Translations under genes and position numbers: made by a program
Part shown: piece by piece, positions 1 through 64,000 of the stretch
Position numbering within the stretch: the first letter of the stretch is position 1
How the letters are laid out: each line of letters starts with the position of its first letter
NCBI GenBank assembly: GCA_003345555.1
Contig: PRDJ01000042.1
Coordinates: forward strand, 12,282 to 76,281
DNA length: 64,000 nucleotides
Source: Candidatus Thorarchaeota archaeon
Lineage (GTDB): Archaea; Asgardarchaeota; Thorarchaeia; Thorarchaeales; Thorarchaeaceae
Direction of reading: 5' to 3'
Notes under the pieces: model-generated
The model's input: only the letters and a program-made list of their open reading frames with translations
What the model was told of the DNA's origin: nothing
Database searches by the model: none

Positions 1-12
1 AGAGATGCTGTC

Positions 13-423
13 GTGTCAAGGCTTGACGAGGATATCCCACCTGTCATGCTTGAGATGATCGATGACATCGACGGTCTGAAGGCGCGAGTCGCCCATCTTG
101 AGAGAATCCAATCCACAAGCTATTACCTTGGCAAGCTCAGTGATGAAGTCAAGAGTAAGGTTTGTCGTGATGATCTTGATAGAAAGCTGCTGGCATATCT
201 TCTCCAGCACGAAGGAGCCACCACACCAGAACTTGCCCAGTCACTCTTGAGTAGCAATGGAAAGCGCCGGACGATTCTCGGTAGGATAGACAAGCTGAAT
301 CAGCGGGCTCGCACCATCCTTGGTGTACGCATACTGGAGCATGAGAGAGGGCTGGTGAAGGGGAAGCGCGGCGCCTGGTGGATAATCCATTCAGAAAAGC
401 TAGTCCAGGTCCGAGATGTATAG
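13..423 (+). CDS. hypothetical protein with C-terminal winged-helix-like region. The start codon is GTG and the frame may continue upstream of the window.
   Basis: ORF track 136 aa; coiled-coil N-terminus, then a helix-turn-helix-like KLLAYLLQHEGATTPELAQSL; no family recognised. Confidence 0.35.
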   Translation: MSRLDEDIPPVMLEMIDDIDGLKARVAHLERIQSTSYYLGKLSDEVKSKVCRDDLDRKLLAYLLQHEGATTPELAQSLLSSNGKRRTILGRIDKLNQRARTILGVRILEHERGLVKGKRGAWWIIHSEKLVQVRDV

Positions 424-500
424 TGTCAAAGAGGTGCTCGTCATTCGCAGGGGAGAGGAATAAAAGTCCTTAAGGAACAGAATCAATCCCGGTCCTCAAC

Positions 501-578
501 GGGCGCGTAGTCTAGCTTGGACAAGGCACCAGCCTCCGGAGTTGGATGTCGTCGGTTCGAATCCGACCGCGCCCGCCA
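501..578 (+). tRNA. tRNA-Arg (anticodon CCG), CCA encoded
   Basis: Cloverleaf read directly: acceptor GGGCGCG/CGCGCCC, D-stem GTCT/AGGC, anticodon stem CCAGC/GTTGG with loop CTCCGGA, T-arm GTCGG-TTCGAAT-CCGAC, discriminator G, CCA. Confidence 0.85.
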
Positions 579-663
579 TGTCTCCTTGTCGGCGAGTCAC
601 TGCTCTTTTCTCTCGGACTTTATATTGCATACAAAGGCTGACATTATCTTGAACTGAGAGGTA

Positions 664-879
664 TTGACTATGAGTGCAGTTCAAGAAACCCTCAATCCTG
701 ATGAAGTGCTGGTCAGGAGATTCACACGATATCTAAATGGGCCGATGGGCAAGGCAGTTCTGCAAGCTTTGAATGAGGGTGAAAGCTTCTTGCTGCAGAC
801 GTCTAATCATACATTCAAGGTGACCAAGAGCAGGGGTCGTGCAGTGGTAGACCTTCTCAGTTCACGCGAATTCTCATAG
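664..879 (+). CDS. small hypothetical protein between the two tRNA genes
   Basis: 71-aa ORF only; no recognisable motif. Confidence 0.2.
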   Translation: MTMSAVQETLNPDEVLVRRFTRYLNGPMGKAVLQALNEGESFLLQTSNHTFKVTKSRGRAVVDLLSSREFS

Positions 880-957
880 ATTGCAGGTAGTCATGCTAAA
901 CTCATCCACTATCTACTACGAAGAGTCTATAAGTCAGACTCATCCCGACTGTCTTTG

Positions 958-1065
958 GGGCGCGTAGTCTAGCTTGGACAAGGCACCAGCCTGCGGAGTT
1001 GGATGTCGTCGGTTCTCATGAGCCGAGTTGCAGCTCATGGCCGAGAAATCCGACCGCGCCCGCCA
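958..1065 (+). tRNA. tRNA-Arg (anticodon GCG) carrying a 30-nt non-canonical intron in the T-loop (about 1016..1045, position 56/57)
   Basis: Body identical to the tRNA at 501..578 except anticodon loop CTGCGGA. The T-loop TTC|AAAT is interrupted by tcatgagccgagttgcagctcatggccgag, which has an internal CATGAGC/GCTCATG helix (BHB-like). 3' end CCGACCGCGCCCGCCA. Confidence 0.8.
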
Positions 1066-1185
1066 TCTCGTCACCAATGGGACCATTGTCTTTTCGAGAA
1101 GCTTAAATGGAGCACAGCTAAAAGGTGAGAAAAGACCCCTGACAGGTCCTGTCCCATATGCGTCCGCCTTACTGACCCGCTTCTG

Positions 1186-2325
1186 GTGAAACATCCTATG
1201 CAGTCCACATCACAGAGAATCGAAAGGATTCATCGTACTATGCAGCGGGAAGGTGTCGACGCAATACTTGTAACGCGAAGAACTGATGTACACTACCTCA
1301 CTGGCTATGAAAGCGTCTCAGAGAGTCTTCCTGTAGGATCCGTGATTGTCGAAGGCCAGCTTCCATACCTGATCATGCCCGAACTTCAACGTGAAGCCAT
1401 GGGCCAAGATTCGACCATGGCAAAGTTGCGTTCTTTCGCTGACGCGCCCTCTGAACACTGGTATCCTAATCATGGGCCGGGCTTCTGGGATTGTATTGAC
1501 GATATTCTGCGTGAAGCAGGGGTTCACAGGGGGATGATCGGGCTACAGCACGACTGCCTCTCAATAAGAGAATTCGAATCCCTCAAGTCTGCTTTTCCTG
1601 ATGCTGGTTTCAAAGACTTCTCAAGGGCCCTATGGCGTCTCAGGCAGATTAAGGACGCGGCGGAGATTGATGCTATAAGACAAGCAGTGAAAATCGCAGA
1701 AATAGGTGTCAGGACTGCGCTTGAGACAGTAAAGGCAGGCAAGACAGAAGCTCAATGCTCGGTAGATATTGAGGCTGCGATGAGAGGCGCAGGCGGGGAG
1801 CTTAGAGGAATCAGGGCTGCTGTTTTGGCAGGCGGTCACGCACGCTTTCCGTTTGCACAGCCAACGACCGCTAGGGTTAGCAACAGTGAGCTAGTTTTGG
1901 TTGATGTCACCGTAAGCCATTCCGGATACTTGGCCGAGGTGGCTCGAACCGTGCATGCCGGAAGTCCGTCGACAGTTCAGCGGAAGCTATTCGGCTCAGT
2001 ATTGGCCACAAATGACGCTCTGCAAAGCGTGATGGCGCCGGAGACCAAGATATCCGAAGCGGCTACCCAAGCGCTCAAGATTGCTGGAAATGGGTCGCCC
2101 GTTCGCGGAGTCATACAGCCATTGGGCAGTTCAATAGGTCTTGACATAAGGGAGCCACCTTACATATACCAAGAGAGTAAGTCCACTTTCCGGGAGGGTA
2201 TGGTGTTCTCGGTTCACCCCACGATATACGAACCGGAAGCAGGGTGCGCGAAGATTGCAGACGTTCTCATGATCACCGGCGAAGGCTGCGAGAGCCTGAC
2301 TACGATTTCAAAGGAGACGCTTTAG
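1186..2325 (+). CDS. M24 family metallopeptidase (Xaa-Pro aminopeptidase/prolidase-like)
   Basis: 379 aa; creatinase-like N-terminus plus pita-bread region (VLVDVTVSHSGYLAEVARTVHAG ... FSVHPTIYEP ... ADVLMITGEGCESLT). Confidence 0.75.
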   Translation: MKHPMQSTSQRIERIHRTMQREGVDAILVTRRTDVHYLTGYESVSESLPVGSVIVEGQLPYLIMPELQREAMGQDSTMAKLRSFADAPSEHWYPNHGPGFWDCIDDILREAGVHRGMIGLQHDCLSIREFESLKSAFPDAGFKDFSRALWRLRQIKDAAEIDAIRQAVKIAEIGVRTALETVKAGKTEAQCSVDIEAAMRGAGGELRGIRAAVLAGGHARFPFAQPTTARVSNSELVLVDVTVSHSGYLAEVARTVHAGSPSTVQRKLFGSVLATNDALQSVMAPETKISEAATQALKIAGNGSPVRGVIQPLGSSIGLDIREPPYIYQESKSTFREGMVFSVHPTIYEPEAGCAKIADVLMITGEGCESLTTISKETL

Positions 2326-2326
2326 T

Positions 2327-2851
2327 TCAGGGTCCTACCTGCCACTTTCTGAGTTTCTGAAATACTTGAGCGATAGTCTCTGCTCTCGTTGTGTGCTTGC
2401 TTACTTCCTCCCTTGAAACCTCTCGTATCTGAGCGGCCGGGGCACCAGAGTTCATACTTCGCGGGGGAATTACCACGTGTGCTGGTACGATGCTTCCAGG
2501 AGCAAGCATGACTCCTTCTCCTAGAGTAGCTCCATCGAAGATAACGCAGCCATCTCCGATGTTTGTATTGTCCCCGATGTACACACCGTGGACTACTGAC
2601 GCAGTGCCGATGATGGTGAAGTTGCCGATTATGGTCGGATTGTCTTTCGTGTGAGCATGGATTACGACGCTGTCTTGAACACAAGTGCTCTCCCCTATTC
2701 TGACCGAAGCCTGATCACCACGGATGACAGCGCCAGGCCAGACGCTTGCCCGTGCTCCTATCTCCACATTTCCTACGATGGTAGCTTGATGGCTCACAAA
2801 AGCTGTTGAGTCGATTTTCGGGAGGCGATCTCCAGAAGGAAGGATGGGCAT
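2327..2851 (-). CDS. gamma-carbonic anhydrase / hexapeptide-repeat (LbH) family protein
   Basis: 174 aa with repeated [LIV]G-x4 hexapeptides (IVGNVEIGARASVWPGAVIRGD ... IIGNFTIIGTASVVHGVYIGDNTNIGDGCVI). Confidence 0.8.
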   Translation of the reverse strand: MPILPSGDRLPKIDSTAFVSHQATIVGNVEIGARASVWPGAVIRGDQASVRIGESTCVQDSVVIHAHTKDNPTIIGNFTIIGTASVVHGVYIGDNTNIGDGCVIFDGATLGEGVMLAPGSIVPAHVVIPPRSMNSGAPAAQIREVSREEVSKHTTRAETIAQVFQKLRKWQVGP

Positions 2852-2929
2852 AACCTCACCTCGTTTATTCTGCCCAAGTGAGGTTCAAGATTCTAATAAA
2901 CAAAGCTCAGGTTGTCAGACGGTTTAGTG

Positions 2930-3298
2930 TTATCCGAGGAGAGCGCGAATCACTTCTTCGTAGTGCCCAGCGGGCCGAAGTCCTATCAGCCTGTCCATCA
3001 TGATTGCTTTCTTGCCTTTCGGCCCCGGTGACTCGAACCGAGCAGGTTTGCCCTCGAAATAGACAAGCACGCAGGGTATCGCATTAATGCCATGTTTCAT
3101 GGCGAACTGGGGATAGTCTTGAGTGTTAATCTTGACGAATTTCACATCCGGGTTGTCCGCATACTTCTCGGCGAGTCCTTCAAGTATTGGCGCCAAGGCA
3201 ACGCACGGGCCGCACCAAGGTGCCCAAGAATCGACAAAGAGGAGTTTCGATTCCTGTATTTCATCCTCAAGGGTCTCCGGGTTTACTTCCTTAACCAC
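2930..3298 (-). CDS. trx: thioredoxin
   Basis: 122 aa with WCGPC active site and thioredoxin fold pattern. Confidence 0.85.
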   Translation of the reverse strand: MVKEVNPETLEDEIQESKLLFVDSWAPWCGPCVALAPILEGLAEKYADNPDVKFVKINTQDYPQFAMKHGINAIPCVLVYFEGKPARFESPGPKGKKAIMMDRLIGLRPAGHYEEVIRALLG

Positions 3299-3451
3299 CC
3301 TGCATCACTTAGTCCCAGTTTCGCCGGGTGGCACATTAAGAACGTTGCTGTCTAGGATAACCGACTGAGTGGTACTCGAAGACGATGAAGACCGTTGCCC
3401 TTTGTTGTCCGACGACATCGTCTTTCTCCCGAGGCGTGGCCAATGCAGGGC

Positions 3452-4054
3452 CTATATCCTCTCGGTCTTTACGGCTAGAGTTGCTCCACAATGAGGGCAT
3501 CGGACCGAGTCGGGTCCGACCCATTCCATCTCTTTCGGATTGATGCTCGCACCACACTTGTAGCATTTCTCAGGCGCCTTCCTGGTGACCATCACCTCCC
3601 GCTCTACAGCGACGCCTCCTTTGGTGGGTGCTGCCCTCATGAAAGTGTTACCCTGAATGGTGCCTGCCAAGTCTCCAGATGCTATCGCCGCGTATAGAAC
3701 ATCGTTAACGAGGGACGCAGGCCTGCTGCTCATTCGGCTCATCTCGTCTAAGGTCACTCTGTCATAGCCTCTGGCTATTCCGATGATCTTGACTCTCGAT
3801 ATCTCAAGCCGATACTTTCTCCAAGTGAAGAAAAGGACCGGAACGGAAGCGAGATACATGACGGCAACGACGACGTAGGCCTCCAATCCATAGTACCCAT
3901 GACCCGTGAGTGTGACATATATGAAATTACCCAACAGCAAGGTCGCAAAGGCAAGACCTGCCAAAGAAACTAGGATTAGTGGCAAGAACAGGCAGTAGAT
4001 TTTCGTACTGCTTGACATTTCCATCCTCCACCGAAATCGAATCAAACGTTGCAC
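3452..4054 (-). CDS. membrane protein with cytoplasmic winged-helix-like segment and C-terminal zinc ribbon
   Basis: Two N-terminal hydrophobic helices; C-terminal CYKCG...CPHCG. Confidence 0.45.
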   Translation of the reverse strand: MQRLIRFRWRMEMSSSTKIYCLFLPLILVSLAGLAFATLLLGNFIYVTLTGHGYYGLEAYVVVAVMYLASVPVLFFTWRKYRLEISRVKIIGIARGYDRVTLDEMSRMSSRPASLVNDVLYAAIASGDLAGTIQGNTFMRAAPTKGGVAVEREVMVTRKAPEKCYKCGASINPKEMEWVGPDSVRCPHCGATLAVKTERI

Positions 4055-4261
4055 ATATGATTAAACCATCTAATAACCATAGCGGGATGGTGCAAGCAAC
4101 GCCGCGACTTGGTCAGCATGAGCATTCATGTAGAATACTGCAGCTGAGCTGCCTGCCGGTCCAAACTCTATCCAATGATTCGCCAATCGAGTGAGACGGT
4201 GCAAGTCGCACTCTGACAGCACCCTTATGTAGTTCGCAGGGGAAGGGCTTACGGGAATGCG

Positions 4262-4753
4262 TTGGTGAGTGAGATTAGCAGAATTCCATTGAGATACATG
4301 TTCTGGGCTATTCTCTACTCATTCATAATCAATCTTCTTGACGAAACGATGATGAATGGTGGCTTCGTCGAAGGGGTGAAGACGCATTTCTGGGCAGATT
4401 TCTCTTCTGACAAGTTCTTCTTAATGAACGGTCTGTTCATTCTTTTCATCACGGTGAGCATTCTAATCTATGAAAGAAGAGGCGGCCGCTGGGTTGTGTT
4501 CCCGCTTTTCTGGTCGATGGAACGCACGTTCAATGGATTTTGGCATGTCTGGTGGACTCTTGCATTCCTCAGTTACTCTCCTGGTTTGGTGACCAGTGGC
4601 CTCTTCTGGATCATCACATACTTGCTGGTCAAGGAGAACTACAGACAGGGCGATTTCACAAGAAGACAACTACTGACAGCAACTGCGACTGCGTTGGTCT
4701 TTGAGTCACTATTCCTAGGACTGTTTCTGGTTGTTCCTCTGTTAGGAGCATAG
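4262..4753 (+). CDS. polytopic membrane protein, hypothetical
   Basis: 163 aa, four or five hydrophobic spans. Confidence 0.45.
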   Translation: MVSEISRIPLRYMFWAILYSFIINLLDETMMNGGFVEGVKTHFWADFSSDKFFLMNGLFILFITVSILIYERRGGRWVVFPLFWSMERTFNGFWHVWWTLAFLSYSPGLVTSGLFWIITYLLVKENYRQGDFTRRQLLTATATALVFESLFLGLFLVVPLLGA

Positions 4754-4782
4754 TGCACACGGCATAAAGAGTGAAGTGGATG

Positions 4783-5142
4783 CTACGCGTCTCCGCCCAA
4801 GAGACTCTCGACGAGTTCGGCATAGATTTCCTCCGGCATGACACCGACGAGTCTGTCCATTTTCTTACCGCTTCCATCATCGAATACTACACGCCTGCCT
4901 TCGCTGAACACGAAGACCGAAGGTACACCACTCACTCTGTTCTTCATACTGAATTCCCGGTTATTGTCAACGTCTATCTTTACGACCTTAAGCCCTCTAT
5001 CGCCATACTTCTCAACTAGTCCCTCAAGAATCGGGCTCAGGACTTTGCAGGGGTGACACCAAGTGGCAAAACAGTCCACAAACACCAGCTTGTTGTCGCT
5101 GACGACTTTTTCAAGCTGGTCAGACATGATTTCATCAACCAT
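4783..5142 (-). CDS. thioredoxin paralog (WCHPC active site)
   Basis: 119 aa; ATWCHPCKVLSPILE, same fold pattern as the thioredoxin at 2930..3298. Confidence 0.8.
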   Translation of the reverse strand: MVDEIMSDQLEKVVSDNKLVFVDCFATWCHPCKVLSPILEGLVEKYGDRGLKVVKIDVDNNREFSMKNRVSGVPSVFVFSEGRRVVFDDGSGKKMDRLVGVMPEEIYAELVESLLGGDA

Positions 5143-5306
5143 CGATTACTTTCTCCACTCATCGGTTGTGCACGATTACCGCACAACCCTTTTAATGTTT
5201 ACGATAGAACACCAAGAAGGTGTTCTGCTATCTGCTTTTCAGTTTTCATCGGCTGTGCACTGCCAAACTTTGATAAGCGCCAGACCGACGTGCTGTCAAG
5301 TCCTAG

Positions 5307-7967
5307 GTGATTGCCATGCCTGTGCTCCATTGCCCCACGTGTGGTTCCAAGCTTGACATCTACAAGGGCGGCCAGGTATGGACAGTTCGATGTCCTACAT
5401 GCAACACGCAGGTAGACGTCGGAGGCCGGAACAAGGATCTTCTTGATGCTTACGAAGCGTACATTCAAGCTGTTCAGAGCGGCACGGCCCGGACAAGCAC
5501 TGGCCCACGATTGGCCAAGACTGAGGTGCCCCTAAGCACTATCGTCGAGGAAGAGGGAATCGGCAAGAGGACAGTCCATCGCGGCGGCGAGAAGAAACAG
5601 TCCCGGGAAGAAGTTGCCAAGACTGTGGCAGCTGGTGGCTCAAGCATCGATGAATTGCCGCACGCCTTGAGACCTCTGATTGAGAGCGGTAGGGACTACT
5701 TGGTGACCTATCGCTACAATACCGCCACGGATGCTGAATATGGCTGCAGCATAGATGATCTGAAGATACCGTCGAGGCTGAAGTCATTACTCCTGAAGAG
5801 GGGCATATCTCGTCTGTACAAGTTTCAGGAACAGGCCCTTGAAGAGATTCAGGCGGGAAAGGACGTCGTGCTAGTAGCTCCCACAGGACAGGGCAAGACA
5901 GAGGCTTTTGTCCTGCCGATTATCAACAGACTTCTGGCGACCACACAAGACGCATTTGCCGAAAGGGGTATCAGAGCTCTCCTAGTATATCCCACCAAAG
6001 CGCTCGCAAGAGATCAGTATGACAAACTCGAACAGATGTGCTCAGCATCCAGTTTGAGACTTGGAGTCTTCGATGGCGACGTTCCGGCTAATCAGCGGGA
6101 GAAAATCTATGCGAACCCACCCGACATTCTGCTGACCAACCCAGACGTGCTACACTATCACCTAGGGTGGGACCGGTCACGTTTGGTACCTCTGCTGCGA
6201 TCGGTCAAACATGTTGTACTTGATGAGATTCATCTCTACACGGGGTCCATGGGCGCGAACGTCTACTACATTCTAAAACGTCTGGAGATGGAGTCGGGTA
6301 AGCTTCAGGTTGTGGGCGCCTCAGCAACGGTATCCAATCCGGTAGAGTTCGCTGAGCAACTCTTCGACAGACCTGTCCAACTTATTGAGTCGACATCTGC
6401 ACGCCGGGGTCCGTTTCACTTCTGCATGTACTTTCCAGCTGAACGCAGCAAATATAGCATGATAGTTGACTTGGTCCGGATGCTCCAGCGGGGCCAGTAC
6501 AAGACTTTGGTCTTTGGCAATACCCACTCCGAAGCTGAGTTGCTGAACCTCCTGCTCAGGAATGCCGGCGTGAAATCCGAGATTCATAGGGCAGGTTTGT
6601 CAAAGGCGCACAGGACTCAGGTAGAGAACGAGTTCAAGTCGGGGCAATTGCCAGTGCTTGTATCCACACCCACGCTTGAACTGGGCATAGACATCGGAGA
6701 CCTTGACAGCGTAGTGAGCATGATTGTTTCAATCACGAGACTGACTCAGAGAATCGGGAGAGCCGGACGCAAAGGGCAGGAAAGCGTCGCGATTCTTGCT
6801 CTTCGTGAGAATGATCCGATTTCAGCCTACTATCGGCTTAGACCTGACAAGTATTTCACTGACATAGACTCAGCCTACATGGAACCGGAGAACGAAGTCG
6901 TCGGACGATATCAGCTCATGGCCGCAGCCTTGAGTGGAAAGCTGGACGTATCTCAGTTTCCAAGGCAACGGAAGATAATCGACTCGTTGGTTGCAGAGGG
7001 CCTTCTCAAGGTGCTTGCTACCGGACAGGTCAGAGTGGCCGAAGCTAATAAAGTTCGCAAGGAATTGCGAGACTACAACGTTCGTGGGATAGGTGCGACA
7101 ATCGAAATCAAGAGCGGAATGAAAACACTCGGCGAACGTTCGATGCCTATGGCCGCTCAAGAGCTTCACCCAGGAGCAATCTACCTACATGGCGGCAAGA
7201 ACTACCAATGTGTCGATTTCAAGTACATTCCTCCCATCGGAAGAGCGACCGTAGCTCCTATGCAAGATCGTAGCTATTACACCCGTCCGTTGTACATGAC
7301 CATGCCTAGGATAGTCGAGTCGCACGAAGAACGACAGGTCTTGGGTCTCAAGGTCCTCTACTGCAGTCTAGAGATGACGCAGACTGTAACAGGCTTTGTC
7401 AAGAAGGAAACACTCTCCGGCAGAAACGTGAGCAAAGCAGAACTTCCTCAGCCGCTGGAGTACAAGTATCCGACCCGTGGCTTCGTGTTTTCAATGCCGG
7501 AACCTAAATCTGCAATCGACGATTATACTCATGGCAAGTTCGCCAGTCTGGGTGGTCCGAAGATGAGCCCAGTTGAGCTCTATGGAGGCACATTTCATGC
7601 AGTGGAGCATGTCATAATCGAGTCGAGTGACATGCTGACCGGCGGAGGGACCAGAGAGATAGGCGGCGTGTCGATGGGTGACTCCGGTATCATATTCGTC
7701 TACGATGGTAGTCCGGGCGGCAATGGAGCATCTAAGCTGCTCTTTGGTAGACTCGATGAAGCGTTTCAAAGGGCCGAGACCATGCTTGCAAAGTGTGACT
7801 GCAAGACTATCGACGGATGCCCACTCTGCACATATTCCTATCAATGCGGCAATAACAACCAACCGCTGTTCAAGCTCGGTGCTCTAGAGAGCATAAGAGC
7901 GGTCCTGAACAGAGCTGAGACAAAGGTCGATGTGGTCGGATACTCAACCTATGAGCCTGTCGTATAG
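5307..7967 (+). CDS. DExH-box helicase with N-terminal zinc ribbon and C-terminal DUF1998/MZB domain (MrfA/YprA-like)
   Basis: 886 aa. N-terminal CPTCG...CPTCN; motif I APTGQGKTEAF; motif II VLDEIHLY; SAT; motif VI QRIGRAGRKGQ. C-terminal four-Cys cluster CDCKTIDGCPLCTYSYQCGNNNQP typical of DUF1998. Confidence 0.85.
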   Translation: MIAMPVLHCPTCGSKLDIYKGGQVWTVRCPTCNTQVDVGGRNKDLLDAYEAYIQAVQSGTARTSTGPRLAKTEVPLSTIVEEEGIGKRTVHRGGEKKQSREEVAKTVAAGGSSIDELPHALRPLIESGRDYLVTYRYNTATDAEYGCSIDDLKIPSRLKSLLLKRGISRLYKFQEQALEEIQAGKDVVLVAPTGQGKTEAFVLPIINRLLATTQDAFAERGIRALLVYPTKALARDQYDKLEQMCSASSLRLGVFDGDVPANQREKIYANPPDILLTNPDVLHYHLGWDRSRLVPLLRSVKHVVLDEIHLYTGSMGANVYYILKRLEMESGKLQVVGASATVSNPVEFAEQLFDRPVQLIESTSARRGPFHFCMYFPAERSKYSMIVDLVRMLQRGQYKTLVFGNTHSEAELLNLLLRNAGVKSEIHRAGLSKAHRTQVENEFKSGQLPVLVSTPTLELGIDIGDLDSVVSMIVSITRLTQRIGRAGRKGQESVAILALRENDPISAYYRLRPDKYFTDIDSAYMEPENEVVGRYQLMAAALSGKLDVSQFPRQRKIIDSLVAEGLLKVLATGQVRVAEANKVRKELRDYNVRGIGATIEIKSGMKTLGERSMPMAAQELHPGAIYLHGGKNYQCVDFKYIPPIGRATVAPMQDRSYYTRPLYMTMPRIVESHEERQVLGLKVLYCSLEMTQTVTGFVKKETLSGRNVSKAELPQPLEYKYPTRGFVFSMPEPKSAIDDYTHGKFASLGGPKMSPVELYGGTFHAVEHVIIESSDMLTGGGTREIGGVSMGDSGIIFVYDGSPGGNGASKLLFGRLDEAFQRAETMLAKCDCKTIDGCPLCTYSYQCGNNNQPLFKLGALESIRAVLNRAETKVDVVGYSTYEPVV

Positions 7968-7979
7968 GAGCGTGAAGTT

Positions 7980-9923
7980 GTGACTGAGTTCCTTATCAAT
8001 CGTGGTCATGATGGTCCTGCTCGCTCTGGTACGCTCAGGCTGAAATCCTCAACTACATCCACACCCGCCTTGATCGGAGGAACTAGTTCTACTGATTCTA
8101 TTCTAGGGATCTGGACCTTAGGACGTGATTCTCGGCCATTGTCGGTCCCCTGCATTCTCGCCCTGCCTCCTCTCTCAGACTACACCGATTCGATGCTGGA
8201 ATTGATCCGAGATGATGATCCGATTCTCTTGCCATCGCTGCCATCCTCATCGACCTTGGGCCCGGACTTTGCAGCGGCTCTTCTCAATCGACAGCTGGTT
8301 CTTCTACAGAATTCAGGAGATATGATTGAACCGTCGAGAGTGATAGTTAGAATACCTCCTCAAGTAAAACATGAGCTTCTTGACTCCATAGTCCCTCGGT
8401 TCGACGAGCTAGGCGTTCGCGGTGCGGCGTTCGTATTCAACGGCGAGCTTGGTCCGAACGACCGAGACTCGCTAGCGCTTCGGTCAAGGCTTCCTCGCAA
8501 TTGGCTAACATTGGCGCTCGGAAGAATAGAGCCGTATGCCATTCCAGTATTCTACTATCTGGGTCTTGACTTGATTGATGCTGGTAGAGCATTGGGTGCG
8601 GCGGCTCAGGGAATCCGTCTGTGGCCCAGAGGATACGAGAGCATTCCACATTCCGAGGAGATACGCTATTGTTCTTGTCACGCATGTTCGTCGCAGACGA
8701 ATCTAGCAGATATTGACAGAGAAGCCCTTCAGACAGTTCTCGTGGCACACAACATGGGTCTCTGCAGGACGTTTCTCTCAGAGAGTGTGAACGCGGCACA
8801 TTTGGGGCAGCTGCGGTCTCTTGTCGAATCTATGACCCACTCAAGCCCGGCATCTGCAGCTTTCCTGAGAACCGTCGATAAGGAACTCTACACTTTTACC
8901 GAAGAGTTCACCAACACAACGGGGAGTGGTGCTCTGCCGCTCATTGGTCCGGAGTCGTACAATTCCCCTGTTGTGAGACGATTCCGTGAATATGTCGCAT
9001 CAAGATATGTGCCACCTAGTTACAAGAAGCTCATACTAATCCTGCCATGTTCTGCCCGCAAGCCGTATTCAGACTCAAAGTCACACAAGCTGTTCCGGGA
9101 GGTCACCGATGCAGGCTTGGGAGCATCGAGATTCGCAGTCGCGGAAACCATACTGACATCGCCACTAGGGGTTATTCCCAGAGAGCTTGAACGAAGTTAC
9201 CCGGCATCCTTCTACGATCTTCCTGTGACCGGTGATTGGGACGCAGAGGAAACCGCGATTGCTGCTGACGCACTTTCTGTGCACCTGGCAAAATTCGACA
9301 AATCGGCTGTGGTTATTGCACACGTTTCGGGAGGGTATGAAGATGCTGTCAAGGCTGCTGAATCCAGAATTCAGCAGAGCATAATTTACACCACGAGTGG
9401 TCAACCAGCTACCAGCAGGGAGTCGCTAGAATCTCTGGGGGAGACTCTCAAAGAACTGGTGGATGTTCTCTCCCTGAAGTCCGGCCGTAGCCTTGAGAAC
9501 AAGGAGATACTTCGGGCAACTGCTGACTTCCAGTTCGGATCCGGTTCGGGCGAAGTTCTGATTCCCGAGAATGCATCGGTATGGGGCAAGCCTTATGGTA
9601 TGATTGTTAGTCGGATTGAGAAAGAGCAGACCTGCGCCTATGTGGCTGCTTCGGGTGCTCTCTCTCTTACGCTTGTGGGCGGGCGGCTAGTAGCTCCTCT
9701 TGAACGATACTGGGTACGATTCGATGGGCGCCGGATAAAGGGGGGTTCGGTCTTTGCTGTTGGCGTCCTTGACGCAGACCCGAAGATACGACCGGGCGAC
9801 GAGGTTATTGTGATTGGGACTGATGATGAGGTCATAGGAGTAGGCCGCAGTGAAATGTCTGGCATTGAGATGTGTGAGTTCGAGAAGGGCTGCGCAGTGT
9901 CCGTGCGGCACAAGGTGGATTGA
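7980..9923 (+). CDS. archaeosine synthase (ArcS)-like protein: TGT-fold domain, DUF5591-like middle region, C-terminal PUA domain
   Basis: 647 aa. TGT zinc motif CSCHAC...H (CxCxxC-H); PCSARKPY segment; C-terminal PUA-like YWVRFDGRRIKGGSVFAVGVLDADPKIRPGDEVIVI. Starts 12 nt after the helicase stop. Confidence 0.55.
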   Translation: MTEFLINRGHDGPARSGTLRLKSSTTSTPALIGGTSSTDSILGIWTLGRDSRPLSVPCILALPPLSDYTDSMLELIRDDDPILLPSLPSSSTLGPDFAAALLNRQLVLLQNSGDMIEPSRVIVRIPPQVKHELLDSIVPRFDELGVRGAAFVFNGELGPNDRDSLALRSRLPRNWLTLALGRIEPYAIPVFYYLGLDLIDAGRALGAAAQGIRLWPRGYESIPHSEEIRYCSCHACSSQTNLADIDREALQTVLVAHNMGLCRTFLSESVNAAHLGQLRSLVESMTHSSPASAAFLRTVDKELYTFTEEFTNTTGSGALPLIGPESYNSPVVRRFREYVASRYVPPSYKKLILILPCSARKPYSDSKSHKLFREVTDAGLGASRFAVAETILTSPLGVIPRELERSYPASFYDLPVTGDWDAEETAIAADALSVHLAKFDKSAVVIAHVSGGYEDAVKAAESRIQQSIIYTTSGQPATSRESLESLGETLKELVDVLSLKSGRSLENKEILRATADFQFGSGSGEVLIPENASVWGKPYGMIVSRIEKEQTCAYVAASGALSLTLVGGRLVAPLERYWVRFDGRRIKGGSVFAVGVLDADPKIRPGDEVIVIGTDDEVIGVGRSEMSGIEMCEFEKGCAVSVRHKVD

Positions 9924-9932
9924 GAGTAAGCC

Positions 9933-11033
9933 ATGGATGATTTTACGGATGAACTGCACAGGCTTGTTGTCGAGGAAACAAGGAGTGCAAGAGGAGCCTC
10001 AATTCGCAAACGTCCTGCTAGACCTGCCATCATGCCAGCTTCTGCATGGACGACAGAGACCCGAATTTCGTCCGAGACCGGAAGGGCTCTGTCCATTGTG
10101 TTTTCCACGATAGGATGTGCTCACGCGCGCGATGCCTCCGGAGGTTGCACTATGTGCAGTTACCTTCTGGATGGCACTCAAAGGTCACCGTCGTCCGAAG
10201 AGCTTCAACAGCAGTTCACGAACGCAATGTCAAAGCTAGAGGGGGCACCTAGCCCGGTCTCTGTGAAGCTCTACACCAGTGGTAGCTTCTTGGACCCGGG
10301 CGAGGTGCCGGTCTCTGCTAGGACTGCCATATTGGAGATGCTTGCTGCTGACAGCCGAGTACGTGAGGTAGTGCTGGAATCGCGCCCTGAGTATGTGTCT
10401 CAGGAGGTCATGGCGGAGCTGAGAAAGTCTCTTGGAGACAAAGAGATAGAACTCGGCATTGGTCTGGAGAGCAGTAATGATCTGATTAGGTCAATATGCA
10501 TCAACAAGGGGTTCTCAGCTGAGGACTTTCACAATGCCATCGAGATAGCAAGGTCAGAAGGAATTGGTGTGCGTGCCTATGTCTTGGTGAAGCCTCCCTT
10601 CCTGACTGAAAGGGATGCTCTTCTTGATGGCATACAGACGATTCGTGATGTAGCCGCCATGGGTGCCACAACAATCTCAGTCAATCCTGTCAACGTCCAG
10701 AGCTATACTCTCGTGGAGCGGCTGTGGTCCAGAGGCGAGTATCGGCCCCCGTGGCTGTGGACTGTGCTTGAGATTCTGCGACAGTCGAGTAGTTCCTCGG
10801 GCGATTCAGTCAGAATTGTGTGCGACCCCGTGGCGGCGGGAAGAATACGAGGAACGCACAACTGTGGGGTTTGTGACGAGGCTGTCTCGCAAGCCATTCA
10901 TGAGTTTTCCTTAGTTCAGGATGCATCCGTTCTGGAGGGTCTCGACTGCAGCTGCTTGTCTGAGTGGGAACATGTGCTGGAACACGAAGACTCGTCGCTG
11001 TTAGTGCACGATCATACGTTAACGGGCAAATAG
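9933..11033 (+). CDS. radical SAM-like protein with atypical Cx9Cx2C motif (RaSEA-like partner of ArcS)
   Basis: 366 aa; GCAHARDASGGCTMCSY cluster; TIM-barrel-like pattern (LYTSGSFLD, ELGIGLESS, VKPPFLTERD); starts 9 nt after the ArcS-like gene. Confidence 0.45.
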   Translation: MDDFTDELHRLVVEETRSARGASIRKRPARPAIMPASAWTTETRISSETGRALSIVFSTIGCAHARDASGGCTMCSYLLDGTQRSPSSEELQQQFTNAMSKLEGAPSPVSVKLYTSGSFLDPGEVPVSARTAILEMLAADSRVREVVLESRPEYVSQEVMAELRKSLGDKEIELGIGLESSNDLIRSICINKGFSAEDFHNAIEIARSEGIGVRAYVLVKPPFLTERDALLDGIQTIRDVAAMGATTISVNPVNVQSYTLVERLWSRGEYRPPWLWTVLEILRQSSSSSGDSVRIVCDPVAAGRIRGTHNCGVCDEAVSQAIHEFSLVQDASVLEGLDCSCLSEWEHVLEHEDSSLLVHDHTLTGK

Positions 11034-11076
11034 CACGGAAAGTGTTATAGGAGCAGAAGGAGAAGGTCACCCGTTC

Positions 11077-11454
11077 TTGATAAGCGAGGTCTTCGAAATG
11101 GCAAGATACGTCACTCGAGTTTCTGTTTGGTTCAATAGTGAGGGTGCAAGCCCTTCCACAGTCATAAGGAAGCTTGTCAGTCTTGGATTCATACCAGTGC
11201 GGGGTGCATACGATTTCATCTACAAACATGAATCTCCGCAAGACATGACAGAATCAGAACTCAGCACTGCTATTATTGAGATTTCCAACGCGCTTCACAA
11301 GACTCTTGCCGGGTTCAAGGTTCTCTATACACTAGACACGCACACACTAGATGACGAATCTGATTACGTCCCTCTCGAGGACATAGACGCAGAGCTTGAA
11401 GCAACAAGGAAGGAAATCCAAGAACTGGAGAGAGAGACTTCGGAATTCAGCTAG
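11077..11454 (+). CDS. hypothetical protein
   Basis: 125-aa ORF with acidic C-terminus. Confidence 0.3.
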   Translation: MISEVFEMARYVTRVSVWFNSEGASPSTVIRKLVSLGFIPVRGAYDFIYKHESPQDMTESELSTAIIEISNALHKTLAGFKVLYTLDTHTLDDESDYVPLEDIDAELEATRKEIQELERETSEFS

Positions 11455-11508
11455 GATGAGCGAAGGGGCGAGAATGCCCCTGTCACTCATCTTGATAGGA
11501 CTGGAGCT

Positions 11509-13317
11509 TTAGTCAGAGGCCACTTCGGGTTCGCGACGCTGGTACTCGCCCTCTCCTTTGACCACAATACGGAGTGACTTCTTGTCGCTTGGATTCATGC
11601 GAGCCCAGGTCCAGACCATGTCAGTGCCGTCTTTCGCAGGATTCCGCTTTGGTTCGTCCTCTCGAGGATCTGTTGATACATAAGTGAAACCGCTAGGGAT
11701 CCAGTCTACAAGTTTCACGTTCTCGACAGTGACTTCACCTTTGTTCTCGACGACCAGTGTTATCACATACTCACCAGCCTTCGAGCCCTTGCTAATCGCC
11801 TTCTTTGCTGCGATACGACGCTTCCGATATACTACACCAAGCTTATGGGCAAAAGGTGTGGATACAGCTTCTGCAGCAAATCCAGCGGGGTGGGTATAAG
11901 CCCAACAATGGATTGGACTGGGGTACTCTTTCTCTGGCCTATTGCGCCAAGCCATTATGGCGTAGCTAACCTTCAAGCTATCACCGGGCTTCAGCTCACC
12001 CATGCTATCCCTCATGCCAGAGATCTTGATTCTAACCTTGTGCGGCGTCTCCGGGTTCTGGTCGTCAGGGGTTATTGTGACGCCGTAGGTTCCTGTATAC
12101 TCCTTTCCCGCGACCGAGACCGTCACATGTTCCTTCTTAGGAGGCATCACATCATCAGGAAGACTATCTTCTACCTCAATCTGGTCAAGGCGCGCCGAAC
12201 CGCTGTTCTTAATGTCGATTGTCACCTCGACCGGCGTCTTGTCAAGGCTGCTAACTTCTGAGGGATCGAATGACTTCGCATAGGTAATCTGGCACACTGG
12301 CAGGATCTGTGGCACTTTGGTTGCTGTTCCGAGCACTCTTCTCTTGACAACCCTTACCGGGGTGTAGACGACATCAGGTGTGCACTTGGGCGGGGCTTTG
12401 CTGTCAACTTCAAATGATGACCTCCAAGTCTCACCTGGCTTCATCTCGACGCGGGGCGCAACTTCCACCATCTTCTTTTTCTCGCCACCCCCTTCTGGTG
12501 TGAGGAATACCACTGCCTTGTCAAGGCGAACTATCAAGTCGGTTTCGTTTGAGCACTCAAGAGTACACTCCCAGTGGTTGGGCTCGGTCTCAGCAGTCTC
12601 AATGCCGCTGAGGAACTCCGTGAGCGCGGTCATGTCAGGGTCCAAGCACGATCTCTGTTGACCCTGAGACTTGTAGCTGATGACAACTTCACCCGCATTT
12701 TTCTCGCTTACATCATCAACATGAGCTAGACCCGAGAGCGTTAGTGTGGACTCTTCCTTGGGGTAGATGACGAAGTCTTTCCATACAACTTGTCGGGTTC
12801 CCTCATCGAACTTTGCCATACCCGATTTCGCACTGTCGACTTTGACCTTCGTCAGTTCAGGAGGAATCGTCTTGTTGACAATGATGTTGTCAATCTGGCC
12901 ATCCGTCTCATTCTTGAGGTGCAGTGTAATCCTGACTGGGTTCTCCTTACCATGCACGTATGCCCAATGCGGGCTCTCTGCAGTGATGCTGCTACAGGTG
13001 TCATATGTCTCGGTGAGCGTAAGGATAGGCCCATCAATAGTGATACCATATTTCGTGCTCCACTCTCCGCCTGCTTCAACCTCACCGGCTGACAGCGTCG
13101 AGTCTTTGATGGTTGTACCGCTTCTGCTGTCTCCAAGGTTCACTCTGACATTCCATATGCGAGCTTGGGCCGAAACATTTTTGACAGTCATAACGCCTGT
13201 CGCTTCGGCAGACTCAATCTCACTCAGTTCACCAAAGCGGTTCTTCTCGCTTTCCTCCAAGTCTATAATCACATTCTTGCGCTCACTCATCGATATCTCA
13301 CCCGCCTGCGTGCTCAT
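11509..13317 (-). CDS. large repeat-domain protein (DUF11/CARDB-like beta-sandwich repeats), no signal peptide
   Basis: 602 aa with repeated about 100-aa units. Its start overlaps the stop of the MBL hydrolase gene by 4 nt. Confidence 0.45.
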   Translation of the reverse strand: MSTQAGEISMSERKNVIIDLEESEKNRFGELSEIESAEATGVMTVKNVSAQARIWNVRVNLGDSRSGTTIKDSTLSAGEVEAGGEWSTKYGITIDGPILTLTETYDTCSSITAESPHWAYVHGKENPVRITLHLKNETDGQIDNIIVNKTIPPELTKVKVDSAKSGMAKFDEGTRQVVWKDFVIYPKEESTLTLSGLAHVDDVSEKNAGEVVISYKSQGQQRSCLDPDMTALTEFLSGIETAETEPNHWECTLECSNETDLIVRLDKAVVFLTPEGGGEKKKMVEVAPRVEMKPGETWRSSFEVDSKAPPKCTPDVVYTPVRVVKRRVLGTATKVPQILPVCQITYAKSFDPSEVSSLDKTPVEVTIDIKNSGSARLDQIEVEDSLPDDVMPPKKEHVTVSVAGKEYTGTYGVTITPDDQNPETPHKVRIKISGMRDSMGELKPGDSLKVSYAIMAWRNRPEKEYPSPIHCWAYTHPAGFAAEAVSTPFAHKLGVVYRKRRIAAKKAISKGSKAGEYVITLVVENKGEVTVENVKLVDWIPSGFTYVSTDPREDEPKRNPAKDGTDMVWTWARMNPSDKKSLRIVVKGEGEYQRREPEVASD

Positions 13318-14009
13318 GACACTTTATACCTGAATTCATTACCTGCGGCCCACTGAATCTCGAGAACCTGCTTAGGTTCCATTAGAATCGCGACGGTACC
13401 GCTTGCGAACTGCTCCAAGTACTTCCGGAATTTCGCACTCTGTTCCGGTGCGGTCCATCTGATGGGAATCCCTATTCTCGGCTTTGCATCTATGCAGAGG
13501 CTAACTGCATCCTTGACCGCGAAAACCTCGCCATCCCCTACTGGAACAATCATGACATCTGCCTCGATTTTTCCAAATGCACCCCGGACCACAGTGTCAC
13601 CAAGGTACGCGACCTTCATTCCAGACATTTCCAAGTACAAACCCAGATTCTGGGATTTCTCTCCCGACTTTGGGTCTGCTCTCTGAAGAGAGTAGGGAAC
13701 AAGCTTGAGACCTGGTATCTGATAGACTTCTTCTGGTCTCAATATGTGGAGAAGCCAAGGCTTCCCTCCTTGGGATTTTGCCTTCTCGATTGTCTGCTCA
13801 TTTCCCAAGATCCATGCCTTGGACTTCGAGGCAATAGCTGTAGCGTTACCAATCGCATCATCGAAGTGGTTAGTTGCCACTATGACTCTCACATCGCAGT
13901 CATCAGGCACTACGGGTTTTCCGTCCCATATGCCAGGATTCAGGAGGACTGACATGTCTTTGGAATCCAGCCTGAACGAAGTGTGACCGAAGTATGTAAT
14001 CTTTAGCAA
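13314..14009 (-). CDS. MBL-fold metal-dependent hydrolase (UPF0173-like)
   Basis: 231 aa; KITYFGHTSFRLD ... LGDT pattern of the beta-lactamase fold. Confidence 0.65.
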   Translation of the reverse strand: MLKITYFGHTSFRLDSKDMSVLLNPGIWDGKPVVPDDCDVRVIVATNHFDDAIGNATAIASKSKAWILGNEQTIEKAKSQGGKPWLLHILRPEEVYQIPGLKLVPYSLQRADPKSGEKSQNLGLYLEMSGMKVAYLGDTVVRGAFGKIEADVMIVPVGDGEVFAVKDAVSLCIDAKPRIGIPIRWTAPEQSAKFRKYLEQFASGTVAILMEPKQVLEIQWAAGNEFRYKVS

Positions 14010-14245
14010 CTGGCCACTTCCATTAGTACCGTTAGTCGCCGCTGGGTTGGAACTCCTGCAGCTGAAGGTAATCTAGGTCCCATTCCTTAAAAACAAAATT
14101 CGCATTGGTGCTTACTTTGAAGCACCAGCGGCATACTGTGAGATTACTCGACAGTCCTGTGCAAAGGTTATTGAGTCCCGCAGATTGCGAAACGACAAGT
14201 ACTACACTAGTATGAGCACACAGAACGGGCTCCGGAGACCGCAGC

Positions 14246-15151
14246 ATGTACGAATACAAATCGCAGCAACGGACACTAGAATTCGGTGGTGTGAAGATCG
14301 GAGGAACACCGGGGCTTGCGCCGACAGTCCTCATAGGTTCCATTTTCTATTCGAAAGATAAGTTAGTGCTTGACCCGAAGGCTGGTGATATAGACAAGCC
14401 TCAGACGGACAGAGTTCTGACTGAAGTCGCAGATATGTCAGAAAGAACGGGGTTACCCAGCATGCTGGACGTAGTTGCATCCTCGTCACCCGCAATGAGG
14501 CGATACATCACCTACCTCGCCGACAAGACGAGTATGCCGCTGCTAATCGACGGGTCTGGCTCTCAAGACGTGAATCTCGCCGGCATAGAGATGGCGCGTG
14601 AGAATGGCATGCTGGACAGAGTAATGCTCAATTCATTGACCCCGGAGACTAGTAATGAAATGTACAGGAAGATGCAGGAGGCAGGTCTCAAGAGTGCAGT
14701 TATCCTTACATTCTCCAAGGATGCTATGTCTTCTGTAGCAAAAAGAACCGAACTCGCTGATCAAATCCTTGCAAAAGCCACAGACTCTGGATTGACCAAC
14801 CTGATAATCGACACTGGGGTTGTAGATATGCTCACTCTTGGACTTGCCTGCAAAGCCATGCAATCAATCAAGGACAAGCTTGGCTACCCGGTAGGATGCG
14901 GTGCCCATAATGCGGTGAACATGTGGGCCGGCTTGGTTCCAAAATTCGGGAAGGACGCGAAGAATCCGGCTCTTGTTGGATCGAGTCTCATGCCCGTTGT
15001 TCTTGGGGCCGACTTCGTGCTTTATGGTCCCGTGAAGCATGCAGGTATTGTATTTCCTTCTGTGGCCATGATTGACACGGCTCTCTCAGGCGTGCTGCTA
15101 GAGAAGAGAATCCGACCGGACCGACAGCATCCTCGCTTCAGAATCGGCTAG
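14246..15151 (+). CDS. mtrH: MtrH-family methyl-H4MPT:corrinoid methyltransferase (stand-alone)
   Basis: 301 aa. Strong resemblance to MtrH: FGGVKIGGTPGLAPTVL, GYPVGCGAHNAVNMW, GADFVLYGPVKHAGIVFPSVAMID. Confidence 0.85.
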   Translation: MYEYKSQQRTLEFGGVKIGGTPGLAPTVLIGSIFYSKDKLVLDPKAGDIDKPQTDRVLTEVADMSERTGLPSMLDVVASSSPAMRRYITYLADKTSMPLLIDGSGSQDVNLAGIEMARENGMLDRVMLNSLTPETSNEMYRKMQEAGLKSAVILTFSKDAMSSVAKRTELADQILAKATDSGLTNLIIDTGVVDMLTLGLACKAMQSIKDKLGYPVGCGAHNAVNMWAGLVPKFGKDAKNPALVGSSLMPVVLGADFVLYGPVKHAGIVFPSVAMIDTALSGVLLEKRIRPDRQHPRFRIG

Positions 15152-15162
15152 GTGATTCTGAC

Positions 15163-16818
15163 TTGTCAGGACCTATGCTTGTGTTTGAACCATCTGGCCA
15201 GAGGATTTACGTGTCTCATGCTACAACGGTGCTTGACGCAGCTCGCAGTCTTGGTCTTCCCATTCCTACAGACTGTGGAGGCCATGGCACATGCGGAAAG
15301 TGCAGGATTAAGTTTCAACCAGCGCCATTCCCGACTCAACGGGATTTGCAGCATCTATCCAAGGACGAACTGGCAGAAGGTATACGTCTGGCCTGCGAGC
15401 ACGTGATTGAAACAGACACGAGGGTTGTTCTTCCATTTCCTGAAGAGCAGGCCAAGATTCTGGTCTGGGGATCTTCGAAGGCTGCTGTGCAGAAACTGGA
15501 CAAAGGCCTTGTCGGACAGTTGGGAGTCGCAATAGACCTAGGCACGACAACCATAGTAGCTTACCTCATGGACCTGGGGACAGGTAGTCAGATTGAACAA
15601 CAGGCAATGCTCAACCCAGAGGTTGCCTATGGGGAGGACATCATGACGCGCATGGCCTATGTCATGAACGCGCATGAGGGCGGTGAGGAGCTCCGTCAAT
15701 GTGTGCTTCGCGGCATTGATGTGCTTCTCACGCGTCTTATTAGCGCAGCAGGAGTACTTCCCGACACTGTCTCTCGCATCTCGCTTGTGGGCAACACTGC
15801 CATGCACCATCTCTTTTTGGGATTGGACATCCACGGTCTGAGTCTTGCACCGTACAGACCAGCCATGTTGAAGTCACTCACGAAATCATCTGACGAAATC
15901 GGGCTCAAGTCCGTTCCAAAGGCTCAGGTATATGTTGCTCCGAATATTGAAGGTTTCATAGGCAGTGATACGGTAGGTCTTATTGTCTCACAAGGGCTTG
16001 GCTCTGTCAAGGGCACAGTGATGGGGATTGACATAGGAACCAACGCAGAGATAGTCCTCTCGGTTCGCGGGCGCCTCATATGTTGTTCAGCAGCAGCAGG
16101 TCCTGCGTTCGAAGGAGCAAGAATCAGGCTTGGCATGAGGGGCGAAGAGGGTGCGATAGAACACGTGCGTATCAACAATCCCTCAGAGCCGGCAGAATTG
16201 TCTGTGATAGGACAGGCTTCTCCTCGAGGCATTTGCGGCTCAGCTATCGTCGACATAGTCGCCGAGCTGTTGAGAACAGGTCTTGTAGACCGTACTGGAC
16301 GGATGCGAGACTCGAAGAGGATTGTTCATGAAGGCGGGTACGGTCTCTGCTACATCGTAGCAGAACCAGGCGAGTCTGACGCGGGCCGACGCATAGTGTT
16401 CACTCAGGAAGACGTAAGACAGGTCCAGCTTGCAAAGGCAGCAATTGCTACGGGTGCCGGGGTCCTAATGGATGAATGCGGCGTTACCTCTTATGATATT
16501 GATGCGCTTCTTCTAGCCGGCGCATTTGGAAACTACATCCGCCCTGAGAGTGCCTTAGCGATTGGTCTTCTTCCTGCGATCCCACTGGACAGAATCGTTC
16601 CGGTTGGAAACGCAGCAGGTGAGGGTGCCAAGAGGTTTCTTCTGTCCTTGAAAGAGAGGGCGGTTGCTGAGACGCTTAGCAGGAGCGTCAAGTACGTCAA
16701 TCTTGCTGCTCATCCAGCGTTTGCTGACAGGTTCTTGGAGGCCACAGCAATAGGTCAAGCTGGAGACGGTTCGAATCACAGCCATGTGCGGATAGCCAAC
16801 CACACTAGCAATCCGTAG
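15163..16818 (+). CDS. corrinoid activation/regeneration protein (RACo family: 2Fe-2S ferredoxin plus ASKHA ATPase)
   Basis: 551 aa; N-terminal CGGHGTCGKCR ferredoxin motif followed by a large ASKHA-like domain. Confidence 0.7.
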   Translation: MSGPMLVFEPSGQRIYVSHATTVLDAARSLGLPIPTDCGGHGTCGKCRIKFQPAPFPTQRDLQHLSKDELAEGIRLACEHVIETDTRVVLPFPEEQAKILVWGSSKAAVQKLDKGLVGQLGVAIDLGTTTIVAYLMDLGTGSQIEQQAMLNPEVAYGEDIMTRMAYVMNAHEGGEELRQCVLRGIDVLLTRLISAAGVLPDTVSRISLVGNTAMHHLFLGLDIHGLSLAPYRPAMLKSLTKSSDEIGLKSVPKAQVYVAPNIEGFIGSDTVGLIVSQGLGSVKGTVMGIDIGTNAEIVLSVRGRLICCSAAAGPAFEGARIRLGMRGEEGAIEHVRINNPSEPAELSVIGQASPRGICGSAIVDIVAELLRTGLVDRTGRMRDSKRIVHEGGYGLCYIVAEPGESDAGRRIVFTQEDVRQVQLAKAAIATGAGVLMDECGVTSYDIDALLLAGAFGNYIRPESALAIGLLPAIPLDRIVPVGNAAGEGAKRFLLSLKERAVAETLSRSVKYVNLAAHPAFADRFLEATAIGQAGDGSNHSHVRIANHTSNP

Positions 16819-17005
16819 ACGAATCTCCAAAGCCAGTATCCATGATGAAAGATATATGTCCGTCAGCTTCCGGAGAATCCTAGTCCAATCAGCAGATGGC
16901 CACAGGACAGCCCGAAGCCGCTAAGATCCGTTGGCAAGGGCTGAGACCAGTCGATCTGCACCTGCGACACGACTAGTGACACTCCAAAGACTGAGGAAAT
17001 GCAAA

Positions 17006-17635
17006 ATGACAGATTTGACAGACGCAATGGCAGACCTTGACGAGCAGAAAGTGTTGAACATTGTCAATGAACAAATCCGCACGAACAAACCCGTTCAGAT
17101 TCTCGATGAATTACGGCGAGGCTTGGACATCGTGGGTAACAGGTTCTCAAAGAATGAGTATTTTCTGGTCGAGTTGGTGATGTCAGCCGACATATTCAAG
17201 AAAGCGATGGCGATAGTAGAACCGAAACTGCTGGCTACTCAGCGTGCGAGCGCAAAGGGTAAGGTCGTAATCGGGACTGTCCAAGGCGACATCCATTACA
17301 TAGGCAAGAACCTTGTCGTTGCGTTTCTCAAATCCAACGGATTCGAGGTCTACGATTTGGGCGAAGATGTGCCGCCTGAGAAGTTTGTTGACACGCTCAA
17401 GAAAACAGGATCTTCCATTCTTGCGCTTAGCGGGCTGATTACTACTACTCATGATGTAATGCGAACGACAATTGAGGCGCTCAAGACTGCAGGCATTAGG
17501 AAGAAGGTCAAAGTAATGATTGGCGGTGGAGACATCGGCGAGGAGATCGTGAAATACACTGGTGCAGATGCTTTTGGTAGGGATGCCCTTAGTGCAGTAG
17601 AGCTTGCCAAGAAGTTCACTGCGGGGACAAAGTGA
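17006..17635 (+). CDS. cobalamin-binding corrinoid protein (MtaC/MtbC-like)
   Basis: B12-binding motifs GDIHYIGKN (DxHxxG), LALSGL (SxL), MIGGG. The ORF-track start at 16931 is probably spurious; ATG 17006 is in the same frame. Confidence 0.8.
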   Translation: MTDLTDAMADLDEQKVLNIVNEQIRTNKPVQILDELRRGLDIVGNRFSKNEYFLVELVMSADIFKKAMAIVEPKLLATQRASAKGKVVIGTVQGDIHYIGKNLVVAFLKSNGFEVYDLGEDVPPEKFVDTLKKTGSSILALSGLITTTHDVMRTTIEALKTAGIRKKVKVMIGGGDIGEEIVKYTGADAFGRDALSAVELAKKFTAGTK

Positions 17636-17809
17636 TTACGAGTCTGTTTCCTCCCGGCTGTGGTCTGCGGCTTTTCCAGAGCCCAAAAGGTCAAATCGGC
17701 CGCTCCTGAGGAGGTCTTAGTCCTACGGTCGTCGCCACCGAGTGTTACCTTTTTATGACAAAGACCGGACTAGAACTCTGCATTTGCATGTCCGCGGCCA
17801 GAGAGCCAT

Positions 17810-19123
17810 TTGTACAAGAGGGGTCTCATGCTCGAAAGAATTCTCACCGATGAATTTAGGAATCAATTGAAAGCCACCTTCATGGACATACGTGAAACTC
17901 AGGAAAAGAAAGATGAGAACGAACTGGCGAAAGACGAGGAAAGACTGAGGCACAAGCTCATTGACAGTATTGAACCATATCGGTCCGATGTTGTGTTCGA
18001 CACGGATTATATGGTCTCTGCAGTCGACGGGTCCGGCTCAAGCGAACTCGCAACTCTCAACGATGTGAGGGTTCACCTACTGAGCACATCCACCATCGTG
18101 CTTGGCACAAATACGAAGAACGGTGCACCTTTCATGCCGATGGACAGAGTCACGCTGGAGGCCGCACTTGGTCGGGCACAACCGTATGTGAACTCCTATT
18201 GGCATTCAGGCGTGAGAGGGGATGCCAGAGAAAAGATGGCAGAGACGCTCGAAGATATCTACCCGGTCAGTAAAATACCGGATCTGATCCTGCCCTTCTT
18301 CAGAGACACAACAAACGGGCAGATACAGTCAATCGCGGACCTGTCGAACTCTCGGTATAGCGAGCACGCTGCAATGCTGCAAACCATGGAATCACTCATT
18401 TTCTATGGGCAGTTTCTTACAAATACCCACGTTCACGACGAACTCCGTAAGGCCTCCGAGTATGCCGCTGCTCGAGCCGTCATAACCAGTGACATCAGGC
18501 CGAAGTATGTGCTGCTTGACGGTGCCATGTCCATGTTCTTGCATCAGGTTGGCCAGTATCCTATAATGCCGACGGGCTTCATGCTAAGGGAGCTGTGTTC
18601 CGTTGCGCGTGACAAGCGCGTCGTATTGTGTGCGGTAAGCAAGAGTCATACGATTCCGGGCGCGGATCGAATTGCAGAGTTGGCTGAAGAGGTGATCGGC
18701 AAGAGCAACAAGTGGTTTTGTTTCCTTCCCGGTCAAGACGACCCCGGCGGAGGTCTTCACATTCTGGAGAAGCGAACATATATTCCGCCACCCTTGGCCG
18801 TGCCCTACTTGTTCAGCTTTTCTCAGGACAACCGGCCATCGCGGATTGACTTCGACAGAGTATGGTGGCTTCAGGACATATTCGTGGCAGGTGACCCAAA
18901 GAAGACGAGGCAAAACGAAAAAGCGCTCTTTCGGGATATTGAGTTCATGTCAAGAGATGCTCGGTGGTATGGTTACCCCGTTGCTCTCGCGTTGGCACAT
19001 GAGGAATGCAAGTTGAGCTACGAAGACCTAAGACTTGCGAAGGAAATCGCTGATGATGTTCTTCAGGAATTGGGAATGGGTATTCGAAGAACTGTGGAAC
19101 TGAGAGAAGACTACAATTTATAG
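17810..19123 (+). CDS. nurA: NurA-like 5'-3' nuclease
   Basis: 437 aa; AVDGSGS motif resembling the NurA IDGS catalytic motif; directly upstream of herA-mre11-rad50. Confidence 0.55.
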   Translation: MYKRGLMLERILTDEFRNQLKATFMDIRETQEKKDENELAKDEERLRHKLIDSIEPYRSDVVFDTDYMVSAVDGSGSSELATLNDVRVHLLSTSTIVLGTNTKNGAPFMPMDRVTLEAALGRAQPYVNSYWHSGVRGDAREKMAETLEDIYPVSKIPDLILPFFRDTTNGQIQSIADLSNSRYSEHAAMLQTMESLIFYGQFLTNTHVHDELRKASEYAAARAVITSDIRPKYVLLDGAMSMFLHQVGQYPIMPTGFMLRELCSVARDKRVVLCAVSKSHTIPGADRIAELAEEVIGKSNKWFCFLPGQDDPGGGLHILEKRTYIPPPLAVPYLFSFSQDNRPSRIDFDRVWWLQDIFVAGDPKKTRQNEKALFRDIEFMSRDARWYGYPVALALAHEECKLSYEDLRLAKEIADDVLQELGMGIRRTVELREDYNL

Positions 19124-19142
19124 ATACTACGAGTGATGCGCT

Positions 19143-20906
19143 ATGACTCTGGATGTGAAAACCCTCGGCGACTTGTACGGCAAGGTAGCAATAGGGAATC
19201 AGGCCATGCTTGGGATTATGGGAAACAACCGTGATATCAGCGTCGGTGAGATATTCATGGTGTATTCCCAGAGAGACGGACACGAGCGAGTGTTCTTCTT
19301 CCGTGTCTCAGCCCTCCAAAACTACCTGCGTCATGTGGACGACATGGCGCGCGTAGCTGGCACATTGATGATTGAAGGGGACGCGTATCTCTCAGGCATC
19401 AAGAGAGACATGCTACTCGAAGTCGAAGGAAAGATGCTTGGGTACGCAGAAATGGAGAACGGGAAATACGCCTTCAAATCGCCGCGCCGTCTTCCTGACC
19501 ATCTTGCTGATGTGTACCGACCAGTCCCCGGTGTCTCCGACAAGACCGTAAGGGAAATGCTGTCTAGTCAAACAGGCGGCGAAGTGCTCATCGGAGACCT
19601 ACAAGTTGGCGAGGCCACGCTAGATGTCCCGGTGGGCATACCTGCGAAGTTCCTTCCAATGCACATGGGAATCTATGGGTCCACAGGTTCTGGAAAAAGC
19701 AACCTGATGATGGTGATGATCAAATCCATTTTGGATTCAAATCTCGAGGGAATTCGCAGTCCGAATGAGCCTCGTACCCGTATCTCGGCCTTCTGCATAG
19801 ACCCGCACGACGAGTTCGCCAAGGGTGTCACGAAGTTCGGAATCCAGAACGTAGTGGAGGCAATGGATCAGGACACTAGGTCGGCGGTCATAGGTGACTT
19901 CTACTACCTTACAACGCATCTCAAGGCCACTCCTCGGGAAATCCAGCGATATGGCAGGGAGATACGTATCCTATGGGAAGAGATCCTGCCGCACGATCTC
20001 TATACCATCATGGACTTCACTCCACAAATGGTATCCTTCATTGATGCTCAGTATGCCATTAACAAAGAGAACTGGATATCGGCAATACTTGACCTGACGG
20101 AAGACCCCGACATGGTACAAAAGGGAACTCTGAATGCTGTCCAGCGACGCCTTCGATTCATTGAACGTTCGCCAATCTTCGTCCGTAGCGGTTCGTCTAT
20201 ACTAGATGATGTATTCGTGGCCATGGAGACGGGGCGCGTGCTCGTAGTCAACACCAGCCTGATGAGTGATACGGAGCAGTTTCTCCTTACGACAGTAGTC
20301 GCACGTTCGATATCCGATCTCAGAAGGGCCGCGAAAAGCAGCGGAACGCTGGGGGACTTCGAGACTCAGGGCCAGCTTAGGCTTCCCGCCCCATTCTTCG
20401 GCCGCATCAAGACCAAGGCAAGATCCTTCTACACGAAAGGTGGAAAGAGCGATGATTCTGGGGTACGCGATCCACGCGAAATGCCTGTGATTCTCGTGAC
20501 CGTTGAAGAAGCCCCTTCAATTCTCAATCCCCAACTGATGCAGGGGCAGTCGGTGTTCAAGGACATCTCTCGTCAAGGGCGGAAGTTCAACATAGGCCTC
20601 GTCGTGATAAGTCAGCAGGTCAGCGTTCTGGATAATGTGATACTGAGCCAGATGAACACCCAGGTCAATCTTCGACTCGGTAACGAGCATGAGATTCAAG
20701 CATGTGTCGATAATGCAAGCATCAACATATCGGGCATGGAGAACGAGTTCCGTGTCATGGTCAAAGGAGACGCGATACTCACAGCATCATATCGTGAGCT
20801 TCCTTTGCCTGTCCATGTACCTCTCTTCGATACATTGTTCGAACGTGACAAGGGAAAGTACAAACCATCAAAGACCGCACGGTCAAGCGAGAAACACACA
20901 CTCTGA
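19143..20906 (+). CDS. herA: HerA helicase/ATPase
   Basis: 587 aa; Walker A GSTGSGKS (FtsK/HerA type); Walker B-like VTVEEAP; operon context. Confidence 0.8.
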   Translation: MTLDVKTLGDLYGKVAIGNQAMLGIMGNNRDISVGEIFMVYSQRDGHERVFFFRVSALQNYLRHVDDMARVAGTLMIEGDAYLSGIKRDMLLEVEGKMLGYAEMENGKYAFKSPRRLPDHLADVYRPVPGVSDKTVREMLSSQTGGEVLIGDLQVGEATLDVPVGIPAKFLPMHMGIYGSTGSGKSNLMMVMIKSILDSNLEGIRSPNEPRTRISAFCIDPHDEFAKGVTKFGIQNVVEAMDQDTRSAVIGDFYYLTTHLKATPREIQRYGREIRILWEEILPHDLYTIMDFTPQMVSFIDAQYAINKENWISAILDLTEDPDMVQKGTLNAVQRRLRFIERSPIFVRSGSSILDDVFVAMETGRVLVVNTSLMSDTEQFLLTTVVARSISDLRRAAKSSGTLGDFETQGQLRLPAPFFGRIKTKARSFYTKGGKSDDSGVRDPREMPVILVTVEEAPSILNPQLMQGQSVFKDISRQGRKFNIGLVVISQQVSVLDNVILSQMNTQVNLRLGNEHEIQACVDNASINISGMENEFRVMVKGDAILTASYRELPLPVHVPLFDTLFERDKGKYKPSKTARSSEKHTL

Positions 20907-20914
20907 GGCGCATC

Positions 20915-22228
20915 TTGATGACTGCACGCATTGCGCACATATCGGACACCCATCTGGGCACGAGGCCTAGAGACGGGGTCAGGTCCGATGTCTGGGCAGT
21001 CGAGATGCGTACACGAGTCATCGAGAATGATTTCTATGAGCGCTTCGCAGAGATCTTTGACAGGATTGCCTCACTTGATCCTCCAGTCGACCTAGTCATA
21101 CACTCCGGTGATCTCTATGACTCACCGTCGGAAGAGAACCCCTCGCAGCCGCCGGTGGTAGCTCAGGAGACTGCGCTGTCAGTTCTGAAGAGCTTCACCG
21201 AGAAGACTGGAATTCCTGTTCTGATAATAGAGGGAAATCACGGGCTCTATAGATCAATGGATGTGTCATTGCTTGATTCTCTAAGAATGTCAATCTCTGG
21301 TCTCAATGTTGCCACGCATGTTGACCTCAAACAAGCATTCAACAAGAAAGAACCGCTGAAGTACTCTTACGACAAACTGGACGTCTTCTGTTTCCCATAC
21401 ATGAGCGCGAGTCTGTTGGAATCATCCGGCTTGGTAAACGAATTCAGTGACTGGATAATGACGAATCAGTCTCCTAGCAGCCGGAAGGCATCTGTTGCAG
21501 TAGTTCATGGAATGGATAGTGATCGAACACTTCCTCCATCTATCCTTAGTATGGGTTATAGCTACATTGCTCTTGGACACGATCACAAGCAGCACAAGCA
21601 TTCTGAGAATGCTTGGTACGCGGGATCGACTGAAAGATGGAGGTTCGATGAGGCAGGACAAAAGAAGGGCTTTCTCGTAGTCGAGATAGCGGCAAACGAA
21701 CGCCCGTCTGTGACCCCTGAATACATTCATTTCGCGCGTCCAGTCTTCAACCGAAGAATGACCACTGAGGATATTGGAAGCACCGAATCTCTGACTCAGA
21801 AAATCGATGCTTGGTTTTCTGAAAAGGGTATCAGGGGACCTTGGGATTCGTCAACTGCCGCTAGAATCAGGTTCGATTTTCGAGGGTCTTCTCGTATTGG
21901 TAATCTCGAAATCATGAATGCAATGGAAGCCTACAGAACGAAGGTCCTGCAATCGGGGTCTGATTACAACATAGCCCAGCTGACTTGGCATACTCGCCCG
22001 CCTGAAACCGAACCGAGTCTCACCGCATTTCCTGAAATCGAGTCCGAGTACCTTATCGAGAACCCCGAAGAGGATTTTCGCGCATACTTGGACACGATCA
22101 AAGGGCTTGACACACAGTTTGACCCCGCTCTCTTGACGAAAGTGGCTGTGCGAGCACTCAAGATGTCCGTAAAGAAAGGTGAAGACAAGCTTACACTCGA
22201 AACACTGTCGGAGGACGAGGGCAGATGA
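20915..22228 (+). CDS. mre11: Mre11 nuclease
   Basis: Phosphoesterase motifs in order: ISDTHLG, HSGDLYD, GNHG, ALGHDH, YAGSTER. Confidence 0.85.
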   Translation: MMTARIAHISDTHLGTRPRDGVRSDVWAVEMRTRVIENDFYERFAEIFDRIASLDPPVDLVIHSGDLYDSPSEENPSQPPVVAQETALSVLKSFTEKTGIPVLIIEGNHGLYRSMDVSLLDSLRMSISGLNVATHVDLKQAFNKKEPLKYSYDKLDVFCFPYMSASLLESSGLVNEFSDWIMTNQSPSSRKASVAVVHGMDSDRTLPPSILSMGYSYIALGHDHKQHKHSENAWYAGSTERWRFDEAGQKKGFLVVEIAANERPSVTPEYIHFARPVFNRRMTTEDIGSTESLTQKIDAWFSEKGIRGPWDSSTAARIRFDFRGSSRIGNLEIMNAMEAYRTKVLQSGSDYNIAQLTWHTRPPETEPSLTAFPEIESEYLIENPEEDFRAYLDTIKGLDTQFDPALLTKVAVRALKMSVKKGEDKLTLETLSEDEGR

Positions 22229-24315
22229 AGGTGCTGAGCATCAAACTCAGGAGCTTCAAGCCCTTCCGTAGTCTTCTCCTACCTGACGATGAAGGCGATC
22301 TTCCAGAAGGCTTGATACTGGTTCGAGGACCGAATTCCACAGGCAAGTCCTCGCTCTTCGAAGCAATACTGTGGGGTCTCTGGGGAGCAGACGCAGTGAA
22401 GCTCAACAACGATGAGCTTGTTAGCTTCGGTGCGGCGTCATGTGAAGTTACCATAATCTTTGAGATTGAGAAAAAGCAGTACAAGATTGTCAGGTCGTAC
22501 GGTTTGGATAAGCGTCTGTCTGTCACGCTCTACGCGAAGGCAAACGGCAACTGGAAACCCATAGCTGACAAGAGCAGTTCCGTGGCTACGAAGCTAGAAG
22601 AGATACTCAACCTCCAGCTGAACCAAGCTCTAAACACGCTTCTTGTCCGACAAGGGGAAGTCGCCACCATTGCCAGTGCTACTCCCTCTGAGCTGAGAGA
22701 GCTTCTTGTAAAGGTTTACAACATTGAGCTATTGGATAAGATGGAAACACATCTGGAGAGTCTTGAGTCAGATGTTGCATCCAAGGTCAAGACGCTGAAA
22801 GACAACTATGAGGCGCCTGAACTAATCGAGGAGAGAATCAGACAATCGGAATCCCGAATTCGCAAACAAGAAGAAGGGCTTGAGGCAAGAACCAACCAAC
22901 AGGCTGTCTTGCTCTCTCAGGTAGAGTCTCTTCCCAATCCGGCCATCCTTTCAGAAGTTCTCAAGCTCGATTCTGACGTAGAAGGAAAAGAACGCGAGTA
23001 CGAGTATGCCATAAGCAACAGAGACAGAGAGCTTGCCGATGCTGGACTAGTCGACTCGACAGATATAGTGGTCCGGGCCCGCCAAGAGGAACTTGCCAAG
23101 GAGTTCGAGCGACTAACTGAACAGCGCGCCAGAATCGAGTCGGATATCACAGATGCTGATCAAGAAATCGGTGGGCTGGCTAAGGTTGACAAAGACCTGC
23201 TCAAGCAAGTCGAGACGCTTCAAGGAGCTGCCGAGTCTGTGGGACAAGGAATGAAATGTCCCACCTGTGGGAAGGCTCTATCAGTGAAAGAGCGCGACGA
23301 GTTGGTAGGGCAATACAGAGCCACACTCAACAAGGACGCTTCGCGACGAGACGACCTATCCAAGCTGAAGACCAAGCTGGCCGCGAACAAGAGGATTACG
23401 GACGAGAGACTCAATACCATTCCTTCCGCTATTGAGGCATTGAAACGGCTTTCTGAGCGGCAAGCAGCAGTTGACGAAACAAAGGGGCGGGTGGAGGAGT
23501 CTAAGGGATTGCTGAAATCCTTCCTCAAGGAACATGATATGCCTCCTCTACACGATCTCCTTAGCCAGTTTAACGCCAATGACTTGGCTGAGCTGCAACG
23601 CATCGTAGACGCAAGAAGCATTCAGCTCGAGTCGCTGAATCGAGAGATTGAATCAGCAAAAGCGGAGCTAGACGATAGGCGCAGGGAGAAAGATGAACTC
23701 GAAGCCAGGGCTACCCGAATGAAAGAGATTGGCGCTGAGATTTCAGACATGGAGACACTTGTTGAGCATACGAAGTATGTGAGAAGGAATCTTGTGAAGG
23801 GATTCATCTCCGACTATGTTGTTCAGAAACGATTGATTGGCATAATCAGGGCGGCCACTAATCAATACGTTCAGTCGTTTACGAATGGTCAGTACACTCG
23901 TATTGACTTGGTGCCGACTCCGGCAATGGCAAAGTCCGGTGCTGGGTTAATGCTCAAAGTTCATGACGATCGCGACAATCAGGAAAAGAAGGCCAGCCAG
24001 CTTAGCTACGGGGACCGGACTGCGGTGAGTCTTGCGCTGAGACTCGGAATCAGTCGAACCATGAGTAGAATCCGACCTTTGAAGGACAGTCCCGCGTATT
24101 CTCCTCGGGTCCAATGCGTTCTTCTGGATGAGCCTCTAGGCGGTCTCGATAGAGAACGGAGGGCATCGGTCGTCAGGAATCTAACAAGCGATCAAAGCTT
24201 CAAACAGATATTCCTGATTACGCATACCGATGTCCAAGGATTGGAGGGTGTCTCCGTCATCGATGTCGCAAAAAGCGGCTCGGGAAGTACAGCTACGCTC
24301 ATCGCCACATCATAG
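22225..24315 (+). CDS. rad50: Rad50 ATPase (short coiled coil)
   Basis: Walker A GPNSTGKSS; zinc hook CPTCG; signature LSYGDRTAVSLALRL; Walker B VLLDEPLGGLD; H-loop ITHTD; 4-nt overlap with mre11. Confidence 0.85.
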   Translation: MKVLSIKLRSFKPFRSLLLPDDEGDLPEGLILVRGPNSTGKSSLFEAILWGLWGADAVKLNNDELVSFGAASCEVTIIFEIEKKQYKIVRSYGLDKRLSVTLYAKANGNWKPIADKSSSVATKLEEILNLQLNQALNTLLVRQGEVATIASATPSELRELLVKVYNIELLDKMETHLESLESDVASKVKTLKDNYEAPELIEERIRQSESRIRKQEEGLEARTNQQAVLLSQVESLPNPAILSEVLKLDSDVEGKEREYEYAISNRDRELADAGLVDSTDIVVRARQEELAKEFERLTEQRARIESDITDADQEIGGLAKVDKDLLKQVETLQGAAESVGQGMKCPTCGKALSVKERDELVGQYRATLNKDASRRDDLSKLKTKLAANKRITDERLNTIPSAIEALKRLSERQAAVDETKGRVEESKGLLKSFLKEHDMPPLHDLLSQFNANDLAELQRIVDARSIQLESLNREIESAKAELDDRRREKDELEARATRMKEIGAEISDMETLVEHTKYVRRNLVKGFISDYVVQKRLIGIIRAATNQYVQSFTNGQYTRIDLVPTPAMAKSGAGLMLKVHDDRDNQEKKASQLSYGDRTAVSLALRLGISRTMSRIRPLKDSPAYSPRVQCVLLDEPLGGLDRERRASVVRNLTSDQSFKQIFLITHTDVQGLEGVSVIDVAKSGSGSTATLIATS

Positions 24316-24372
24316 TCGTAAGGCAGGCGATGGAGAACAAGTATATCAGACAGCTTAGATGACCGCATATCT

Positions 24373-26196
24373 ATGCGCTTGGCCAAGCTGGCACCGCGTC
24401 TTGTGAATGGGCTTCTTGTTCAAGTCTCTGTGCTTGTCGTTCTTTATGTCACAGCCGTGGTCTGGGTGCTGGTTTCTGGCGGCGTCGTACAGGCTTACGT
24501 TCCCCAATTGATTATTCTTTACGCTGCGTTCGCCATATTGACTGTGGTCTTCAGGCGCTCTGTTGTCGAGTACTTGCCGCTGCTGCTAGTGCTGCAATTC
24601 GGCATGTTGGTATGGACTTCGGTTTTCAATGCTGCAGTGGCAGACTACCTTTCCGGCGGAGTGTGGAACAGCAGAGGAGTTTGGCTGGGTAATAGACCGA
24701 TCGACTTCTTCGGTTACACAATTCAACTTCGTTTGGAGGGTTATACCGACTACAGCTTCTTCTACGTTCATTGGGGACACAACATGTTGAATGGAGTGAT
24801 GCCATACAGTGACGCATTCGGTTACCTCGTAATGAACGGAATCACAAACAGAAATGGACTGTACATATTTCCTCCGTTCTACGCGTATCTCTATGCGGCT
24901 GGCATAGCCCTTCCTGTTGATGATTGGGGCATAGGACTACTGATTGCCTGTTTTGGATACCTGACTGTTCTGCCCGTGTACGGTCTTGGACGCGAGCTGT
25001 CAGCGAATAGGCATGTTGGGGAAGTTGCAGCTCTGACTTACCTGCTAAGCCCGAGTGTCCTCTATCATACTGATTTCGTATGGTTGAATCCCTCACCCTT
25101 CATCTTCTTCTTCTTTGCGGGGTTCTACATGCTGGTCCGAGGCAATCGACATACCGGCACGATCCTCATTTTGGTCTCGGCATTGTTCAAGCAGACGGCT
25201 TGGTTCTTGGGAATCCCCCTCGTTGTGTACCTTCTCATGAAGCCTCGGGTCGCCTCGCGGGCAAATCCTCCGGGCAACAGAAGTATTCTGGGTTCTGTTC
25301 GTGAGATACTAAGAGGAATTTCCAATGCACTCGATATACGAGGCTTCATGTTCAGTGTAGTGCTAGTAGTCATATTCGTCGGAGCGGTGATGTTTCCGTT
25401 CCTCTTGGCTCAACCGTATGTGCTGCTATTCATGAGCCTGGCCTCTGGAGGCTTTAGGCTCGAGTCATTCACTGAGCTTCCTTCATACGGAAGTCCAGCG
25501 CGGCTTCAAGTACTTCCTCTAGTTGCCTACCTTTCGATACCTGAGTCTAATCGGTCTGAACCTCTTGGTGTTTTTCTTCTATGGTTAACCCAGACTCTTG
25601 ATAACCTTGTCTTCAATGATTTCCTTCTGATCCTGGGGGTTGTGATATTCAGCGGTGTGATGCTGATTGAACCTAGGCGCGTTGGACGCGAGAAGCAGTA
25701 CATGAGGCGTCTGCTTTTCCTCACGATGATAATGATGCTTTGGGTCAATCTGACAGGACCGAGGGGTGTCTACAAATACTATTTCACATTGTTCGCGCCA
25801 TTTTTCTCACTTTTCTCATCTGCCCGAATCGTTGAGAGCAAGGAAGAGCATGTGCCATTTTCTTGGTCAATGCTCTGGCTTCCAGTCTCGATGAGTGCCA
25901 TGATTCTTATTCCAAGTCGCTATGTATACTTATTCGGAGTTCTTTTAATTATGATTGCATACTTGCTTGTTCATAGCGTAGGCACTTTCTGGTATATACT
26001 GACAACCCCGACTCGGTACATGTCAGATAGACTCAAGGGACACATGCATCATACGGCTTTTCTAGCGTCCGTCTTGGCGAGCAAAGTGAGAGGACTCAAC
26101 AGAGAAACAAGCCCATTGTCCGAAACCCTGCCTGATTCGGAAGCCATGCGTGAATCCGAAGGCAGAGGAGGCATGTCTAATGTTGGAAAGCCTTAA
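24373..26196 (+). CDS. GT-C fold integral membrane glycosyltransferase, PIG-M/DUF2029-like (paralog 1)
   Basis: 607 aa, at least 10 TM spans. First-loop motif GYTDYSFFYVHW...GVMPY (similar to the PIG-M YTDIDY...SPY motif), WLNPSPF, FKQTAWFLGIPLV. Confidence 0.5.
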   Translation: MRLAKLAPRLVNGLLVQVSVLVVLYVTAVVWVLVSGGVVQAYVPQLIILYAAFAILTVVFRRSVVEYLPLLLVLQFGMLVWTSVFNAAVADYLSGGVWNSRGVWLGNRPIDFFGYTIQLRLEGYTDYSFFYVHWGHNMLNGVMPYSDAFGYLVMNGITNRNGLYIFPPFYAYLYAAGIALPVDDWGIGLLIACFGYLTVLPVYGLGRELSANRHVGEVAALTYLLSPSVLYHTDFVWLNPSPFIFFFFAGFYMLVRGNRHTGTILILVSALFKQTAWFLGIPLVVYLLMKPRVASRANPPGNRSILGSVREILRGISNALDIRGFMFSVVLVVIFVGAVMFPFLLAQPYVLLFMSLASGGFRLESFTELPSYGSPARLQVLPLVAYLSIPESNRSEPLGVFLLWLTQTLDNLVFNDFLLILGVVIFSGVMLIEPRRVGREKQYMRRLLFLTMIMMLWVNLTGPRGVYKYYFTLFAPFFSLFSSARIVESKEEHVPFSWSMLWLPVSMSAMILIPSRYVYLFGVLLIMIAYLLVHSVGTFWYILTTPTRYMSDRLKGHMHHTAFLASVLASKVRGLNRETSPLSETLPDSEAMRESEGRGGMSNVGKP

Positions 26197-27700
26197 TCGC
26201 GCTCTTCGTAGGATTGTCCTAATCCTGTTCAAATACAGGATACTCCTTGTGATACTCATATCGGCCTGTCTTGTTTGGGCGTGGATATTCAATCTGGCCG
26301 CGGCGGATTTCATTGAAGGTGGGTCGAGGCCTTTCAGAGCGGCCTGGAACGGATATGGCGCAATCAACGTCGCGGGATTGACGATTCCGCTGAACCTTGA
26401 GGGTTGGGCTGACTACGACTACTACTACATCAGTTGGGCAGACCAGTTTCTAAGAGGCGTTCAGCCTTACACAACCGAATTCGATTATCAAACGATTGGT
26501 GGCACAGTATACAACATTCCGTATTTCTTTCCCCCTCTGTTCTTGTATCTGTGCGCATTCGGGAGGGTGCTGCCGATTCAACCGTTTGGAATCGGATTGG
26601 TCATTACAGTGTTTGGCTATCTCACGGCTTTGCCGATATACGGGGTCGGAAAGTATCTCTCCGACAACCCGCATGTGGGAGAAATCGCAGCTGCAACGTA
26701 TCTCTTCAATCCAATTGTGCTTTATCACACAGTGGTTGATTGGCTAAATCCAGCTCCGTTTGTCTTCTTTGTCATGCTTTCCATCTATCTGATAGTCTCT
26801 GGCCACAGGGTCTCCGGTGTCCTTGCAATGGCGACCGCGGCAATGTTCAAGCAGACGGCGTTCGTGCTAGCCATACCTCTAGTCTGCTTCTTCCTGAGAA
26901 GACCTCCTCAGAAAGATGTGGCTCCCGAAACCGAGGCTCTTCAGGAGGGAAAGAGGTCCCTTCCGAGCGACAAGCTCGACTTGCGAAGTTTCTCAAAGAT
27001 CGTTCTGGTTGTTCTATTGTATGCGGTCGCCCTTTCTGTTCCATACTTGTTAGACCCGCTGAACTATGGATACTTCATCTTTCAGCGTGCAGGTGCCTTT
27101 CTATTGACCGATTTAGCGACACCTCCCGGCGACGGGCTGCCTATGACCTTGGCTGTCATTCTCATTGTGATGCATGCACCGGAGTGGTTAATCCAAGGTG
27201 TGAATCTAATGACGTATTACTCGGTCGGTCTCATCCTCGGGCTTTTGCCCATCCTCGTACAGATGCTTATCGAAATGAAGGATGACCGCAATCTGACCGG
27301 ATATTGGCGAAGGATGCTCTATCTCACATTATTGCTCCTACTCTGGATTCACCTCTTCTCGCCACGGGGAATCTACAAGTACTACCTAGTCGCGCTTGTA
27401 CCCTTCTTCTCGATCTTGTCGTCAACGACTATGTGCTCCAAAGAGTCTGGCGAATTTCGTCCGTCACTCCCGATGGTCGTTAACCCATTTGTGATCAGTA
27501 TACTGATTATTGTGCCCGACAGAACCATCTACATGCTATACTTGATACTAATCCTTCTATCATATGTCTTCTACAGACAGCTTGGCTTGGCATACAGACT
27601 TCTTGGCCGGACCTTCAGGCGAGGTATGAACGGCCTTCGCCACCTACGAGGGCATTCGGAGCCTCCAAGTTCGTCGAGTACTCTTGCGGAAGGAAGATGA
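26150..27700 (+). CDS. GT-C fold integral membrane glycosyltransferase, PIG-M/DUF2029-like (paralog 2)
   Basis: 516 aa with matching motifs ADYDYYYISWADQF...GVQPY, WLNPAPF, FKQTAFVLAIPLV, RGIYKYY. The annotated start overlaps paralog 1 by 47 nt; the true start may be 26180. Confidence 0.5.
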   Translation: MNPKAEEACLMLESLNRALRRIVLILFKYRILLVILISACLVWAWIFNLAAADFIEGGSRPFRAAWNGYGAINVAGLTIPLNLEGWADYDYYYISWADQFLRGVQPYTTEFDYQTIGGTVYNIPYFFPPLFLYLCAFGRVLPIQPFGIGLVITVFGYLTALPIYGVGKYLSDNPHVGEIAAATYLFNPIVLYHTVVDWLNPAPFVFFVMLSIYLIVSGHRVSGVLAMATAAMFKQTAFVLAIPLVCFFLRRPPQKDVAPETEALQEGKRSLPSDKLDLRSFSKIVLVVLLYAVALSVPYLLDPLNYGYFIFQRAGAFLLTDLATPPGDGLPMTLAVILIVMHAPEWLIQGVNLMTYYSVGLILGLLPILVQMLIEMKDDRNLTGYWRRMLYLTLLLLLWIHLFSPRGIYKYYLVALVPFFSILSSTTMCSKESGEFRPSLPMVVNPFVISILIIVPDRTIYMLYLILILLSYVFYRQLGLAYRLLGRTFRRGMNGLRHLRGHSEPPSSSSTLAEGR

Positions 27701-28891
27701 TTAGGAGGCTTGCTTGTCAAATTCCTCTCTCTTCTCAGCAAGTCTCCTGTCTAGGCTAGCTAACCGTTCGTCCAGTTTTTCAACCTGCTCATCATAGCTC
27801 TCTCTTGTCATAGTGCCAGTGGAGAGTTTCTGTTCTATGTGATCTCGGAGCTGATGAACTGACTTGATTTCCTTCTCGATAGAATCGATGTCAGCTATTA
27901 TCTCCTCGATTCTGTTCTCTTCCTCGGATTTGAATTGTTTCGCGGGCACCATGAGTCCGAACTGTTGTTGTGTCTTTTCCGCAAAGTCTTGGAATTGACC
28001 TCTGAGCCCTTCGATGCTCTTCTCGATTCTCCCCGTGTTCTCTGTGAGTCTCGCTATGTCTTTTTGTAAATCAATGACTGCATTGACAAGTCTGCGGAGT
28101 GTCTTGTCTATCTCGGCTTCGAAAGTGACCTGTGCGCCCTCACCAGCCGAGGGTCTTTCCTCTGCGGCCTTCGCTTGTGCCGCAACCACACGGCTAGGCC
28201 TTGTCAGTCGGTCTTCTCCTGTAAGCCATCTGAAACAGTTGAGTGCGAAGGTTGTGTTACCGTCGTTCTTCAAACCTCCCCCTCTTCGGAATATCTCATA
28301 GGTCCCGATGCAGATGACCCTCCCCCGCTCGAAGTCTGCGGCAGCTATGACAGGCTGATTTGGCGGATCCGCAGCCCCCGATGTTGCTGCTATGGCCATT
28401 GCCTTTCCCGAAAGCCTCAAGGTGCATGATGATGGCAGCAAGATATTGTTGATTCCTTCGGTTATTGAATGTTGGACGAAGCCTGATATCATGAGCAGAG
28501 TTGGAAGACCTGCGTTGTCTCTTTCATCCTTGACTGCCGTGTTGTCGAACTCGATACCAAAGTTCTTCGACAACAGGCTCATATTGGTCATGAGCCCCTT
28601 GTCGCCGCCAGAGAGCGACAGCAACATCAATCCGCCGCCGTCCTGAACAAACTTCTTGATGGCATCAATTTCATTGGACCGAAGCTTGGAGCCATTCGGG
28701 CAGGCAAACACGAGAGCGTCAATTCCTTCCAGCTTCTTGGGCATTATCATATACTCTGTATATGCCTCGACGTCATAGTCATTGTCTTTGAGAAGCTGAC
28801 CGAGCTGTGAATAAGTCGTGTCTAAGCGTCCTCTCTCGTTCTGAGTCTGGTCAAATGCAATTCGCTTTCTCCTCGCGCTCACGTTGCGCAC
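27701..28891 (-). CDS. hypothetical protein: ThuA/GATase1-like N-terminal domain plus C-terminal coiled coil
   Basis: 396 aa; IDALVFACPNGSKL...GGGLMLL pattern, then a long heptad-rich tail. Confidence 0.35.
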   Translation of the reverse strand: MRNVSARRKRIAFDQTQNERGRLDTTYSQLGQLLKDNDYDVEAYTEYMIMPKKLEGIDALVFACPNGSKLRSNEIDAIKKFVQDGGGLMLLSLSGGDKGLMTNMSLLSKNFGIEFDNTAVKDERDNAGLPTLLMISGFVQHSITEGINNILLPSSCTLRLSGKAMAIAATSGAADPPNQPVIAAADFERGRVICIGTYEIFRRGGGLKNDGNTTFALNCFRWLTGEDRLTRPSRVVAAQAKAAEERPSAGEGAQVTFEAEIDKTLRRLVNAVIDLQKDIARLTENTGRIEKSIEGLRGQFQDFAEKTQQQFGLMVPAKQFKSEEENRIEEIIADIDSIEKEIKSVHQLRDHIEQKLSTGTMTRESYDEQVEKLDERLASLDRRLAEKREEFDKQAS

Positions 28892-28984
28892 CTCGGGCTG
28901 CCTGGCATACTGATTACGATGGCCAGTGACTAATGAGACTTGTGCTGGTGAGTACTCTGGAGTGCGAACACTTTATCATCCGGT

Positions 28985-29434
28985 TTGGCAGATTCTGTCT
29001 GCATGAGTAGTCCCGAGGACTGTGTATTCTGCAGAATCGTCAAAGGTGAAGTCCCTGCATCAATCGTCTTCCAAGATGAGGTATGTCTGGCCTTCATGGA
29101 CATATACCCTGTCACCAGAGGCCACTGTCTGCTGATTCCGAAGAAGCACTTCAACAACCTGCTCGATGTTGACTTGGACGTGCTCTCACATCTCGCCCGG
29201 CGCCTAGCTGAGTTGACTCGCAAGGTTCAGTCTGGCTTGAAGCCCGAGGGCGTATTGAATGCAGCCGCCAACGGACCTGGTGCCGGTCAGGATATCCCAC
29301 ACTTACATTTCCACATAATCCCGCGCAACAGAGGCGATGAATTCGGTTTTCATTTTCCTAGGAATTACAGGGAAAAGATGGCAGATAAAGCGCAGCTGGA
29401 CCGGATTGCCAAAACAATCCGGGAGGCCAAGTAA
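28985..29434 (+). CDS. HIT family protein (histidine triad hydrolase)
   Basis: HLHFHIIPR triad motif; CVFCRI near the N-terminus. Confidence 0.8.
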   Translation: MADSVCMSSPEDCVFCRIVKGEVPASIVFQDEVCLAFMDIYPVTRGHCLLIPKKHFNNLLDVDLDVLSHLARRLAELTRKVQSGLKPEGVLNAAANGPGAGQDIPHLHFHIIPRNRGDEFGFHFPRNYREKMADKAQLDRIAKTIREAK

Positions 29435-29462
29435 GGCATCCACTACGTACTGCGATTTGTGT

Positions 29463-29894
29463 TCAGATATTCATCAGATTTAGACCGGTTGCACTGTCCT
29501 TCTCCTTGGTGATTTCTTCCGCTGCTTCGATGAAGAAGACTTCCATCGTGAGAGACACTTGGCATCCCTTACGTACATGCCCACCATGACAGCTTCCGCT
29601 CTCATCTGAGACACTCATATGCAGGTGCGCCATGGGCTTGCCTTCGTTGATACATACGTTGCCGACACATGAAATGATTTCCACATCCTTGTCGATGCTA
29701 AGCTCCCTGTATGTACGACTATCTCGGTCAAAGAATGCCAGTCTGGCCTTGGATAGTGCGCCGATACCGGTTAATGAAGCAGTTCGGATGCCTTGACTGA
29801 CGGCTACCTTCTCAATGGTTTCAAGGACGTCCTCGCCCGGCTCAAGTCGCGCAACTATCATCCGTCGCGATTTGGTAGGCAACGATCGAACCAT
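29463..29894 (-). CDS. PPC/DUF296 domain protein
   Basis: MIVARLEPGEDVLETIEKV ... ISCVGNV core; start placed at an internal Met because the longer ORF would overlap the polB start. Confidence 0.45.
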   Translation of the reverse strand: MVRSLPTKSRRMIVARLEPGEDVLETIEKVAVSQGIRTASLTGIGALSKARLAFFDRDSRTYRELSIDKDVEIISCVGNVCINEGKPMAHLHMSVSDESGSCHGGHVRKGCQVSLTMEVFFIEAAEEITKEKDSATGLNLMNI

Positions 29895-30005
29895 GCATTT
29901 ACGGTAGTGTGTCCGTCTTTTGAAGGGCTCGCCACAGATAGTTGCGCCACTTTGAGAAGGGCTTATCAATGATGTATACTCAATCAGTGATGCGAGAGAA
30001 CAAGG

Positions 30006-32843
30006 TTGGTCAAGGAAAAGAAGCCCGCACACGGGGATCAGTCCTCAGTAGAGGATTTCCTGGGCCCCGAACAGCGGCGCCGACGAACTGAAGATTCAAG
30101 CGTGGGGTCTTCGGATGTGGAGCATCGCGGCGCGCCTGACGATCCACCTGTTTCTCACAAGTCTACCTCCAGTCCGCCTCAGGCAGAAAATGATGTTGAA
30201 TCTGAAGAAGAGAAGTATGCCGATGTAGTGGAGCAACCCGAAGTTGAGGTTGTAGAGGAAACAGAAGCTGTAGCAGAGATAAGAGCCGGCGATCGGGACA
30301 CGCCTCGTAACCTTCCACCGTCTTTCCTGCTCTCAATAGACTATGCGGGCCAGCAAAAGAAAGCAGTCGCGCGCTTGTACGACACAACCACGAAGCGATT
30401 GCTATTTTGGTTCGACAACAAGGGTCACCTGCCGTATTGTTACACTGACCTTCCTCGTCAGGCCGTGGAAAAGATAGACCGAGTCAGCAAGAGCCCCGGG
30501 TTTGTTAGGGCTGAAGCCGTCAAAATGCTTGACTTGCTTCAAGACCAGTCGAGAGACATGACCAAGGTAATTGCGGACGACCCACTCAGCATAGGTGGCC
30601 GAGCTGGCTCAATAAGAGAACAACTTGTCAAAGACGGTGTGAGCCATGCTTGGGAGGCGAACATACGGTACCGCAACTGTTACACGTACGACACTCGCGT
30701 CGTGCCTGGACTCGTCTACAAGATTGAGAATGGTGACTTGATTCCCTGCGCACCGAAGATAGATAGCAAGCTGATTGACGAGTTCAAAAGAGTCGTTCAG
30801 GATGAAGCAGGTCTTGATCAGGTACTCTCGGAGTACGCTCCGATGTTCTTCACCGAAGTTCCTGACATTCATCGTGTTGCGGTAGACATTGAAGTATTCA
30901 CACCCGTCAAGAACCGGGTTCCCGATGCGGCAACTGCACGTTATGAAATCATAGCAATTGGTCTGTCAGACAACGAGGGATACAGCAAATGCTTCGTTCT
31001 AAGACGCAAAGATCACCCCGAAGGCACGAAGGACAAGGATTTCCCCGGAAAGCTGGATATTGTCTACTTCGATCGAGAAGTTGACATGCTTCTCGAAGCT
31101 TTCAAGGTGATTGACACTTACCCCATAGTGCTGACATTTGTGGGGGATGCCTTTGACCTCAACTACATGTATCATCGAGCCGAACGTCTTGGTATTGACA
31201 TGAAAAGACAATGTCCAATAACGCTGGGCAAGGATGTGGCTTTGCTCAAGAAGGGCATTCATGTCGATCTCTATCGTTTTCTGAAGAACCCCTCAATCAG
31301 GCTGTACGCTCTGTCGGGAGCTTATGAGCAGAACAATCTCGACTCAGTTGCAAAGGGTCTGCTGGGAGTTGGAAAGCTTGGGATAAGCAGCGACATATCC
31401 AGCGTTCCGTACGTTGAGCTTGCTCACTATTGCTGGCAAGATGCAGATATCACGCTAAGGGTCACACAGTATGAAAACAACCTCTTGTTAAGACTCATTG
31501 TTCTACTGATGCGTATATCCCGTCTGTCTATGGAAGATGTGACTCGACAAGGAATATCATCGTGGATTCAATCGCTTTTCAGACAGGAACACCGGACTAG
31601 GGGATGTCTGATACCCCGTCAGGTTGACATTGAGCTAGCAAAGTCTTCCGAAGCGCAGACTGCCGCCGTTATCAAGGACAAGAGATTCAAGGGCGCGATT
31701 GTTATCGAACCAGTTGCAGGGGTACACTTCAATGCGGTAGTTCTGGATTTCGCAAGTCTGTATCCCACGATAATGAAGACCCACAACATCAGTTACGAGA
31801 CCGTGGATTGCCCCCACGAGGAATGCAAGAATGCAACTGACAACAGAGTCCCGGAGACCAATCACTGGACATGCAAGAAACGCCGCGGAATGATTAGTCA
31901 GACGATAGGCTTCTTCCGAGATACCAGGGTGAAATGGTTCAAGGCTAGGAGCAAAGACAAGTCCCTTGATGAAAAAACGAGAAACTGGTATTCTGTGGTT
32001 GAAAAAGCTCTCAAGGTTTTCGTTAATGCATCGTATGGTGTGACAGGGGCTGAGCACTTTGAGCTGTTTTGCATGCCCGCCGCAGAAAGCGTTACTGCCT
32101 ACGGTCGCGATGCAATAATGAGGACTAAGGCGAAGGCGGAATCGATGGGCATCTCTGTGCTATACGGTGACACAGACTCTCTCTTCATGGACAACCCCAC
32201 AAAGGAACAGCAGGAACAGCTAATCCAGTGGTCGCGCAAGGAGCTGGGCATCGATCTTGAAGTTGACAAGACATACAAGTATGTGGCTCTCTCTGGAAGA
32301 AAGAAGAACTACATCGGGGTCTACAAATCAGGCGCCGTCGAGGTGAAAGGTCTTACTGGCAAGAAACGCAACACTCCTGATTTTGCTCAGCACGCATTCA
32401 GGCATATGCTCGAAGTTCTGAGCCGCGTTGACAGTCCTGACGGTTTCGAGACTGCCAAGGCTCAGATTCGTGAGGTCGTCAATCAAGTCATCGACAGGCT
32501 GGAAGGTAGGGGTGAACCTTATACTCCCGACGATGTAGCCTTCAGAGTACAGATTACCAAGCCGCTTGAGCAATATGGGAAGACGAAACCACAACATGTG
32601 CGCGCTGCTCTCATGATGAGGAATGCGGGTTATGATGTCCCTGCAGGGACCATAGTGAGTTACATCAAGACAAAGGGCGAGGACGGAGTACTGCCGGTCG
32701 AGCTTGCTCAAGGAACGAGCTACTGGTTGGACAAGGACAAGTACATTGAGACACTGCACTCTGTGTTCGAACAGGTACTTGATTCCGTAGGGCTTGAGTT
32801 TGAAGAGCTCATGGGTTTCACAACGCTTGATCAGTTCTTCTAG
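30006..32843 (+). CDS. polB: family B DNA polymerase with an approximately 100-aa acidic N-terminal extension
   Basis: Exo I VAVDIEV; motif A DFASLYPTIM; motif B KVFVNASYGVTG; motif C VLYGDTDSLF. Confidence 0.9.
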   Translation: MVKEKKPAHGDQSSVEDFLGPEQRRRRTEDSSVGSSDVEHRGAPDDPPVSHKSTSSPPQAENDVESEEEKYADVVEQPEVEVVEETEAVAEIRAGDRDTPRNLPPSFLLSIDYAGQQKKAVARLYDTTTKRLLFWFDNKGHLPYCYTDLPRQAVEKIDRVSKSPGFVRAEAVKMLDLLQDQSRDMTKVIADDPLSIGGRAGSIREQLVKDGVSHAWEANIRYRNCYTYDTRVVPGLVYKIENGDLIPCAPKIDSKLIDEFKRVVQDEAGLDQVLSEYAPMFFTEVPDIHRVAVDIEVFTPVKNRVPDAATARYEIIAIGLSDNEGYSKCFVLRRKDHPEGTKDKDFPGKLDIVYFDREVDMLLEAFKVIDTYPIVLTFVGDAFDLNYMYHRAERLGIDMKRQCPITLGKDVALLKKGIHVDLYRFLKNPSIRLYALSGAYEQNNLDSVAKGLLGVGKLGISSDISSVPYVELAHYCWQDADITLRVTQYENNLLLRLIVLLMRISRLSMEDVTRQGISSWIQSLFRQEHRTRGCLIPRQVDIELAKSSEAQTAAVIKDKRFKGAIVIEPVAGVHFNAVVLDFASLYPTIMKTHNISYETVDCPHEECKNATDNRVPETNHWTCKKRRGMISQTIGFFRDTRVKWFKARSKDKSLDEKTRNWYSVVEKALKVFVNASYGVTGAEHFELFCMPAAESVTAYGRDAIMRTKAKAESMGISVLYGDTDSLFMDNPTKEQQEQLIQWSRKELGIDLEVDKTYKYVALSGRKKNYIGVYKSGAVEVKGLTGKKRNTPDFAQHAFRHMLEVLSRVDSPDGFETAKAQIREVVNQVIDRLEGRGEPYTPDDVAFRVQITKPLEQYGKTKPQHVRAALMMRNAGYDVPAGTIVSYIKTKGEDGVLPVELAQGTSYWLDKDKYIETLHSVFEQVLDSVGLEFEELMGFTTLDQFF

Positions 32844-33084
32844 GTGTCCGCAGAGGGAAGTTGGCATCCTCAATAACCTAGAGTCAGTATTGTCGGTGAT
32901 AATGATGATTTGCCGCGCGCGTCTTGATTCAGACATTGACGAGAATGGCCTTCTGTATGTGTCTGAGCCTTCTGCCAAAACCGATTGGCGCATGAAGTCC
33001 GACCAAGAAACTCTTAATATGTCCGACAGGTCAAGAGCCAATGGACAGACATCAGTCAGACCACAAATGATGGGGCCGCATTAG

Positions 33085-34119
33085 ATGAAGCTGAACTACC
33101 GAGAGCTCTTCATGGAAAAAATGGGAATCCTTCTCCGACCAGATGACATTGAGGCGACTGCGCGAGACTTCCTTTCGAGCTATGCATCTTACATGAAGGA
33201 AGTTGGGATTGTTGCTAAGGATCCAAGTGGCAAGACACTCTACTCAAGTCGAACCGCTCCAGTTGATGACAAGTACACACAATTCTTCGAACAATGGGTG
33301 AGTCTGACACGTGCACTTGGAATCGATTCTGCTGTTGCGATGGACTTCTACACTGATGGATGGTTCGGCCGTGACCCCAAGTACCAGACAATTGGATTCA
33401 AGGGTCAAACATTGACACATCAGATCTGTCCTAATCGGGAGGAGTTCTGGCAATACGGGGCCGAAATCATCAAGGAGCTAGGAGCTTATCCTATTGATGA
33501 GATTCTGCTATTTGGCGCCGGGTACGTTCGAGACGAGTTCTGTTTCTGTGAACGATGCAGGAAGGAATTCGCTCCGATGGTTGACCAGGAACCCAAACGT
33601 CTGACGTATCTCTACATTTCTGAGAACCCTGACCACCTGGCAAAGTGGTACAAATGGCGCACCGACAAGGTCAATCGAGGTCTCCAAGTCCTTCAAGACG
33701 CCGCTCGTGAGGTCGATAAGAAAGCAGGCCGATCAAAGCCCCTAACAATTGCTGTCGAAGTTCTGATTGACCCGGAGACCGGGCTGTCTGACGGCGCTAT
33801 GAAGAGATGCGGTTATGACTACACGAAGATAGGCGAGATAACCGGCAATATTCTCATCAATCTCTTTCCATGGTCTCCTCTGTTGCCAAAGAAGGGAACA
33901 AAGCAATACAACGACTTGATTGAGTCTCTCTACTTCACGACTGAGTTCAAGCGACGCGGCGGCAGGGCCTCTCTCTTTCGATGGGGGGTGAAGACGCTTG
34001 ACCAATTCAGGGAACTCAAGGCCTTCGGCAAGGACGCCGGAATAGACAGGTTTGTTGTCTCTCTCCACTACCCCAATGATTACTCAACTCGACGTGAGAG
34101 TGCCATAACCAGCTATTGA
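33085..34119 (+). CDS. hypothetical protein (possible glycoside-hydrolase-like TIM-barrel)
   Basis: 344-aa ORF; no firm motif. Confidence 0.35.
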   Translation: MKLNYRELFMEKMGILLRPDDIEATARDFLSSYASYMKEVGIVAKDPSGKTLYSSRTAPVDDKYTQFFEQWVSLTRALGIDSAVAMDFYTDGWFGRDPKYQTIGFKGQTLTHQICPNREEFWQYGAEIIKELGAYPIDEILLFGAGYVRDEFCFCERCRKEFAPMVDQEPKRLTYLYISENPDHLAKWYKWRTDKVNRGLQVLQDAAREVDKKAGRSKPLTIAVEVLIDPETGLSDGAMKRCGYDYTKIGEITGNILINLFPWSPLLPKKGTKQYNDLIESLYFTTEFKRRGGRASLFRWGVKTLDQFRELKAFGKDAGIDRFVVSLHYPNDYSTRRESAITSY

Positions 34120-34132
34120 GACGCGGTTCGTT

Positions 34133-35062
34133 TCATCGCGAAGAACCACAATAAGGACAGACTCTTGTCCCTTCCCTTAGGCTTCTGCCGCATGAGAAGC
34201 AAAAGCTTCTCTTGGGTTCTTCAGTACGCTTGTCTTCGGCGAAGGGACTGAGTTCTCCCTGCGCAAACAAGCTGCCTAGGCCTTCAACTGAGTCTCCAGA
34301 ACAGCTCCGACAAGCAGTACTAGAGGATTTGTCGCGGGTAACGGGCCGACGCTGGTCACCACGATAGTCTTCTTCGCGATCGTCGTTGAAAGGACCGGCT
34401 GTCCTTCCTTCCGAGAACGGGCTCTCTTGCTGTTCCAATGAATACCCTTGTCCGGCTGACCATCGGTCTTGGCCTTGGGCTTGAACCGGGCTGGGTCGAC
34501 TGGACTGCATGCTCCTATCTAGAGTTTCGAAGTCTCCTCGGTAGTCATCAGAACTGTAATCCCCCCCTGTCGAAGGTCGATTCGCACTTCTCTGACCTAG
34601 ATCCTCCCTTGGCTCATAGTCTTCTTGGGATGAGAGTCCTCGCGAGGCATCGATGAAATGAGTGTGGGACTCTGCCTTGAGCCGCTGATAGTCATCTTGT
34701 GTTAAGCCAAGCATCTCAAGCGATCTGTCTCTGTCGGCGCATCTCTTTGAAAGGGGACAACAGTAGGCTAGGCTGCCATGACATAAGGATGCCATGGCTC
34801 TCTCTTGACGTGACTTGAATATCGGCGTAATCCTCCGATTTCCGAAGATGAGCGAATCCCCGACGGCCTTCAGCTGAGTATAGCCGCTTTGCGCCATTGC
34901 CTCAACAATCTCTCTTGCGGGATAGGGCTTGCCCTCTATTATCACGTAGCCCTCAGTCTTTTCCAGTCTGATGGGCCTTTCAGCGCCCCTATCATCATAG
35001 CTCGAATCGTATCTCGTCTGAGCCCACCTCAGGTCGATGTCTATGTCAGGGATTGGGGTCAC
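34133..35062 (-). CDS. hypothetical protein, largely disordered with C-terminal zinc ribbon
   Basis: 309 aa; CFSCG...CPYCG at the C-terminus. Confidence 0.35.
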   Translation of the reverse strand: MTPIPDIDIDLRWAQTRYDSSYDDRGAERPIRLEKTEGYVIIEGKPYPAREIVEAMAQSGYTQLKAVGDSLIFGNRRITPIFKSRQERAMASLCHGSLAYCCPLSKRCADRDRSLEMLGLTQDDYQRLKAESHTHFIDASRGLSSQEDYEPREDLGQRSANRPSTGGDYSSDDYRGDFETLDRSMQSSRPSPVQAQGQDRWSAGQGYSLEQQESPFSEGRTAGPFNDDREEDYRGDQRRPVTRDKSSSTACRSCSGDSVEGLGSLFAQGELSPFAEDKRTEEPKRSFCFSCGRSLREGTRVCPYCGSSR

Positions 35063-35258
35063 AACAATAGAACGGTGAGTATTACAGGGATAACTCTAAT
35101 CCGTGTGCCGCATACTGCCGGGTCTTGTTATATAGAAGGACAGACTCCGTTTCACTGCTTATCGGAAAGTATATTATCTCAGGGAAGGCCCCTTGTTGAC
35201 GGTAGAGGACCGAACGGCCCGCTATGCGTCGGTCGTCTTGTACTAGGATGGAGATACT

Positions 35259-35627
35259 ATGGGTTGTAAGGCAGAAGGAGCTGCCCAGGGCTATACCGTT
35301 CTTGGTGGAATAGTGCTGTTGATTTTCGCCATCAACGACCTGCGCAACGGAATAGGTCAGGCTCTGGAAGGTAGCTTCGAAGGCACCATCACTGTAGTCT
35401 TGGCAATAGTGTTGATTCTGCTGGTGGTTCTGTCTTTTGATGCATGCGGATTTACGCACTTCAAATTGCGGCGCAGCGGGCTCTTGCTGGCAGTCTTCGG
35501 GTTCATAGCGATCGTCATAATCGGACGAGGCCTGAGCTTCGACATTTTGGGCTGGCTTATGAACCTGGGAACGCTGGCAGGTCTGATGATACTGATAGCA
35601 GGCATTTTGATAATGGTGAACAAGTAA
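35259..35627 (+). CDS. small four-TM membrane protein
   Basis: 122 aa, strongly hydrophobic; tandem with a paralog. Confidence 0.45.
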   Translation: MGCKAEGAAQGYTVLGGIVLLIFAINDLRNGIGQALEGSFEGTITVVLAIVLILLVVLSFDACGFTHFKLRRSGLLLAVFGFIAIVIIGRGLSFDILGWLMNLGTLAGLMILIAGILIMVNK

Positions 35628-35647
35628 GTTGAGGTGAAAGAGAGAAA

Positions 35648-35989
35648 ATGCCAAAGAACACTCAAGCAAACAAGATTGGTCAACTCCTCGTCCTCTTGGG
35701 TGGAATAATAGGACTTCTGTTCGGGATAATGGATGTACTCCTGATTGCCAACCCGTTGCATGCATACTTCCCGACACTCGAGTTTGGAATCGGAGCCGTG
35801 ATTGTAGGGGCAATCCTCATTATCTTGTCATTGGCCGTACTCGCGACCAGTGGTGCAGTCAAGATCAAGTTCCTGACATTCGACAACAACTGGATTGTTC
35901 TTCTGATTCTCGGCATACTGATGTACATATTCGCCGGAGGCATCGGAGCAATCCTAGTAATCCTAGGCGCAATCCTGATGCTTCTGTAG
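35648..35989 (+). CDS. small four-TM membrane protein (paralog)
   Basis: 113 aa with the same topology pattern. Confidence 0.45.
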   Translation: MPKNTQANKIGQLLVLLGGIIGLLFGIMDVLLIANPLHAYFPTLEFGIGAVIVGAILIILSLAVLATSGAVKIKFLTFDNNWIVLLILGILMYIFAGGIGAILVILGAILMLL

Positions 35990-36195
35990 AGGGCAACTGG
36001 TCCAGAGAGAGGTTAGTGTAACAGTCGGCAGGCATGTTCTCACAGCCTGCCGGTCTCACCCTTTTTCTGGGTTTTCGCAATCGCCCCAAAGAAGTCGGGT
36101 TCAGTGGGGATTAGGCTGACTCGCACGGCATGCATCGCAAATTAGATAACGGCTTAGTGTCTGGGCCAGCTTGCCCGAACCGGGGAGGCGTTATC

Positions 36196-37548
36196 ATGGA
36201 CGATAAGCACATCCAGATTCTTAAGGACTTGGGCTTTGGCGACATCAGCTCAAAGACAATGAGTAATGAGTACTGGAAGAATAGGGCGGCAGAAGCCCTT
36301 GCCATCACGACTCAAGAAAGAGATGTCTTTGGCTGTCTTGACCACACTCGCGGAGATGGCGTGAGGATCTATGACATTGAAGGCACAGAGTATCTTGACG
36401 TGACTGGCGGGGTCGCAGTACGTGCCTTCGGGCTAAGATACAAACCGTTCTTAGACTTCGAAGCGAGCATCAGCGACGTCGTAAGCGAGTTACCGGGGAT
36501 GGACTTCGACGCTATTCCACAGACACTGCTTGCAGAGAGGGTAGCTAAGATTACTCCGGGCACCTTCAAGAAGCGGGTCGTCTTTACAACTTCAGGAGCA
36601 CGCGCTGTCGAGGGCTGCATGAAATCAGCAATGGATCTCTCTAGTAGGCGCAGATTCGTCGCGTTTAGACCGGCATTTCATGGTCGGACCGGCTATGCAC
36701 TGGCATTGACTGCCTCGAATGCAATGCACAAGTCAGGTTTTCCTCAAGGAGTTGATGTCATCAGGGTTCCTTACCCATACTGCTACCGTTGTCCCTATGG
36801 TCAGGAGGTTGAGAGCTGCAACCTCGAGTGCGTCGAAGGTCTTGTGTATGCTCTCCAAGTTGAGGGAAACGACATTGTGATGACCGTGATGGAGCCAATC
36901 TGCGGTGAGGGTGGACTGATTGTGCCTCCGGCCAAGGCCGTGAAAGGCATGTACGATGTCACAAAAGAAGTCGGTGCCTATTTCATGTCTGATGAAGTGC
37001 AGGCGGGGATGGGTCGCACTGGTAAGTGGTGTGCCATCGAGAATCATGGTGTTGTTCCCGATTTCGTTTCAATCGCGAAGGCGCTCGGCGGGGGTTACCC
37101 GATGGGCGCGTCGATAGGGCCTGCCCCAATGTTCACAGGACCATCTCGGCACTCGGAGACATTCTCCGCTGAGCCGAAGCTCTCATTGCTTGCACTCTGG
37201 ATAATCAAGCATATGGAGGATGGCGGGTTCCTTAAGAAGAACGCAGAAAATGGTGCCTACCTCATGAAGCGTCTGAACGAACTGAAGGACAAGTATGAAG
37301 TAGTTGGCGACGTACGCGGAATAGGTCTGATGGTCGGTGTCGAGTTCGTGAAGAGCAAGAAGACTAAAGAAAAGGCAAGGGACCTCAGATACCGTATTGT
37401 CAAGAATGCGGTGCAGAAGCAGAAGCTCTGGATGATAGGTGCAGGCCAGAACTGCGTGAGATTCACTCCGAGTTACATCATAACGAAAGCCAATATCGAT
37501 GATGCCGTCGATAGATTCGACAAGGCCATAGCCCAAAGCCTCAGCTAG
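36196..37548 (+). CDS. class III PLP-dependent aminotransferase (acetylornithine/GABA aminotransferase family)
   Basis: FMSDEVQAGMGRTGKW ... SIAKALGGGYPMGA. GGAGG sits 6 nt upstream of ATG 36196; the ORF-track start at 36130 is less likely. Confidence 0.85.
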   Translation: MDDKHIQILKDLGFGDISSKTMSNEYWKNRAAEALAITTQERDVFGCLDHTRGDGVRIYDIEGTEYLDVTGGVAVRAFGLRYKPFLDFEASISDVVSELPGMDFDAIPQTLLAERVAKITPGTFKKRVVFTTSGARAVEGCMKSAMDLSSRRRFVAFRPAFHGRTGYALALTASNAMHKSGFPQGVDVIRVPYPYCYRCPYGQEVESCNLECVEGLVYALQVEGNDIVMTVMEPICGEGGLIVPPAKAVKGMYDVTKEVGAYFMSDEVQAGMGRTGKWCAIENHGVVPDFVSIAKALGGGYPMGASIGPAPMFTGPSRHSETFSAEPKLSLLALWIIKHMEDGGFLKKNAENGAYLMKRLNELKDKYEVVGDVRGIGLMVGVEFVKSKKTKEKARDLRYRIVKNAVQKQKLWMIGAGQNCVRFTPSYIITKANIDDAVDRFDKAIAQSLS

Positions 37549-37700
37549 TGCGGTAGGAATCCGCAAGACAGCAGTCAATCCAGTTCTTTGAAGGACCCCG
37601 TTCTTCTTGCTGACGTAGACAGGATTCCTTTTGGCGATGCTCGAGGAGCCAAGCTTACTAATCCTGTTCCTAGCATAGATGTCTCGTCCATAGATTGCTA

Positions 37701-38963
37701 CTAAGGTCTTCTCAGTATGACCAGATTCTCCGTAGCTGTTCTCCTGTCTTCGATCTTGGTTGCCGGATTCACATGATAGGAAAAGACTCTCCGAGCGACT
37801 ATCGTGTCAATCAGTGTCTTTTCGTGAATCCAGCCCATCTGAGTGAAGTGCTCTGCGAAGATCGTGTCTATCGGAATCGGGCGTCCCCTGAGACTAGACC
37901 TTCCTACGAAGAAAAACAAACGCGACGTTATCTTGTCCTGCAGGCGACTGAGTGCTCCTAGGATGCCGTGAAAATAGCGGTCGTAGATCTTCTTTATGTG
38001 CTCTTCCTCGATATCATCGCGAATGACTGAGAATGTGGGCGAGTTCACCGGCCTCGGAGGCAGGTTCCTGTAGGGAATCTCAAGTCTACTGAGATTCTTA
38101 ATCTCCATTTCAGAGTGTCCCAACCAGAAGAGATCCATCTTGGCTTGGCGTATGTATTCTTGGGACTGTAGGTAAGGCGGAGAGGTTATGAGAATGTCCT
38201 TCTCCTCGTCGAGATTAGTAGACAGCGTATCAACTCCGCCTCTGACCACGGCCTTTGTCATCTTGGGCGCAAGACTCTGATATTCACTGAGTCTCTGAAG
38301 GACATTCTCAGTTTCACGTCTCACCGTTTCATAGAACCGCTTCTTCCAGTCTCCGGCAATTAGCTGCATAATCCTCTCTTTTGACTTCGGCGACTTAGAC
38401 AACTTCATCCTTCCCATATCATCGAAGGAGAAGTTCCTGCTTGCCTTGAGGAGCGGTATCGTAAGGAGCAGTCTTGCATGCTCATCATCGAGTGAATGGT
38501 AGAATCCCCAGGCTCTGGTCAGAATAGGCACGAATTCAGGAGGAAACCAATAATCGAACTTGGACCAGTCGGGCATGAATTCCTCCTCTGAAGAAACCAT
38601 CTTGTCTATCAGTTCTCTTGTGCGAATCTCTCGTGGCTCCAGCATAGTGATACGGTGAAGGACTTCTATGATTGGATTCAAATCCCACAGCTCGTAATCA
38701 CAATCGTATAATCGAGACACGACGCCCACCGTGCCATAACCGGCGAAGGGGTCGAATACCTTCGCTCTGGAGTGTGCGTAGTTTTTCAGAACGTATGCTA
38801 TGACGTGAGGGATGAACTTTGCCGGGTACCTGTAGATACCAAAAGCAGCATAGGTCGTGGAAGGGAAGTCAATCAAGTCCCTGAATGCAACTTGTTCTTC
38901 TGGCCCCAAGGTTTGTTCTTCTCGCGTGATTACGTCTGTGACATCTGGGTTGGTCGCCCACAT
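37701..38963 (-). CDS. DNA amino-methyltransferase (N6-A/N4-C), alpha-type motif order, orphan
   Basis: Motif I FDPFAGYGTVG about 180 aa before catalytic SPPY; no nuclease neighbour. Confidence 0.6.
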   Translation of the reverse strand: MWATNPDVTDVITREEQTLGPEEQVAFRDLIDFPSTTYAAFGIYRYPAKFIPHVIAYVLKNYAHSRAKVFDPFAGYGTVGVVSRLYDCDYELWDLNPIIEVLHRITMLEPREIRTRELIDKMVSSEEEFMPDWSKFDYWFPPEFVPILTRAWGFYHSLDDEHARLLLTIPLLKASRNFSFDDMGRMKLSKSPKSKERIMQLIAGDWKKRFYETVRRETENVLQRLSEYQSLAPKMTKAVVRGGVDTLSTNLDEEKDILITSPPYLQSQEYIRQAKMDLFWLGHSEMEIKNLSRLEIPYRNLPPRPVNSPTFSVIRDDIEEEHIKKIYDRYFHGILGALSRLQDKITSRLFFFVGRSSLRGRPIPIDTIFAEHFTQMGWIHEKTLIDTIVARRVFSYHVNPATKIEDRRTATENLVILRRP

Positions 38964-39225
38964 TTCAAGTATTGCTATAACAAAGACAATACGTCCAGAT
39001 GGCGGGAGTGGGACTCTCGTTCGTTTGCAGATGGCAGTTCCAGAGACCTACTTGACCGTGCCGCGAACGTGACCTCGTGATGCCAACGCTTATCAGTTGA
39101 ATGTGTTTCTTTTGAGCCAGAACTACGAAGGAGGTAGTCAGGCAGAATGGCAATAACCCAATGGGGGAATCGCGTTTGCGCGCCAGTCGATACTAGCTCT
39201 GCCTCCCTCTGCGAAGTTCGTCTAC

Positions 39226-39405
39226 GTGCTTCTTAAGAGCCGGCACCAATTGTCCCGGCAGGATTTAATCTCGGCGACCTACATGCCCCCAAGAACAGTG
39301 AACTATGGGATTAGTCGCTTAAAGGCATTAGGTCTGATTCAGGAAGAGAAGCATGGCGGCGATGCGCGGGAGAAGGTATACGTGCTGGTTTCGGCGCCGG
39401 TGTGA
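39226..39405 (+). CDS. small winged-helix DNA-binding protein (GTG start), not in the ORF track
   Basis: Manual translation gives VLLKSRHQLSRQDLISATYMPPRTVNYGISRLKALGLIQEEKHGGDAREKVYVLVSAPV with an HTH-plus-wing pattern. Confidence 0.3.
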   Translation: MLLKSRHQLSRQDLISATYMPPRTVNYGISRLKALGLIQEEKHGGDAREKVYVLVSAPV

Positions 39406-39572
39406 TTCCCGCTTAGGAATTCCGTATCGACTTAGCATCCCATAGGTACTGCAGGCAACTGCAGTATCTCCCTTTCTTTCGGTTCATCCAAAAGCCTCAT
39501 AATCGAGACGCGGGAACCTCGGATTGGCCAACTCTCAACATGGTGTAGTTGCACATGGCCAGTTGATGAGCG

Positions 39573-40961
39573 ATGAGCGATCGAGTAAGAGACGAAGGTA
39601 ACTCAGACTTCTACGCAAGGCTCGGCGTAGAACCGATGGGCAAAGAAGGGCGCACGCATTTCAGTAATGAACTGACACCGGAGATAGCCGGAAAGGATGT
39701 CGTGCTAGTCGGATGGGTTCACATACTCCGTGACAAGGGAAAGCTCAAGTTCCTCATTCTCAGAGATGAACACGGCACTGCTCAGGTCACAATATCGCAG
39801 GACAAGGTTCCACCAGACGTCTTTACTGTTTCCGGACAGCTGAAACCTGAGTCGGTTGTCGCTGTCAAGGGGCGGGTTGTGAAGGCCGGCCAAGTCGAGA
39901 GGGGCGTTGAGGTTGTACCCACCAGGATTCGTCTGATAAACACTGCAGAACGGCTCCCAATAGACGTTGTTGAGGGAAAGGTCGACATTGACCTAGAGAC
40001 TCGTCTCAACAATCGTATTCTCGACTTACGCAAGCCAAGAGTGAATGCCATTTTCCATGTGCAGCATTGTCTTGTGAAATGGGCACGAGAGTATCTGGTC
40101 AAGAATGCATTCATCGAGATTCATACCCCCAAGCTCGTGGCTGAGGCCACGGAAGGGGGTGCAAACCTCTTTGAGGTCAAGTACTTCGAGAGAAAGGCGT
40201 ACCTCGCGCAAAGCCCTCAGTTCTACAAGCAGCTTATGCTTCTGGCAGGATTCGGAAGAGTCTATGAGGTCGGGCCCGTATTTCGAGCCGAAAAGCACAA
40301 CACTCGTCGTCATGTCAACGAATACACATCATTCGATTTTGAAATGGCATGGATAAGTGGCGTCGAGGATGTCATGAACATGGAGGAGAGAATGCTAGAG
40401 TACGCATTCAAACAGACAATCAAGGAAGCATCTGCTGAGCTCGAGTTGGTAGGAGTAAAACTCCAGACGCCGAAGGTCCCGTTCAAGAGAATCAAACATG
40501 CGGAAGCTATTGACCTAGTGAACGAGACGGGCATGCATCTGTCGTATGAGGACGACCTTGACCCGGAGTGCGAACGCATTCTCGGTGAGATCTTCCCGGA
40601 GAAGTACGGCACTGACATGGTGTTCATAACGCACTATCCACTTGGGCTGAGACCGGCATACACGATGCCAAGTCTAACTGATGAGGGAAAGACTGAGAGC
40701 TTCGACCTCACGTACAAGGGCATGGAGATCACAACTGGCGGTCAACGGATACATCTCTATGATCTTCTTGTTGAACGATTCAAAGCAAAGGGATTTGACC
40801 CAGCGCATTTCGCTTTCTATCTTGACCCCTTCAAGTATGGGGCGCCTCCACACGGGGGACTCGGTCTTGGAGTAGAACGTCTGACTATGCAGACACTTGG
40901 AATTGAGAACGTAAGAGAAGCCACTCTGCTCCCCAGGGACCGCGACAGACTGACTCCCTAA
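39573..40961 (+). CDS. aspS: aspartyl-tRNA synthetase, archaeal type (class IIb)
   Basis: OB-fold N-terminus, QSPQFYKQLLM, motif 2 FRAE, motif 3 GLGLGVERL. Confidence 0.8.
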   Translation: MSDRVRDEGNSDFYARLGVEPMGKEGRTHFSNELTPEIAGKDVVLVGWVHILRDKGKLKFLILRDEHGTAQVTISQDKVPPDVFTVSGQLKPESVVAVKGRVVKAGQVERGVEVVPTRIRLINTAERLPIDVVEGKVDIDLETRLNNRILDLRKPRVNAIFHVQHCLVKWAREYLVKNAFIEIHTPKLVAEATEGGANLFEVKYFERKAYLAQSPQFYKQLMLLAGFGRVYEVGPVFRAEKHNTRRHVNEYTSFDFEMAWISGVEDVMNMEERMLEYAFKQTIKEASAELELVGVKLQTPKVPFKRIKHAEAIDLVNETGMHLSYEDDLDPECERILGEIFPEKYGTDMVFITHYPLGLRPAYTMPSLTDEGKTESFDLTYKGMEITTGGQRIHLYDLLVERFKAKGFDPAHFAFYLDPFKYGAPPHGGLGLGVERLTMQTLGIENVREATLLPRDRDRLTP

Positions 40962-40970
40962 TGCTCACTC

Positions 40971-41000
40971 TATAATGCTCTCTCAAAGCACGAGCCGCGG
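40971..41000. repeat. approximately 30-nt direct repeat, copy 1 (ataatgctctctcaaagcacgagccgcgg)
   Basis: Matches 41353..41385 at about 29 of 31 positions. Confidence 0.6.
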
Positions 41001-41080
41001 GATTCAACGGACAGTATCAGCACACGCGAGTTTCTACAGGACATCTCGTAGTTAAACTAACTTCATCCCGGCGGCGTAGG

Positions 41081-41160
41081 TTTTCCTTGTTTAACTTCTT
41101 TCTTTACCTTTGGTCGTCTAATGCTCTTTCCTTTCTTTCCCATTTTTCATCTCTTCTTTC
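41081..41160 (+). terminator. pyrimidine/T-rich tract downstream of aspS (candidate archaeal terminator)
   Basis: ttttccttgtttaacttctttctttacctttggtcgtctaatgctctttcctttctttcccatttttcatc. Confidence 0.3.
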
Positions 41161-41352
41161 TAATAGAACCGGTTCTACAAACCTCAAACGCAACATACAA
41201 CTATAAAACAGCACGGATATGAGACCTTGGGGAACTTATAAGGAAATATTCCTTAGAGTATTCTGTTGGCACGAGTGATATAGGAGGGGGAATAACAAGA
41301 CCCCCTATCTTGTGATTTCTAATTCCTTTCCTCTGAAGAATTCCAAGAGGCT

Positions 41353-41385
41353 CAATAATACTCTCTCTTAAAGCACGAGCCGTGG
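41353..41385. repeat. approximately 30-nt direct repeat, copy 2 (caataatactctctcttaaagcacgagccgtgg)
   Basis: See copy 1. Confidence 0.6.
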
Positions 41386-41439
41386 CAACGTGTAATGGCC
41401 CAGCGACACTCATATCAACTCAAGAAGAGGTCCTAGGTA

Positions 41440-42177
41440 ATGGACGAACCACTGCAATCCGCGCTCTACGCATCAATCGCTACACTGGACCAGCTCAAGA
41501 AAATGTACGACATGGGCGTTGTTGATGTCAGGTCGTATGAAAGGGAGTCTGAAGCGCTAATAACAGAGGTTCGGAATTGCATCGAACAGATGCGGAGAAC
41601 CGGTCTTGACGTTGGGAACTTCGTGGGTCAGGCCCGGATATCGGAGTCGTTTCCCGAAGCGTCGAACATGCTGGGGCTGTACGGACGAGACACGCGGCAG
41701 CCAGGTATAGGGATGACAACTGATCAGTACTTCGACTACATCGGACTTGCCGTCTTAGATGTGGCTACCGCGAATTCCTCGAAAGGGCTGATGGGACTTG
41801 CGGAACTCATTGTCGAGGTCGTGCGCCTGCTGCCAGAGCTCAAGTCTGTCAGCTACAATGACGTGATCGAGGCAGTGAACCGCGTGTCTCAACATGGATT
41901 GATACCGGGCATTCGGACGCTTAGGGGCGGAGTCAAAGTTGTGGAACTGCGTCCGTTAGAGCTGCGTCGTGACCAAGCAGATGTAATCAATGCTGCCGCC
42001 ACCAAGGGGTACGTTTCCATTGAAGAGCTCATGATGCAGCTCAAGTGGTCAGAGGACCATGCACGTCAAGTTCTCTCCAGTCTGGTCGATGCTGGCATGG
42101 CAGTGGCAGACATACGGTTCTCGACGGGTGGCCGCTATTACTTCCCGGGTTTAAGACCTAGAGATAGTACAGTGTAG
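41440..42177 (+). CDS. ESCRT-II Vps22/EAP30-like tandem winged-helix protein (tentative)
   Basis: 245 aa; helical N-terminus and two WH-like segments; context with Vps25-like and Vps4. Confidence 0.4.
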   Translation: MDEPLQSALYASIATLDQLKKMYDMGVVDVRSYERESEALITEVRNCIEQMRRTGLDVGNFVGQARISESFPEASNMLGLYGRDTRQPGIGMTTDQYFDYIGLAVLDVATANSSKGLMGLAELIVEVVRLLPELKSVSYNDVIEAVNRVSQHGLIPGIRTLRGGVKVVELRPLELRRDQADVINAAATKGYVSIEELMMQLKWSEDHARQVLSSLVDAGMAVADIRFSTGGRYYFPGLRPRDSTV

Positions 42178-42225
42178 AGGACTGTATTCGCTGTTGGCAT
42201 TCGGGCTATGACAGGTCACATTGGA

Positions 42226-42939
42226 TCAGACCACTGCTAGTATTGCGCCTTTCTTCGAGTCAACCCATTTTGCCAATCCTTTGTCAACCATTATCTGCAT
42301 GATTCGATGCAAGTCTCTTTCAGGGAGCTTCGAGAAGTCTTGGCCGGATTCCTGCACGACAATTGACTGCACATCTAGGCGCAGTTTTCCTGTCTTTATT
42401 GCCCAACGGTATATGATGTCACCCCATTCCTCGAGGGGTCGCCAGTAGACTCGAAGCTGTCTTTTCTTCTCGTCGAGCCATTCTCCAACGTCCTTCTTGA
42501 CCAATGATTCACCTATGAATCTGAAGGCGTCGACCTTTCCAAGGATGTCACTGAACGGTTTCTCCTTCACGAAGGTTGACACTGAAAGAACATGTATGCT
42601 TTTGAACTCGGTCCAAATCATAAGATAGTCTGACCACTCTTCCGCCCACATTTCTATGTCTTTTTCTGCAGGTGGAATATGATACATCCATTCAGCTTGG
42701 TTTACGTTTCCCCACTGCGGGGCCGGGAGCTCTAGGACCTGTGAGGGCGCAGACTCAGGGACGATTTCAGTCTGAATCGACTCGAGCTCCTGAGTCTGCG
42801 AATCCTCTTCAGCTTCAGTTTCGGTAACATCGACAAGAGTGTCGGTCTTAGGTGTCTCTTTGCCAACAGAAGCATCAGACGTTGGTTTGGGGGTTGGCTT
42901 CTGTCGCTCCTTTTCTTTCCGGCGTTCCTTCACTTCCAA
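42226..42939 (-). CDS. ESCRT-II Vps25-like protein
   Basis: C-terminal tandem WH with the Vps25-like signature YWRPLEEWGDIIYRWAIKTG; start 3 nt after the vps4 stop. Confidence 0.55.
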   Translation of the reverse strand: MEVKERRKEKERQKPTPKPTSDASVGKETPKTDTLVDVTETEAEEDSQTQELESIQTEIVPESAPSQVLELPAPQWGNVNQAEWMYHIPPAEKDIEMWAEEWSDYLMIWTEFKSIHVLSVSTFVKEKPFSDILGKVDAFRFIGESLVKKDVGEWLDEKKRQLRVYWRPLEEWGDIIYRWAIKTGKLRLDVQSIVVQESGQDFSKLPERDLHRIMQIMVDKGLAKWVDSKKGAILAVV

Positions 42940-42942
42940 TCC

Positions 42943-44172
42943 CTAAGACGCCTCCCCCCATTCGATATACTTCCTTACGTCTTCTGGAGTTGTACCGGGT
43001 CCAATGTTCTCAATAGCCCGCAGAAAGTCGTCCCGTGAGACGGGCCGTAGTTCGAGTCGTGCGCGGTCGCTATCGAGCTTTCCCACGCGCTGTAGGTCTC
43101 TTATTGGTTCCATCGCGGCTTCCCGACATACCACACTAATATCCCGGCCACTATAACCGTCGGTCAAATCAGCAAGTTCTCCGAAGTCGACTTCCGGGGA
43201 CAGTTCAATGTCTTCCATGTGAATCTCGAATATCTTTCTCCGTGAGGTTTTCCTTGGCAAGGGGATGTGAATCTTCTTCTCAAATCTTGATCGAAGAGCG
43301 AAGTCCAGTTCCCATGGAAGATTGGTAGCACCGATTACAGTAACCCTATCATCGGGATGAGTCGCCAATCCCTGCAGCTCAGTCAATAGCTGAGTCTTGA
43401 GTCGTCTCTCCCCGCCAACATCATGTCCCGTTCTTGAGATTCCAACAGAATCAAGCTCATCCATGAAGATAACGGAGGGCTGACTCCTCCTCGCCATTTC
43501 AAAGAGGGTCATGACGAGCTTCTCTGACTCGCCGAGCCACTTGCTGACGATATTTGCGGCTGAGACATTGAAGAACGTTGCATGCACTTCAGAGGCCACA
43601 GCCTTTGCTATGAGAGTCTTACCACATCCTGATGGTCCATAGAACAGAATGCCCTTCCAGGGCTGCCTCGATTTTCCCTTGAAGAGTTCAGGATGTTTCA
43701 TTGGAGACACAATGGCTTCTTGAATTACCTGCTTTGCATCGTCCAATCCTGCAACCTCGGACATTTTCAAATCCGGTCGTTCAGTAAGAATCGTGTCAGC
43801 AATCATATCCTGAAGGTGTCTCATGTCTTCGTTGTCGTCGCCTGTTTCCGAAGTCCTTCCGGATGGCAGTGATGGCTCTCCCCTGTCTATAGAAAATGTG
43901 GCGGGAATACTTGGAATCGTCGGTCGTTCCGCTTGCCTTGTCTTAAGGCCTGAGATGTATCTTACCCGATCTACACACTCTTGGGCCCTGCTCAGGTAGT
44001 GCTTCTGCAAAGATGGAAGGGATGAGGAATTCGAGAGCTTGATGAGTATCATGCTTGCCTTTAGATAGTCACTACAAGCCTCTTTCTGGAGTCCTCTCCT
44101 GTCCAAATCTATTGCCTTTTCGAGCAAAGCCTTGACTCCAAGGTCGAGGCGGTCAGCGTCTGTTCCTGACAT
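42943..44172 (-). CDS. vps4: Vps4-like AAA ATPase (MIT domain plus AAA)
   Basis: N-terminal MIT-like helices; Walker A GPSGCGKT; Walker B VIFMDELDS. Confidence 0.85.
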   Translation of the reverse strand: MSGTDADRLDLGVKALLEKAIDLDRRGLQKEACSDYLKASMILIKLSNSSSLPSLQKHYLSRAQECVDRVRYISGLKTRQAERPTIPSIPATFSIDRGEPSLPSGRTSETGDDNEDMRHLQDMIADTILTERPDLKMSEVAGLDDAKQVIQEAIVSPMKHPELFKGKSRQPWKGILFYGPSGCGKTLIAKAVASEVHATFFNVSAANIVSKWLGESEKLVMTLFEMARRSQPSVIFMDELDSVGISRTGHDVGGERRLKTQLLTELQGLATHPDDRVTVIGATNLPWELDFALRSRFEKKIHIPLPRKTSRRKIFEIHMEDIELSPEVDFGELADLTDGYSGRDISVVCREAAMEPIRDLQRVGKLDSDRARLELRPVSRDDFLRAIENIGPGTTPEDVRKYIEWGEAS

Positions 44173-44268
44173 TCAAGGTCGCCAGTCAAGTGCGCTTGAA
44201 TGGTTAAGAGTTTCTGTGTTTCGTAGCGCGATACTCCTTCAGTTGTCCTGCCCGCCAGAAAGGCACGT

Positions 44269-44955
44269 TTGTTACGAAGGCTTAAAGGCGGAGGTCTCGC
44301 ACAACCCACAGAAGTTCATCATCAGGACATGGTGAGGTCGTTGGGTACATTCAGGAAGGCTATGACTTGGGGTCGCAAGAAGCCGGACGTTGCAGAGGTA
44401 ACCAGTCAGCTTAGAATCCTAGGCAAAGAGCTCGAGCGAGAGAGAAACAGGCTCGAGAAGGAAGAGACTGAGACCAAGGCTCGAGCGGTGCGGGCTCGGA
44501 AAGAGGGCCATGTCGACGCCTACAAGACCTACGCAGTAGAGATGATCCGGTTCAGGAAGTATGCTTTGTCTGTCGACAAATCGCGGCTTCACCTACTGAG
44601 GGTACTCGGCCATATCGTTCATGCTCAGTCGGCCGCTAAGACGAGCTTGGCAGTAGAAAAGGTCGCCAAGATTCTCGGGATACTAGGTGATGCAAAAGAC
44701 CCAACAAAGGTTGTTCGGAGTCTTGATGAGATTACTCGAAGACTGGACGCAATGGAAATCGAAAGCGGGATTTCTGACGAAGCCTTTGACTCTATGAAAG
44801 ACAGCAAGGTGACGTCAGAAGAGCTGGCCGCAGCACTGCAGGAGATTGATGCCGAGGCTGGGGCTGCAAAGGTCGTCTCGCGGGCCGGTCCAGCTACAGA
44901 GGCTGAGAAACTCGAAGAAGAGATCAAGTTGCTAGAGAAGGAACTTGGTGTCTAG
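44269..44955 (+). CDS. ESCRT-III (Snf7/CHMP family) protein
   Basis: 228 aa; basic helical N-terminus, acidic C-terminus with MIM-like EEEIKLLEKEL; divergent from vps4. Confidence 0.6.
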   Translation: MLRRLKGGGLAQPTEVHHQDMVRSLGTFRKAMTWGRKKPDVAEVTSQLRILGKELERERNRLEKEETETKARAVRARKEGHVDAYKTYAVEMIRFRKYALSVDKSRLHLLRVLGHIVHAQSAAKTSLAVEKVAKILGILGDAKDPTKVVRSLDEITRRLDAMEIESGISDEAFDSMKDSKVTSEELAAALQEIDAEAGAAKVVSRAGPATEAEKLEEEIKLLEKELGV

Positions 44956-44956
44956 A

Positions 44957-46597
44957 CTAGCGCCCAAAGACCTGACGATTCCCAGAAGCCGTTTCTAGTC
45001 TTTTTCTCGTTTCAAATGAATCTCGCATGAGTCCCTTGTATCTCCTGATGAAATCCTCTGGGACCAGCTGACCGTTCCTCAATAGACGAACCGTTTCTCT
45101 AGCGGCATCCTCAATCGTTATCGCGTCTCTTCTGAGTCCCATTGTTTCTGCAGAGTCGGGAACCGGAGAAGGCATGCCACCTGCACCGAACAAGCCGCCG
45201 AGGTCTCGGCCGAGTCTGTCGTGATACTGCAAAGGAGCTGTGCGGGCTCCGTTGTCAGATGCGTTTCCGAATGGATAGTACGAAGCCGATCGCCGGTCGT
45301 ATGGTCCGTATCCAGCAGATGCTTGTGTCCCGATGTCAGCTTTTCCACCTGAACACATGAGCGAGTAGGCGAGTTCTTCTACCTTGAGCCTGACATCGCT
45401 AATGCTCACGTCGGTCTGTCCGAGCTTTCTCGTTCGCTGAAGGTCTGACTGCATATACTTGTCGAATTTTCTGGCGATTTCTACATAATCTGGCAGAACA
45501 CTCTCTGTCTGATCGCTGCAAGTTATCTTGATATCGCCCTGCTTCATTCTCAGGACTGTTCTCTTTCTCAGCCTGCCATCCTCTTCTAAACCCTTCATGT
45601 AAGCAAGGGGTATATCGAAGACTATGTCGGTTTTCTTTCGGAGTCTTCCGGTTTCAGCAATAAAGACGAGCCTCTTGTTGGTTATGTACAAGGTGCCAGT
45701 GGCCTTGTCATTCTTCACGAAGTCACTGCCTGCGATTCTGATGTCGGGTAACGCACAGACTGGCAGTTCGTTTACAGACAGTTCTGCAGTCTCATAGAAC
45801 CCCGCGAATTGCTTCCTATAGTAGTCCAGTCCGTCCAGCTGCTGTTCGATATCTACTAATGTCAGCCTCGCCTCTTCGATTGCGTCATCAATATTCTTCC
45901 GGTATTGACCCACAAGATGGGTGACACGATTCGTTACTCCGCCTACAAAGGGGAACTGATCGGCAGACCATGCGCTGGAATCGAGGAGCCCCTTGGTCTC
46001 AGCAGCCATTTGCCTCGAGACTATCTCCGCTTGGCTTGTCACTCTGTTCTTGATGGCAGGGATCTCCATCTCGATGTTCTCAATCTTCTCTTCCAGCCAG
46101 CGATAGTGAAGGAAATTCGCCATCCTGAGAGAAACAAGAAGCCTCTTGGCTGACATCAGCTGGTTGGTGAAATCGCGCAGGCGTGTGTATCCATAGTGGA
46201 GTGTGATTATGGCATGACGCAGGTCTTGAGCCAGCACCTTTCTTTTGTCCTCTACAGACACCGTGTGTGTGGAATGGCACCTGGGACAGATTTCTTCGAT
46301 TCGCTTCCCAGCACTCAGCTCTCGAGAGCCGCATTCCGGGCATTTCTCGAACTTCTGCCCTGGGGCGGGAGTGCCAAGGCCGTGGTGGCAATTACTGCAT
46401 ACAATGTGCTCGCTTGACTTGGTCTCAAGGCATTCCAAGCACAATACCTCTCCGCAATCCTCACAAAGATGCGTGGCTCTATTGCTCTTGCAGACTTTAC
46501 AGAGCTGGGTAGAGGATTCGTTACTCAACTGGGTGCCTCCGAACATCTGGGCTTGCATATTGTACTGAGGAGTCATGGATAATTGGCTATGTATCAC
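44957..46597 (-). CDS. B-box/treble-clef zinc-finger protein with coiled coil and GRAM/GLUE-like PH domain
   Basis: 546 aa; CKVCKSNRATHLCEDCGEVLCLECL...CSNCHH; CPECG...CPRCH; GTLYITNKRLVFIAE GRAM/GLUE-type strand. Confidence 0.5.
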   Translation of the reverse strand: MIHSQLSMTPQYNMQAQMFGGTQLSNESSTQLCKVCKSNRATHLCEDCGEVLCLECLETKSSEHIVCSNCHHGLGTPAPGQKFEKCPECGSRELSAGKRIEEICPRCHSTHTVSVEDKRKVLAQDLRHAIITLHYGYTRLRDFTNQLMSAKRLLVSLRMANFLHYRWLEEKIENIEMEIPAIKNRVTSQAEIVSRQMAAETKGLLDSSAWSADQFPFVGGVTNRVTHLVGQYRKNIDDAIEEARLTLVDIEQQLDGLDYYRKQFAGFYETAELSVNELPVCALPDIRIAGSDFVKNDKATGTLYITNKRLVFIAETGRLRKKTDIVFDIPLAYMKGLEEDGRLRKRTVLRMKQGDIKITCSDQTESVLPDYVEIARKFDKYMQSDLQRTRKLGQTDVSISDVRLKVEELAYSLMCSGGKADIGTQASAGYGPYDRRSASYYPFGNASDNGARTAPLQYHDRLGRDLGGLFGAGGMPSPVPDSAETMGLRRDAITIEDAARETVRLLRNGQLVPEDFIRRYKGLMRDSFETRKRLETASGNRQVFGR

Positions 46598-46723
46598 ACT
46601 GGTATTAGTCGATGCATGCTGGTGTTTGGCTAGCTAGTGCACTTGGTACTCTCCAAATGGATTGTCCCGTCCGGATTGGTTATATTACGGGAAGCAAGTT
46701 TCGGAACACAAGGCGAATCACGC

Positions 46724-48109
46724 ATGAAGACTCTCGCGCAGGCTGCAATTGAAGCCGCTCTCAAGACCGGAGCTGCTTTTGCAGACATCAGGATAGAAAA
46801 CACAGTTACAACAATCATTGAAATCGATGATGGAGTCACAAAGAGGTCGATGGCCGCCCAGTTGAAGGGGGCGGGAATAAGAGCATTCTTCGACGGAGCT
46901 TGGGCATTCGGTCAAACCACGGACCTAACTCCTTCTGCAATGCGAAGTACTGCGGCATCTGTTGCCAAGATGGCTATTGCCACGCACGGCAGAGTCGCAG
47001 AGAAGTTCAGCATTGACGGACCTGCCTTCGAAGACAATGTCCGTCTCAAGGTGAAACGCCCACTCCAAGATGTGGGTGCGGCGGAGAAGGTTGCATTGGT
47101 CAAGATGATAGATGAGCAGGCTCGAGGTTATGACAAGAGGATAGCAAATGCCCGGACTACGTATGGAGACCTGTGGACCGAGCTGTACGTAGCCAATTCA
47201 TTGGGTACGAGTGTTTACATCGAGAATTCGCTGCCGCGCATTGTCAGTATGGTAACAGCCAAGGACGGAGCCAACAGACAGCGGGCGTTCAAGTCAGCGG
47301 GGGCAAGGGGTGGTTTCGATGAGATGCAGACCGAACACGCTCAAACAATCGGCGAAGAGTCTTCCAAGTTGGCTGTTGAACTCCTGTCTTCTGTCGCTGC
47401 AAAGGGTGGAGTCTATGATGTCATCATGGATCCAGTTTTCAATGGAGTAATGGTGCATGAAGCGTTTGGTCATGCTTGCGAGGCAGACAACTGGCCAGCT
47501 CATACCACGGTACTAGAAGACAAGGTGGAGAAGGTTGTGGGGCCTGAACACCTGAATTTGAGTGATGATCCTACCCTTGAGGGGATGCGTGGTTCGTTTC
47601 CTTACGACTGGGAAGGGACTAAGACCCGAAAGAGACATCTTGTCAGACGCGGCGTACTTACGGATCTACTGCATGGCCTTGAGTCTTCCAGTCGGCTAAA
47701 CATGGAACCAAACGGTGCGGCAAGGGCCCAATCGTTCATGAGTGAGCCGATTCCTCGGATGAGCAACACGTTCATGGAGCCCGGCGACTGGCGTGTTGAT
47801 GAGCTGATTTCAGACACGCGCCAAGGAATCCTGCTTTGCGACTTCAACTATGGCTACACGGAGCCATCAAAGGGTCAGTTCATGTTTCAGGCGAGCTATG
47901 GATATATGATTGAAGGTGGAGAAGTTGGCCAGATTGTGCGCGATGTATCAGTTGCAGGACAGATTCTTGATGTACTTCCCAAGATAGATGCCGTGGCGAA
48001 CGACTTCAGATTGGAAGCAGGGAGTTGCGGCAAGAACGCTCAGCTGGTTCCGGATATGAGTGGCGGACCTCACGCTCGGGTACGGTCAGTTCCGGTAGGA
48101 GGAATGTAA
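46724..48109 (+). CDS. tldD: TldD family metalloprotease
   Basis: HEAFGHACEAD HExxxH motif; start taken at the internal Met of the ORF-track entry. Confidence 0.8.
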   Translation: MKTLAQAAIEAALKTGAAFADIRIENTVTTIIEIDDGVTKRSMAAQLKGAGIRAFFDGAWAFGQTTDLTPSAMRSTAASVAKMAIATHGRVAEKFSIDGPAFEDNVRLKVKRPLQDVGAAEKVALVKMIDEQARGYDKRIANARTTYGDLWTELYVANSLGTSVYIENSLPRIVSMVTAKDGANRQRAFKSAGARGGFDEMQTEHAQTIGEESSKLAVELLSSVAAKGGVYDVIMDPVFNGVMVHEAFGHACEADNWPAHTTVLEDKVEKVVGPEHLNLSDDPTLEGMRGSFPYDWEGTKTRKRHLVRRGVLTDLLHGLESSSRLNMEPNGAARAQSFMSEPIPRMSNTFMEPGDWRVDELISDTRQGILLCDFNYGYTEPSKGQFMFQASYGYMIEGGEVGQIVRDVSVAGQILDVLPKIDAVANDFRLEAGSCGKNAQLVPDMSGGPHARVRSVPVGGM

Positions 48110-48110
48110 G

Positions 48111-49460
48111 ATGACGAAGCAGCTCACGGACCTAGCAGAGAAGACAGTCAAAGTCGCAGAACGATTGGGCGCTGAGCAGGCGGAGGTCTACATCGGTTCC
48201 ACACGGTCTTTCTCGATTGATGTTGAGAACAATGCTATCAAGAGCGCCGCCGAAAGAAGAGACGCTGGGTGCGGCATTCGATGCGTGTTTGGAAAGAAGA
48301 TAGGCTTCGCATACGTAACCACACTAAACGGTGATGACATCGAAAATGCCTTGCGCAGGTCCATTTCTTTGGCAAAGGCATCAGTCGCTGATCCCGACTT
48401 CGTGAGTCTGCCCGGTCCTGAGTCACGCTACCCCGTTGTGAAGGACTTGTTTGACAAGGGCGTAGAAGGCTTGACTGCTGATGAAGCTGCTGACCTTATC
48501 GCAGGATGTCTAGATGCTGCCAAGGAGCCTCTGCATGGAAGGAAGTATGCCATTCAGGCAGACTTGAGCACTTCTTCGGGTAGCAGAGCAATCGCCAACT
48601 CTCTCGGAGTGTCACAGTCTGCAGAATCGACTTCTATAACAATGTACAGCGAGGTGACAATCAAAGAACAGGCGGACCAAACGTCAAGTTACGAGTATCT
48701 GGTGTCGCGTGCACTGAGGGAGATTAATCCTGAGTGGATCGGCAGGACCGCTTCGGAGAATGCATTGCGCAATCTCGGAGCGAAGACTATCGAAGGCGGC
48801 GACATGTCAGTAATCATGACACCTCTGGCCGTAAGCATGGTTGTCGGATCAGGTTTTGCAGATGCCGTCAACGCAGAAGAGGTTCAACAGGGACGTTCCT
48901 ACATCTCAGATGCAATTGGCTCGGAAGTTGCATCGGATGAATTACATATCGTGGATGATGGTTTGCTCAAGGGCGGAGTAGGGTCACGAGCATTTGATGC
49001 AGAAGGTGCCCTTTCTCAACGGACTCAGGTGCTGAAACGCGGTGTGTTGCGGAGTCTGCTCCATAGCTCTTACACCGCTAACAAGGATCGGGTTCCCAAT
49101 ACCGGGAATGCTTCTCGGCCTTCCTACGCTGGCATACCAATGATTGCCACTACCAACTTCGTGATTGAGCCTGGGCGCGGCATGCTTGAAGATCTCGTCT
49201 CAGAAGTGAAGAAGGGCGTCCTCTGCATGAATACATTCGATCGACCGAACATGACCACGGGCGATCTGAGCGCAATGGTGAGCGAAGGTTTCTACATAGA
49301 GGACGGCGAACTCAGACAAGGAGTCAAGAGTACTCTCATAGGCATCAACATGCGTGACCTTCTCAAGAGGGTCATTCGTGTCGGTGCAGACACGAGAGCA
49401 ACAGGCCGCATGGTGACCCCTTCCATCGTGATTGATTCTGCCAAGATAACCTCCGGATGA
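48111..49460 (+). CDS. pmbA: PmbA/TldE family protein
   Basis: 449-aa TldD/PmbA-fold paralog immediately after tldD. Confidence 0.7.
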   Translation: MTKQLTDLAEKTVKVAERLGAEQAEVYIGSTRSFSIDVENNAIKSAAERRDAGCGIRCVFGKKIGFAYVTTLNGDDIENALRRSISLAKASVADPDFVSLPGPESRYPVVKDLFDKGVEGLTADEAADLIAGCLDAAKEPLHGRKYAIQADLSTSSGSRAIANSLGVSQSAESTSITMYSEVTIKEQADQTSSYEYLVSRALREINPEWIGRTASENALRNLGAKTIEGGDMSVIMTPLAVSMVVGSGFADAVNAEEVQQGRSYISDAIGSEVASDELHIVDDGLLKGGVGSRAFDAEGALSQRTQVLKRGVLRSLLHSSYTANKDRVPNTGNASRPSYAGIPMIATTNFVIEPGRGMLEDLVSEVKKGVLCMNTFDRPNMTTGDLSAMVSEGFYIEDGELRQGVKSTLIGINMRDLLKRVIRVGADTRATGRMVTPSIVIDSAKITSG

Positions 49461-49461
49461 A

Positions 49462-51378
49462 TCACATGCGTTCGACAGCTTGAATACCGAGTATTCTCAG
49501 ACAGTTTGCCATAGTTGTTCTAAATGCTTTCACGAGTTCGAGCCGCGCTGTCGCTATGGCAGGCTCTGCCTTGAGTACGGGGCATGAGTCATAGAACTTG
49601 CTGAAGAGGTTCGCAAGACCATAACCATAGGAGGAAATCTTGTTCGAGTAGAAGCTCGTCCCCCACATAGTTTTCTTCAGACTTCTCACGGTCTCAAGAA
49701 TCTCTTCCGGGAACATCGCTATTGCTTTTGCTAGGGCAAATTCGCTTGCTGATGAGAGCATCGTCAGATCGGTTTCCGCCTGGGTCTCCTCGGCGGCTTT
49801 CTCGATAATCCTCTGAGCTCTTGCATGTGAGTACTGGAGGTACGGAGCGGCGTCGCCATCAAAATCGAGTGCTTCGCTCCATCTGAAAGTAATCTTTCTG
49901 TCTGGCGAGGCCTTCAACAGCATGTATCTCACAGCTCCAGTGCCGACCTGAGTCGCCACTTGTCCCTTGAACTCATCTGTTTCGTCTGGGTTTCTCTTCG
50001 CAACTTCATCGTGGGCCAGCTCAACTGCCCTGTCAAGGATTTCGTCTACTGTGTATCCGATCCACGTTCCCTTTCTCCCAGAGAAATCAGTATCCTCGAG
50101 GCCTACGAATTCATAAGCTACGTGATGAGAGTTCTCGCTCTGTGTCTTGTAACCCAAGAGATCAAGAATCGTGTAGACTAGCCTCTGAGGCTGGGCCTGT
50201 GAAGAACCCACAACGTTGAATACAACATCGAACTTCCCTATGTTCTTCTTCTTGCCCTTCACTGATGTTCTGAGGACTTCTTTCCCATTCGGCTGCTTGT
50301 CAAAGACTTGGTATCGGAACGGGTCTTGGACTATACCGAATTTCCACATCTGAAGTGCAACATCGGCCCCTGTATACGTCCTTGTTCCGTCTGACCTGAA
50401 CAGGACCTTGTAGGGTTCCTGCATATCCTTGAATTCATCAATCGTGTCAAGTTTGACAACAATGCATCCTGCTTTGTCTCCTTCTTCGAGCTTGACGACA
50501 TTCTCGCATTCCAACATCATGTTTCTTGCTGCTTCAAGGAGACCGCTATGTGCAATGTCGCTTTCCCAGACTTGGTAGTCGTGATAGATGCCTAGGCGGT
50601 AAGATGTCTGACACTGTGCCAACAGACAAGCTGTTACCATGCTGATGCTCTTCTTCGATGCTTCGGAATCCGGGTCTTCTAGCTGTCTAGCGATCTCACG
50701 TATTTCGTTCTCAGCTTTCTCGTCTGTCTCGAATGCCTTTTGCACATCGACGTAGAGTCGTCCAAGATAGTGGTCATACTTAATGTTCGCGAGATTCTCC
50801 GTTTCCTGCAGAAGCTTCCATGCTAGCTGTGCGATCTGCAGCCCTAGATTGTTTATGTAATCGATTCTAGCTACCTTGTATCCAACCGTCTGAAGCACGT
50901 TGCCGAGCATGTCGCCGATAACGGCATTTCTTGCATGTCCAATATGCCATGGCTTGGAGGGGTTGACTGCTGGGAACTCAATCAGGGCCCTATGACCCTT
51001 GTAGACTGCAGTTCGACCATATTCTTGACCAAGCTGGTTCGCAGCTTCGATTGCGAATTTGACAAACCGACCACGATTGAGGAACAGGTTTACGTAGGAT
51101 CCACGTGACTCAGCGCGTTCGAAGACCATTGTGGTCTCGAGCCGTGCATTGATTTTCTCAGCGATTTCATTGGCAATTTGCGCCGGGCTCTTCTTCAGCT
51201 GTTTAGCGAGCTGAAATGATACTGTTGAGGCGAGGTCTCCAAGATTCGGATCTGGTGGAATCTCGATTGATTCACGCACTCTGGTGACATCAAGTTTCGT
51301 CACGTCTGCCAGAAGTGACACGGCGAGATTCTTGACTGAGTCCCACGGGTTCACGAACTGGCTCTCTGTGGTTGCCAT
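49462..51378 (-). CDS. argS: arginyl-tRNA synthetase
   Basis: 638 aa; class I WHIGHAR (HIGH) motif; C-terminal anticodon-binding DALRYMLL-like segment. Confidence 0.9.
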   Translation of the reverse strand: MATTESQFVNPWDSVKNLAVSLLADVTKLDVTRVRESIEIPPDPNLGDLASTVSFQLAKQLKKSPAQIANEIAEKINARLETTMVFERAESRGSYVNLFLNRGRFVKFAIEAANQLGQEYGRTAVYKGHRALIEFPAVNPSKPWHIGHARNAVIGDMLGNVLQTVGYKVARIDYINNLGLQIAQLAWKLLQETENLANIKYDHYLGRLYVDVQKAFETDEKAENEIREIARQLEDPDSEASKKSISMVTACLLAQCQTSYRLGIYHDYQVWESDIAHSGLLEAARNMMLECENVVKLEEGDKAGCIVVKLDTIDEFKDMQEPYKVLFRSDGTRTYTGADVALQMWKFGIVQDPFRYQVFDKQPNGKEVLRTSVKGKKKNIGKFDVVFNVVGSSQAQPQRLVYTILDLLGYKTQSENSHHVAYEFVGLEDTDFSGRKGTWIGYTVDEILDRAVELAHDEVAKRNPDETDEFKGQVATQVGTGAVRYMLLKASPDRKITFRWSEALDFDGDAAPYLQYSHARAQRIIEKAAEETQAETDLTMLSSASEFALAKAIAMFPEEILETVRSLKKTMWGTSFYSNKISSYGYGLANLFSKFYDSCPVLKAEPAIATARLELVKAFRTTMANCLRILGIQAVERM

Positions 51379-51637
51379 TCAGTCGCATCAGCTCTTGCCA
51401 CTCATGACGAGTATCTGTTCATAAACACAGCGTTGCATCTGGATGAACTCTGGTCCATGCAGCAGAATGACTGTGGATCGTAGCCGCTAACCCGGGTCCG
51501 AACAACATGCTAGAATCCCTCAAGAAACTCACCGGGGCAATCAAATCAACAAAAGAGCAATCCATCAAAAGTCTGAGCATAAGGTTATAACCGTTCACCT
51601 TGAGCGACAGCATACGCTCCCCGAAAGGAGTGCGTTC

Positions 51638-51655
51638 ACCCTACCGCGCCCGCCA
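51638..51655 (+). other. isolated tRNA-Arg 3'-end-like fragment (cctaccgcgcccgcca)
   Basis: 15-16 nt identical to the acceptor 3' end plus CCA and flank of the tRNAs at 501..578 and 958..1065; no cloverleaf can be completed on either strand. Confidence 0.4.
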
Positions 51656-51746
51656 TGTGTTCGTTCATACGCCGTGAAGGGACACCTCAGAGGTAACCCC
51701 GACAGCTCTTACAGCGCAGCTACCTCATGGTAGTGACTGCACGGAG

Positions 51747-52709
51747 ATGATTGGACTGGAACACGGACAATCAAAGACAAAGAAACATGGGGAGCGCATG
51801 GGTACCACCACTTACGTTTGTTCTGCTTGTAGTTCTCGTGACATGTACATTGACTATACCCGCGGGGAAGTCATCTGTTCTAACTGCGGTCTTGTTATAT
51901 CTGACCGGTCTATAGACATGGGTCCAGAGTGGAGAGCCTTCACTGCTGATGAGCAGAGTGCTCGCCAGAGAGTCGGAGGTCCTACCGACTGGAGCAAGTT
52001 CGATCAGGGACTTACAACGATAATCGGCAGACAGAACGTCGATGCTTCAGGCAGGAAACTCAGCTCCACGCGGAGAGCTCAGATACACAGGCTGCGCAAG
52101 TGGCAAATCCGAACCAAGGTGCACTCCTCGGACAAGCGAAATCTTGCTGTTGCGATGACAGAACTTCACAGGATAAGCTCCCAGCTGAGCATACCATACT
52201 CTATCCGAGAGACCTCTGCAGTTATCTACAGGAAGGCTTTGCGAAAGCGACTCACACGCGGAAGAACCATTCTCGGTATGATCGCGGCTTCTCTGTATCT
52301 GGCCTGCAGGGTTCACAAGGTGCCTCGTCCTTTGGAGGAGGTCACAGAGCAGATACATATCACACGAAAGGAGCTCAGTCTCTGCGTGAGGTTGATACTC
52401 CGTTACCTGAACCTCAAGGTCCCTCACAGCAATCCGATAGAGTTCGTCCACCGGTTTGGCACAGAACTGGATCTTCCTGGCGAGGCCAAGAAGAAAGCCA
52501 TTGATATTCTGGAGCAAGCCAGGGCTGAGAGACTTACGATTGGGAAGGACCCGAAGGGAATGGCCGCCGCAGCAATCTATGTAGCGAGTATTCTGACCGG
52601 AGCACGGAGGACACAGCTCGAGATTGCACGAACCGCGAGGGTAACCGAGGTTACCGTAAGGAACCGCTACAAGGAATTAATCGCGAAGCTCAACATCTCC
52701 ACCATGTGA
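51747..52709 (+). CDS. tfb: transcription initiation factor TFB (TFIIB)
   Basis: N-terminal zinc ribbon CSAC...CSNCG, then two cyclin repeats; alternative start at Met 51798. Confidence 0.9.
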   Translation: MIGLEHGQSKTKKHGERMGTTTYVCSACSSRDMYIDYTRGEVICSNCGLVISDRSIDMGPEWRAFTADEQSARQRVGGPTDWSKFDQGLTTIIGRQNVDASGRKLSSTRRAQIHRLRKWQIRTKVHSSDKRNLAVAMTELHRISSQLSIPYSIRETSAVIYRKALRKRLTRGRTILGMIAASLYLACRVHKVPRPLEEVTEQIHITRKELSLCVRLILRYLNLKVPHSNPIEFVHRFGTELDLPGEAKKKAIDILEQARAERLTIGKDPKGMAAAAIYVASILTGARRTQLEIARTARVTEVTVRNRYKELIAKLNISTM

Positions 52710-52878
52710 TACGTCGATTGGTCTCGGGTCTATCGTGACGGGTCATGGGTGCCAGAAGGTCACGAGCGGGCAATATCCACATCCCAGTAGTTGGCGGTAG
52801 CATAGCATCCATGAACGCATGCGGCATAGGCTTATTTTCGGAGGCTGGCTGCCATGCTAGTGGGAGCCAAGAACATTC

Positions 52879-53712
52879 ATGTCAGACCGCCTTTCCATTC
52901 ACGGCATCTGGTTAATTGAACGCCATACGGGTAGGAATCTGATAGCCCGGGCGTATACCGGTGTCTCCATCGATATGGACTTGATCGCACCATTTCTGTC
53001 AGCGACTCACACTTTCATAAACCGCGCAGCGAACGAGACTCTGAGAACAATCGACACTGATACACATAGGTACGTGTGGGCTGCAAATGATGAGCTGTTG
53101 TTTGTGATGGTAATATCCAAGGGCGCACGCACAGGACACATGCGGTTCCTTCTCGATTATGCACTGAATGAGTTCATGCACAACGAAGTCCCTGAGGGAA
53201 TGGACCTGCCCACCTTCTTGAAACAATGGGAAGGAAACCCAGTGAGCTTCGAGCGGTTCGCCAGATTCGTGGATGAGCTGGTCTCTCAGTATGAACAATC
53301 AGGCGATAGTCTCGTGGCCGGAAAGACGATGGACTGTCTTGAGGTGCACAATCATATCTTCAGGGCACTAATGGAAGTAAAGGTCGACAAGAGGACCCGC
53401 AAGAAGATGGTTGAGGAAATCAAAGCACGACTTCGGCCGCTTGTAGAAACACACCCCTTCTTGGCTGTGGTGCCTGTGGATGATGCAGGCATTGAAGTTC
53501 TCAACATTGACGTATACAGTGTGGAGTACAAAGCCCTCCGAAGCGCGCTGGAGAGCGTGTTCCAGGTGGTCGCCGAGGTGATAAGGAACGTTGCGGGTGA
53601 GGAACCGTATCGGAACATGATCTTCGACCATGCAATGCCCTATGTCAAGAACGACATCGAACGCCTCCAGACCTATGCGATTCTCGACGATATTGTACGA
53701 TACCTATTCTAA
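52879..53712 (+). CDS. longin/roadblock-like domain protein with helical C-terminal extension (tentative)
   Basis: 277 aa; N-terminal 120 aa fit a longin-type alpha-beta-alpha profile (GIWLIERHTGRNLIARAY...ELLFVMVISK). Confidence 0.35.
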   Translation: MSDRLSIHGIWLIERHTGRNLIARAYTGVSIDMDLIAPFLSATHTFINRAANETLRTIDTDTHRYVWAANDELLFVMVISKGARTGHMRFLLDYALNEFMHNEVPEGMDLPTFLKQWEGNPVSFERFARFVDELVSQYEQSGDSLVAGKTMDCLEVHNHIFRALMEVKVDKRTRKKMVEEIKARLRPLVETHPFLAVVPVDDAGIEVLNIDVYSVEYKALRSALESVFQVVAEVIRNVAGEEPYRNMIFDHAMPYVKNDIERLQTYAILDDIVRYLF

Positions 53713-53808
53713 GAATCCACGCTCAATGGTCTAGTGGCTTGTTCGCAGGCACTTCGTATCGTCTAGACTGATATAGGAGTTCGGATGCACAGTAAGGAAG
53801 CGTGAAAA

Positions 53809-54288
53809 GTGTCTCTTGCGTTCCCTCCACATATGGACAGCTACACATTCTCGATGCATATGTGTCAGGACAAGCAGGATGCGGCGGCTGCCCAAAGCGG
53901 ACTTTCCGTCATCTACTCTGGATTGGGCAACAATATCGTAGAGAAGACAGGCATCGCCGAGTTGGGTCGCCCCATATACATCTTCGTGCGGAACAGCCAG
54001 AAAGAGATCGTCGGAGGAGTTGTTGGGCAGGTATTCGGAGGGTGGCTGTACGTATCGCTTCTGTGGGTGGACAAATCCATCCGGGGAAGGGGCTACGGAA
54101 CGAGACTGATGCACATGGCTGAGGAGAAAGCGACAAGCATGGGTTGTACGGACGTTCACTTGGATACATACAGCTTCGAGGCAAAGCCCTTCTACGAGCG
54201 ACTCGGATACGAGGTGTTTGCCACACTGGAAGACTACCCAAGAGGGCATCGCAAGTACTTCTTGAAGAAGAGGCTAGCTTTATCGTAG
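53809..54288 (+). CDS. GNAT family N-acetyltransferase
   Basis: RGRGYGTRLM motif A. Confidence 0.75.
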   Translation: MSLAFPPHMDSYTFSMHMCQDKQDAAAAQSGLSVIYSGLGNNIVEKTGIAELGRPIYIFVRNSQKEIVGGVVGQVFGGWLYVSLLWVDKSIRGRGYGTRLMHMAEEKATSMGCTDVHLDTYSFEAKPFYERLGYEVFATLEDYPRGHRKYFLKKRLALS

Positions 54289-54307
54289 GGGGCCAAGATA
54301 GAGTCGG

Positions 54308-55645
54308 TTATCTCGAGAGCATAATCACTTCGCGTTGTATAATCTGTCCTCTTTTCCTCTCGGGCAGACGAGGACGGTTGGTCTTGAGTCCGCTCTCATC
54401 ATCGAGCAAGTCCCTATTTGTTATTGAGTCTCTGGGCAAGAATGGAATCACGTCGAACCCGGTGTTGTTCAGGAGGTTCTTGAGATCGATTCTGACGACG
54501 CCACCTTTGGAGTTGACTACCGGGAGCGTCATGCCTACCCTCCCGTTAGTCTTGAGGCACAGGCCAATGCTGGATAGAGCATCACGGTATAGGATGGTCA
54601 AGTCCTTGATTGCCTTCTCGGCTTCCCCCTTGTTGGGTTGGCCCGAACAGACAGGACCCAGATATGGTTCGAAGGCGGCTGCATCAACTTTCCCTTGCAC
54701 AAGCCTTGCCGCTTCCCGCGCGTCGCCTCTAAGTATCTCATACTTCAACTTGCGTCCTAGCTCATTCTCCAACCATTTCATGTTGCTTCTGCTGCCTTCG
54801 ACAGCTTTCAGGTCAGTATCTATGCCCACGCAGTCCATGCCGAGCAGGGCCGCTTCCATCAAAATCGTACCCGTGCCGCAGAAGGGGTCGAGAATTGTGT
54901 CACCAGCCTTGGCACCAGAAAGATTGAGAAGTGTTCTGCATATTTTCGGGCTCGTACTGACCTCTGCAGAAACGTACGGTCTGGTTTCGTCTCTGTGCTG
55001 CTGCGAAATGGAATCATAGACTGCGACGGTTTTTCCTACGTATAGCGTCTTCTGACTGAAGACCATGAGTATCTCTGCGTTTGGAGAAGTCAGAAGACCG
55101 TACTTGACGAGTGTTTGCGGCCAAAGAGCGGTGTTCGGCCTATCAGCTTTCCTTCTGTCGGGCCCTTCGTAGACGAAGTAGTCCACCTTCTTTGCTCCGA
55201 GTCCCACCAACCTCTCTTTGACTTCTTCGTCCATCGCTATGGTGAAGCGCTTCAGGTCAATGGACGTGTCATTCTGCATCGGATATGTGCTGATGCCAAA
55301 CCGGATCCGCTGATTTCTCGCGGTGCCCCAGACCTCGGACACCCAAGGGCAGCCAAGCAGTTTCCTTCTATCCTTCTGGATGATCTTCCCTTTCTTTGGA
55401 AATGCGGCCAGTACGGTATTATGGTCGTACGTGAAGATAGCTGCACCAATCTTGAAGCATCCGCCCAGTGCAGTCTGAATGTCCTTGATTTGTCTATCAT
55501 TCAAATCATCGGTAATGCTCATGATCACTGCTTTTCGAGAGAAGTCCTTGACCACTGCGCTGACACCTTGGTCTCTAAGATGAACAACCAGCTCCGCTAT
55601 GCTGAGGAGCCAGTTAGAGCCGAGAATGAATACGTAGTCCTTCAT
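54308..55645 (-). CDS. THUMP-type N2-guanine RNA methyltransferase family protein (Trm11/Trm14-like)
   Basis: 445 aa; motif I LDPFCGTGTIL; the position expected for DPPY reads FEPY. Confidence 0.5.
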   Translation of the reverse strand: MKDYVFILGSNWLLSIAELVVHLRDQGVSAVVKDFSRKAVIMSITDDLNDRQIKDIQTALGGCFKIGAAIFTYDHNTVLAAFPKKGKIIQKDRRKLLGCPWVSEVWGTARNQRIRFGISTYPMQNDTSIDLKRFTIAMDEEVKERLVGLGAKKVDYFVYEGPDRRKADRPNTALWPQTLVKYGLLTSPNAEILMVFSQKTLYVGKTVAVYDSISQQHRDETRPYVSAEVSTSPKICRTLLNLSGAKAGDTILDPFCGTGTILMEAALLGMDCVGIDTDLKAVEGSRSNMKWLENELGRKLKYEILRGDAREAARLVQGKVDAAAFEPYLGPVCSGQPNKGEAEKAIKDLTILYRDALSSIGLCLKTNGRVGMTLPVVNSKGGVVRIDLKNLLNNTGFDVIPFLPRDSITNRDLLDDESGLKTNRPRLPERKRGQIIQREVIMLSR

Positions 55646-56487
55646 GAATTGGACTTCTCCAGTTCTTCAAGCAGGAACTTTGAGTAGATTGCACCTAGAA
55701 TAGGTTCGGGTGTTTCCGATATGAACGTGGGCTTGTATCCCGCCTCTCTGACAACCTCCATGAGAGGCAGAATGTCTGGTCCCCACTTCTTTCCCAATGG
55801 CCTATGAGCCTTCTCTCCCGAGGAAGTGAACTCGATACCGCTGACATGAAAATGCAGGTTGTTCACAAATCTGGAGCCAAGGTTGCGTTCGAAAGCCTCC
55901 AATACTTTGAGGTAATCCCCCTTGCTGTTCAAACCGCCTTGGGTTCTTGCATGGAGGTGAGCCCAGTCAATGGTCGGAATCAGTCCGTCTACGTTGCTGC
56001 AAAGTTTTATCAGCTCCTCGACCGAACCGAAGGCACCCAGCTTGCCTGCAGTCTCTGGAGCTAACAAGACTCCTTGATCCCGGTGACCGATCGTGTCCCA
56101 GACCTCTTCCAGGCTGCTTCTTACAATAGGGTAGGCCTCATCAGGTGTGAGTCCGCTGTATCCTCCTACGTGAAACACGATTCGTGTGACGTTCATCAGT
56201 GGTGCGAATTGGAGCGACTTGACGAGCCTCGCAATCGAGTTTCGTCTTGTCTGCTTGCTCTTTGACACAAGACTGATGTAGTAAGCGGCATGCATACTCA
56301 TCACAATCCCGTATTCATTTGCAGCCATGCCAAGTTTTTCCGCCGTGTGCTCTCTCATCGTCAGACCGTAGACCGCGGCATACTCAAGAGCATCGAGACC
56401 CGCATCTCGAATAATCCTGAACGCTTTGCGGGGATTTCCGCTTGTATCAGTAGGATAGCCAGCTGGACCGAAGTGCATCTTCGCCAA
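55642..56487 (-). CDS. nfo: endonuclease IV-like AP endonuclease (TIM barrel)
   Basis: 281 aa with xylose-isomerase-like barrel pattern; 4-nt overlap with the upstream gene. Confidence 0.65.
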   Translation of the reverse strand: MAKMHFGPAGYPTDTSGNPRKAFRIIRDAGLDALEYAAVYGLTMREHTAEKLGMAANEYGIVMSMHAAYYISLVSKSKQTRRNSIARLVKSLQFAPLMNVTRIVFHVGGYSGLTPDEAYPIVRSSLEEVWDTIGHRDQGVLLAPETAGKLGAFGSVEELIKLCSNVDGLIPTIDWAHLHARTQGGLNSKGDYLKVLEAFERNLGSRFVNNLHFHVSGIEFTSSGEKAHRPLGKKWGPDILPLMEVVREAGYKPTFISETPEPILGAIYSKFLLEELEKSNS

Positions 56488-56680
56488 ACAAGCTGTATCC
56501 GATTTCGTGCTCAGCTAGCTTCCTCTCCTTTGCTCCGGGTCAACTATGACTACATTTGCTAGAGTCAACATGAATATCTTTCCCTTTCCCGTCTCCAGAG
56601 TGAGGCAGAACTCTTGACCTGTACTCCGGAAGCCTTTAATCATAGCCGCCACACGGCAGCTGAAAGGACGGGAATCGGGA

Positions 56681-57616
56681 ATGTCCGACAATACGACCAC
56701 AGCCCGAGGACAAGAGCGGCGAATCGATGCGAAGGCATTCTTGTCGATAATCCGACCTCAGAACTGCATCATCGGTGGTCTCACAGTTGTTGCTGGCGTG
56801 GCAATGGCATACCGCGTGAATCCAGTGGGGCCAATTCCATCCTACCTCTTTCTTTTCATCTTTGGATATATGACGTATTTCTTCGTAGCCGCGGGAGGAA
56901 ATGTAGTCAACGATATCTATGACATAGAGGTTGACAAAATTAATCGTCCGCATAGGGCACTGCCTAGCGGCCGAATGACGGTCAACCAGGCTTGGGTGTA
57001 CGTTGGAGTACTAAGTGCATTGGGAGTCCTTTTTGCGTGGTTGAATGGCACCTTCGGTACTCTCATCGTTGTGTTCTTTGAGAGCGCTGGGTACACATAC
57101 GCTGCAAAAGTGAAGGCTCTTGGCATCGCGGGCAATCTCATGGTAGCATTCTCTTTTGCGTTCGGTGTCATCTACGGGTCTTTCATATACGCAGAACGAG
57201 TCGAGGCCTATTCGATCCCCGTTCCATCTCTGCTTTTCTTTATCACTGCATTCATGATACTGCAGGCCCGAGAGACAATAAAGGGGGCAGAAGACGTTGA
57301 GGGTGACGCGCTGAGAAATGTCAGGACCATAGCACGGGTCTACGGTTATCGCGCCGCTGCCGCAACACAAGCTGTGCTGAATCTGATTGGCGTGTTATGC
57401 TATTTTCTGATCTGGCAATTGGGCTATGCCAGTTACGACCTAGCATACCTCCTCCTCCTCTGTCTTGGGTCGATAGTCATAATTGCCGCGGCAGTTGCTC
57501 CTATAACGGGGCCTCGAAACAAGAAGAGACTCGTCATTGGCAGTACGTTGGACAAAGTCGGCGCTCTGATCGGGTTGATTGCGTTTGTCATAATTTCGTT
57601 CTATGAGATTGTCTAG
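56681..57616 (+). CDS. UbiA-family prenyltransferase, probable DGGGP synthase
   Basis: NDIYDIEVDKINRPHRALPSG motif and second EDVEGD motif; multiple TM spans. Confidence 0.7.
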   Translation: MSDNTTTARGQERRIDAKAFLSIIRPQNCIIGGLTVVAGVAMAYRVNPVGPIPSYLFLFIFGYMTYFFVAAGGNVVNDIYDIEVDKINRPHRALPSGRMTVNQAWVYVGVLSALGVLFAWLNGTFGTLIVVFFESAGYTYAAKVKALGIAGNLMVAFSFAFGVIYGSFIYAERVEAYSIPVPSLLFFITAFMILQARETIKGAEDVEGDALRNVRTIARVYGYRAAAATQAVLNLIGVLCYFLIWQLGYASYDLAYLLLLCLGSIVIIAAAVAPITGPRNKKRLVIGSTLDKVGALIGLIAFVIISFYEIV

Positions 57617-57622
57617 GTGGAG

Positions 57623-58387
57623 TTAATGGGCCTGCCAGAAGGTCCAACCCAGGACTATCATACATGTCAGTGCGATTAGGAATGCCCACACCGTGGACGT
57701 ATCGTGCGCCTCTCTTATACCGAATGTCAGAAGGAAGCCCACCCAGACAAATGATGCCGTGGTCATATAATCCAAGATAAGCCAGACATCCGATCCATAG
57801 ATGGACGCAACTACATTAGGCAATACTGCCCCCGGTCCAATGTCATATGTCGGCAGGACTGCAAGCAAAACGAAGAATCCTATGACTCTGAAGAGCAACA
57901 CTGGCATCATACTGTACCCAACTACTGAAAGCGTCTTGGTCATGCGCCCCGTGCCCCCTGCGACTTTGAAGGCGATATGGGCGAATAGGGTACCCACGAT
58001 TAGATAGATCATTCCAATCATGATGTTGGATACAATGCTTGCCAATGCCGTTGCATAGTACATGCCGGCATCTGTAGTATCCAAGATGGACACGGTCGCC
58101 GTGGCTCCCGAGGTAACATTGGTCACGACAACGACAGTGAGGTGCGATGATATCGCTAGGAAGAAGCCCATGAGCAACAGTGCATTCATCATTATTATCA
58201 TGAAGGGGCCAGCACCGTCGGGTCTCTGAGCGATATCTCGGTAGGTCAGTGCAGGTCTTCTGATTACCCCCCATAGACGCTCAATAGTTCCCATCGCACG
58301 GACTTCTGGTGCCTCAGGTCTCTTCAGCAGAGGCAACACTCTCTCTAGAGCCTCTTCAGAAATGACCTGTCTACACACTGGACACAC
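57623..58387 (-). CDS. Yip1-domain membrane protein with N-terminal zinc ribbon
   Basis: 254 aa; CPVC at the N-terminus, then five TM spans in a Yip1-like arrangement. Confidence 0.4.
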   Translation of the reverse strand: MCPVCRQVISEEALERVLPLLKRPEAPEVRAMGTIERLWGVIRRPALTYRDIAQRPDGAGPFMIIMMNALLLMGFFLAISSHLTVVVVTNVTSGATATVSILDTTDAGMYYATALASIVSNIMIGMIYLIVGTLFAHIAFKVAGGTGRMTKTLSVVGYSMMPVLLFRVIGFFVLLAVLPTYDIGPGAVLPNVVASIYGSDVWLILDYMTTASFVWVGFLLTFGIREAHDTSTVWAFLIALTCMIVLGWTFWQAH

Positions 58388-58541
58388 TGTGGCGTCTGCA
58401 GGGACAGGCGAATCGCAGTACTCGCATCGTCTGACCGTGGCCGATTCCTTCCCTAGAGGATGTCTCTACAGACAGGACCACTTGAGTCTATTTAAGCGAT
58501 TCCCGATTGTTTACGTTGTCGTCTCTTCTCTTTGGCGAAAA

Positions 58542-59213
58542 TCACCACATCCTAGAGTGGTCGAAGAGCGAGGTGGGGTAAACAATCATGAGGGGTACCA
58601 ATGCGTCCCAGAGACTCTGGATTCCGTTGAGAATCAAGGCATAGGTGATAATGAAGTCTGTAGTAAGGTAGGGTGATATCAGGAGGGGAACAAGAATCAG
58701 ATTGGCCGGAACCATCAGAAGCAGCCTCACGCAGAATGCCACTATCATCAGAATCGTGTAATTGCCGTAGGGTAGTCTCCCTAGAGGTTGTGCGAGGTAC
58801 TGTCCTCCGAATCTTGTTCCATACTTTCGTACTCCAAGCCATGGTACAACTATCATTGGCAGAGTGGCAAGGAATTTGAACATCGGACCGATGCCAGTCG
58901 GGTCGAAGAAGAACAGGCAGACAGTGCCTAGCGTAGTACTTAGCATTCCCACTCTTATGCCACCAATCAAAAAAGCGATGATCCAGAAAAGCGAAACAGG
59001 ATCGAAGAGCGCAATTCCCCACCCGGGGATTCTCGGAAGCATCGAGGCAATGGGTGTAATCGCTGCCGAGAGTGCCGCGAAGACAGCAGCAACAACAAGC
59101 TGGATGACTCTGCTATGCTCCTTGGAAACACCCACAAGCTGAGTGTCCACAATGGCATGCTCTGCTTCCGGTTGCTGTGGCTCTGCAGGTGAGTCCGTGG
59201 GGGCTTGCGACAT
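58542..59213 (-). CDS. polytopic membrane protein (ECF S-component-like), hypothetical
   Basis: 223 aa, six hydrophobic spans. Confidence 0.35.
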   Translation of the reverse strand: MSQAPTDSPAEPQQPEAEHAIVDTQLVGVSKEHSRVIQLVVAAVFAALSAAITPIASMLPRIPGWGIALFDPVSLFWIIAFLIGGIRVGMLSTTLGTVCLFFFDPTGIGPMFKFLATLPMIVVPWLGVRKYGTRFGGQYLAQPLGRLPYGNYTILMIVAFCVRLLLMVPANLILVPLLISPYLTTDFIITYALILNGIQSLWDALVPLMIVYPTSLFDHSRMW

Positions 59214-59269
59214 GCGTTTAGGGGCAGCGTCTCCATCTTAAGTAGATTACTCAGCGACTAAGAGCTTAC

Positions 59270-59785
59270 TCAATCATGAGTAGGACCGTCAGGGGGCGGA
59301 ATCCGGGTAGAATGGATATCATCCACTCCGTGGTCCTCTGCCCCCATTGTTCGAACACGGCCCACCATTTGCAGTAGCTTTCGAGTTGGTTCCAGCCAGT
59401 CCGGGTTTATCCTCCAATCTGCCCAGTCTAGTCCTGATGATAGAGAGGCCCTACTGAGAATGAGCCTCGACGATACGAGTTCGTTCATTCCTTCCAGTAT
59501 GGTGCCAATCGTCACAGCTCCTATGATGGATCTTACCTGCCGCGCAACTCTGAGCAGGTCACCGGTAGTAACCCATCCGCCGTCTTCTATCAAGACTCTG
59601 AGTATTCTGGAGCGTACAGCGTCGGACTCAATAGTCCTCTTCAGTGGTGCCAGATTAATGGGCGGCGTGGGTCTGCTTGGCTCACGCGTATCCCACGAAG
59701 CGGAATCCGGATCACCGACGAAGGGACTGAAGTCCATGTTCTGCCAACACCAGGACTGTTGACTGCCCGGGAGGATTTGAAACAC
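59270..59785 (-). CDS. hypothetical winged-helix protein
   Basis: 171-aa ORF. Confidence 0.3.
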   Translation of the reverse strand: MFQILPGSQQSWCWQNMDFSPFVGDPDSASWDTREPSRPTPPINLAPLKRTIESDAVRSRILRVLIEDGGWVTTGDLLRVARQVRSIIGAVTIGTILEGMNELVSSRLILSRASLSSGLDWADWRINPDWLEPTRKLLQMVGRVRTMGAEDHGVDDIHSTRIPPPDGPTHD

Positions 59786-59807
59786 AGTATTATGAGACGC
59801 TCATCGA

Positions 59808-60254
59808 GTGTGCATAGTTATTGCACAACCCTTATTTTTCACTGAACTTCAGTACATCCAAATGAAGACCAGAGATCCATTGGAAGGCCTTTTCACAAGA
59901 AGCCTCCAAAAGCCCTCAGACCTATTGTGCTGTGCGTTTGGACTGCATGATAGCGAGATTGACGCATACTTCTGTCTCCTCACTGAACCCCAGACTGTTG
60001 AATCGATATCCTCTGCAATCGTGCGTGACCGCAGCACTACTCAGCGAATTCTCAACAAGCTCCGAACAAAGGGTCTAGTGGAACGTGAGGCAAGGCCGAT
60101 TGAGAAGGGCGGATACTACTACATGTACAGAGCTATCTCAACGGAGACAGTGAGGAAGCAAATGCTCGCTCAGCTTGACAAATGGTACAATGAAACCAGA
60201 AGATTCTTGTCGTCGGGCTGGCCGCAAAAGCCCGAGCGGATGTCAGTCTCTTGA
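59808..60254 (+). CDS. MarR/TrmB-like winged-helix transcriptional regulator
   Basis: HTH-plus-wing pattern SSAIVRDRSTTQRILNKLRTKGLVER. Confidence 0.5.
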   Translation: MCIVIAQPLFFTELQYIQMKTRDPLEGLFTRSLQKPSDLLCCAFGLHDSEIDAYFCLLTEPQTVESISSAIVRDRSTTQRILNKLRTKGLVEREARPIEKGGYYYMYRAISTETVRKQMLAQLDKWYNETRRFLSSGWPQKPERMSVS

Positions 60255-60264
60255 GGCAACGTAA

Positions 60265-60840
60265 ATGCTGTCAATGCCGATTCGGACGAACACCATCACC
60301 GTCACGTGCATGGCAATGATTGCGGCCCTGGGAATTGCTGCACGTTTCCTAATCCGTATTCCGCTTGTGCCCAATCTAGTCGAACTCACACCTGGTTTTC
60401 TCTTCTCTGAGCTGAGTGGTGTCGTAGGTGGCCTTGCGGGCGGAATGCTAGTAGGAGCCGCTATTGGCGTAGGCGGAGCGATAGCTGGAGGTGAATTCCC
60501 GCTTATGCCCATGATTGGCAACATCTTCCTGGGCGTCGGAACTGGTTATGCGATTCATTTCACAAAAGACCGAGACAGTCTCAGGTACGCGCTGATGGTC
60601 GTATTGGGCGGCGGCTTAATTGGCGGCTTCGTGCCTGACATGACAGTGTTTCTTCCACTCACCGAATCGTTCCAAGCCGCTTTCCTGGCAGCGTTGGCGG
60701 ACACTATTCAAGGGCTGTTCTGGGCACCAGTTGCCCTGTTCGTGGAGAGGGCCGTTATCAGGCCCCTGCTCGGGCACTATCTGTATGCTTATCCCCAGCA
60801 ATTGACATTGGAAAGAACGGAACGTGACGAGAATGTCTAA
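60265..60840 (+). CDS. glycine-rich polytopic membrane protein
   Basis: 191 aa; overlaps the hypB start by 17 nt. Confidence 0.4.
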   Translation: MLSMPIRTNTITVTCMAMIAALGIAARFLIRIPLVPNLVELTPGFLFSELSGVVGGLAGGMLVGAAIGVGGAIAGGEFPLMPMIGNIFLGVGTGYAIHFTKDRDSLRYALMVVLGGGLIGGFVPDMTVFLPLTESFQAAFLAALADTIQGLFWAPVALFVERAVIRPLLGHYLYAYPQQLTLERTERDENV

Positions 60841-61483
60841 CAAGACCGTATCAATCGACGTGCAAAAGGACCTGTTTGGTGCGAACAAGGGTGCTGCTAT
60901 TTCCAATGCTGACGAATTCAAGAAGCACGGGATTCACGCTTTCGATGTCATGGGTTCCGTAGGTAGCGGGAAGACGTTGTTCATTGAAGCATTATGCGAA
61001 AAGATGTCAGGACGCTACAAGATTCTCATGGTCGCAGGTGACTTGGCTACTAGGATTGATGCCGATAGGGTTGCCTCTCACGGCATAGACACGGTGCAAA
61101 TCAACACTGGCAATGCCTGTCATCTTGATGCAAGAATGGTCCGTTTCGCCCTGAAGGATGTTGACCTATCGAAGTACGAGCTCGTCTTCATTGAAAATGT
61201 TGGCAATCTGATTTGCCCTGCAGGTTACTCTCTTGGAGTCGAGAAGCGAATAGTCCTCCTTGGAATCACCGAGGGCCCGTATATGGTTCGAAAGCACCCT
61301 CTCACAATCAAGAGGGCGGATATTATCGTGATAAACAAGATAGACCTTGCCGAAGTGCTCGACTTTGACGTTGAGGCACTGGTTAGCGATGTTCGTGAAG
61401 TAGACTCAGATCTCCCGGTTTTCTTAGTGAGCTCAAAGACTGGCCAAGGTATTGACGAGGTCGTGCATGGTCTCGGTCTCTAG
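60824..61483 (+). CDS. hypB: hydrogenase nickel-insertion GTPase HypB
   Basis: GSVGSGKT, NACHLDARMV metal site, ENVGNLICPA, INKIDL. Confidence 0.75.
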   Translation: MTRMSNKTVSIDVQKDLFGANKGAAISNADEFKKHGIHAFDVMGSVGSGKTLFIEALCEKMSGRYKILMVAGDLATRIDADRVASHGIDTVQINTGNACHLDARMVRFALKDVDLSKYELVFIENVGNLICPAGYSLGVEKRIVLLGITEGPYMVRKHPLTIKRADIIVINKIDLAEVLDFDVEALVSDVREVDSDLPVFLVSSKTGQGIDEVVHGLGL

Positions 61484-62166
61484 GAACCCGCCTGAGACTC
61501 TAGCAACTTTGACAGGGCGTTTTGCACTCCTTCAATGTGCCCAGCACCCAGCACGGCGACGATCTTGCCCTTCACGTCGTTGAGTATCGTGCAAAGAGCA
61601 TTTGCCACGTATTTGTCTCTCTCGTCAATCAATGCATTGCTCAGATGAGGGAACTCAGACCTAAACTCCTCCATTACCGCAGTCACCGCGCCCTCTTCCT
61701 TGAGCGTCGTCATCAAATCCTGAGCGTCACCATGTTGTATGTCGTCCGAAGCCCCCGGAATCATATTGAACATCCTATAGACCTCGTCCAGAGGAACGGA
61801 CATGATGGCCTGTGCTGTTGCTTGGATCGGTCTGTCTACAAGGGCTATCTTCGAACCGAGCTTCCTGCCTTCCTCGATTGCAGCCAGCATCTCCGCTCCA
61901 ACATCGGAACCTGTTACATTTCCGAGTTTCTTTTCTAGTAGCGCAATCTGCTGGAACAAATCCTGAACAACTTCGCCCGTTGGAACTTGAGCCGTCATTT
62001 CCTGCTCTGTCGGGGGGTGCAGGAGCTGCTGGTACCTATCACGGTCTAATTCGACGGCAACGACTTCTGGCTTTGTTTCTTTCACCGCTTTCCTGACATG
62101 CTTCACGCTGTCTATATCAGTATGAATGACACCAACGAACAATACTCTGTCAGGGATTGCCTTCAA
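61480..62166 (-). CDS. TraB/GumN family protein
   Basis: N-terminus VGVIHTDIDSVKHVRKAVKETKPEVVAVELDRDRY resembles the TraB family N-terminus. Confidence 0.45.
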   Translation of the reverse strand: MKAIPDRVLFVGVIHTDIDSVKHVRKAVKETKPEVVAVELDRDRYQQLLHPPTEQEMTAQVPTGEVVQDLFQQIALLEKKLGNVTGSDVGAEMLAAIEEGRKLGSKIALVDRPIQATAQAIMSVPLDEVYRMFNMIPGASDDIQHGDAQDLMTTLKEEGAVTAVMEEFRSEFPHLSNALIDERDKYVANALCTILNDVKGKIVAVLGAGHIEGVQNALSKLLESQAGS

Positions 62167-62379
62167 TTTCAGAACCTGCGCTAGTATCTGCGAATCCTAC
62201 CTTTTATGTTTCGTTTCAGATACATACTCAACTCGTGAACTGCTTGCACCAAGGCGATCGGTCTTGAATGGCCTGAACTACATGTCATCAGATCTGAGCA
62301 GAAAATCCGACAATCTCTCCATTGCTCTCTTGGCAACGCGTTTCCGCAATCGATATAGAAGTCTGTTTCAAATCACCCG

Positions 62380-62793
62380 TTAAGGGTGGGGAACAAAAAT
62401 GATCTCGATTGTGCCTGATGTCATTCTTACTTCCATATTGCACGTCTCCGCGCTGATGGGCGCCCCGACAATGACAATGTTGTGAGCATAGGAGCTCGTC
62501 CAGACAATCGGCTCCTGAGTGCTCTTTTGGAACGATACTGCAAGGGTATTCCCTGTTGCAGTCACGGTAACACCGTTCGGGACGTATACATTAGATATGA
62601 CGTTCGCAACAACCCCTAGATCAACCCGGTCAGTCGCATTCTGCACTTCTTGCGCAAACGTTCTGGCGAGTTCAAATTCGGATGCCGCATTCACAGTGTC
62701 GATGGCGTACAGAAGAACCGGCACGCCCACTATGACGGCAGTGGTCAAACCGACTGCAACAAGCATCATCTTCTCCAGCGAACGTGATACCAT
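62380..62793 (-). CDS. small secreted or membrane-anchored hypothetical protein
   Basis: N-terminal hydrophobic helix, then a beta-rich region. Confidence 0.3.
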   Translation of the reverse strand: MVSRSLEKMMLVAVGLTTAVIVGVPVLLYAIDTVNAASEFELARTFAQEVQNATDRVDLGVVANVISNVYVPNGVTVTATGNTLAVSFQKSTQEPIVWTSSYAHNIVIVGAPISAETCNMEVRMTSGTIEIIFVPHP

Positions 62794-62919
62794 GGCTTTC
62801 TATCAGCCAGTTCCCCCAATAAAGCAACCCCGAACTTGCTCTTGCACCTGCTAGGGACGTTCCAAGCAGCTGAACGGTCCCTCGGTGAAGGTTTTAACGC
62901 GCTGAGGTTGGAGCATACA

Positions 62920-64000
62920 ATGAGCCTGAGAATGGAAAGCCTTGTCCCGATTCACGTTGGTCTGGTTGGTCACATTGACCATGGCAAGACGCAGCTAGCA
63001 AGGGCCCTCAGCCAGAAGGTGTCCACTGCCGGACTTGACAAGCATCCACAATCTCGGGAACGGGGTATAACCATAGATTTGGGCTTCACTATGTTTGTGC
63101 TCGGTAAGTATCTCGTGACGCTTGTGGACTCGCCGGGTCATGCAGACCTTTTCCGCAGTGTAGTTGCTGGGGCCGGGATTATCGATGCCGCCTTAGTAGC
63201 TGTTGCAGCCGACGAGGGTCCCAAGGTGCAGACCGGGGAGCACCTCTTGTTGCTTGAGTCAATGGGCGTTGATACGATTATAGTGGTAATCACGAAAACG
63301 GACATAGCCGACGAGAACCAGCAGACTCTGGTAGAGGACCGCATGAAGTCGATTGTAGGCGGAATGTCCTTTACAAAAACCGAGTTCGTCAGGGTCTCTG
63401 CACTTACCGGTCGCGGTATCGACACGCTTCGTGATGTAATGCTGCGCACGATTGTTCCGAAGGTGAGACAGAAAGAAGGATCTTTCCTTATGCCAATCGA
63501 TCACGCCTTTTCAGTGAAAGGCCATGGCACTGTTGTCACCGGCACGATCTTGAGGGGTCAACTCCAGACGGACGATATCCTTGAGCTATTACCTCAGGGC
63601 ATGAAGGGGAAAGTCAGGTCGATCCAGACCTTCAGTGAGCCGCGGAGTCGAGCGAGCGCGGGCGACAGAGTCGGAATCAATCTCCCAGACCTATCCGACC
63701 GAGTAGTCAGCCGAGGTGACTACGTCTGCGAGCCTGGATCACTCAAGACGACCACTGGTCTCATTCTGGCGTTTCGAGCTAATCCACTATATCGTGGCCG
63801 TCTGGTCAAGAGAATGATTGTCAGTGCAACTGTGGGTATGCCCACTGTCACGGCCGAAATCATGCCATTTGAAATAGAGAACGGTGAGAAAGTAATAGTC
63901 GACGAGGCTGATAGCAACGAATCGAACATTGCACTGCTACTCCAGAAGGAGATTGCCGCCGAGGTTGGCATGAGGGTGGTTCTGATGCGGACTGATCTGT
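62920..64000 (+). CDS. SelB/EF-Tu-family translational GTPase, partial (C-terminus beyond the window), possibly a selenocysteine-specific elongation factor
   Basis: G1 GHIDHGKT, G3 DSPGH, G4 TKTD, then beta-barrel domain II; start ATG 62920 found manually. Confidence 0.5.
   Translation, partial: MSLRMESLVPIHVGLVGHIDHGKTQLARALSQKVSTAGLDKHPQSRERGITIDLGFTMFVLGKYLVTLVDSPGHADLFRSVVAGAGIIDAALVAVAADEGPKVQTGEHLLLLESMGVDTIIVVITKTDIADENQQTLVEDRMKSIVGGMSFTKTEFVRVSALTGRGIDTLRDVMLRTIVPKVRQKEGSFLMPIDHAFSVKGHGTVVTGTILRGQLQTDDILELLPQGMKGKVRSIQTFSEPRSRASAGDRVGINLPDLSDRVVSRGDYVCEPGSLKTTTGLILAFRANPLYRGRLVKRMIVSATVGMPTVTAEIMPFEIENGEKVIVDEADSNESNIALLLQKEIAAEVGMRVVLMRTDL

Follow-up and report, generated by a model that had tools for sequence, protein, structure and literature searches.

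The ESCRT gene cluster of Thorarchaeota, a group of Asgard archaea, was already described before this analysis by Hatano 2022 (PMC9192718) and Makarova 2024 (PMC10936438). According to the former, vps25 has the tightest linkage of any gene to ESCRT-III and Vps4, Thor Vps22 is reported to self-interact, and two-hybrid contacts of Vps25 with ESCRT-IIIB and of Vps4 with ESCRT-III are reported across the tested Asgard sets. The latter describes Asgard Vps22 fused to a steadiness box, extra N-terminal subdomains on Asgard Vps25, and the family Znr_CC_PH_SB (cog.011556), a likely ESCRT-I component proposed to be an ESCRT-I-like adaptor.

In this study, a 64-kb stretch of Thorarchaeote DNA (the window) was analysed, and the locus in it (Table 1) is very probably a conserved ESCRT module working in the order proposed below. 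It comprises the ESCRT-II genes vps22 and vps25, vps4, one ESCRT-III gene, and an adjoining gene for a zinc-ribbon/PH-domain adaptor. The original prediction of four genes, with an EAP30-like gene convergent to the vps4-vps25 pair and a Snf7-family gene divergent from it, agreed with the ORFs and the spacer observed. All four were present, but the fifth, convergent gene, through which the module reaches position ~46558, had been missed, as had the ESCRT-IIIB class and the prior description of the cluster. Components and linkage are those of the Thorarchaeota cluster in PMC9192718 and PMC10936438, and nothing essential differs: vps25 runs in the direction of vps4 and is coupled with it, a helical hairpin is added at the N-terminus of the Vps22-type EAP30 protein, Vps25 is extended N-terminally, a member of the Znr_CC_PH_SB family lies nearby, and ubiquitin genes are absent. 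The ESCRT-III gene here is divergent from vps4-vps25, whereas it is "typically" co-directed in those sources, and vps22 is on its own, lacking a vps23-like or vps28-like neighbour.

Table 1. Features of the Thorarchaeote ESCRT locus, numbered from the first nucleotide of the window
Feature	Position	Strand	Length	Description
Vps22-like ESCRT-II subunit	41440..42177	+	245 aa	N-terminal helical hairpin aa 3-54, linker, helix aa 94-111, tandem winged-helix domains aa 117-234
Convergent spacer	42178..42225		48 nt	Between Vps22-like and Vps25-like stop codons; read from sequence
Vps25-like ORF	42226..42939	-	237 aa	
Vps25-like core	42226..42690	-		Tandem winged-helix domains aa 84-237, from conserved EWMYxIP segment
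Vps25-like N-terminal extension	42691..42939	-	~83 aa	Ends at EWMYxIP core
Vps4	42943..44172	-	409 aa	MIT-like three-helix N-terminus ~aa 10-75, Pro/Ser-rich linker, AAA+ aa 175-305, lid, Vps4_C helix
Divergent intergenic region	44173..44328			Two blocks conserved across Thorarchaeota; alignment of 10 loci
Promoter-like box 1	44203-44219			GTTAAGAGTTTCTGTGT; TTAA core about 32-35 nt upstream of vps4 ATG
Promoter-like box 2	44275-44290			CGAAGGCTTAAAGGCG; TTAAA core about 43-47 nt upstream of ESCRT-III ATG
ESCRT-III, Vps2/24/46 (ESCRT-IIIB) class	44329..44955	+	208 aa	Mechanical ORF 44269-44955, 228 aa
Znr_CC_PH_SB-type protein	44957..46558	-	533 aa	From ATG 46558; mechanical ORF to GTG 46597; three Zn-binding modules aa 20-101, three long helices aa 102-250, PH/GRAM/GLUE-like domain aa 266-368, disordered linker 406-465, helical hairpin 470-525

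This analysis established the identity of the domains, the families to which the proteins belong, the order of the genes and how well it is conserved, and the signals of coupling. The four core genes were scored by Pfam against curated cut-offs. All four exceeded these (EAP30, ESCRT-II/Vps25, AAA plus Vps4_C, and Snf7), and the nearest solved structures were human Vps22 (SNF8), Odinarchaeal Vps25, Vps4B, and CHMP2A/CHMP1B/CHMP3/Heimdall ESCRT-IIIB, respectively.

The Vps22-like protein scored 49.6 bits with EAP30 (cut-off 26.8) over aa 92-224, EAP30 was matched by 41/41 members of its family, and comparison with solved structures gave an E-value of 2e-14 for SNF8. When its AF2 model (mean pLDDT 82) was searched with Foldseek, ranks 1-3 were Vps22 (3cuq_A, 2zme_A, and 1u5t_A) and ranks 4-5 were Vps36, both preceding any transcription-factor winged-helix protein. 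Generic winged-helix regulators appeared further down this list, and weak sub-threshold matches to HTH_DeoR, TFIIE_alpha, EutK_C, and TrmB were also obtained, as would be expected if the winged-helix proteins were DNA-binding regulators merely neighbouring the Vps4/ESCRT-III pair. However, both winged-helix proteins lay above the curated cut-offs of ESCRT-II-specific profiles while all transcription-factor matches fell below theirs, the best sequence and fold matches were Vps22, Vps36, and Vps25, and translational coupling to vps4 holds for vps25 in nearly all Thor species; a regulatory role is largely refuted and exceedingly improbable. For the N-terminal helical hairpin of this ESCRT-II subunit, a faint resemblance to the Vps28 core is suggested by a weak yet specific Pfam VPS28 match (aa 7-64, E 0.0026), VPS28 being matched by 17/41 family members.

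The tandem winged-helix protein with a Vps25 signature, predicted 3 nt after vps4, was found there and scored 43.3 bits with Pfam ESCRT-II (PF05871; cut-off 27). Among solved structures it matched Odinarchaeal Vps25 7pb9 ("tandem WH domains of Vps25", 2e-29), 9uyv (1e-23), and human Vps25 (4e-9), and identity of the core to Thor orthologues was 52-63%. Its charged N-terminal extension was likewise present, but measured about 83 aa to the EWMYxIP core and not the 100 aa claimed. The extension starts with a conserved basic head (here MEVKERRKEKERQK; family consensus MGV[KR]ER[RK][RK]EKxK), continues as an acidic E/V/T-rich low-complexity linker, and carries an invariant PxWG motif 7-10 residues ahead of the core. 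Its reading frame was open over 81-94 aa in 7 loci; in 115 homologues its median length was 88 aa, and the PxWG and EWMYxIP segments, N-terminal to the first winged helix, were invariant. In yeast Vps25, an N-terminal proline-containing arm with PPXY motifs binds Vps22/Vps36.

At the gene junction, the vps4 stop codon TAG (42943-42945) is followed after 3 nt by the vps25 start codon TTG (42939), and GGAGG sits within the final vps4 codons. The motif was recognised by the script in 48 loci; of these, 47 had a gap of 3 nt, and the vps25 start codon was TTG (27), GTG (19), or ATG (2). The junction, together with synonymous codon variation, was seen across about 65 species. Judged by these signals, vps4 and vps25 are a single translationally coupled unit in nearly all Thor species. 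Neither the conserved non-ATG start, placed 3 nt beyond the stop of vps4, nor the two motifs of the extension (basic head and PxWG) were found in the available parts of PMC9192718 and PMC10936438.

Vps4, the ESCRT-IV component of the meiotic AAA+ clade, had been predicted as an AAA ATPase of the Vps4 type and exceeded the Pfam cut-offs with AAA (133 bits), AAA_lid_3 (48.7 bits), and the C-terminal oligomerisation helix Vps4_C (22.9 bits; cut-off 21.3). The translation contains a single AAA+ cassette with Walker A/B motifs (Walker A GPSGCGKT; IFMDELD) and the pore loop KWLGES within SKWLGESEK, and a full-length phmmer alignment with Vps4B covered aa 16-364 (E 3e-80). While the EAP30, ESCRT-II, and Snf7 profiles expected from the original prediction were above cut-off, its MIT domain was not (Pfam MIT 18.7 bits; cut-off 30). 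A profile of 14 Thor Vps4 N-termini had MIT domains as its best matches (calpain-7, 5e-4; chitin synthase, 0.011; Vps4, 0.08; CdvC 2w2u, 0.43), with non-MIT, chance-level rows (ribosomal protein S20 and others) from E about 0.14. The N-terminal three-helix region is probably MIT, though its sequence signal is weak.

The gene divergent to vps4 scored 49.4 bits with Pfam Snf7 (cut-off 27.3), in keeping with the family claimed for it. Matches of the protein in the PDB were CHMP2A (8e-7), CHMP1B, CHMP3, Heimdall ESCRT-IIIB (9ftl), and CdvB (9s9j), and none of the CHMP4/6/Snf7/Vps20 class was matched there at E<=1. On these matches, the protein is placed in the Vps2/24/46 (IIIB) class. The start codon of the listed ORF, TTG 44269, is most likely wrong; ATG 44329 is preferred on the evidence of the aligned homologues and of a conserved promoter-like box. 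The two intergenic boxes are candidate archaeal BRE/TATA promoters, and the ESCRT-III gene would be transcribed divergently, from its own promoter. At the C-terminus, an amphipathic helix, E.E.LE..IK.LE.ELG, is conserved in the orthologue alignment and is MIM1-like; here it reads LEEEIKLLEKELG, which follows the L-x3-I/L-x2-L hydrophobic register of MIM1 yet places acidic residues at the Arg/Lys positions of that motif.

The flanks were also searched, and no ubiquitin, E1/E2, Vps23, or Vps28 was found among all ORFs of at least 70 aa in the window, and the ±10 kb covered on each of six related contigs contained no ubiquitin-system or ESCRT-I core genes. This agrees with PMC9192718, in which Thorarchaeota are reported without ubiquitin. 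The window contained no second ESCRT-III gene and, as had been predicted, no CdvA-like Pfam match among its roughly 60 ORFs of at least 70 aa.

The CdvABC system of Thermoproteota shares with this locus a Vps4-type ATPase, an ESCRT-III homologue, and a membrane-binding partner gene adjoining ESCRT-III. Several observations would suit a Cdv-type division machine in place of a eukaryote-like sorting/budding ESCRT, with the adaptor, like CdvA, tethering ESCRT-III to the membrane at the division site: the top NCBIfam model for Vps4 was CdvC, ESCRT-III weakly matched CdvB and had CdvB 9s9j among its PDB matches, the adaptor gene adjoins ESCRT-III as cdvA adjoins cdvB, and the steadiness-box hairpin is described as similar in sequence to CdvA (PMC10936438). 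However, the scores were far under the equivalog cut-offs (CdvC, 256 vs 650 bits; CdvB, 20.8 vs 370), ESCRT-III here has no C-terminal winged helix like that of CdvB, and, beside the lack of a CdvA-like match in the window, ESCRT-II subunits, which Cdv systems do not have, are present and translationally coupled to Vps4. A Cdv-type machine is thus very unlikely, and the Asgard-type architecture originally claimed is upheld, also by the Thorarchaeota host.

The fifth gene encodes a protein with six CxxC pairs whose cysteines are conserved. In the AF2 model (mean pLDDT 80), the Zn modules form beta-hairpins, the PH fold spans 266-368, and the C-terminal helical hairpin is confident; Foldseek matched the PH domain to MTMR2 GRAM, Lam6, and the Vps36 GLUE domain (2cay). 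Within the family, Pfam matches were bPH_3 (30/58), zf-B_box (27/58), and Vps23_core (8/58; best E 5.7e-4), and a weak Mod_r match was obtained for the protein. With the C-terminal hairpin profile, the Vps23 core of yeast was matched at E 0.11-0.31, and the Vps22 N-terminal and adaptor C-terminal hairpin profiles were sub-significant on their own (E 0.1-0.7), with no mutual similarity found between the two. In sequence and AF2 model, three Zn modules, a coiled coil, and the PH domain follow one another in family order, and from this architecture and the genomic context the protein matches Znr_CC_PH_SB (cog.011556) as given in PMC10936438. We propose that it is an ESCRT-I-like membrane or cargo adaptor.

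Six contigs and nearly all of 75 Thor species representatives share the order ZnrPH / ESCRT-IIIB / Vps4-Vps25 / Vps22, the fifth gene adjoins ESCRT-III in 75 Thor species, and the five-gene order persisted down to about 40-45% identity. Synteny also takes in the flanking housekeeping genes TldD/PmbA, AspRS, ArgRS, and TFB; therefore, adjacency of the fifth gene is weaker functional evidence than it appears. With TldD/PmbA and AspRS equally syntenic and the steadiness-box assignment dependent on weak matches, the 533-aa protein might be unrelated to ESCRT and adjacent by regional Thorarchaeal collinearity. Yet its weak matches are specific to ESCRT-I/ESCRT-II elements (Vps23_core, Mod_r, and the Vps36 GLUE domain), locus L044 keeps the adaptor/ESCRT-III pair intact with no Vps4, Vps25, or Vps22 inside 8 kb, and the family occurs in ESCRT neighbourhoods of several Asgard lineages according to PMC10936438. 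Mere collinearity is considered unlikely.

The yeast counterpart consists of Vps22-Vps36-Vps25x2, Vps20/Snf7/Vps24/Vps2, and Vps4. Homologous Vps22, Vps25, ESCRT-III of the Vps2/24/46 class, and an AAA-type Vps4 with a likely MIT domain are shared with eukaryotic ESCRT, as are a PH (GLUE-like) domain, zinc modules, and putative steadiness-box-like hairpins. Unlike in eukaryotes, there is no separate Vps36 here, the PH and Zn modules belonging to a separate coiled-coil protein instead of an ESCRT-II component; the Vps22-like protein bears a Vps28-core-like hairpin; the locus has one ESCRT-III gene; and the window is without ubiquitin, UEV, Vps23, Vps28, and Vps37. Going by sequence length, the stretch from the Vps4 lid to the C-terminal helix would fall far short of the beta domain of eukaryotes.

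The protein-protein and protein-membrane contacts of the proposed order, and its cellular process, which may be vesicle budding, division, or repair, are drawn from eukaryotic ESCRT biochemistry and published Thorarchaeal two-hybrid data. The Znr_CC_PH_SB protein would rest on the membrane via its PH domain, its zinc modules possibly binding cargo, and its Vps23-like C-terminal hairpin would pack onto the Vps28-like hairpin at the N-terminus of the Vps22-like protein. A Vps22-like homodimer would bear two Vps25 arms, each joined through the PxWG...EWMYxIP arm, and the C-terminal winged helix of Vps25 would nucleate the ESCRT-IIIB polymer at the membrane. The likely MIT domain of Vps4 would then bind the MIM-like C-terminal helix of ESCRT-III, and Vps4, using ATP, would remodel or disassemble the polymer, leading to membrane scission. 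Eukaryotic Vps25 recruits the other ESCRT-III class (Vps20), and the single class (IIIB) in this locus counts against the proposed order, as do the sub-cut-off MIT and the sub-significant hairpin assignments.

A ubiquitin-independent adaptor-hairpin chain, the Vps25 motifs as undescribed linear motifs, and a start codon setting Vps25 dosage are jointly possible, but doubtful. If true, pairing of the Vps23-like and Vps28-like hairpins would link a membrane/cargo sensor to ESCRT-II and on to ESCRT-IIIB without ubiquitin, the basic head and PxWG of Vps25 would serve membrane contact, autoinhibition, or arm docking, and the conserved non-AUG, SD-coupled start would fix Vps25 dosage relative to Vps4. 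The chain was outlined earlier by Makarova 2024; what may be new is the detail on motifs and dosage.

Since this locus is a further copy of a cluster already described and a near-identical contig is publicly present in ENA, no current view is altered. What it offers in practice is a clean annotation, corrected for the true starts, the ESCRT-IIIB class, and the fifth gene. Among prokaryotes, the machinery of eukaryotic membrane scission has its closest relatives in the Asgard ESCRT modules, and that of Thorarchaeota is informative in functioning without ubiquitin; the coupled non-ATG vps25 start and the extension motifs are family-wide details that could help in planning experiments on ESCRT-II recruitment and dosage without it.

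The original prediction placed a compact eukaryote-like ESCRT module of four genes at 41440-44955. All four ORFs were present there, and each exceeded the curated Pfam cut-off of its family. The Vps22-like protein matched EAP30/Vps36 at 49.6 bits (cut-off 26.8), the Vps25-like protein ESCRT-II (Vps25) at 43.3 bits (cut-off 27) and the ESCRT-III protein Snf7 at 49.4 bits (cut-off 27.3); Vps4 matched AAA (133 bits), AAA_lid_3 (48.7 bits) and Vps4_C (22.9 bits; cut-off 21.3). NCBIfam, which has no ESCRT-II models, was uninformative on the winged-helix proteins. As predicted, the EAP30 gene was convergent with the Vps25-like gene, across a 48-nt spacer, and the Snf7 gene was divergent from vps4. 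This interpretation is supported with the following refinements: an ESCRT-IIIB class, a corrected ESCRT-III start, an 83-aa motif-structured extension of Vps25 and a fifth gene, which ended 1 nt from the ESCRT-III stop and whose product is here called the adaptor.

Genes of the ESCRT locus and conserved blocks of the vps4/ESCRT-III spacer
Feature	Position	Strand	Remarks
Vps22-like (EAP30) ORF	41440-42177	+	245 aa
Vps25-like ORF	42226-42939	-	237 aa
Vps4 ORF	42943-44172	-	409 aa
Block GTTAAGAGTTTCTGTGT	44203-44219		~33 nt upstream of vps4 ATG
Snf7-family ESCRT-III ORF, mechanical call	44269-44955	+	228 aa
Block CGAAGGCTTAAAGGCG	44275-44290		~45 nt upstream of ESCRT-III ATG
Adaptor gene	44957-46558	-	533 aa; mechanical ORF to 46597

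Searching PDB with phmmer, the Vps22-like protein matched human SNF8/Vps22 at 2e-14. In its AF2 model (mean pLDDT 82), a helical hairpin forms the N-terminus (aa 3-54), and a linker and a helix lead on to two winged-helix domains; Foldseek ranked human and yeast Vps22 at the top, Vps36 next and generic winged-helix proteins behind. The hairpin weakly matched Pfam VPS28, with E 0.0026 for the window's own copy and matches in 17 of the 41 members of the family, and its profile alone reached yeast Vps28 core weakly, at E 0.3-0.7. For the Vps25-like protein, the best solved relative was the Odinarchaeal tandem-WH Vps25 (7pb9, 2e-29), followed by ESCRT-II subunit 9uyv (1e-23) and human Vps25 (4e-9).

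For Vps4, total scores were higher with double-cassette Cdc48/p97 proteins; the full-length single-cassette alignment was to Vps4B (residues 16-364, 3e-80), and the KWLGES pore loop is present along with the Vps4_C helix. Of the MIT plus AAA architecture predicted for it, the AAA part was confirmed and the MIT domain scored 18.7 bits, below the cut-off of 30. A profile of 14 Thorarchaeota N-termini found MIT domains as its best matches (calpain-7, 5e-4; chitin synthase, 0.011; Vps4, ~0.08; CdvC, 0.43), with ribosomal protein S20 and other non-MIT proteins among the weaker matches from E ~0.14. Since MIT domains were the best matches and non-MIT proteins stood among the weaker ones, an N-terminal MIT domain is likely, though its support is weak. 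PDB matches of the ESCRT-III protein were CHMP2A, CHMP1B, CHMP3, Heimdall ESCRT-IIIB and CdvB, and no CHMP4, CHMP6 or Snf7-class protein was found at E<=1; the protein is therefore a member of the Vps2/24/46 (IIIB) class.

The module had been predicted to be of the Asgard type rather than a Cdv system. In agreement, the NCBIfam CdvC and CdvB equivalog scores of Vps4 (256, cut-off 650) and ESCRT-III (20.8, cut-off 370) were far from their cut-offs, and CdvA, predicted to be absent, was not found in a Pfam scan of all non-overlapping ORFs of at least 70 aa in the 64-kb window. The same scan, covering the flanks in which ubiquitin, E1/E2, Vps23 and Vps28 were to be sought, found no ubiquitin-like protein, E1/E2/UEV, Vps23, Vps28 or second Snf7-family gene. 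The lack of ubiquitin genes agrees with Hatano et al. (2022, PMC9192718), who report that ubiquitin homologues were not found in 30 Thorarchaeal genomes. The same paper reports Vps28 and a free steadiness-box protein in Thorarchaeota genomes; both must be located elsewhere in the genome.

The Vps25-like protein was predicted to start 3 nt past vps4 and to carry a 100-aa charged N-terminal extension. The sequence reads vps4 stop TAG, 3 nt, then the TTG start, and the extension was present from that start, with a length of 83 aa before the conserved EWMYxIP core instead of 100 (81-94 aa in six other loci; median 88 aa in 115 homologues). The junction was nearly fixed in ~65 species: the distance was 3 nt in 47 of the 48 loci with the motif recognised by script, the start codons of these 48 being TTG (27), GTG (19) and ATG (2), and GGAGG lay within the last vps4 codons (WAEGS), ~10 nt upstream. 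Identity was 23-34% in the extension versus 52-63% in the core, and ~70% of the extension residues were polar or charged. Its first 14 residues form a basic head (MGV[KR]ER[RK][RK]EKxKxK, net charge ~+3), the middle is acidic and E/V/T-rich (net charge ~-16), and a PxWG motif 7-10 residues before the core was invariant. Arg, Lys, Glu and Val codons varied synonymously with the amino acids retained. Starting Vps25 at an internal Met (aa 85) instead, which would leave it without an extension, was rejected: upstream of that Met the frame stays open in ~65 species, keeps its length and shows selection on the amino-acid sequence, with synonymous codon changes. The extension is therefore translated, begins at the predicted position and is translationally coupled to vps4.

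For ESCRT-III, orthologue alignment placed the start at ATG 44329 (MVRSLGTFRKAMTWGRKKPD..., 208 aa). The mechanically called TTG 44269 was rejected: orthologues begin at the equivalent of ATG 44329, and a conserved promoter-like box, invariant in ten loci, follows downstream of this TTG. Alignment of these ten loci showed two conserved blocks in the 156-nt divergent spacer, which are candidate BRE/TATA-type promoters.

No Pfam match above cut-off was found for the adaptor. Its AF2 model, built with 58 homologues (mean pLDDT 80), showed zinc-binding beta-hairpin modules with six CxxC pairs, the cysteines being conserved in the alignment (aa 20-101), three long helices (aa 102-250), a PH fold of seven strands and a helix (aa 266-368), a disordered linker (aa 406-465) and a C-terminal helical hairpin (aa 470-525). 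The PH part aligned to MTMR2 GRAM-PH, Lam6 PH-like and Vps36 GLUE (2cay) in Foldseek, with TM 0.56-0.60 on target. Weak Pfam matches across the 58 family members included bPH_3 (30), B-box (27) and GRAM (8), and, of ESCRT type, Vps23_core (8; best 5.7e-4), Mod_r/Vps37 (2) and Vps36 GLUE (2). The hairpin profile matched the yeast Vps23 core in three entries (E 0.11-0.31); compared with the Vps22 N-terminal hairpin profile it showed no similarity (hhalign probability 2%), so that the idea of both hairpins being recognisably one steadiness-box module was unsupported by sequence. NZF-type ubiquitin-binding fingers seem unlikely for the adaptor, as its cysteine spacing, CxxC-x14-CxxC, departs from the NZF pattern. 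The architecture is that of Znr_CC_PH_SB (cog.011556), which Makarova et al. (2024, PMC10936438) propose as an Asgard ESCRT-I component; that paper also describes Asgard Vps22 (cog.002769) fused to a steadiness box and extra N-terminal subdomains on Asgard Vps25 (cog.003176).

Six contigs recovered via the adaptor (48-99% identity) all shared one order: TldD/PmbA <-, adaptor ->, <- ESCRT-III, Vps4 ->, Vps25 ->, <- Vps22, <- AspRS. By tblastn, the same order was found in 75 GTDB species representatives wherever the contig was long enough, with a single clear exception, the Thorarchaeota bin8 chromosome (CP070658.1). In that locus (9579-17542), a large secreted-type protein of 1087 aa with a masked N-run comes after the adaptor/ESCRT-III pair, and Vps4, Vps25 and Vps22 were missing from the 8 kb around the pair, the only such long locus among the 75; the layout reflects a rearrangement or else a fault in the assembly. 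Because the housekeeping flanks are as syntenic as the ESCRT genes, synteny alone is no proof of a functional link of the adaptor; further support comes from its ESCRT-like domains and from published work.

Scanning genome contigs with the Vps25-like sequence alone recovered no relative; the adaptor alignment recovered relatives. Nearly all homologues of three locus proteins were from MAGs labelled Thorarchaeota or, by phylum name, Promethearchaeota. A 184-kb ENA metagenome contig (k141_1146343) was 99-100% identical over the locus region, and the Vps25-like protein was 100% identical to a JGI protein. G+C was ~51% throughout the window.

ARAGORN and Rfam (gathering thresholds) found no RNA gene near the locus and only tRNA-Arg (CCG; 501-578, +) in the window. 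Eukaryote-like domains of Asgard style were encoded at 27701-28891(-) (396 aa; IFT52 GIFT, an intraflagellar-transport domain associated with eukaryotes, 58 bits, cut-off 27.2, then a coiled coil), 52879-53712(+) (277 aa; weak longin match Fuz_longin_1, E 1.8e-4, below cut-off), 26150-27700(+) (PIG-U-like membrane protein, GPI transamidase subunit, 42.8 bits, cut-off 24.5) and 57623-58387(-) (Yip1, 75 bits). The PIG-U and Yip1 families are best known in eukaryotic membrane trafficking. An equal-sized gene without Pfam match, comparable to 52879-53712, adjoins TFB in 6 of 6 related contigs. The window also encodes archaeal TFB, a family-B DNA polymerase and aminoacyl-tRNA synthetases. Four co-directed genes at 17810-24315(+), namely a 437-aa ORF without Pfam match (possibly NurA), a HerA-type helicase, an Mre11-like phosphoesterase and Rad50 with zinc hook, are an archaeal double-strand-break repair operon. 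Consecutive genes at 14246-17635(+) for an MtrH-like methyltransferase, a RACo-type corrinoid activation protein and a B12-binding corrinoid protein suggest a corrinoid-dependent methyl-transfer module, and an EF-Tu-family GTPase cut by the window end (62836-64000, +; archaeal SelB domain III, 27.6 bits, cut-off 19) suggests a selenocysteine-specific elongation factor. At 37701-39572, in the slot between AspRS and the class-III aminotransferase, lie a 420-aa DNA-methylase-like ORF (N6_N4_Mtase, E 1.3e-4, below cut-off) and then ~600 nt without long ORF; the slot varies among Thorarchaeota contigs, where it can hold small ORFs, PAS sensor kinases or other methylases. In the 309-aa protein at 34133-35062(-), a long acidic/Ser-rich stretch of low complexity occupies the middle, and the C-terminus carries zinc ribbons (Zn_Ribbon_1, E 8e-5, below cut-off); no ESCRT-related match was found for it.

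The system is already known: Hatano et al. surveyed the ESCRT clusters of Thorarchaeota in 2022 and tested them in part, and in 2024 Makarova et al. described their special domain architectures, the adaptor among them. The junction and motif details may be previously unstated, though incremental. The mechanism that we propose is mostly inferred. The adaptor would sit on the membrane via its PH domain, with its Vps23-like hairpin packing against the Vps28-like hairpin of Vps22. Vps22 would form a homodimer bearing two Vps25 arms, self-interaction of Thorarchaeota Vps22 by two-hybrid being reported in PMC9192718, and Vps25 would nucleate ESCRT-IIIB; a two-hybrid contact between these two is reported there across the tested Asgard sets. 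At its C-terminus, ESCRT-III has a conserved amphipathic helix (LEEEIKLLEKELG) whose hydrophobic register resembles that of MIM1; Vps4 would bind this helix and then remodel the polymer.

Follow-up and report, generated by a model that had tools for sequence, protein, structure and literature searches.

A Thorarchaeota gene beside the Vps4/Vps25/Vps22 cluster matches the Asgard Znr_CC_PH_SB family, a candidate single-polypeptide ESCRT-I-like adaptor

The open reading frame at 44957..46597 on the minus strand lies in a 64,000-nucleotide stretch of a Thorarchaeota contig (PRDJ01000042.1), the whole of which is referred to here as the window. Read from a GTG it comprises 546 codons and encodes a thorarchaeotal protein of the Znr_CC_PH_SB family; the two strings quoted in the original prediction, GTLYITNKRLVFIAE and DIVFDIPLAYMKGLEE, are both present in it. 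It is confirmed as a real gene, since a homologue search recovered 165 homologues, and full-length counterparts of 44-83% identity were present in 75 species-level Thorarchaeota genomes. In these genomes it is single-copy and syntenic. In a Pfam search, the window protein scored below the curated threshold of every family.

The probable true start lies downstream of the GTG, at 46526..46540 (minus strand). Here, a GGAGG (46540-46536) is followed after a 7-nt spacer by a TTG (46528-46526), which is residue 24 of the 546-codon frame and aligns with the position at which most homologues begin. On these two grounds, the real start is probably the TTG at nt 46528, giving a product of 523 aa that retains all 12 cysteines of the N-terminal region. 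Residue numbers below are those of the 546-codon frame.

The gene is convergent with an ESCRT-III gene, as had been noted originally: its stop codon (44957-44959) is 1 base from the end of a Snf7-family ORF (44269..44955, plus strand; Pfam Snf7, 5e-13), which paralogue typing placed in 'group X' and which is the orthologue of ThorAB25_09000. Further along are Vps4 (MIT + AAA + Vps4_C; 42943..44172, minus strand), the ESCRT-II gene Vps25 (42226..42939, minus strand) and a Vps22-like EAP30 protein (41440..42177, plus strand) with Pfam matches to EAP30 (5e-13) and, N-terminally, to VPS28 (2.6e-3). Residues 7-64 of this Vps22-like protein form a Vps28-type steadiness box (SB), a candidate partner for the SB of the window protein; for its SMTZ1-45 orthologue, KXH75178, Table S3 of Makarova et al. 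gives an HHpred probability of 99% (PMC10936438). On its other side, the gene is divergent from TldD/TldE.

The entire block ORF277-TFB-ArgRS-TldE-TldD-target-Snf7-Vps4-Vps25-Vps22-AspRS, in which the gene studied here is the target, is frozen in the 75 Thorarchaeota genomes. Because the conserved order takes in tRNA synthetases and TFB, we discarded adjacency within Thorarchaeota as uninformative about function. Evidence for the predicted functional link to ESCRT came from outside this lineage, where a convergent ESCRT-III gene was found at a distance of 2.4 kb or less in 8 of 10 unrelated contexts. Comparison across Asgard lineages showed an ESCRT-III gene to be the most conserved neighbour, ahead of ESCRT-II, and this gene belongs to a single paralogue group (Y). 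The group Y gene has been relocated in Thorarchaeota, and the Znr_CC_PH_SB gene still adjoins the Vps4/Vps25/Vps22 cluster. Two distant homologues had no ESCRT gene in their vicinity, and a metagenome scan with Loki-type members returned four loci, two of them informative.

The N-terminal region contains six CxxC pairs (C33, C36, C45, C48, C53, C56, C67, C70, C86, C89, C104 and C107), i.e. the three sites of the zinc-binding part of Znr_CC_PH_SB. Relatives of as little as ~20% identity retain these residues with few or no exceptions. All 12 were present in 145 of the 189 aligned N-termini, and most of the others were truncated gene calls. As judged from these alignments, the array is real and under selection. 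Many database entries, like the published two-hybrid construct discussed below, are without the first zinc-ligand pair.

The first eight cysteines (residues 33-70; 46388..46501, minus strand) are invariant and make up a putative binuclear module with the spacing C-x2-C-x8-C-x2-C-x4-C-x2-C-x10-C-x2-C. Set against the consensus ligand spacing of B-box and RING fingers, ligands one to six are spaced as in a type 1 B-box, and the last pair, x10-CxxC, is RING-like and not His-based. Profile matches of the module in the PDB were to the RING of RNF4 (1.6e-7), to the B-boxes of TRIM2 and TRIM28, and also to TRIM21. Pfam zf-B_box was matched in 13 of 47 members at E <= 0.01; for PF00643, precomputed matches exist in three homologue clusters, and members scored singly reached 17-21 bits against a cut-off of 24.1. 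The window protein itself gave no match to PF00643 at E <= 0.01, and none of the Pfam RING or B-box models reached threshold on it. Cysteine pairs 1 and 3 have been lost together in two degenerate homologues (P0199 and P0192), a pattern that favours interleaved (cross-brace) zinc ligation. When a confident model of the module was used in a fold search, only zinc ribbons superposed; the RING matches had an rmsd of ~16 Å and a probability of ~0.2. The B-box/RING-like cross-brace that had been proposed is therefore in agreement with the sequence profiles and the pair-loss pattern, and was not confirmed by the fold search.

The remaining four cysteines (residues 86-107; 46277..46342, minus strand) are also invariant, with the spacing C-x2-C-x14-C-x2-C. 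They lie on a beta-hairpin in the model, and structural matches to the zinc ribbons of Trf and DUF35 at 1.5-2.1 Å agree with the zinc ribbon originally described.

In the AF2 model of the window protein (pLDDT 77), the zinc modules are followed by three long helices at residues 115-159, 166-201 and 212-264 (45806..46255, minus strand; pLDDT mostly 86-95). These form a coiled-coil 'stalk' that separates the zinc modules from the PH domain, as in Znr_CC_PH_SB, and the central coiled coil of the original prediction corresponds to them. A PH-like domain comes next (residues 272-380; 45458..45784, minus strand), consisting of seven strands and a C-terminal helix, with the seven-strand beta unit and its capping helix at residues 279-380 of the model. 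It carries two conserved basic clusters, G317-R-L-R-K-K and G341-R-L-R-K-R. The linker that follows (residues 418-478; 45164..45346, minus strand) is predicted to be disordered (pLDDT < 50) and aligns as variable, poorly conserved columns; in a linker census over the family, the distance from PH to SB varied from 48 to 651 aa.

The window protein thus has the PH domain of Znr_CC_PH_SB, a beta-sandwich with a capping helix whose nearest structures are of the GRAM/GLUE type. Foldseek matched it to the GRAM-PH domain of MTMR2 (rmsd 2.8 Å over 108 columns), to Lam6 and to the Vps36 GLUE domain (2CAY; TM 0.58, rmsd 3.7 Å), which bears out the GRAM/GLUE-type fold suggested at the outset. At the sequence level, the best PDB match of the family PH profile was again Vps36 GLUE, weakly (E = 0.034). 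Pfam bPH_3 was matched in 22 of 47 members and GRAM in 7 of 47. The window protein had no significant match to GRAM/GLUE models (GRAM, 13.7 bits against a cut-off of 23.6), and the sole match to PF11605 (cut-off 24.1) was P0143, at 22 bits. The ubiquitin-binding role that a GLUE domain might imply is unlikely here, because Thorarchaeota are reportedly without ubiquitin and UEV proteins. RhoGEF DH-PH proteins were the best Foldseek matches of the full-length model (E = 6e-5). They were rejected because the rmsd of 17-25 Å and TM of at most 0.25 reflect 'helices followed by PH' and not a DH domain.

The C-terminus of the window protein is a helical hairpin (residues 483-537; 44987..45151, minus strand; pLDDT ~95). 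A profile of this hairpin (A5) matched yeast Vps23 in the ESCRT-I core structures 2F66, 2P22 and 2CAZ at E = 2e-7, TSG101 at 2e-3 and VPS37B at 9e-3, identifying it as a steadiness box of the Vps23/TSG101 type, located downstream of a helical stalk as in those proteins. Pfam Vps23_core was matched in 7 of 47 members, the SB profile matched the window protein at 4e-17, supplying the last element of Znr_CC_PH_SB, and a steadiness box was found in 50 of the 64 representatives that have both Zn and PH parts. Neither Pfam nor PDB searches of the window protein matched UEV/UBC. The hairpin is the most diagnostic ESCRT feature of the protein and, because of it, we place the protein with ESCRT-I and not, as first suggested, among generic subunits feeding the adjacent genes. 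The original prediction had overlooked this conserved region. A SHOCT-like reading of the hairpin, suggested by its motif as judged by eye, was superseded by the clear match to the Vps23 steadiness box.

The architecture is already known. It matches asCOG cog.011556 "Znr_CC_PH_SB", which Makarova et al. (2024, mBio, PMC10936438) proposed to be a probable component of ESCRT-I. Homology to a listed member of this asCOG could be traced indirectly: P0133, which matches our query at E = 3.4e-29, has the gene context L35Ae, X, MetE, ESCRT-III, and Table S2 of Makarova et al. (PMC10936438) gives the same four-gene context for the Lokiarchaeum GC14_75 gene As_004-p_01543. The Thor AB_25 orthologue ThorAB25_08990, 55% identical to the window protein, is labelled 'SB' by Hatano et al. 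(2022, Nat Commun, PMC9192718), who cloned it and used it in yeast two-hybrid assays. That construct begins at an internal Met, and Cys pair 1 is absent from it. The architecture appears in their Supplementary Data 1 and in Supplementary Fig. 8, the legend of which lists a 'RING' domain. With both papers describing the architecture, the original claim that the protein is novel does not hold. A literature search found no later experimental work on the family beyond these two studies.

A small sister group of three relatives (P0143, P0214 and P0215) has the Zn-CC-PH module fused to an ESCRT-II EAP30 domain, which replaces the steadiness box and produces a Vps36-like layout. The window protein has no EAP30 domain by Pfam search or domain census. 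Such fusions are 'Rosetta stone' evidence that links the Zn-CC-PH module to ESCRT-II. According to Hatano et al. (PMC9192718), Vps22 and Vps25 have close homologues in Asgard genomes, and full-length Vps36 does not. A speculative and rather doubtful extension is that the GLUE module of Vps36 arose from archaeal Zn-CC-PH, which would be given to ESCRT-II in trans through SB pairing, with the three fused proteins as a 'proto-Vps36'. Most Asgard lineages would then pair a Vps23-type SB with a Vps28-type SB fused to Vps22. If true, this would constitute a ubiquitin-independent ESCRT entry point in the ubiquitin-less Thorarchaeota.

The window protein thus begins with three zinc sites and a stalk of three helices; a PH-like domain whose basic loops are conserved comes next, and a flexible linker connects it to the Vps23-type hairpin. 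We favour, with moderate confidence, the interpretation that the gene represents the Asgard-specific Znr_CC_PH_SB family in Thorarchaeota and encodes a single-polypeptide, ESCRT-I-like adaptor coupling membrane recognition to ESCRT-II, in agreement with the published interpretation of Znr_CC_PH_SB (PMC10936438). The PH domain, possibly aided by the zinc module, would target the protein to the surface of an anionic membrane, and its steadiness box would pair with a second steadiness box, as in the headpiece of eukaryotic ESCRT-I; in Thorarchaeota the obvious partner would be the Vps28-type SB on the N-terminus of Vps22, encoded four genes away. Such pairing would give the membrane-recognition module a direct link to ESCRT-II (Vps22/Vps25) and, by way of ESCRT-II, a link to ESCRT-III and Vps4. 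Thorarchaeota have been reported to be without ubiquitin, Vps23-UEV and Vps28, so the protein would be their sole ESCRT-I-like upstream factor and, since ubiquitin is among the reported absences, the signal that it reads is probably not ubiquitin.

The neighbourhood data could also be read differently, with the protein as a CdvA-like recruiter, i.e. a PH and zinc anchor that recruits ESCRT-III directly for division or scission with no ESCRT-I/II cascade. The prominence of group Y ESCRT-III, and not ESCRT-II, as the top conserved Asgard neighbour points in this direction, as do the report of Makarova et al. (PMC10936438) that steadiness-box hairpins resemble CdvA by HHpred, the match of one family member to Pfam CdvA, and the Desulfurococcus CdvA gene, which like the window gene is divergent from TldD/TldE. 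We nevertheless consider this reading unlikely: the hairpin profile fits Vps23, TSG101 and VPS37B far better than all else, the EAP30 fusions indicate ESCRT-II and, in Thorarchaeota, the gene remains beside Vps4/Vps25/Vps22 despite the relocation of group Y ESCRT-III.

The zinc modules suggest two further possibilities. A TRIM-like protein acting in ubiquitin or ubiquitin-like modification, as a ligase or as an assembly scaffold, with ESCRT adjacency being secondary, would account for the profile matches to RING and B-box fingers, for an order of B-box then coiled coil that recalls the RBCC/TRIM layout, and for the 'RING' of the Hatano legend. It is very improbable in a lineage reported to be without ubiquitin and UEV/E2-type partners, for a protein that falls below the Pfam RING/B-box thresholds and whose fold-search matches superpose as zinc ribbons and not as RINGs. 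There is least to be said for a nucleic-acid-binding or transposase-like zinc-ribbon protein with no role in membrane remodelling, a notion that we regard as negligible. The weak matches to Zn_Tnp_IS91, Zn_ribbon_ISL3 and TFIIB ribbons span the Cys knuckles only (E 0.2-0.6), and the JGI label 'transposase-like protein' on some homologues was rejected because only these knuckles match. Catalytic or DNA-binding domains are absent, PH and steadiness-box domains are present, and each of the 75 genomes has one syntenic copy; the domain content effectively refutes this explanation.

The origin of the eukaryotic membrane-sorting machinery is at present best modelled by Asgard ESCRT systems. Within these systems, the Znr_CC_PH_SB protein is a reasonable candidate for ubiquitin-free ESCRT targeting in Thorarchaeota, because it would be the only ESCRT-I-like component in a lineage reported to be without ubiquitin. 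The window gene is one more orthologue and not a discovery, since the idea and architecture are published and an orthologue has been cloned. What we add is a likely start codon, the finding that one specific ESCRT-III paralogue accompanies the gene in different Asgard lineages, evidence that the zinc ligands are interleaved, and the EAP30-fused relatives that tie the module to ESCRT-II.

Compared with known systems, the protein resembles Vps23/TSG101 in its C-terminal steadiness-box hairpin after a long helical stalk. It differs in having zinc modules and a PH domain in place of a UEV and a PTAP-binding region, and in a stalk that is modelled as an intramolecular three-helix unit. With Vps36 it shares a PH-like domain of the GRAM/GLUE subgroup and, as in the yeast protein, zinc fingers beside the PH domain; however, these fingers precede the PH domain instead of being inserted within it and are not of the NZF type, the protein ends in a steadiness box and not in EAP30, and the sequence similarity is below significance. 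The first six ligands (C-x2-C-x8-C-x2-C-x4-C-x2-C) match B-box type 1 and a coiled coil comes next, as in TRIM/RBCC proteins, whereas the last ligand pair (x10-C-x2-C) is not His-based, structure search did not confirm a B-box fold, and the host lineage is reportedly without a RING-E2 system. CdvA is a membrane-binding ESCRT-III recruiter, adjoining TldD/TldE in the same divergent arrangement in Desulfurococcus, but it has a PRC barrel and neither zinc nor PH domains; apart from the weak Pfam CdvA match in 1 of 47 members, no significant sequence similarity to it was found. The closest system is Znr_CC_PH_SB itself (cog.011556; the 'SB' of Hatano et al.), which has the same domain order, phylum-level distribution and ESCRT neighbourhood. 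Makarova et al. describe the N-terminus as 'three Zn ribbons', whereas, from the spacing and pair loss seen here, sites one and two would seem to be interleaved in a B-box/RING-like manner; between the window gene and this family, nothing essential differs.

On the minus strand of the window, the gene lies at 44957–46597 as an ORF of 546 codons counted from a GTG, and both strings quoted as PH-like in the original prediction are inside it. A single base separates its stop codon from the end of a convergent Snf7/ESCRT-III gene (44269–44955, plus strand), as had been claimed. Beyond this are Vps4 (MIT + AAA + Vps4_C), Vps25 and a Vps22-like EAP30 protein that at its N-terminus has a weak match to the N-terminal region of Vps28; the opposite flank carries TldD, PmbA/TldE, then ArgRS and TFB. 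A word-indexed search returned 165 homologues of ∼500–560 amino acids, nearly all labelled Thorarchaeota, and among GTDB species representatives the gene was detected at 75 loci (44–83% identity). Judged by sequence comparison, this is a genuine, conserved gene.

The product is probably 523 amino acids long, because the TTG at 46528, preceded by GGAGG 7 nt upstream, is where most homologues begin in the alignment. An internal methionine (‘MCEDCG’) serves as the start in many gene calls in databases, including 24 of 189 aligned homologues and that of Thor AB_25 (locus L020), and the published two-hybrid construct ThorAB25_08990 begins at the same residue. This start loses the first CxxC zinc-ligand pair; within 46526–46597 the true start is likely to lie upstream of that pair, at TTG 46528.

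The full-length AlphaFold2 model (pLDDT 77) predicts N-terminal zinc-knuckle hairpins, three long helices (residues 115–159, 166–201 and 212–264), a seven-strand beta unit with a capping helix (279–380), two more helices (386–415), a disordered linker (418–478) and a confident helical hairpin (483–537). Twelve cysteines are invariant or nearly so in relatives down to ∼20% identity: an eight-cysteine array, C-x2-C-x8-C-x2-C-x4-C-x2-C-x10-C-x2-C (33–70), and a four-cysteine ribbon, C-x2-C-x14-C-x2-C (86–107). The family profile of this module matches the RNF4 RING (1.6e-7) and the B-boxes of TRIM2 (3.6e-5) and TRIM28 (2.8e-4), and also TRIM21. Pfam zf-B_box was matched in 13 of 47 members and an ANCHR-like B-box in 6, the matches being sub-threshold in members scored individually. 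The sequence evidence favours a B-box/RING reading. Natural variants offer a separate test. Only 2 of 189 aligned N-termini, those of homologues P0199 and P0192, are truly degenerate; both have jointly lost CxxC pairs 1 and 3 and retain pairs 2, 4, 5 and 6, which fits an interleaved cross-brace (1+3, 2+4) rather than tandem ribbons (1+2, 3+4). Because the two losses may be one evolutionary event, a cross-brace is probable rather than proven.

The top Foldseek matches to the model in the PDB were PH-containing proteins only. The MTMR2 GRAM-PH superposes well (rmsd 2.8 Å over 108 columns, E = 3.8e-4), as do the Lam6 PH-like domain and the Vps36 GLUE domain (2CAY; TM 0.58, rmsd 3.7 Å). Matches suggesting a DH-PH RhoGEF had rmsd values of 17–25 Å and are not meaningful. 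By sequence, the best PDB match of a PH-region profile from 29 diverse members was Vps36 GLUE, at only E = 0.034, and among 47 diverse members Pfam bPH_3 was matched in 22 and GRAM in 7. The predicted PH fold therefore stands, whereas sequence matches do not place it in the GRAM or GLUE family. Two clusters of basic residues (G317-R-L-R-K-K and G341-R-L-R-K-R) do not vary within Thorarchaeota, are partly kept in the deep family and would fit a membrane-binding surface.

The C-terminal hairpin, omitted from the originally predicted layout, is a steadiness box (SB) conserved throughout the deep family. Its profile matches the SB of yeast Vps23 as seen in the ESCRT-I core structures 2F66, 2P22 and 2CAZ (E = 2e-7), as well as human TSG101 (2e-3) and VPS37B (9e-3), and Pfam Vps23_core was matched in 7 of 47 members. 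The hairpin is present in 50 of the 64 representatives having both zinc and PH modules, separated from the PH domain by 48–651 residues. Elsewhere in the window, the C-terminal coiled coil of an IFT52 GIFT-domain protein (27701–28891, E = 8.9e-16) weakly matches the SB profile (domain E = 0.0066); it adjoins a gene for a PIG-U-like (GPI transamidase subunit) protein (26150–27700, E = 4.9e-11).

This architecture is not new. Makarova et al. 2024 (PMC10936438) defined the family as Znr_CC_PH_SB (asCOG cog.011556), with three zinc ribbons, a coiled coil (CC), a PH domain expected to associate with membranes and an SB, and described it as not found in eukaryotes, likely ancestral in Asgard and likely an ESCRT-I component. 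Their Lokiarchaeum GC14_75 member lies with L35Ae, X, MetE and Vps20 (Table S2), a context shared by P0133, a remote homologue (E = 3.4e-29 against the window protein). The ‘SB’ protein in the yeast two-hybrid list of Hatano et al. 2022 (PMC9192718) is ThorAB25_08990, which shares 55% identity with the window protein across 505 residues; the legend to their Supplementary Fig. 8 mentions RING, CC and PH domains. Their Thor protein set is without Vps23, Vps28 and ubiquitin, the last by their account seemingly absent from Thorarchaeota. Our literature search turned up no experimental study of the family more recent than these two papers. The original prediction is confirmed as an observation and partly supported in its interpretation: its domains and ESCRT link hold, whereas it missed the SB, its claim of novelty fails and the proposed ubiquitin binding is doubtful.

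Adjacency inside Thorarchaeota proves nothing about ESCRT linkage, since synteny there extends over the entire block, even its housekeeping genes. We accordingly turned to remote homologues from unrelated contexts, 10 of which had enough downstream sequence. A Snf7-family gene was near the homologue in eight: directly convergent in P0124, P0125, P0145 and L087, and one or two genes off in P0133, P0143, P0215 and L089. It was absent from the P0127 and P0129 contexts. In the P0125 context (L078, 4978–9739), the two ESCRT-III paralogues flank a HerA/DUF87 ATPase of 1013 aa and a protein of 355 aa with no assigned function.

Typing the neighbouring ESCRT-III genes against the Hatano reference sequences gave two orthologous groups. 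Outside Thorarchaeota the neighbour is always from the group of Lokiarch_16760, ThorAB25_07240 and HeimAB125_14020, followed at locus L076 by a gene of the other group; in Thorarchaeota only this second group, which clusters with Vps4, still adjoins the gene. By sequence comparison, the ESCRT-IIIA/IIIB labels in Hatano 2022 Supplementary Data 1 are not orthologous between phyla: Lokiarch_37480 (‘3B’) groups with ThorAB25_09000 and HeimAB125_14010 (both ‘3A’), and Lokiarch_16760 (‘3A’) with HeimAB125_14020 (‘3B’) and, weakly, ThorAB25_07240 (‘3B’).

In three clusters (P0143, P0214 and P0215; 64–100% mutual identity, ∼600–610 aa) the Zn-CC-PH module is retained and a C-terminal EAP30 domain, above threshold (E = 1.8e-11), replaces the SB. 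These distant family members come from Logan metagenomic contigs (L085, 1641–3446; L086, 1185–3002) and have a convergent Snf7 gene one gene downstream; the PH region of P0143 gave the only match to the Pfam Vps36 GLUE model. The fusion works like a Rosetta stone, tying the module to ESCRT-II.

Other window genes include a 277-aa protein (52879–53712, plus strand) with a weak, sub-threshold match (E = 1.8e-4) to the FUZ/MON1/HPS1 first longin domain, detected in 36 of 75 Thorarchaeota loci, and a Yip1-domain membrane protein (57623–58387, minus strand; E = 7.7e-21); the eukaryotic Yip1-domain family is linked with Rab GTPases and vesicle trafficking. The HerA (DUF87)/Mre11-like phosphoesterase/Rad50/SMC cluster and family B DNA polymerase (19143–24315 and 30006–32843) belong to the usual archaeal repair and replication repertoire.

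Our observations cover the domains, their conservation and the ESCRT linkage, whereas the mechanism is inferred. We consider it reasonably probable that the PH domain, perhaps helped by the zinc module, binds membrane and that the SB pairs with the Vps28-type SB that the nearby Vps22 carries at its N-terminus (Makarova Table S3, PMC10936438), a pairing that would anchor a membrane-recognition module on ESCRT-II and hence link it to ESCRT-III and Vps4. A TRIM-like ligase role, for all the B-box and RING matches, is unlikely in a lineage seemingly without ubiquitin, and a transposase-like role is likewise unlikely for this conserved gene with its PH and SB domains. The main rival, to which we give a distinctly smaller chance, is a CdvA-like recruiter acting directly on ESCRT-III; convergence with Snf7 genes would suit it, and the hairpin's better matches to Vps23, TSG101 and VPS37B speak against it, as does the EAP30 fusion, which points to ESCRT-II.

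The TldD and PmbA/TldE genes (46637–49460) are divergent from the gene, which thus sits at the same place relative to TldD/E as CdvA of Desulfurococcus amylolyticus, where a TldD-TldE pair is also the immediate divergent neighbour (Makarova 2024 Table S2, PMC10936438); the resemblance may be fortuitous or a trace of ancient synteny. The EAP30-fused sister group, in turn, has a PH + EAP30 layout similar to that of Vps36.
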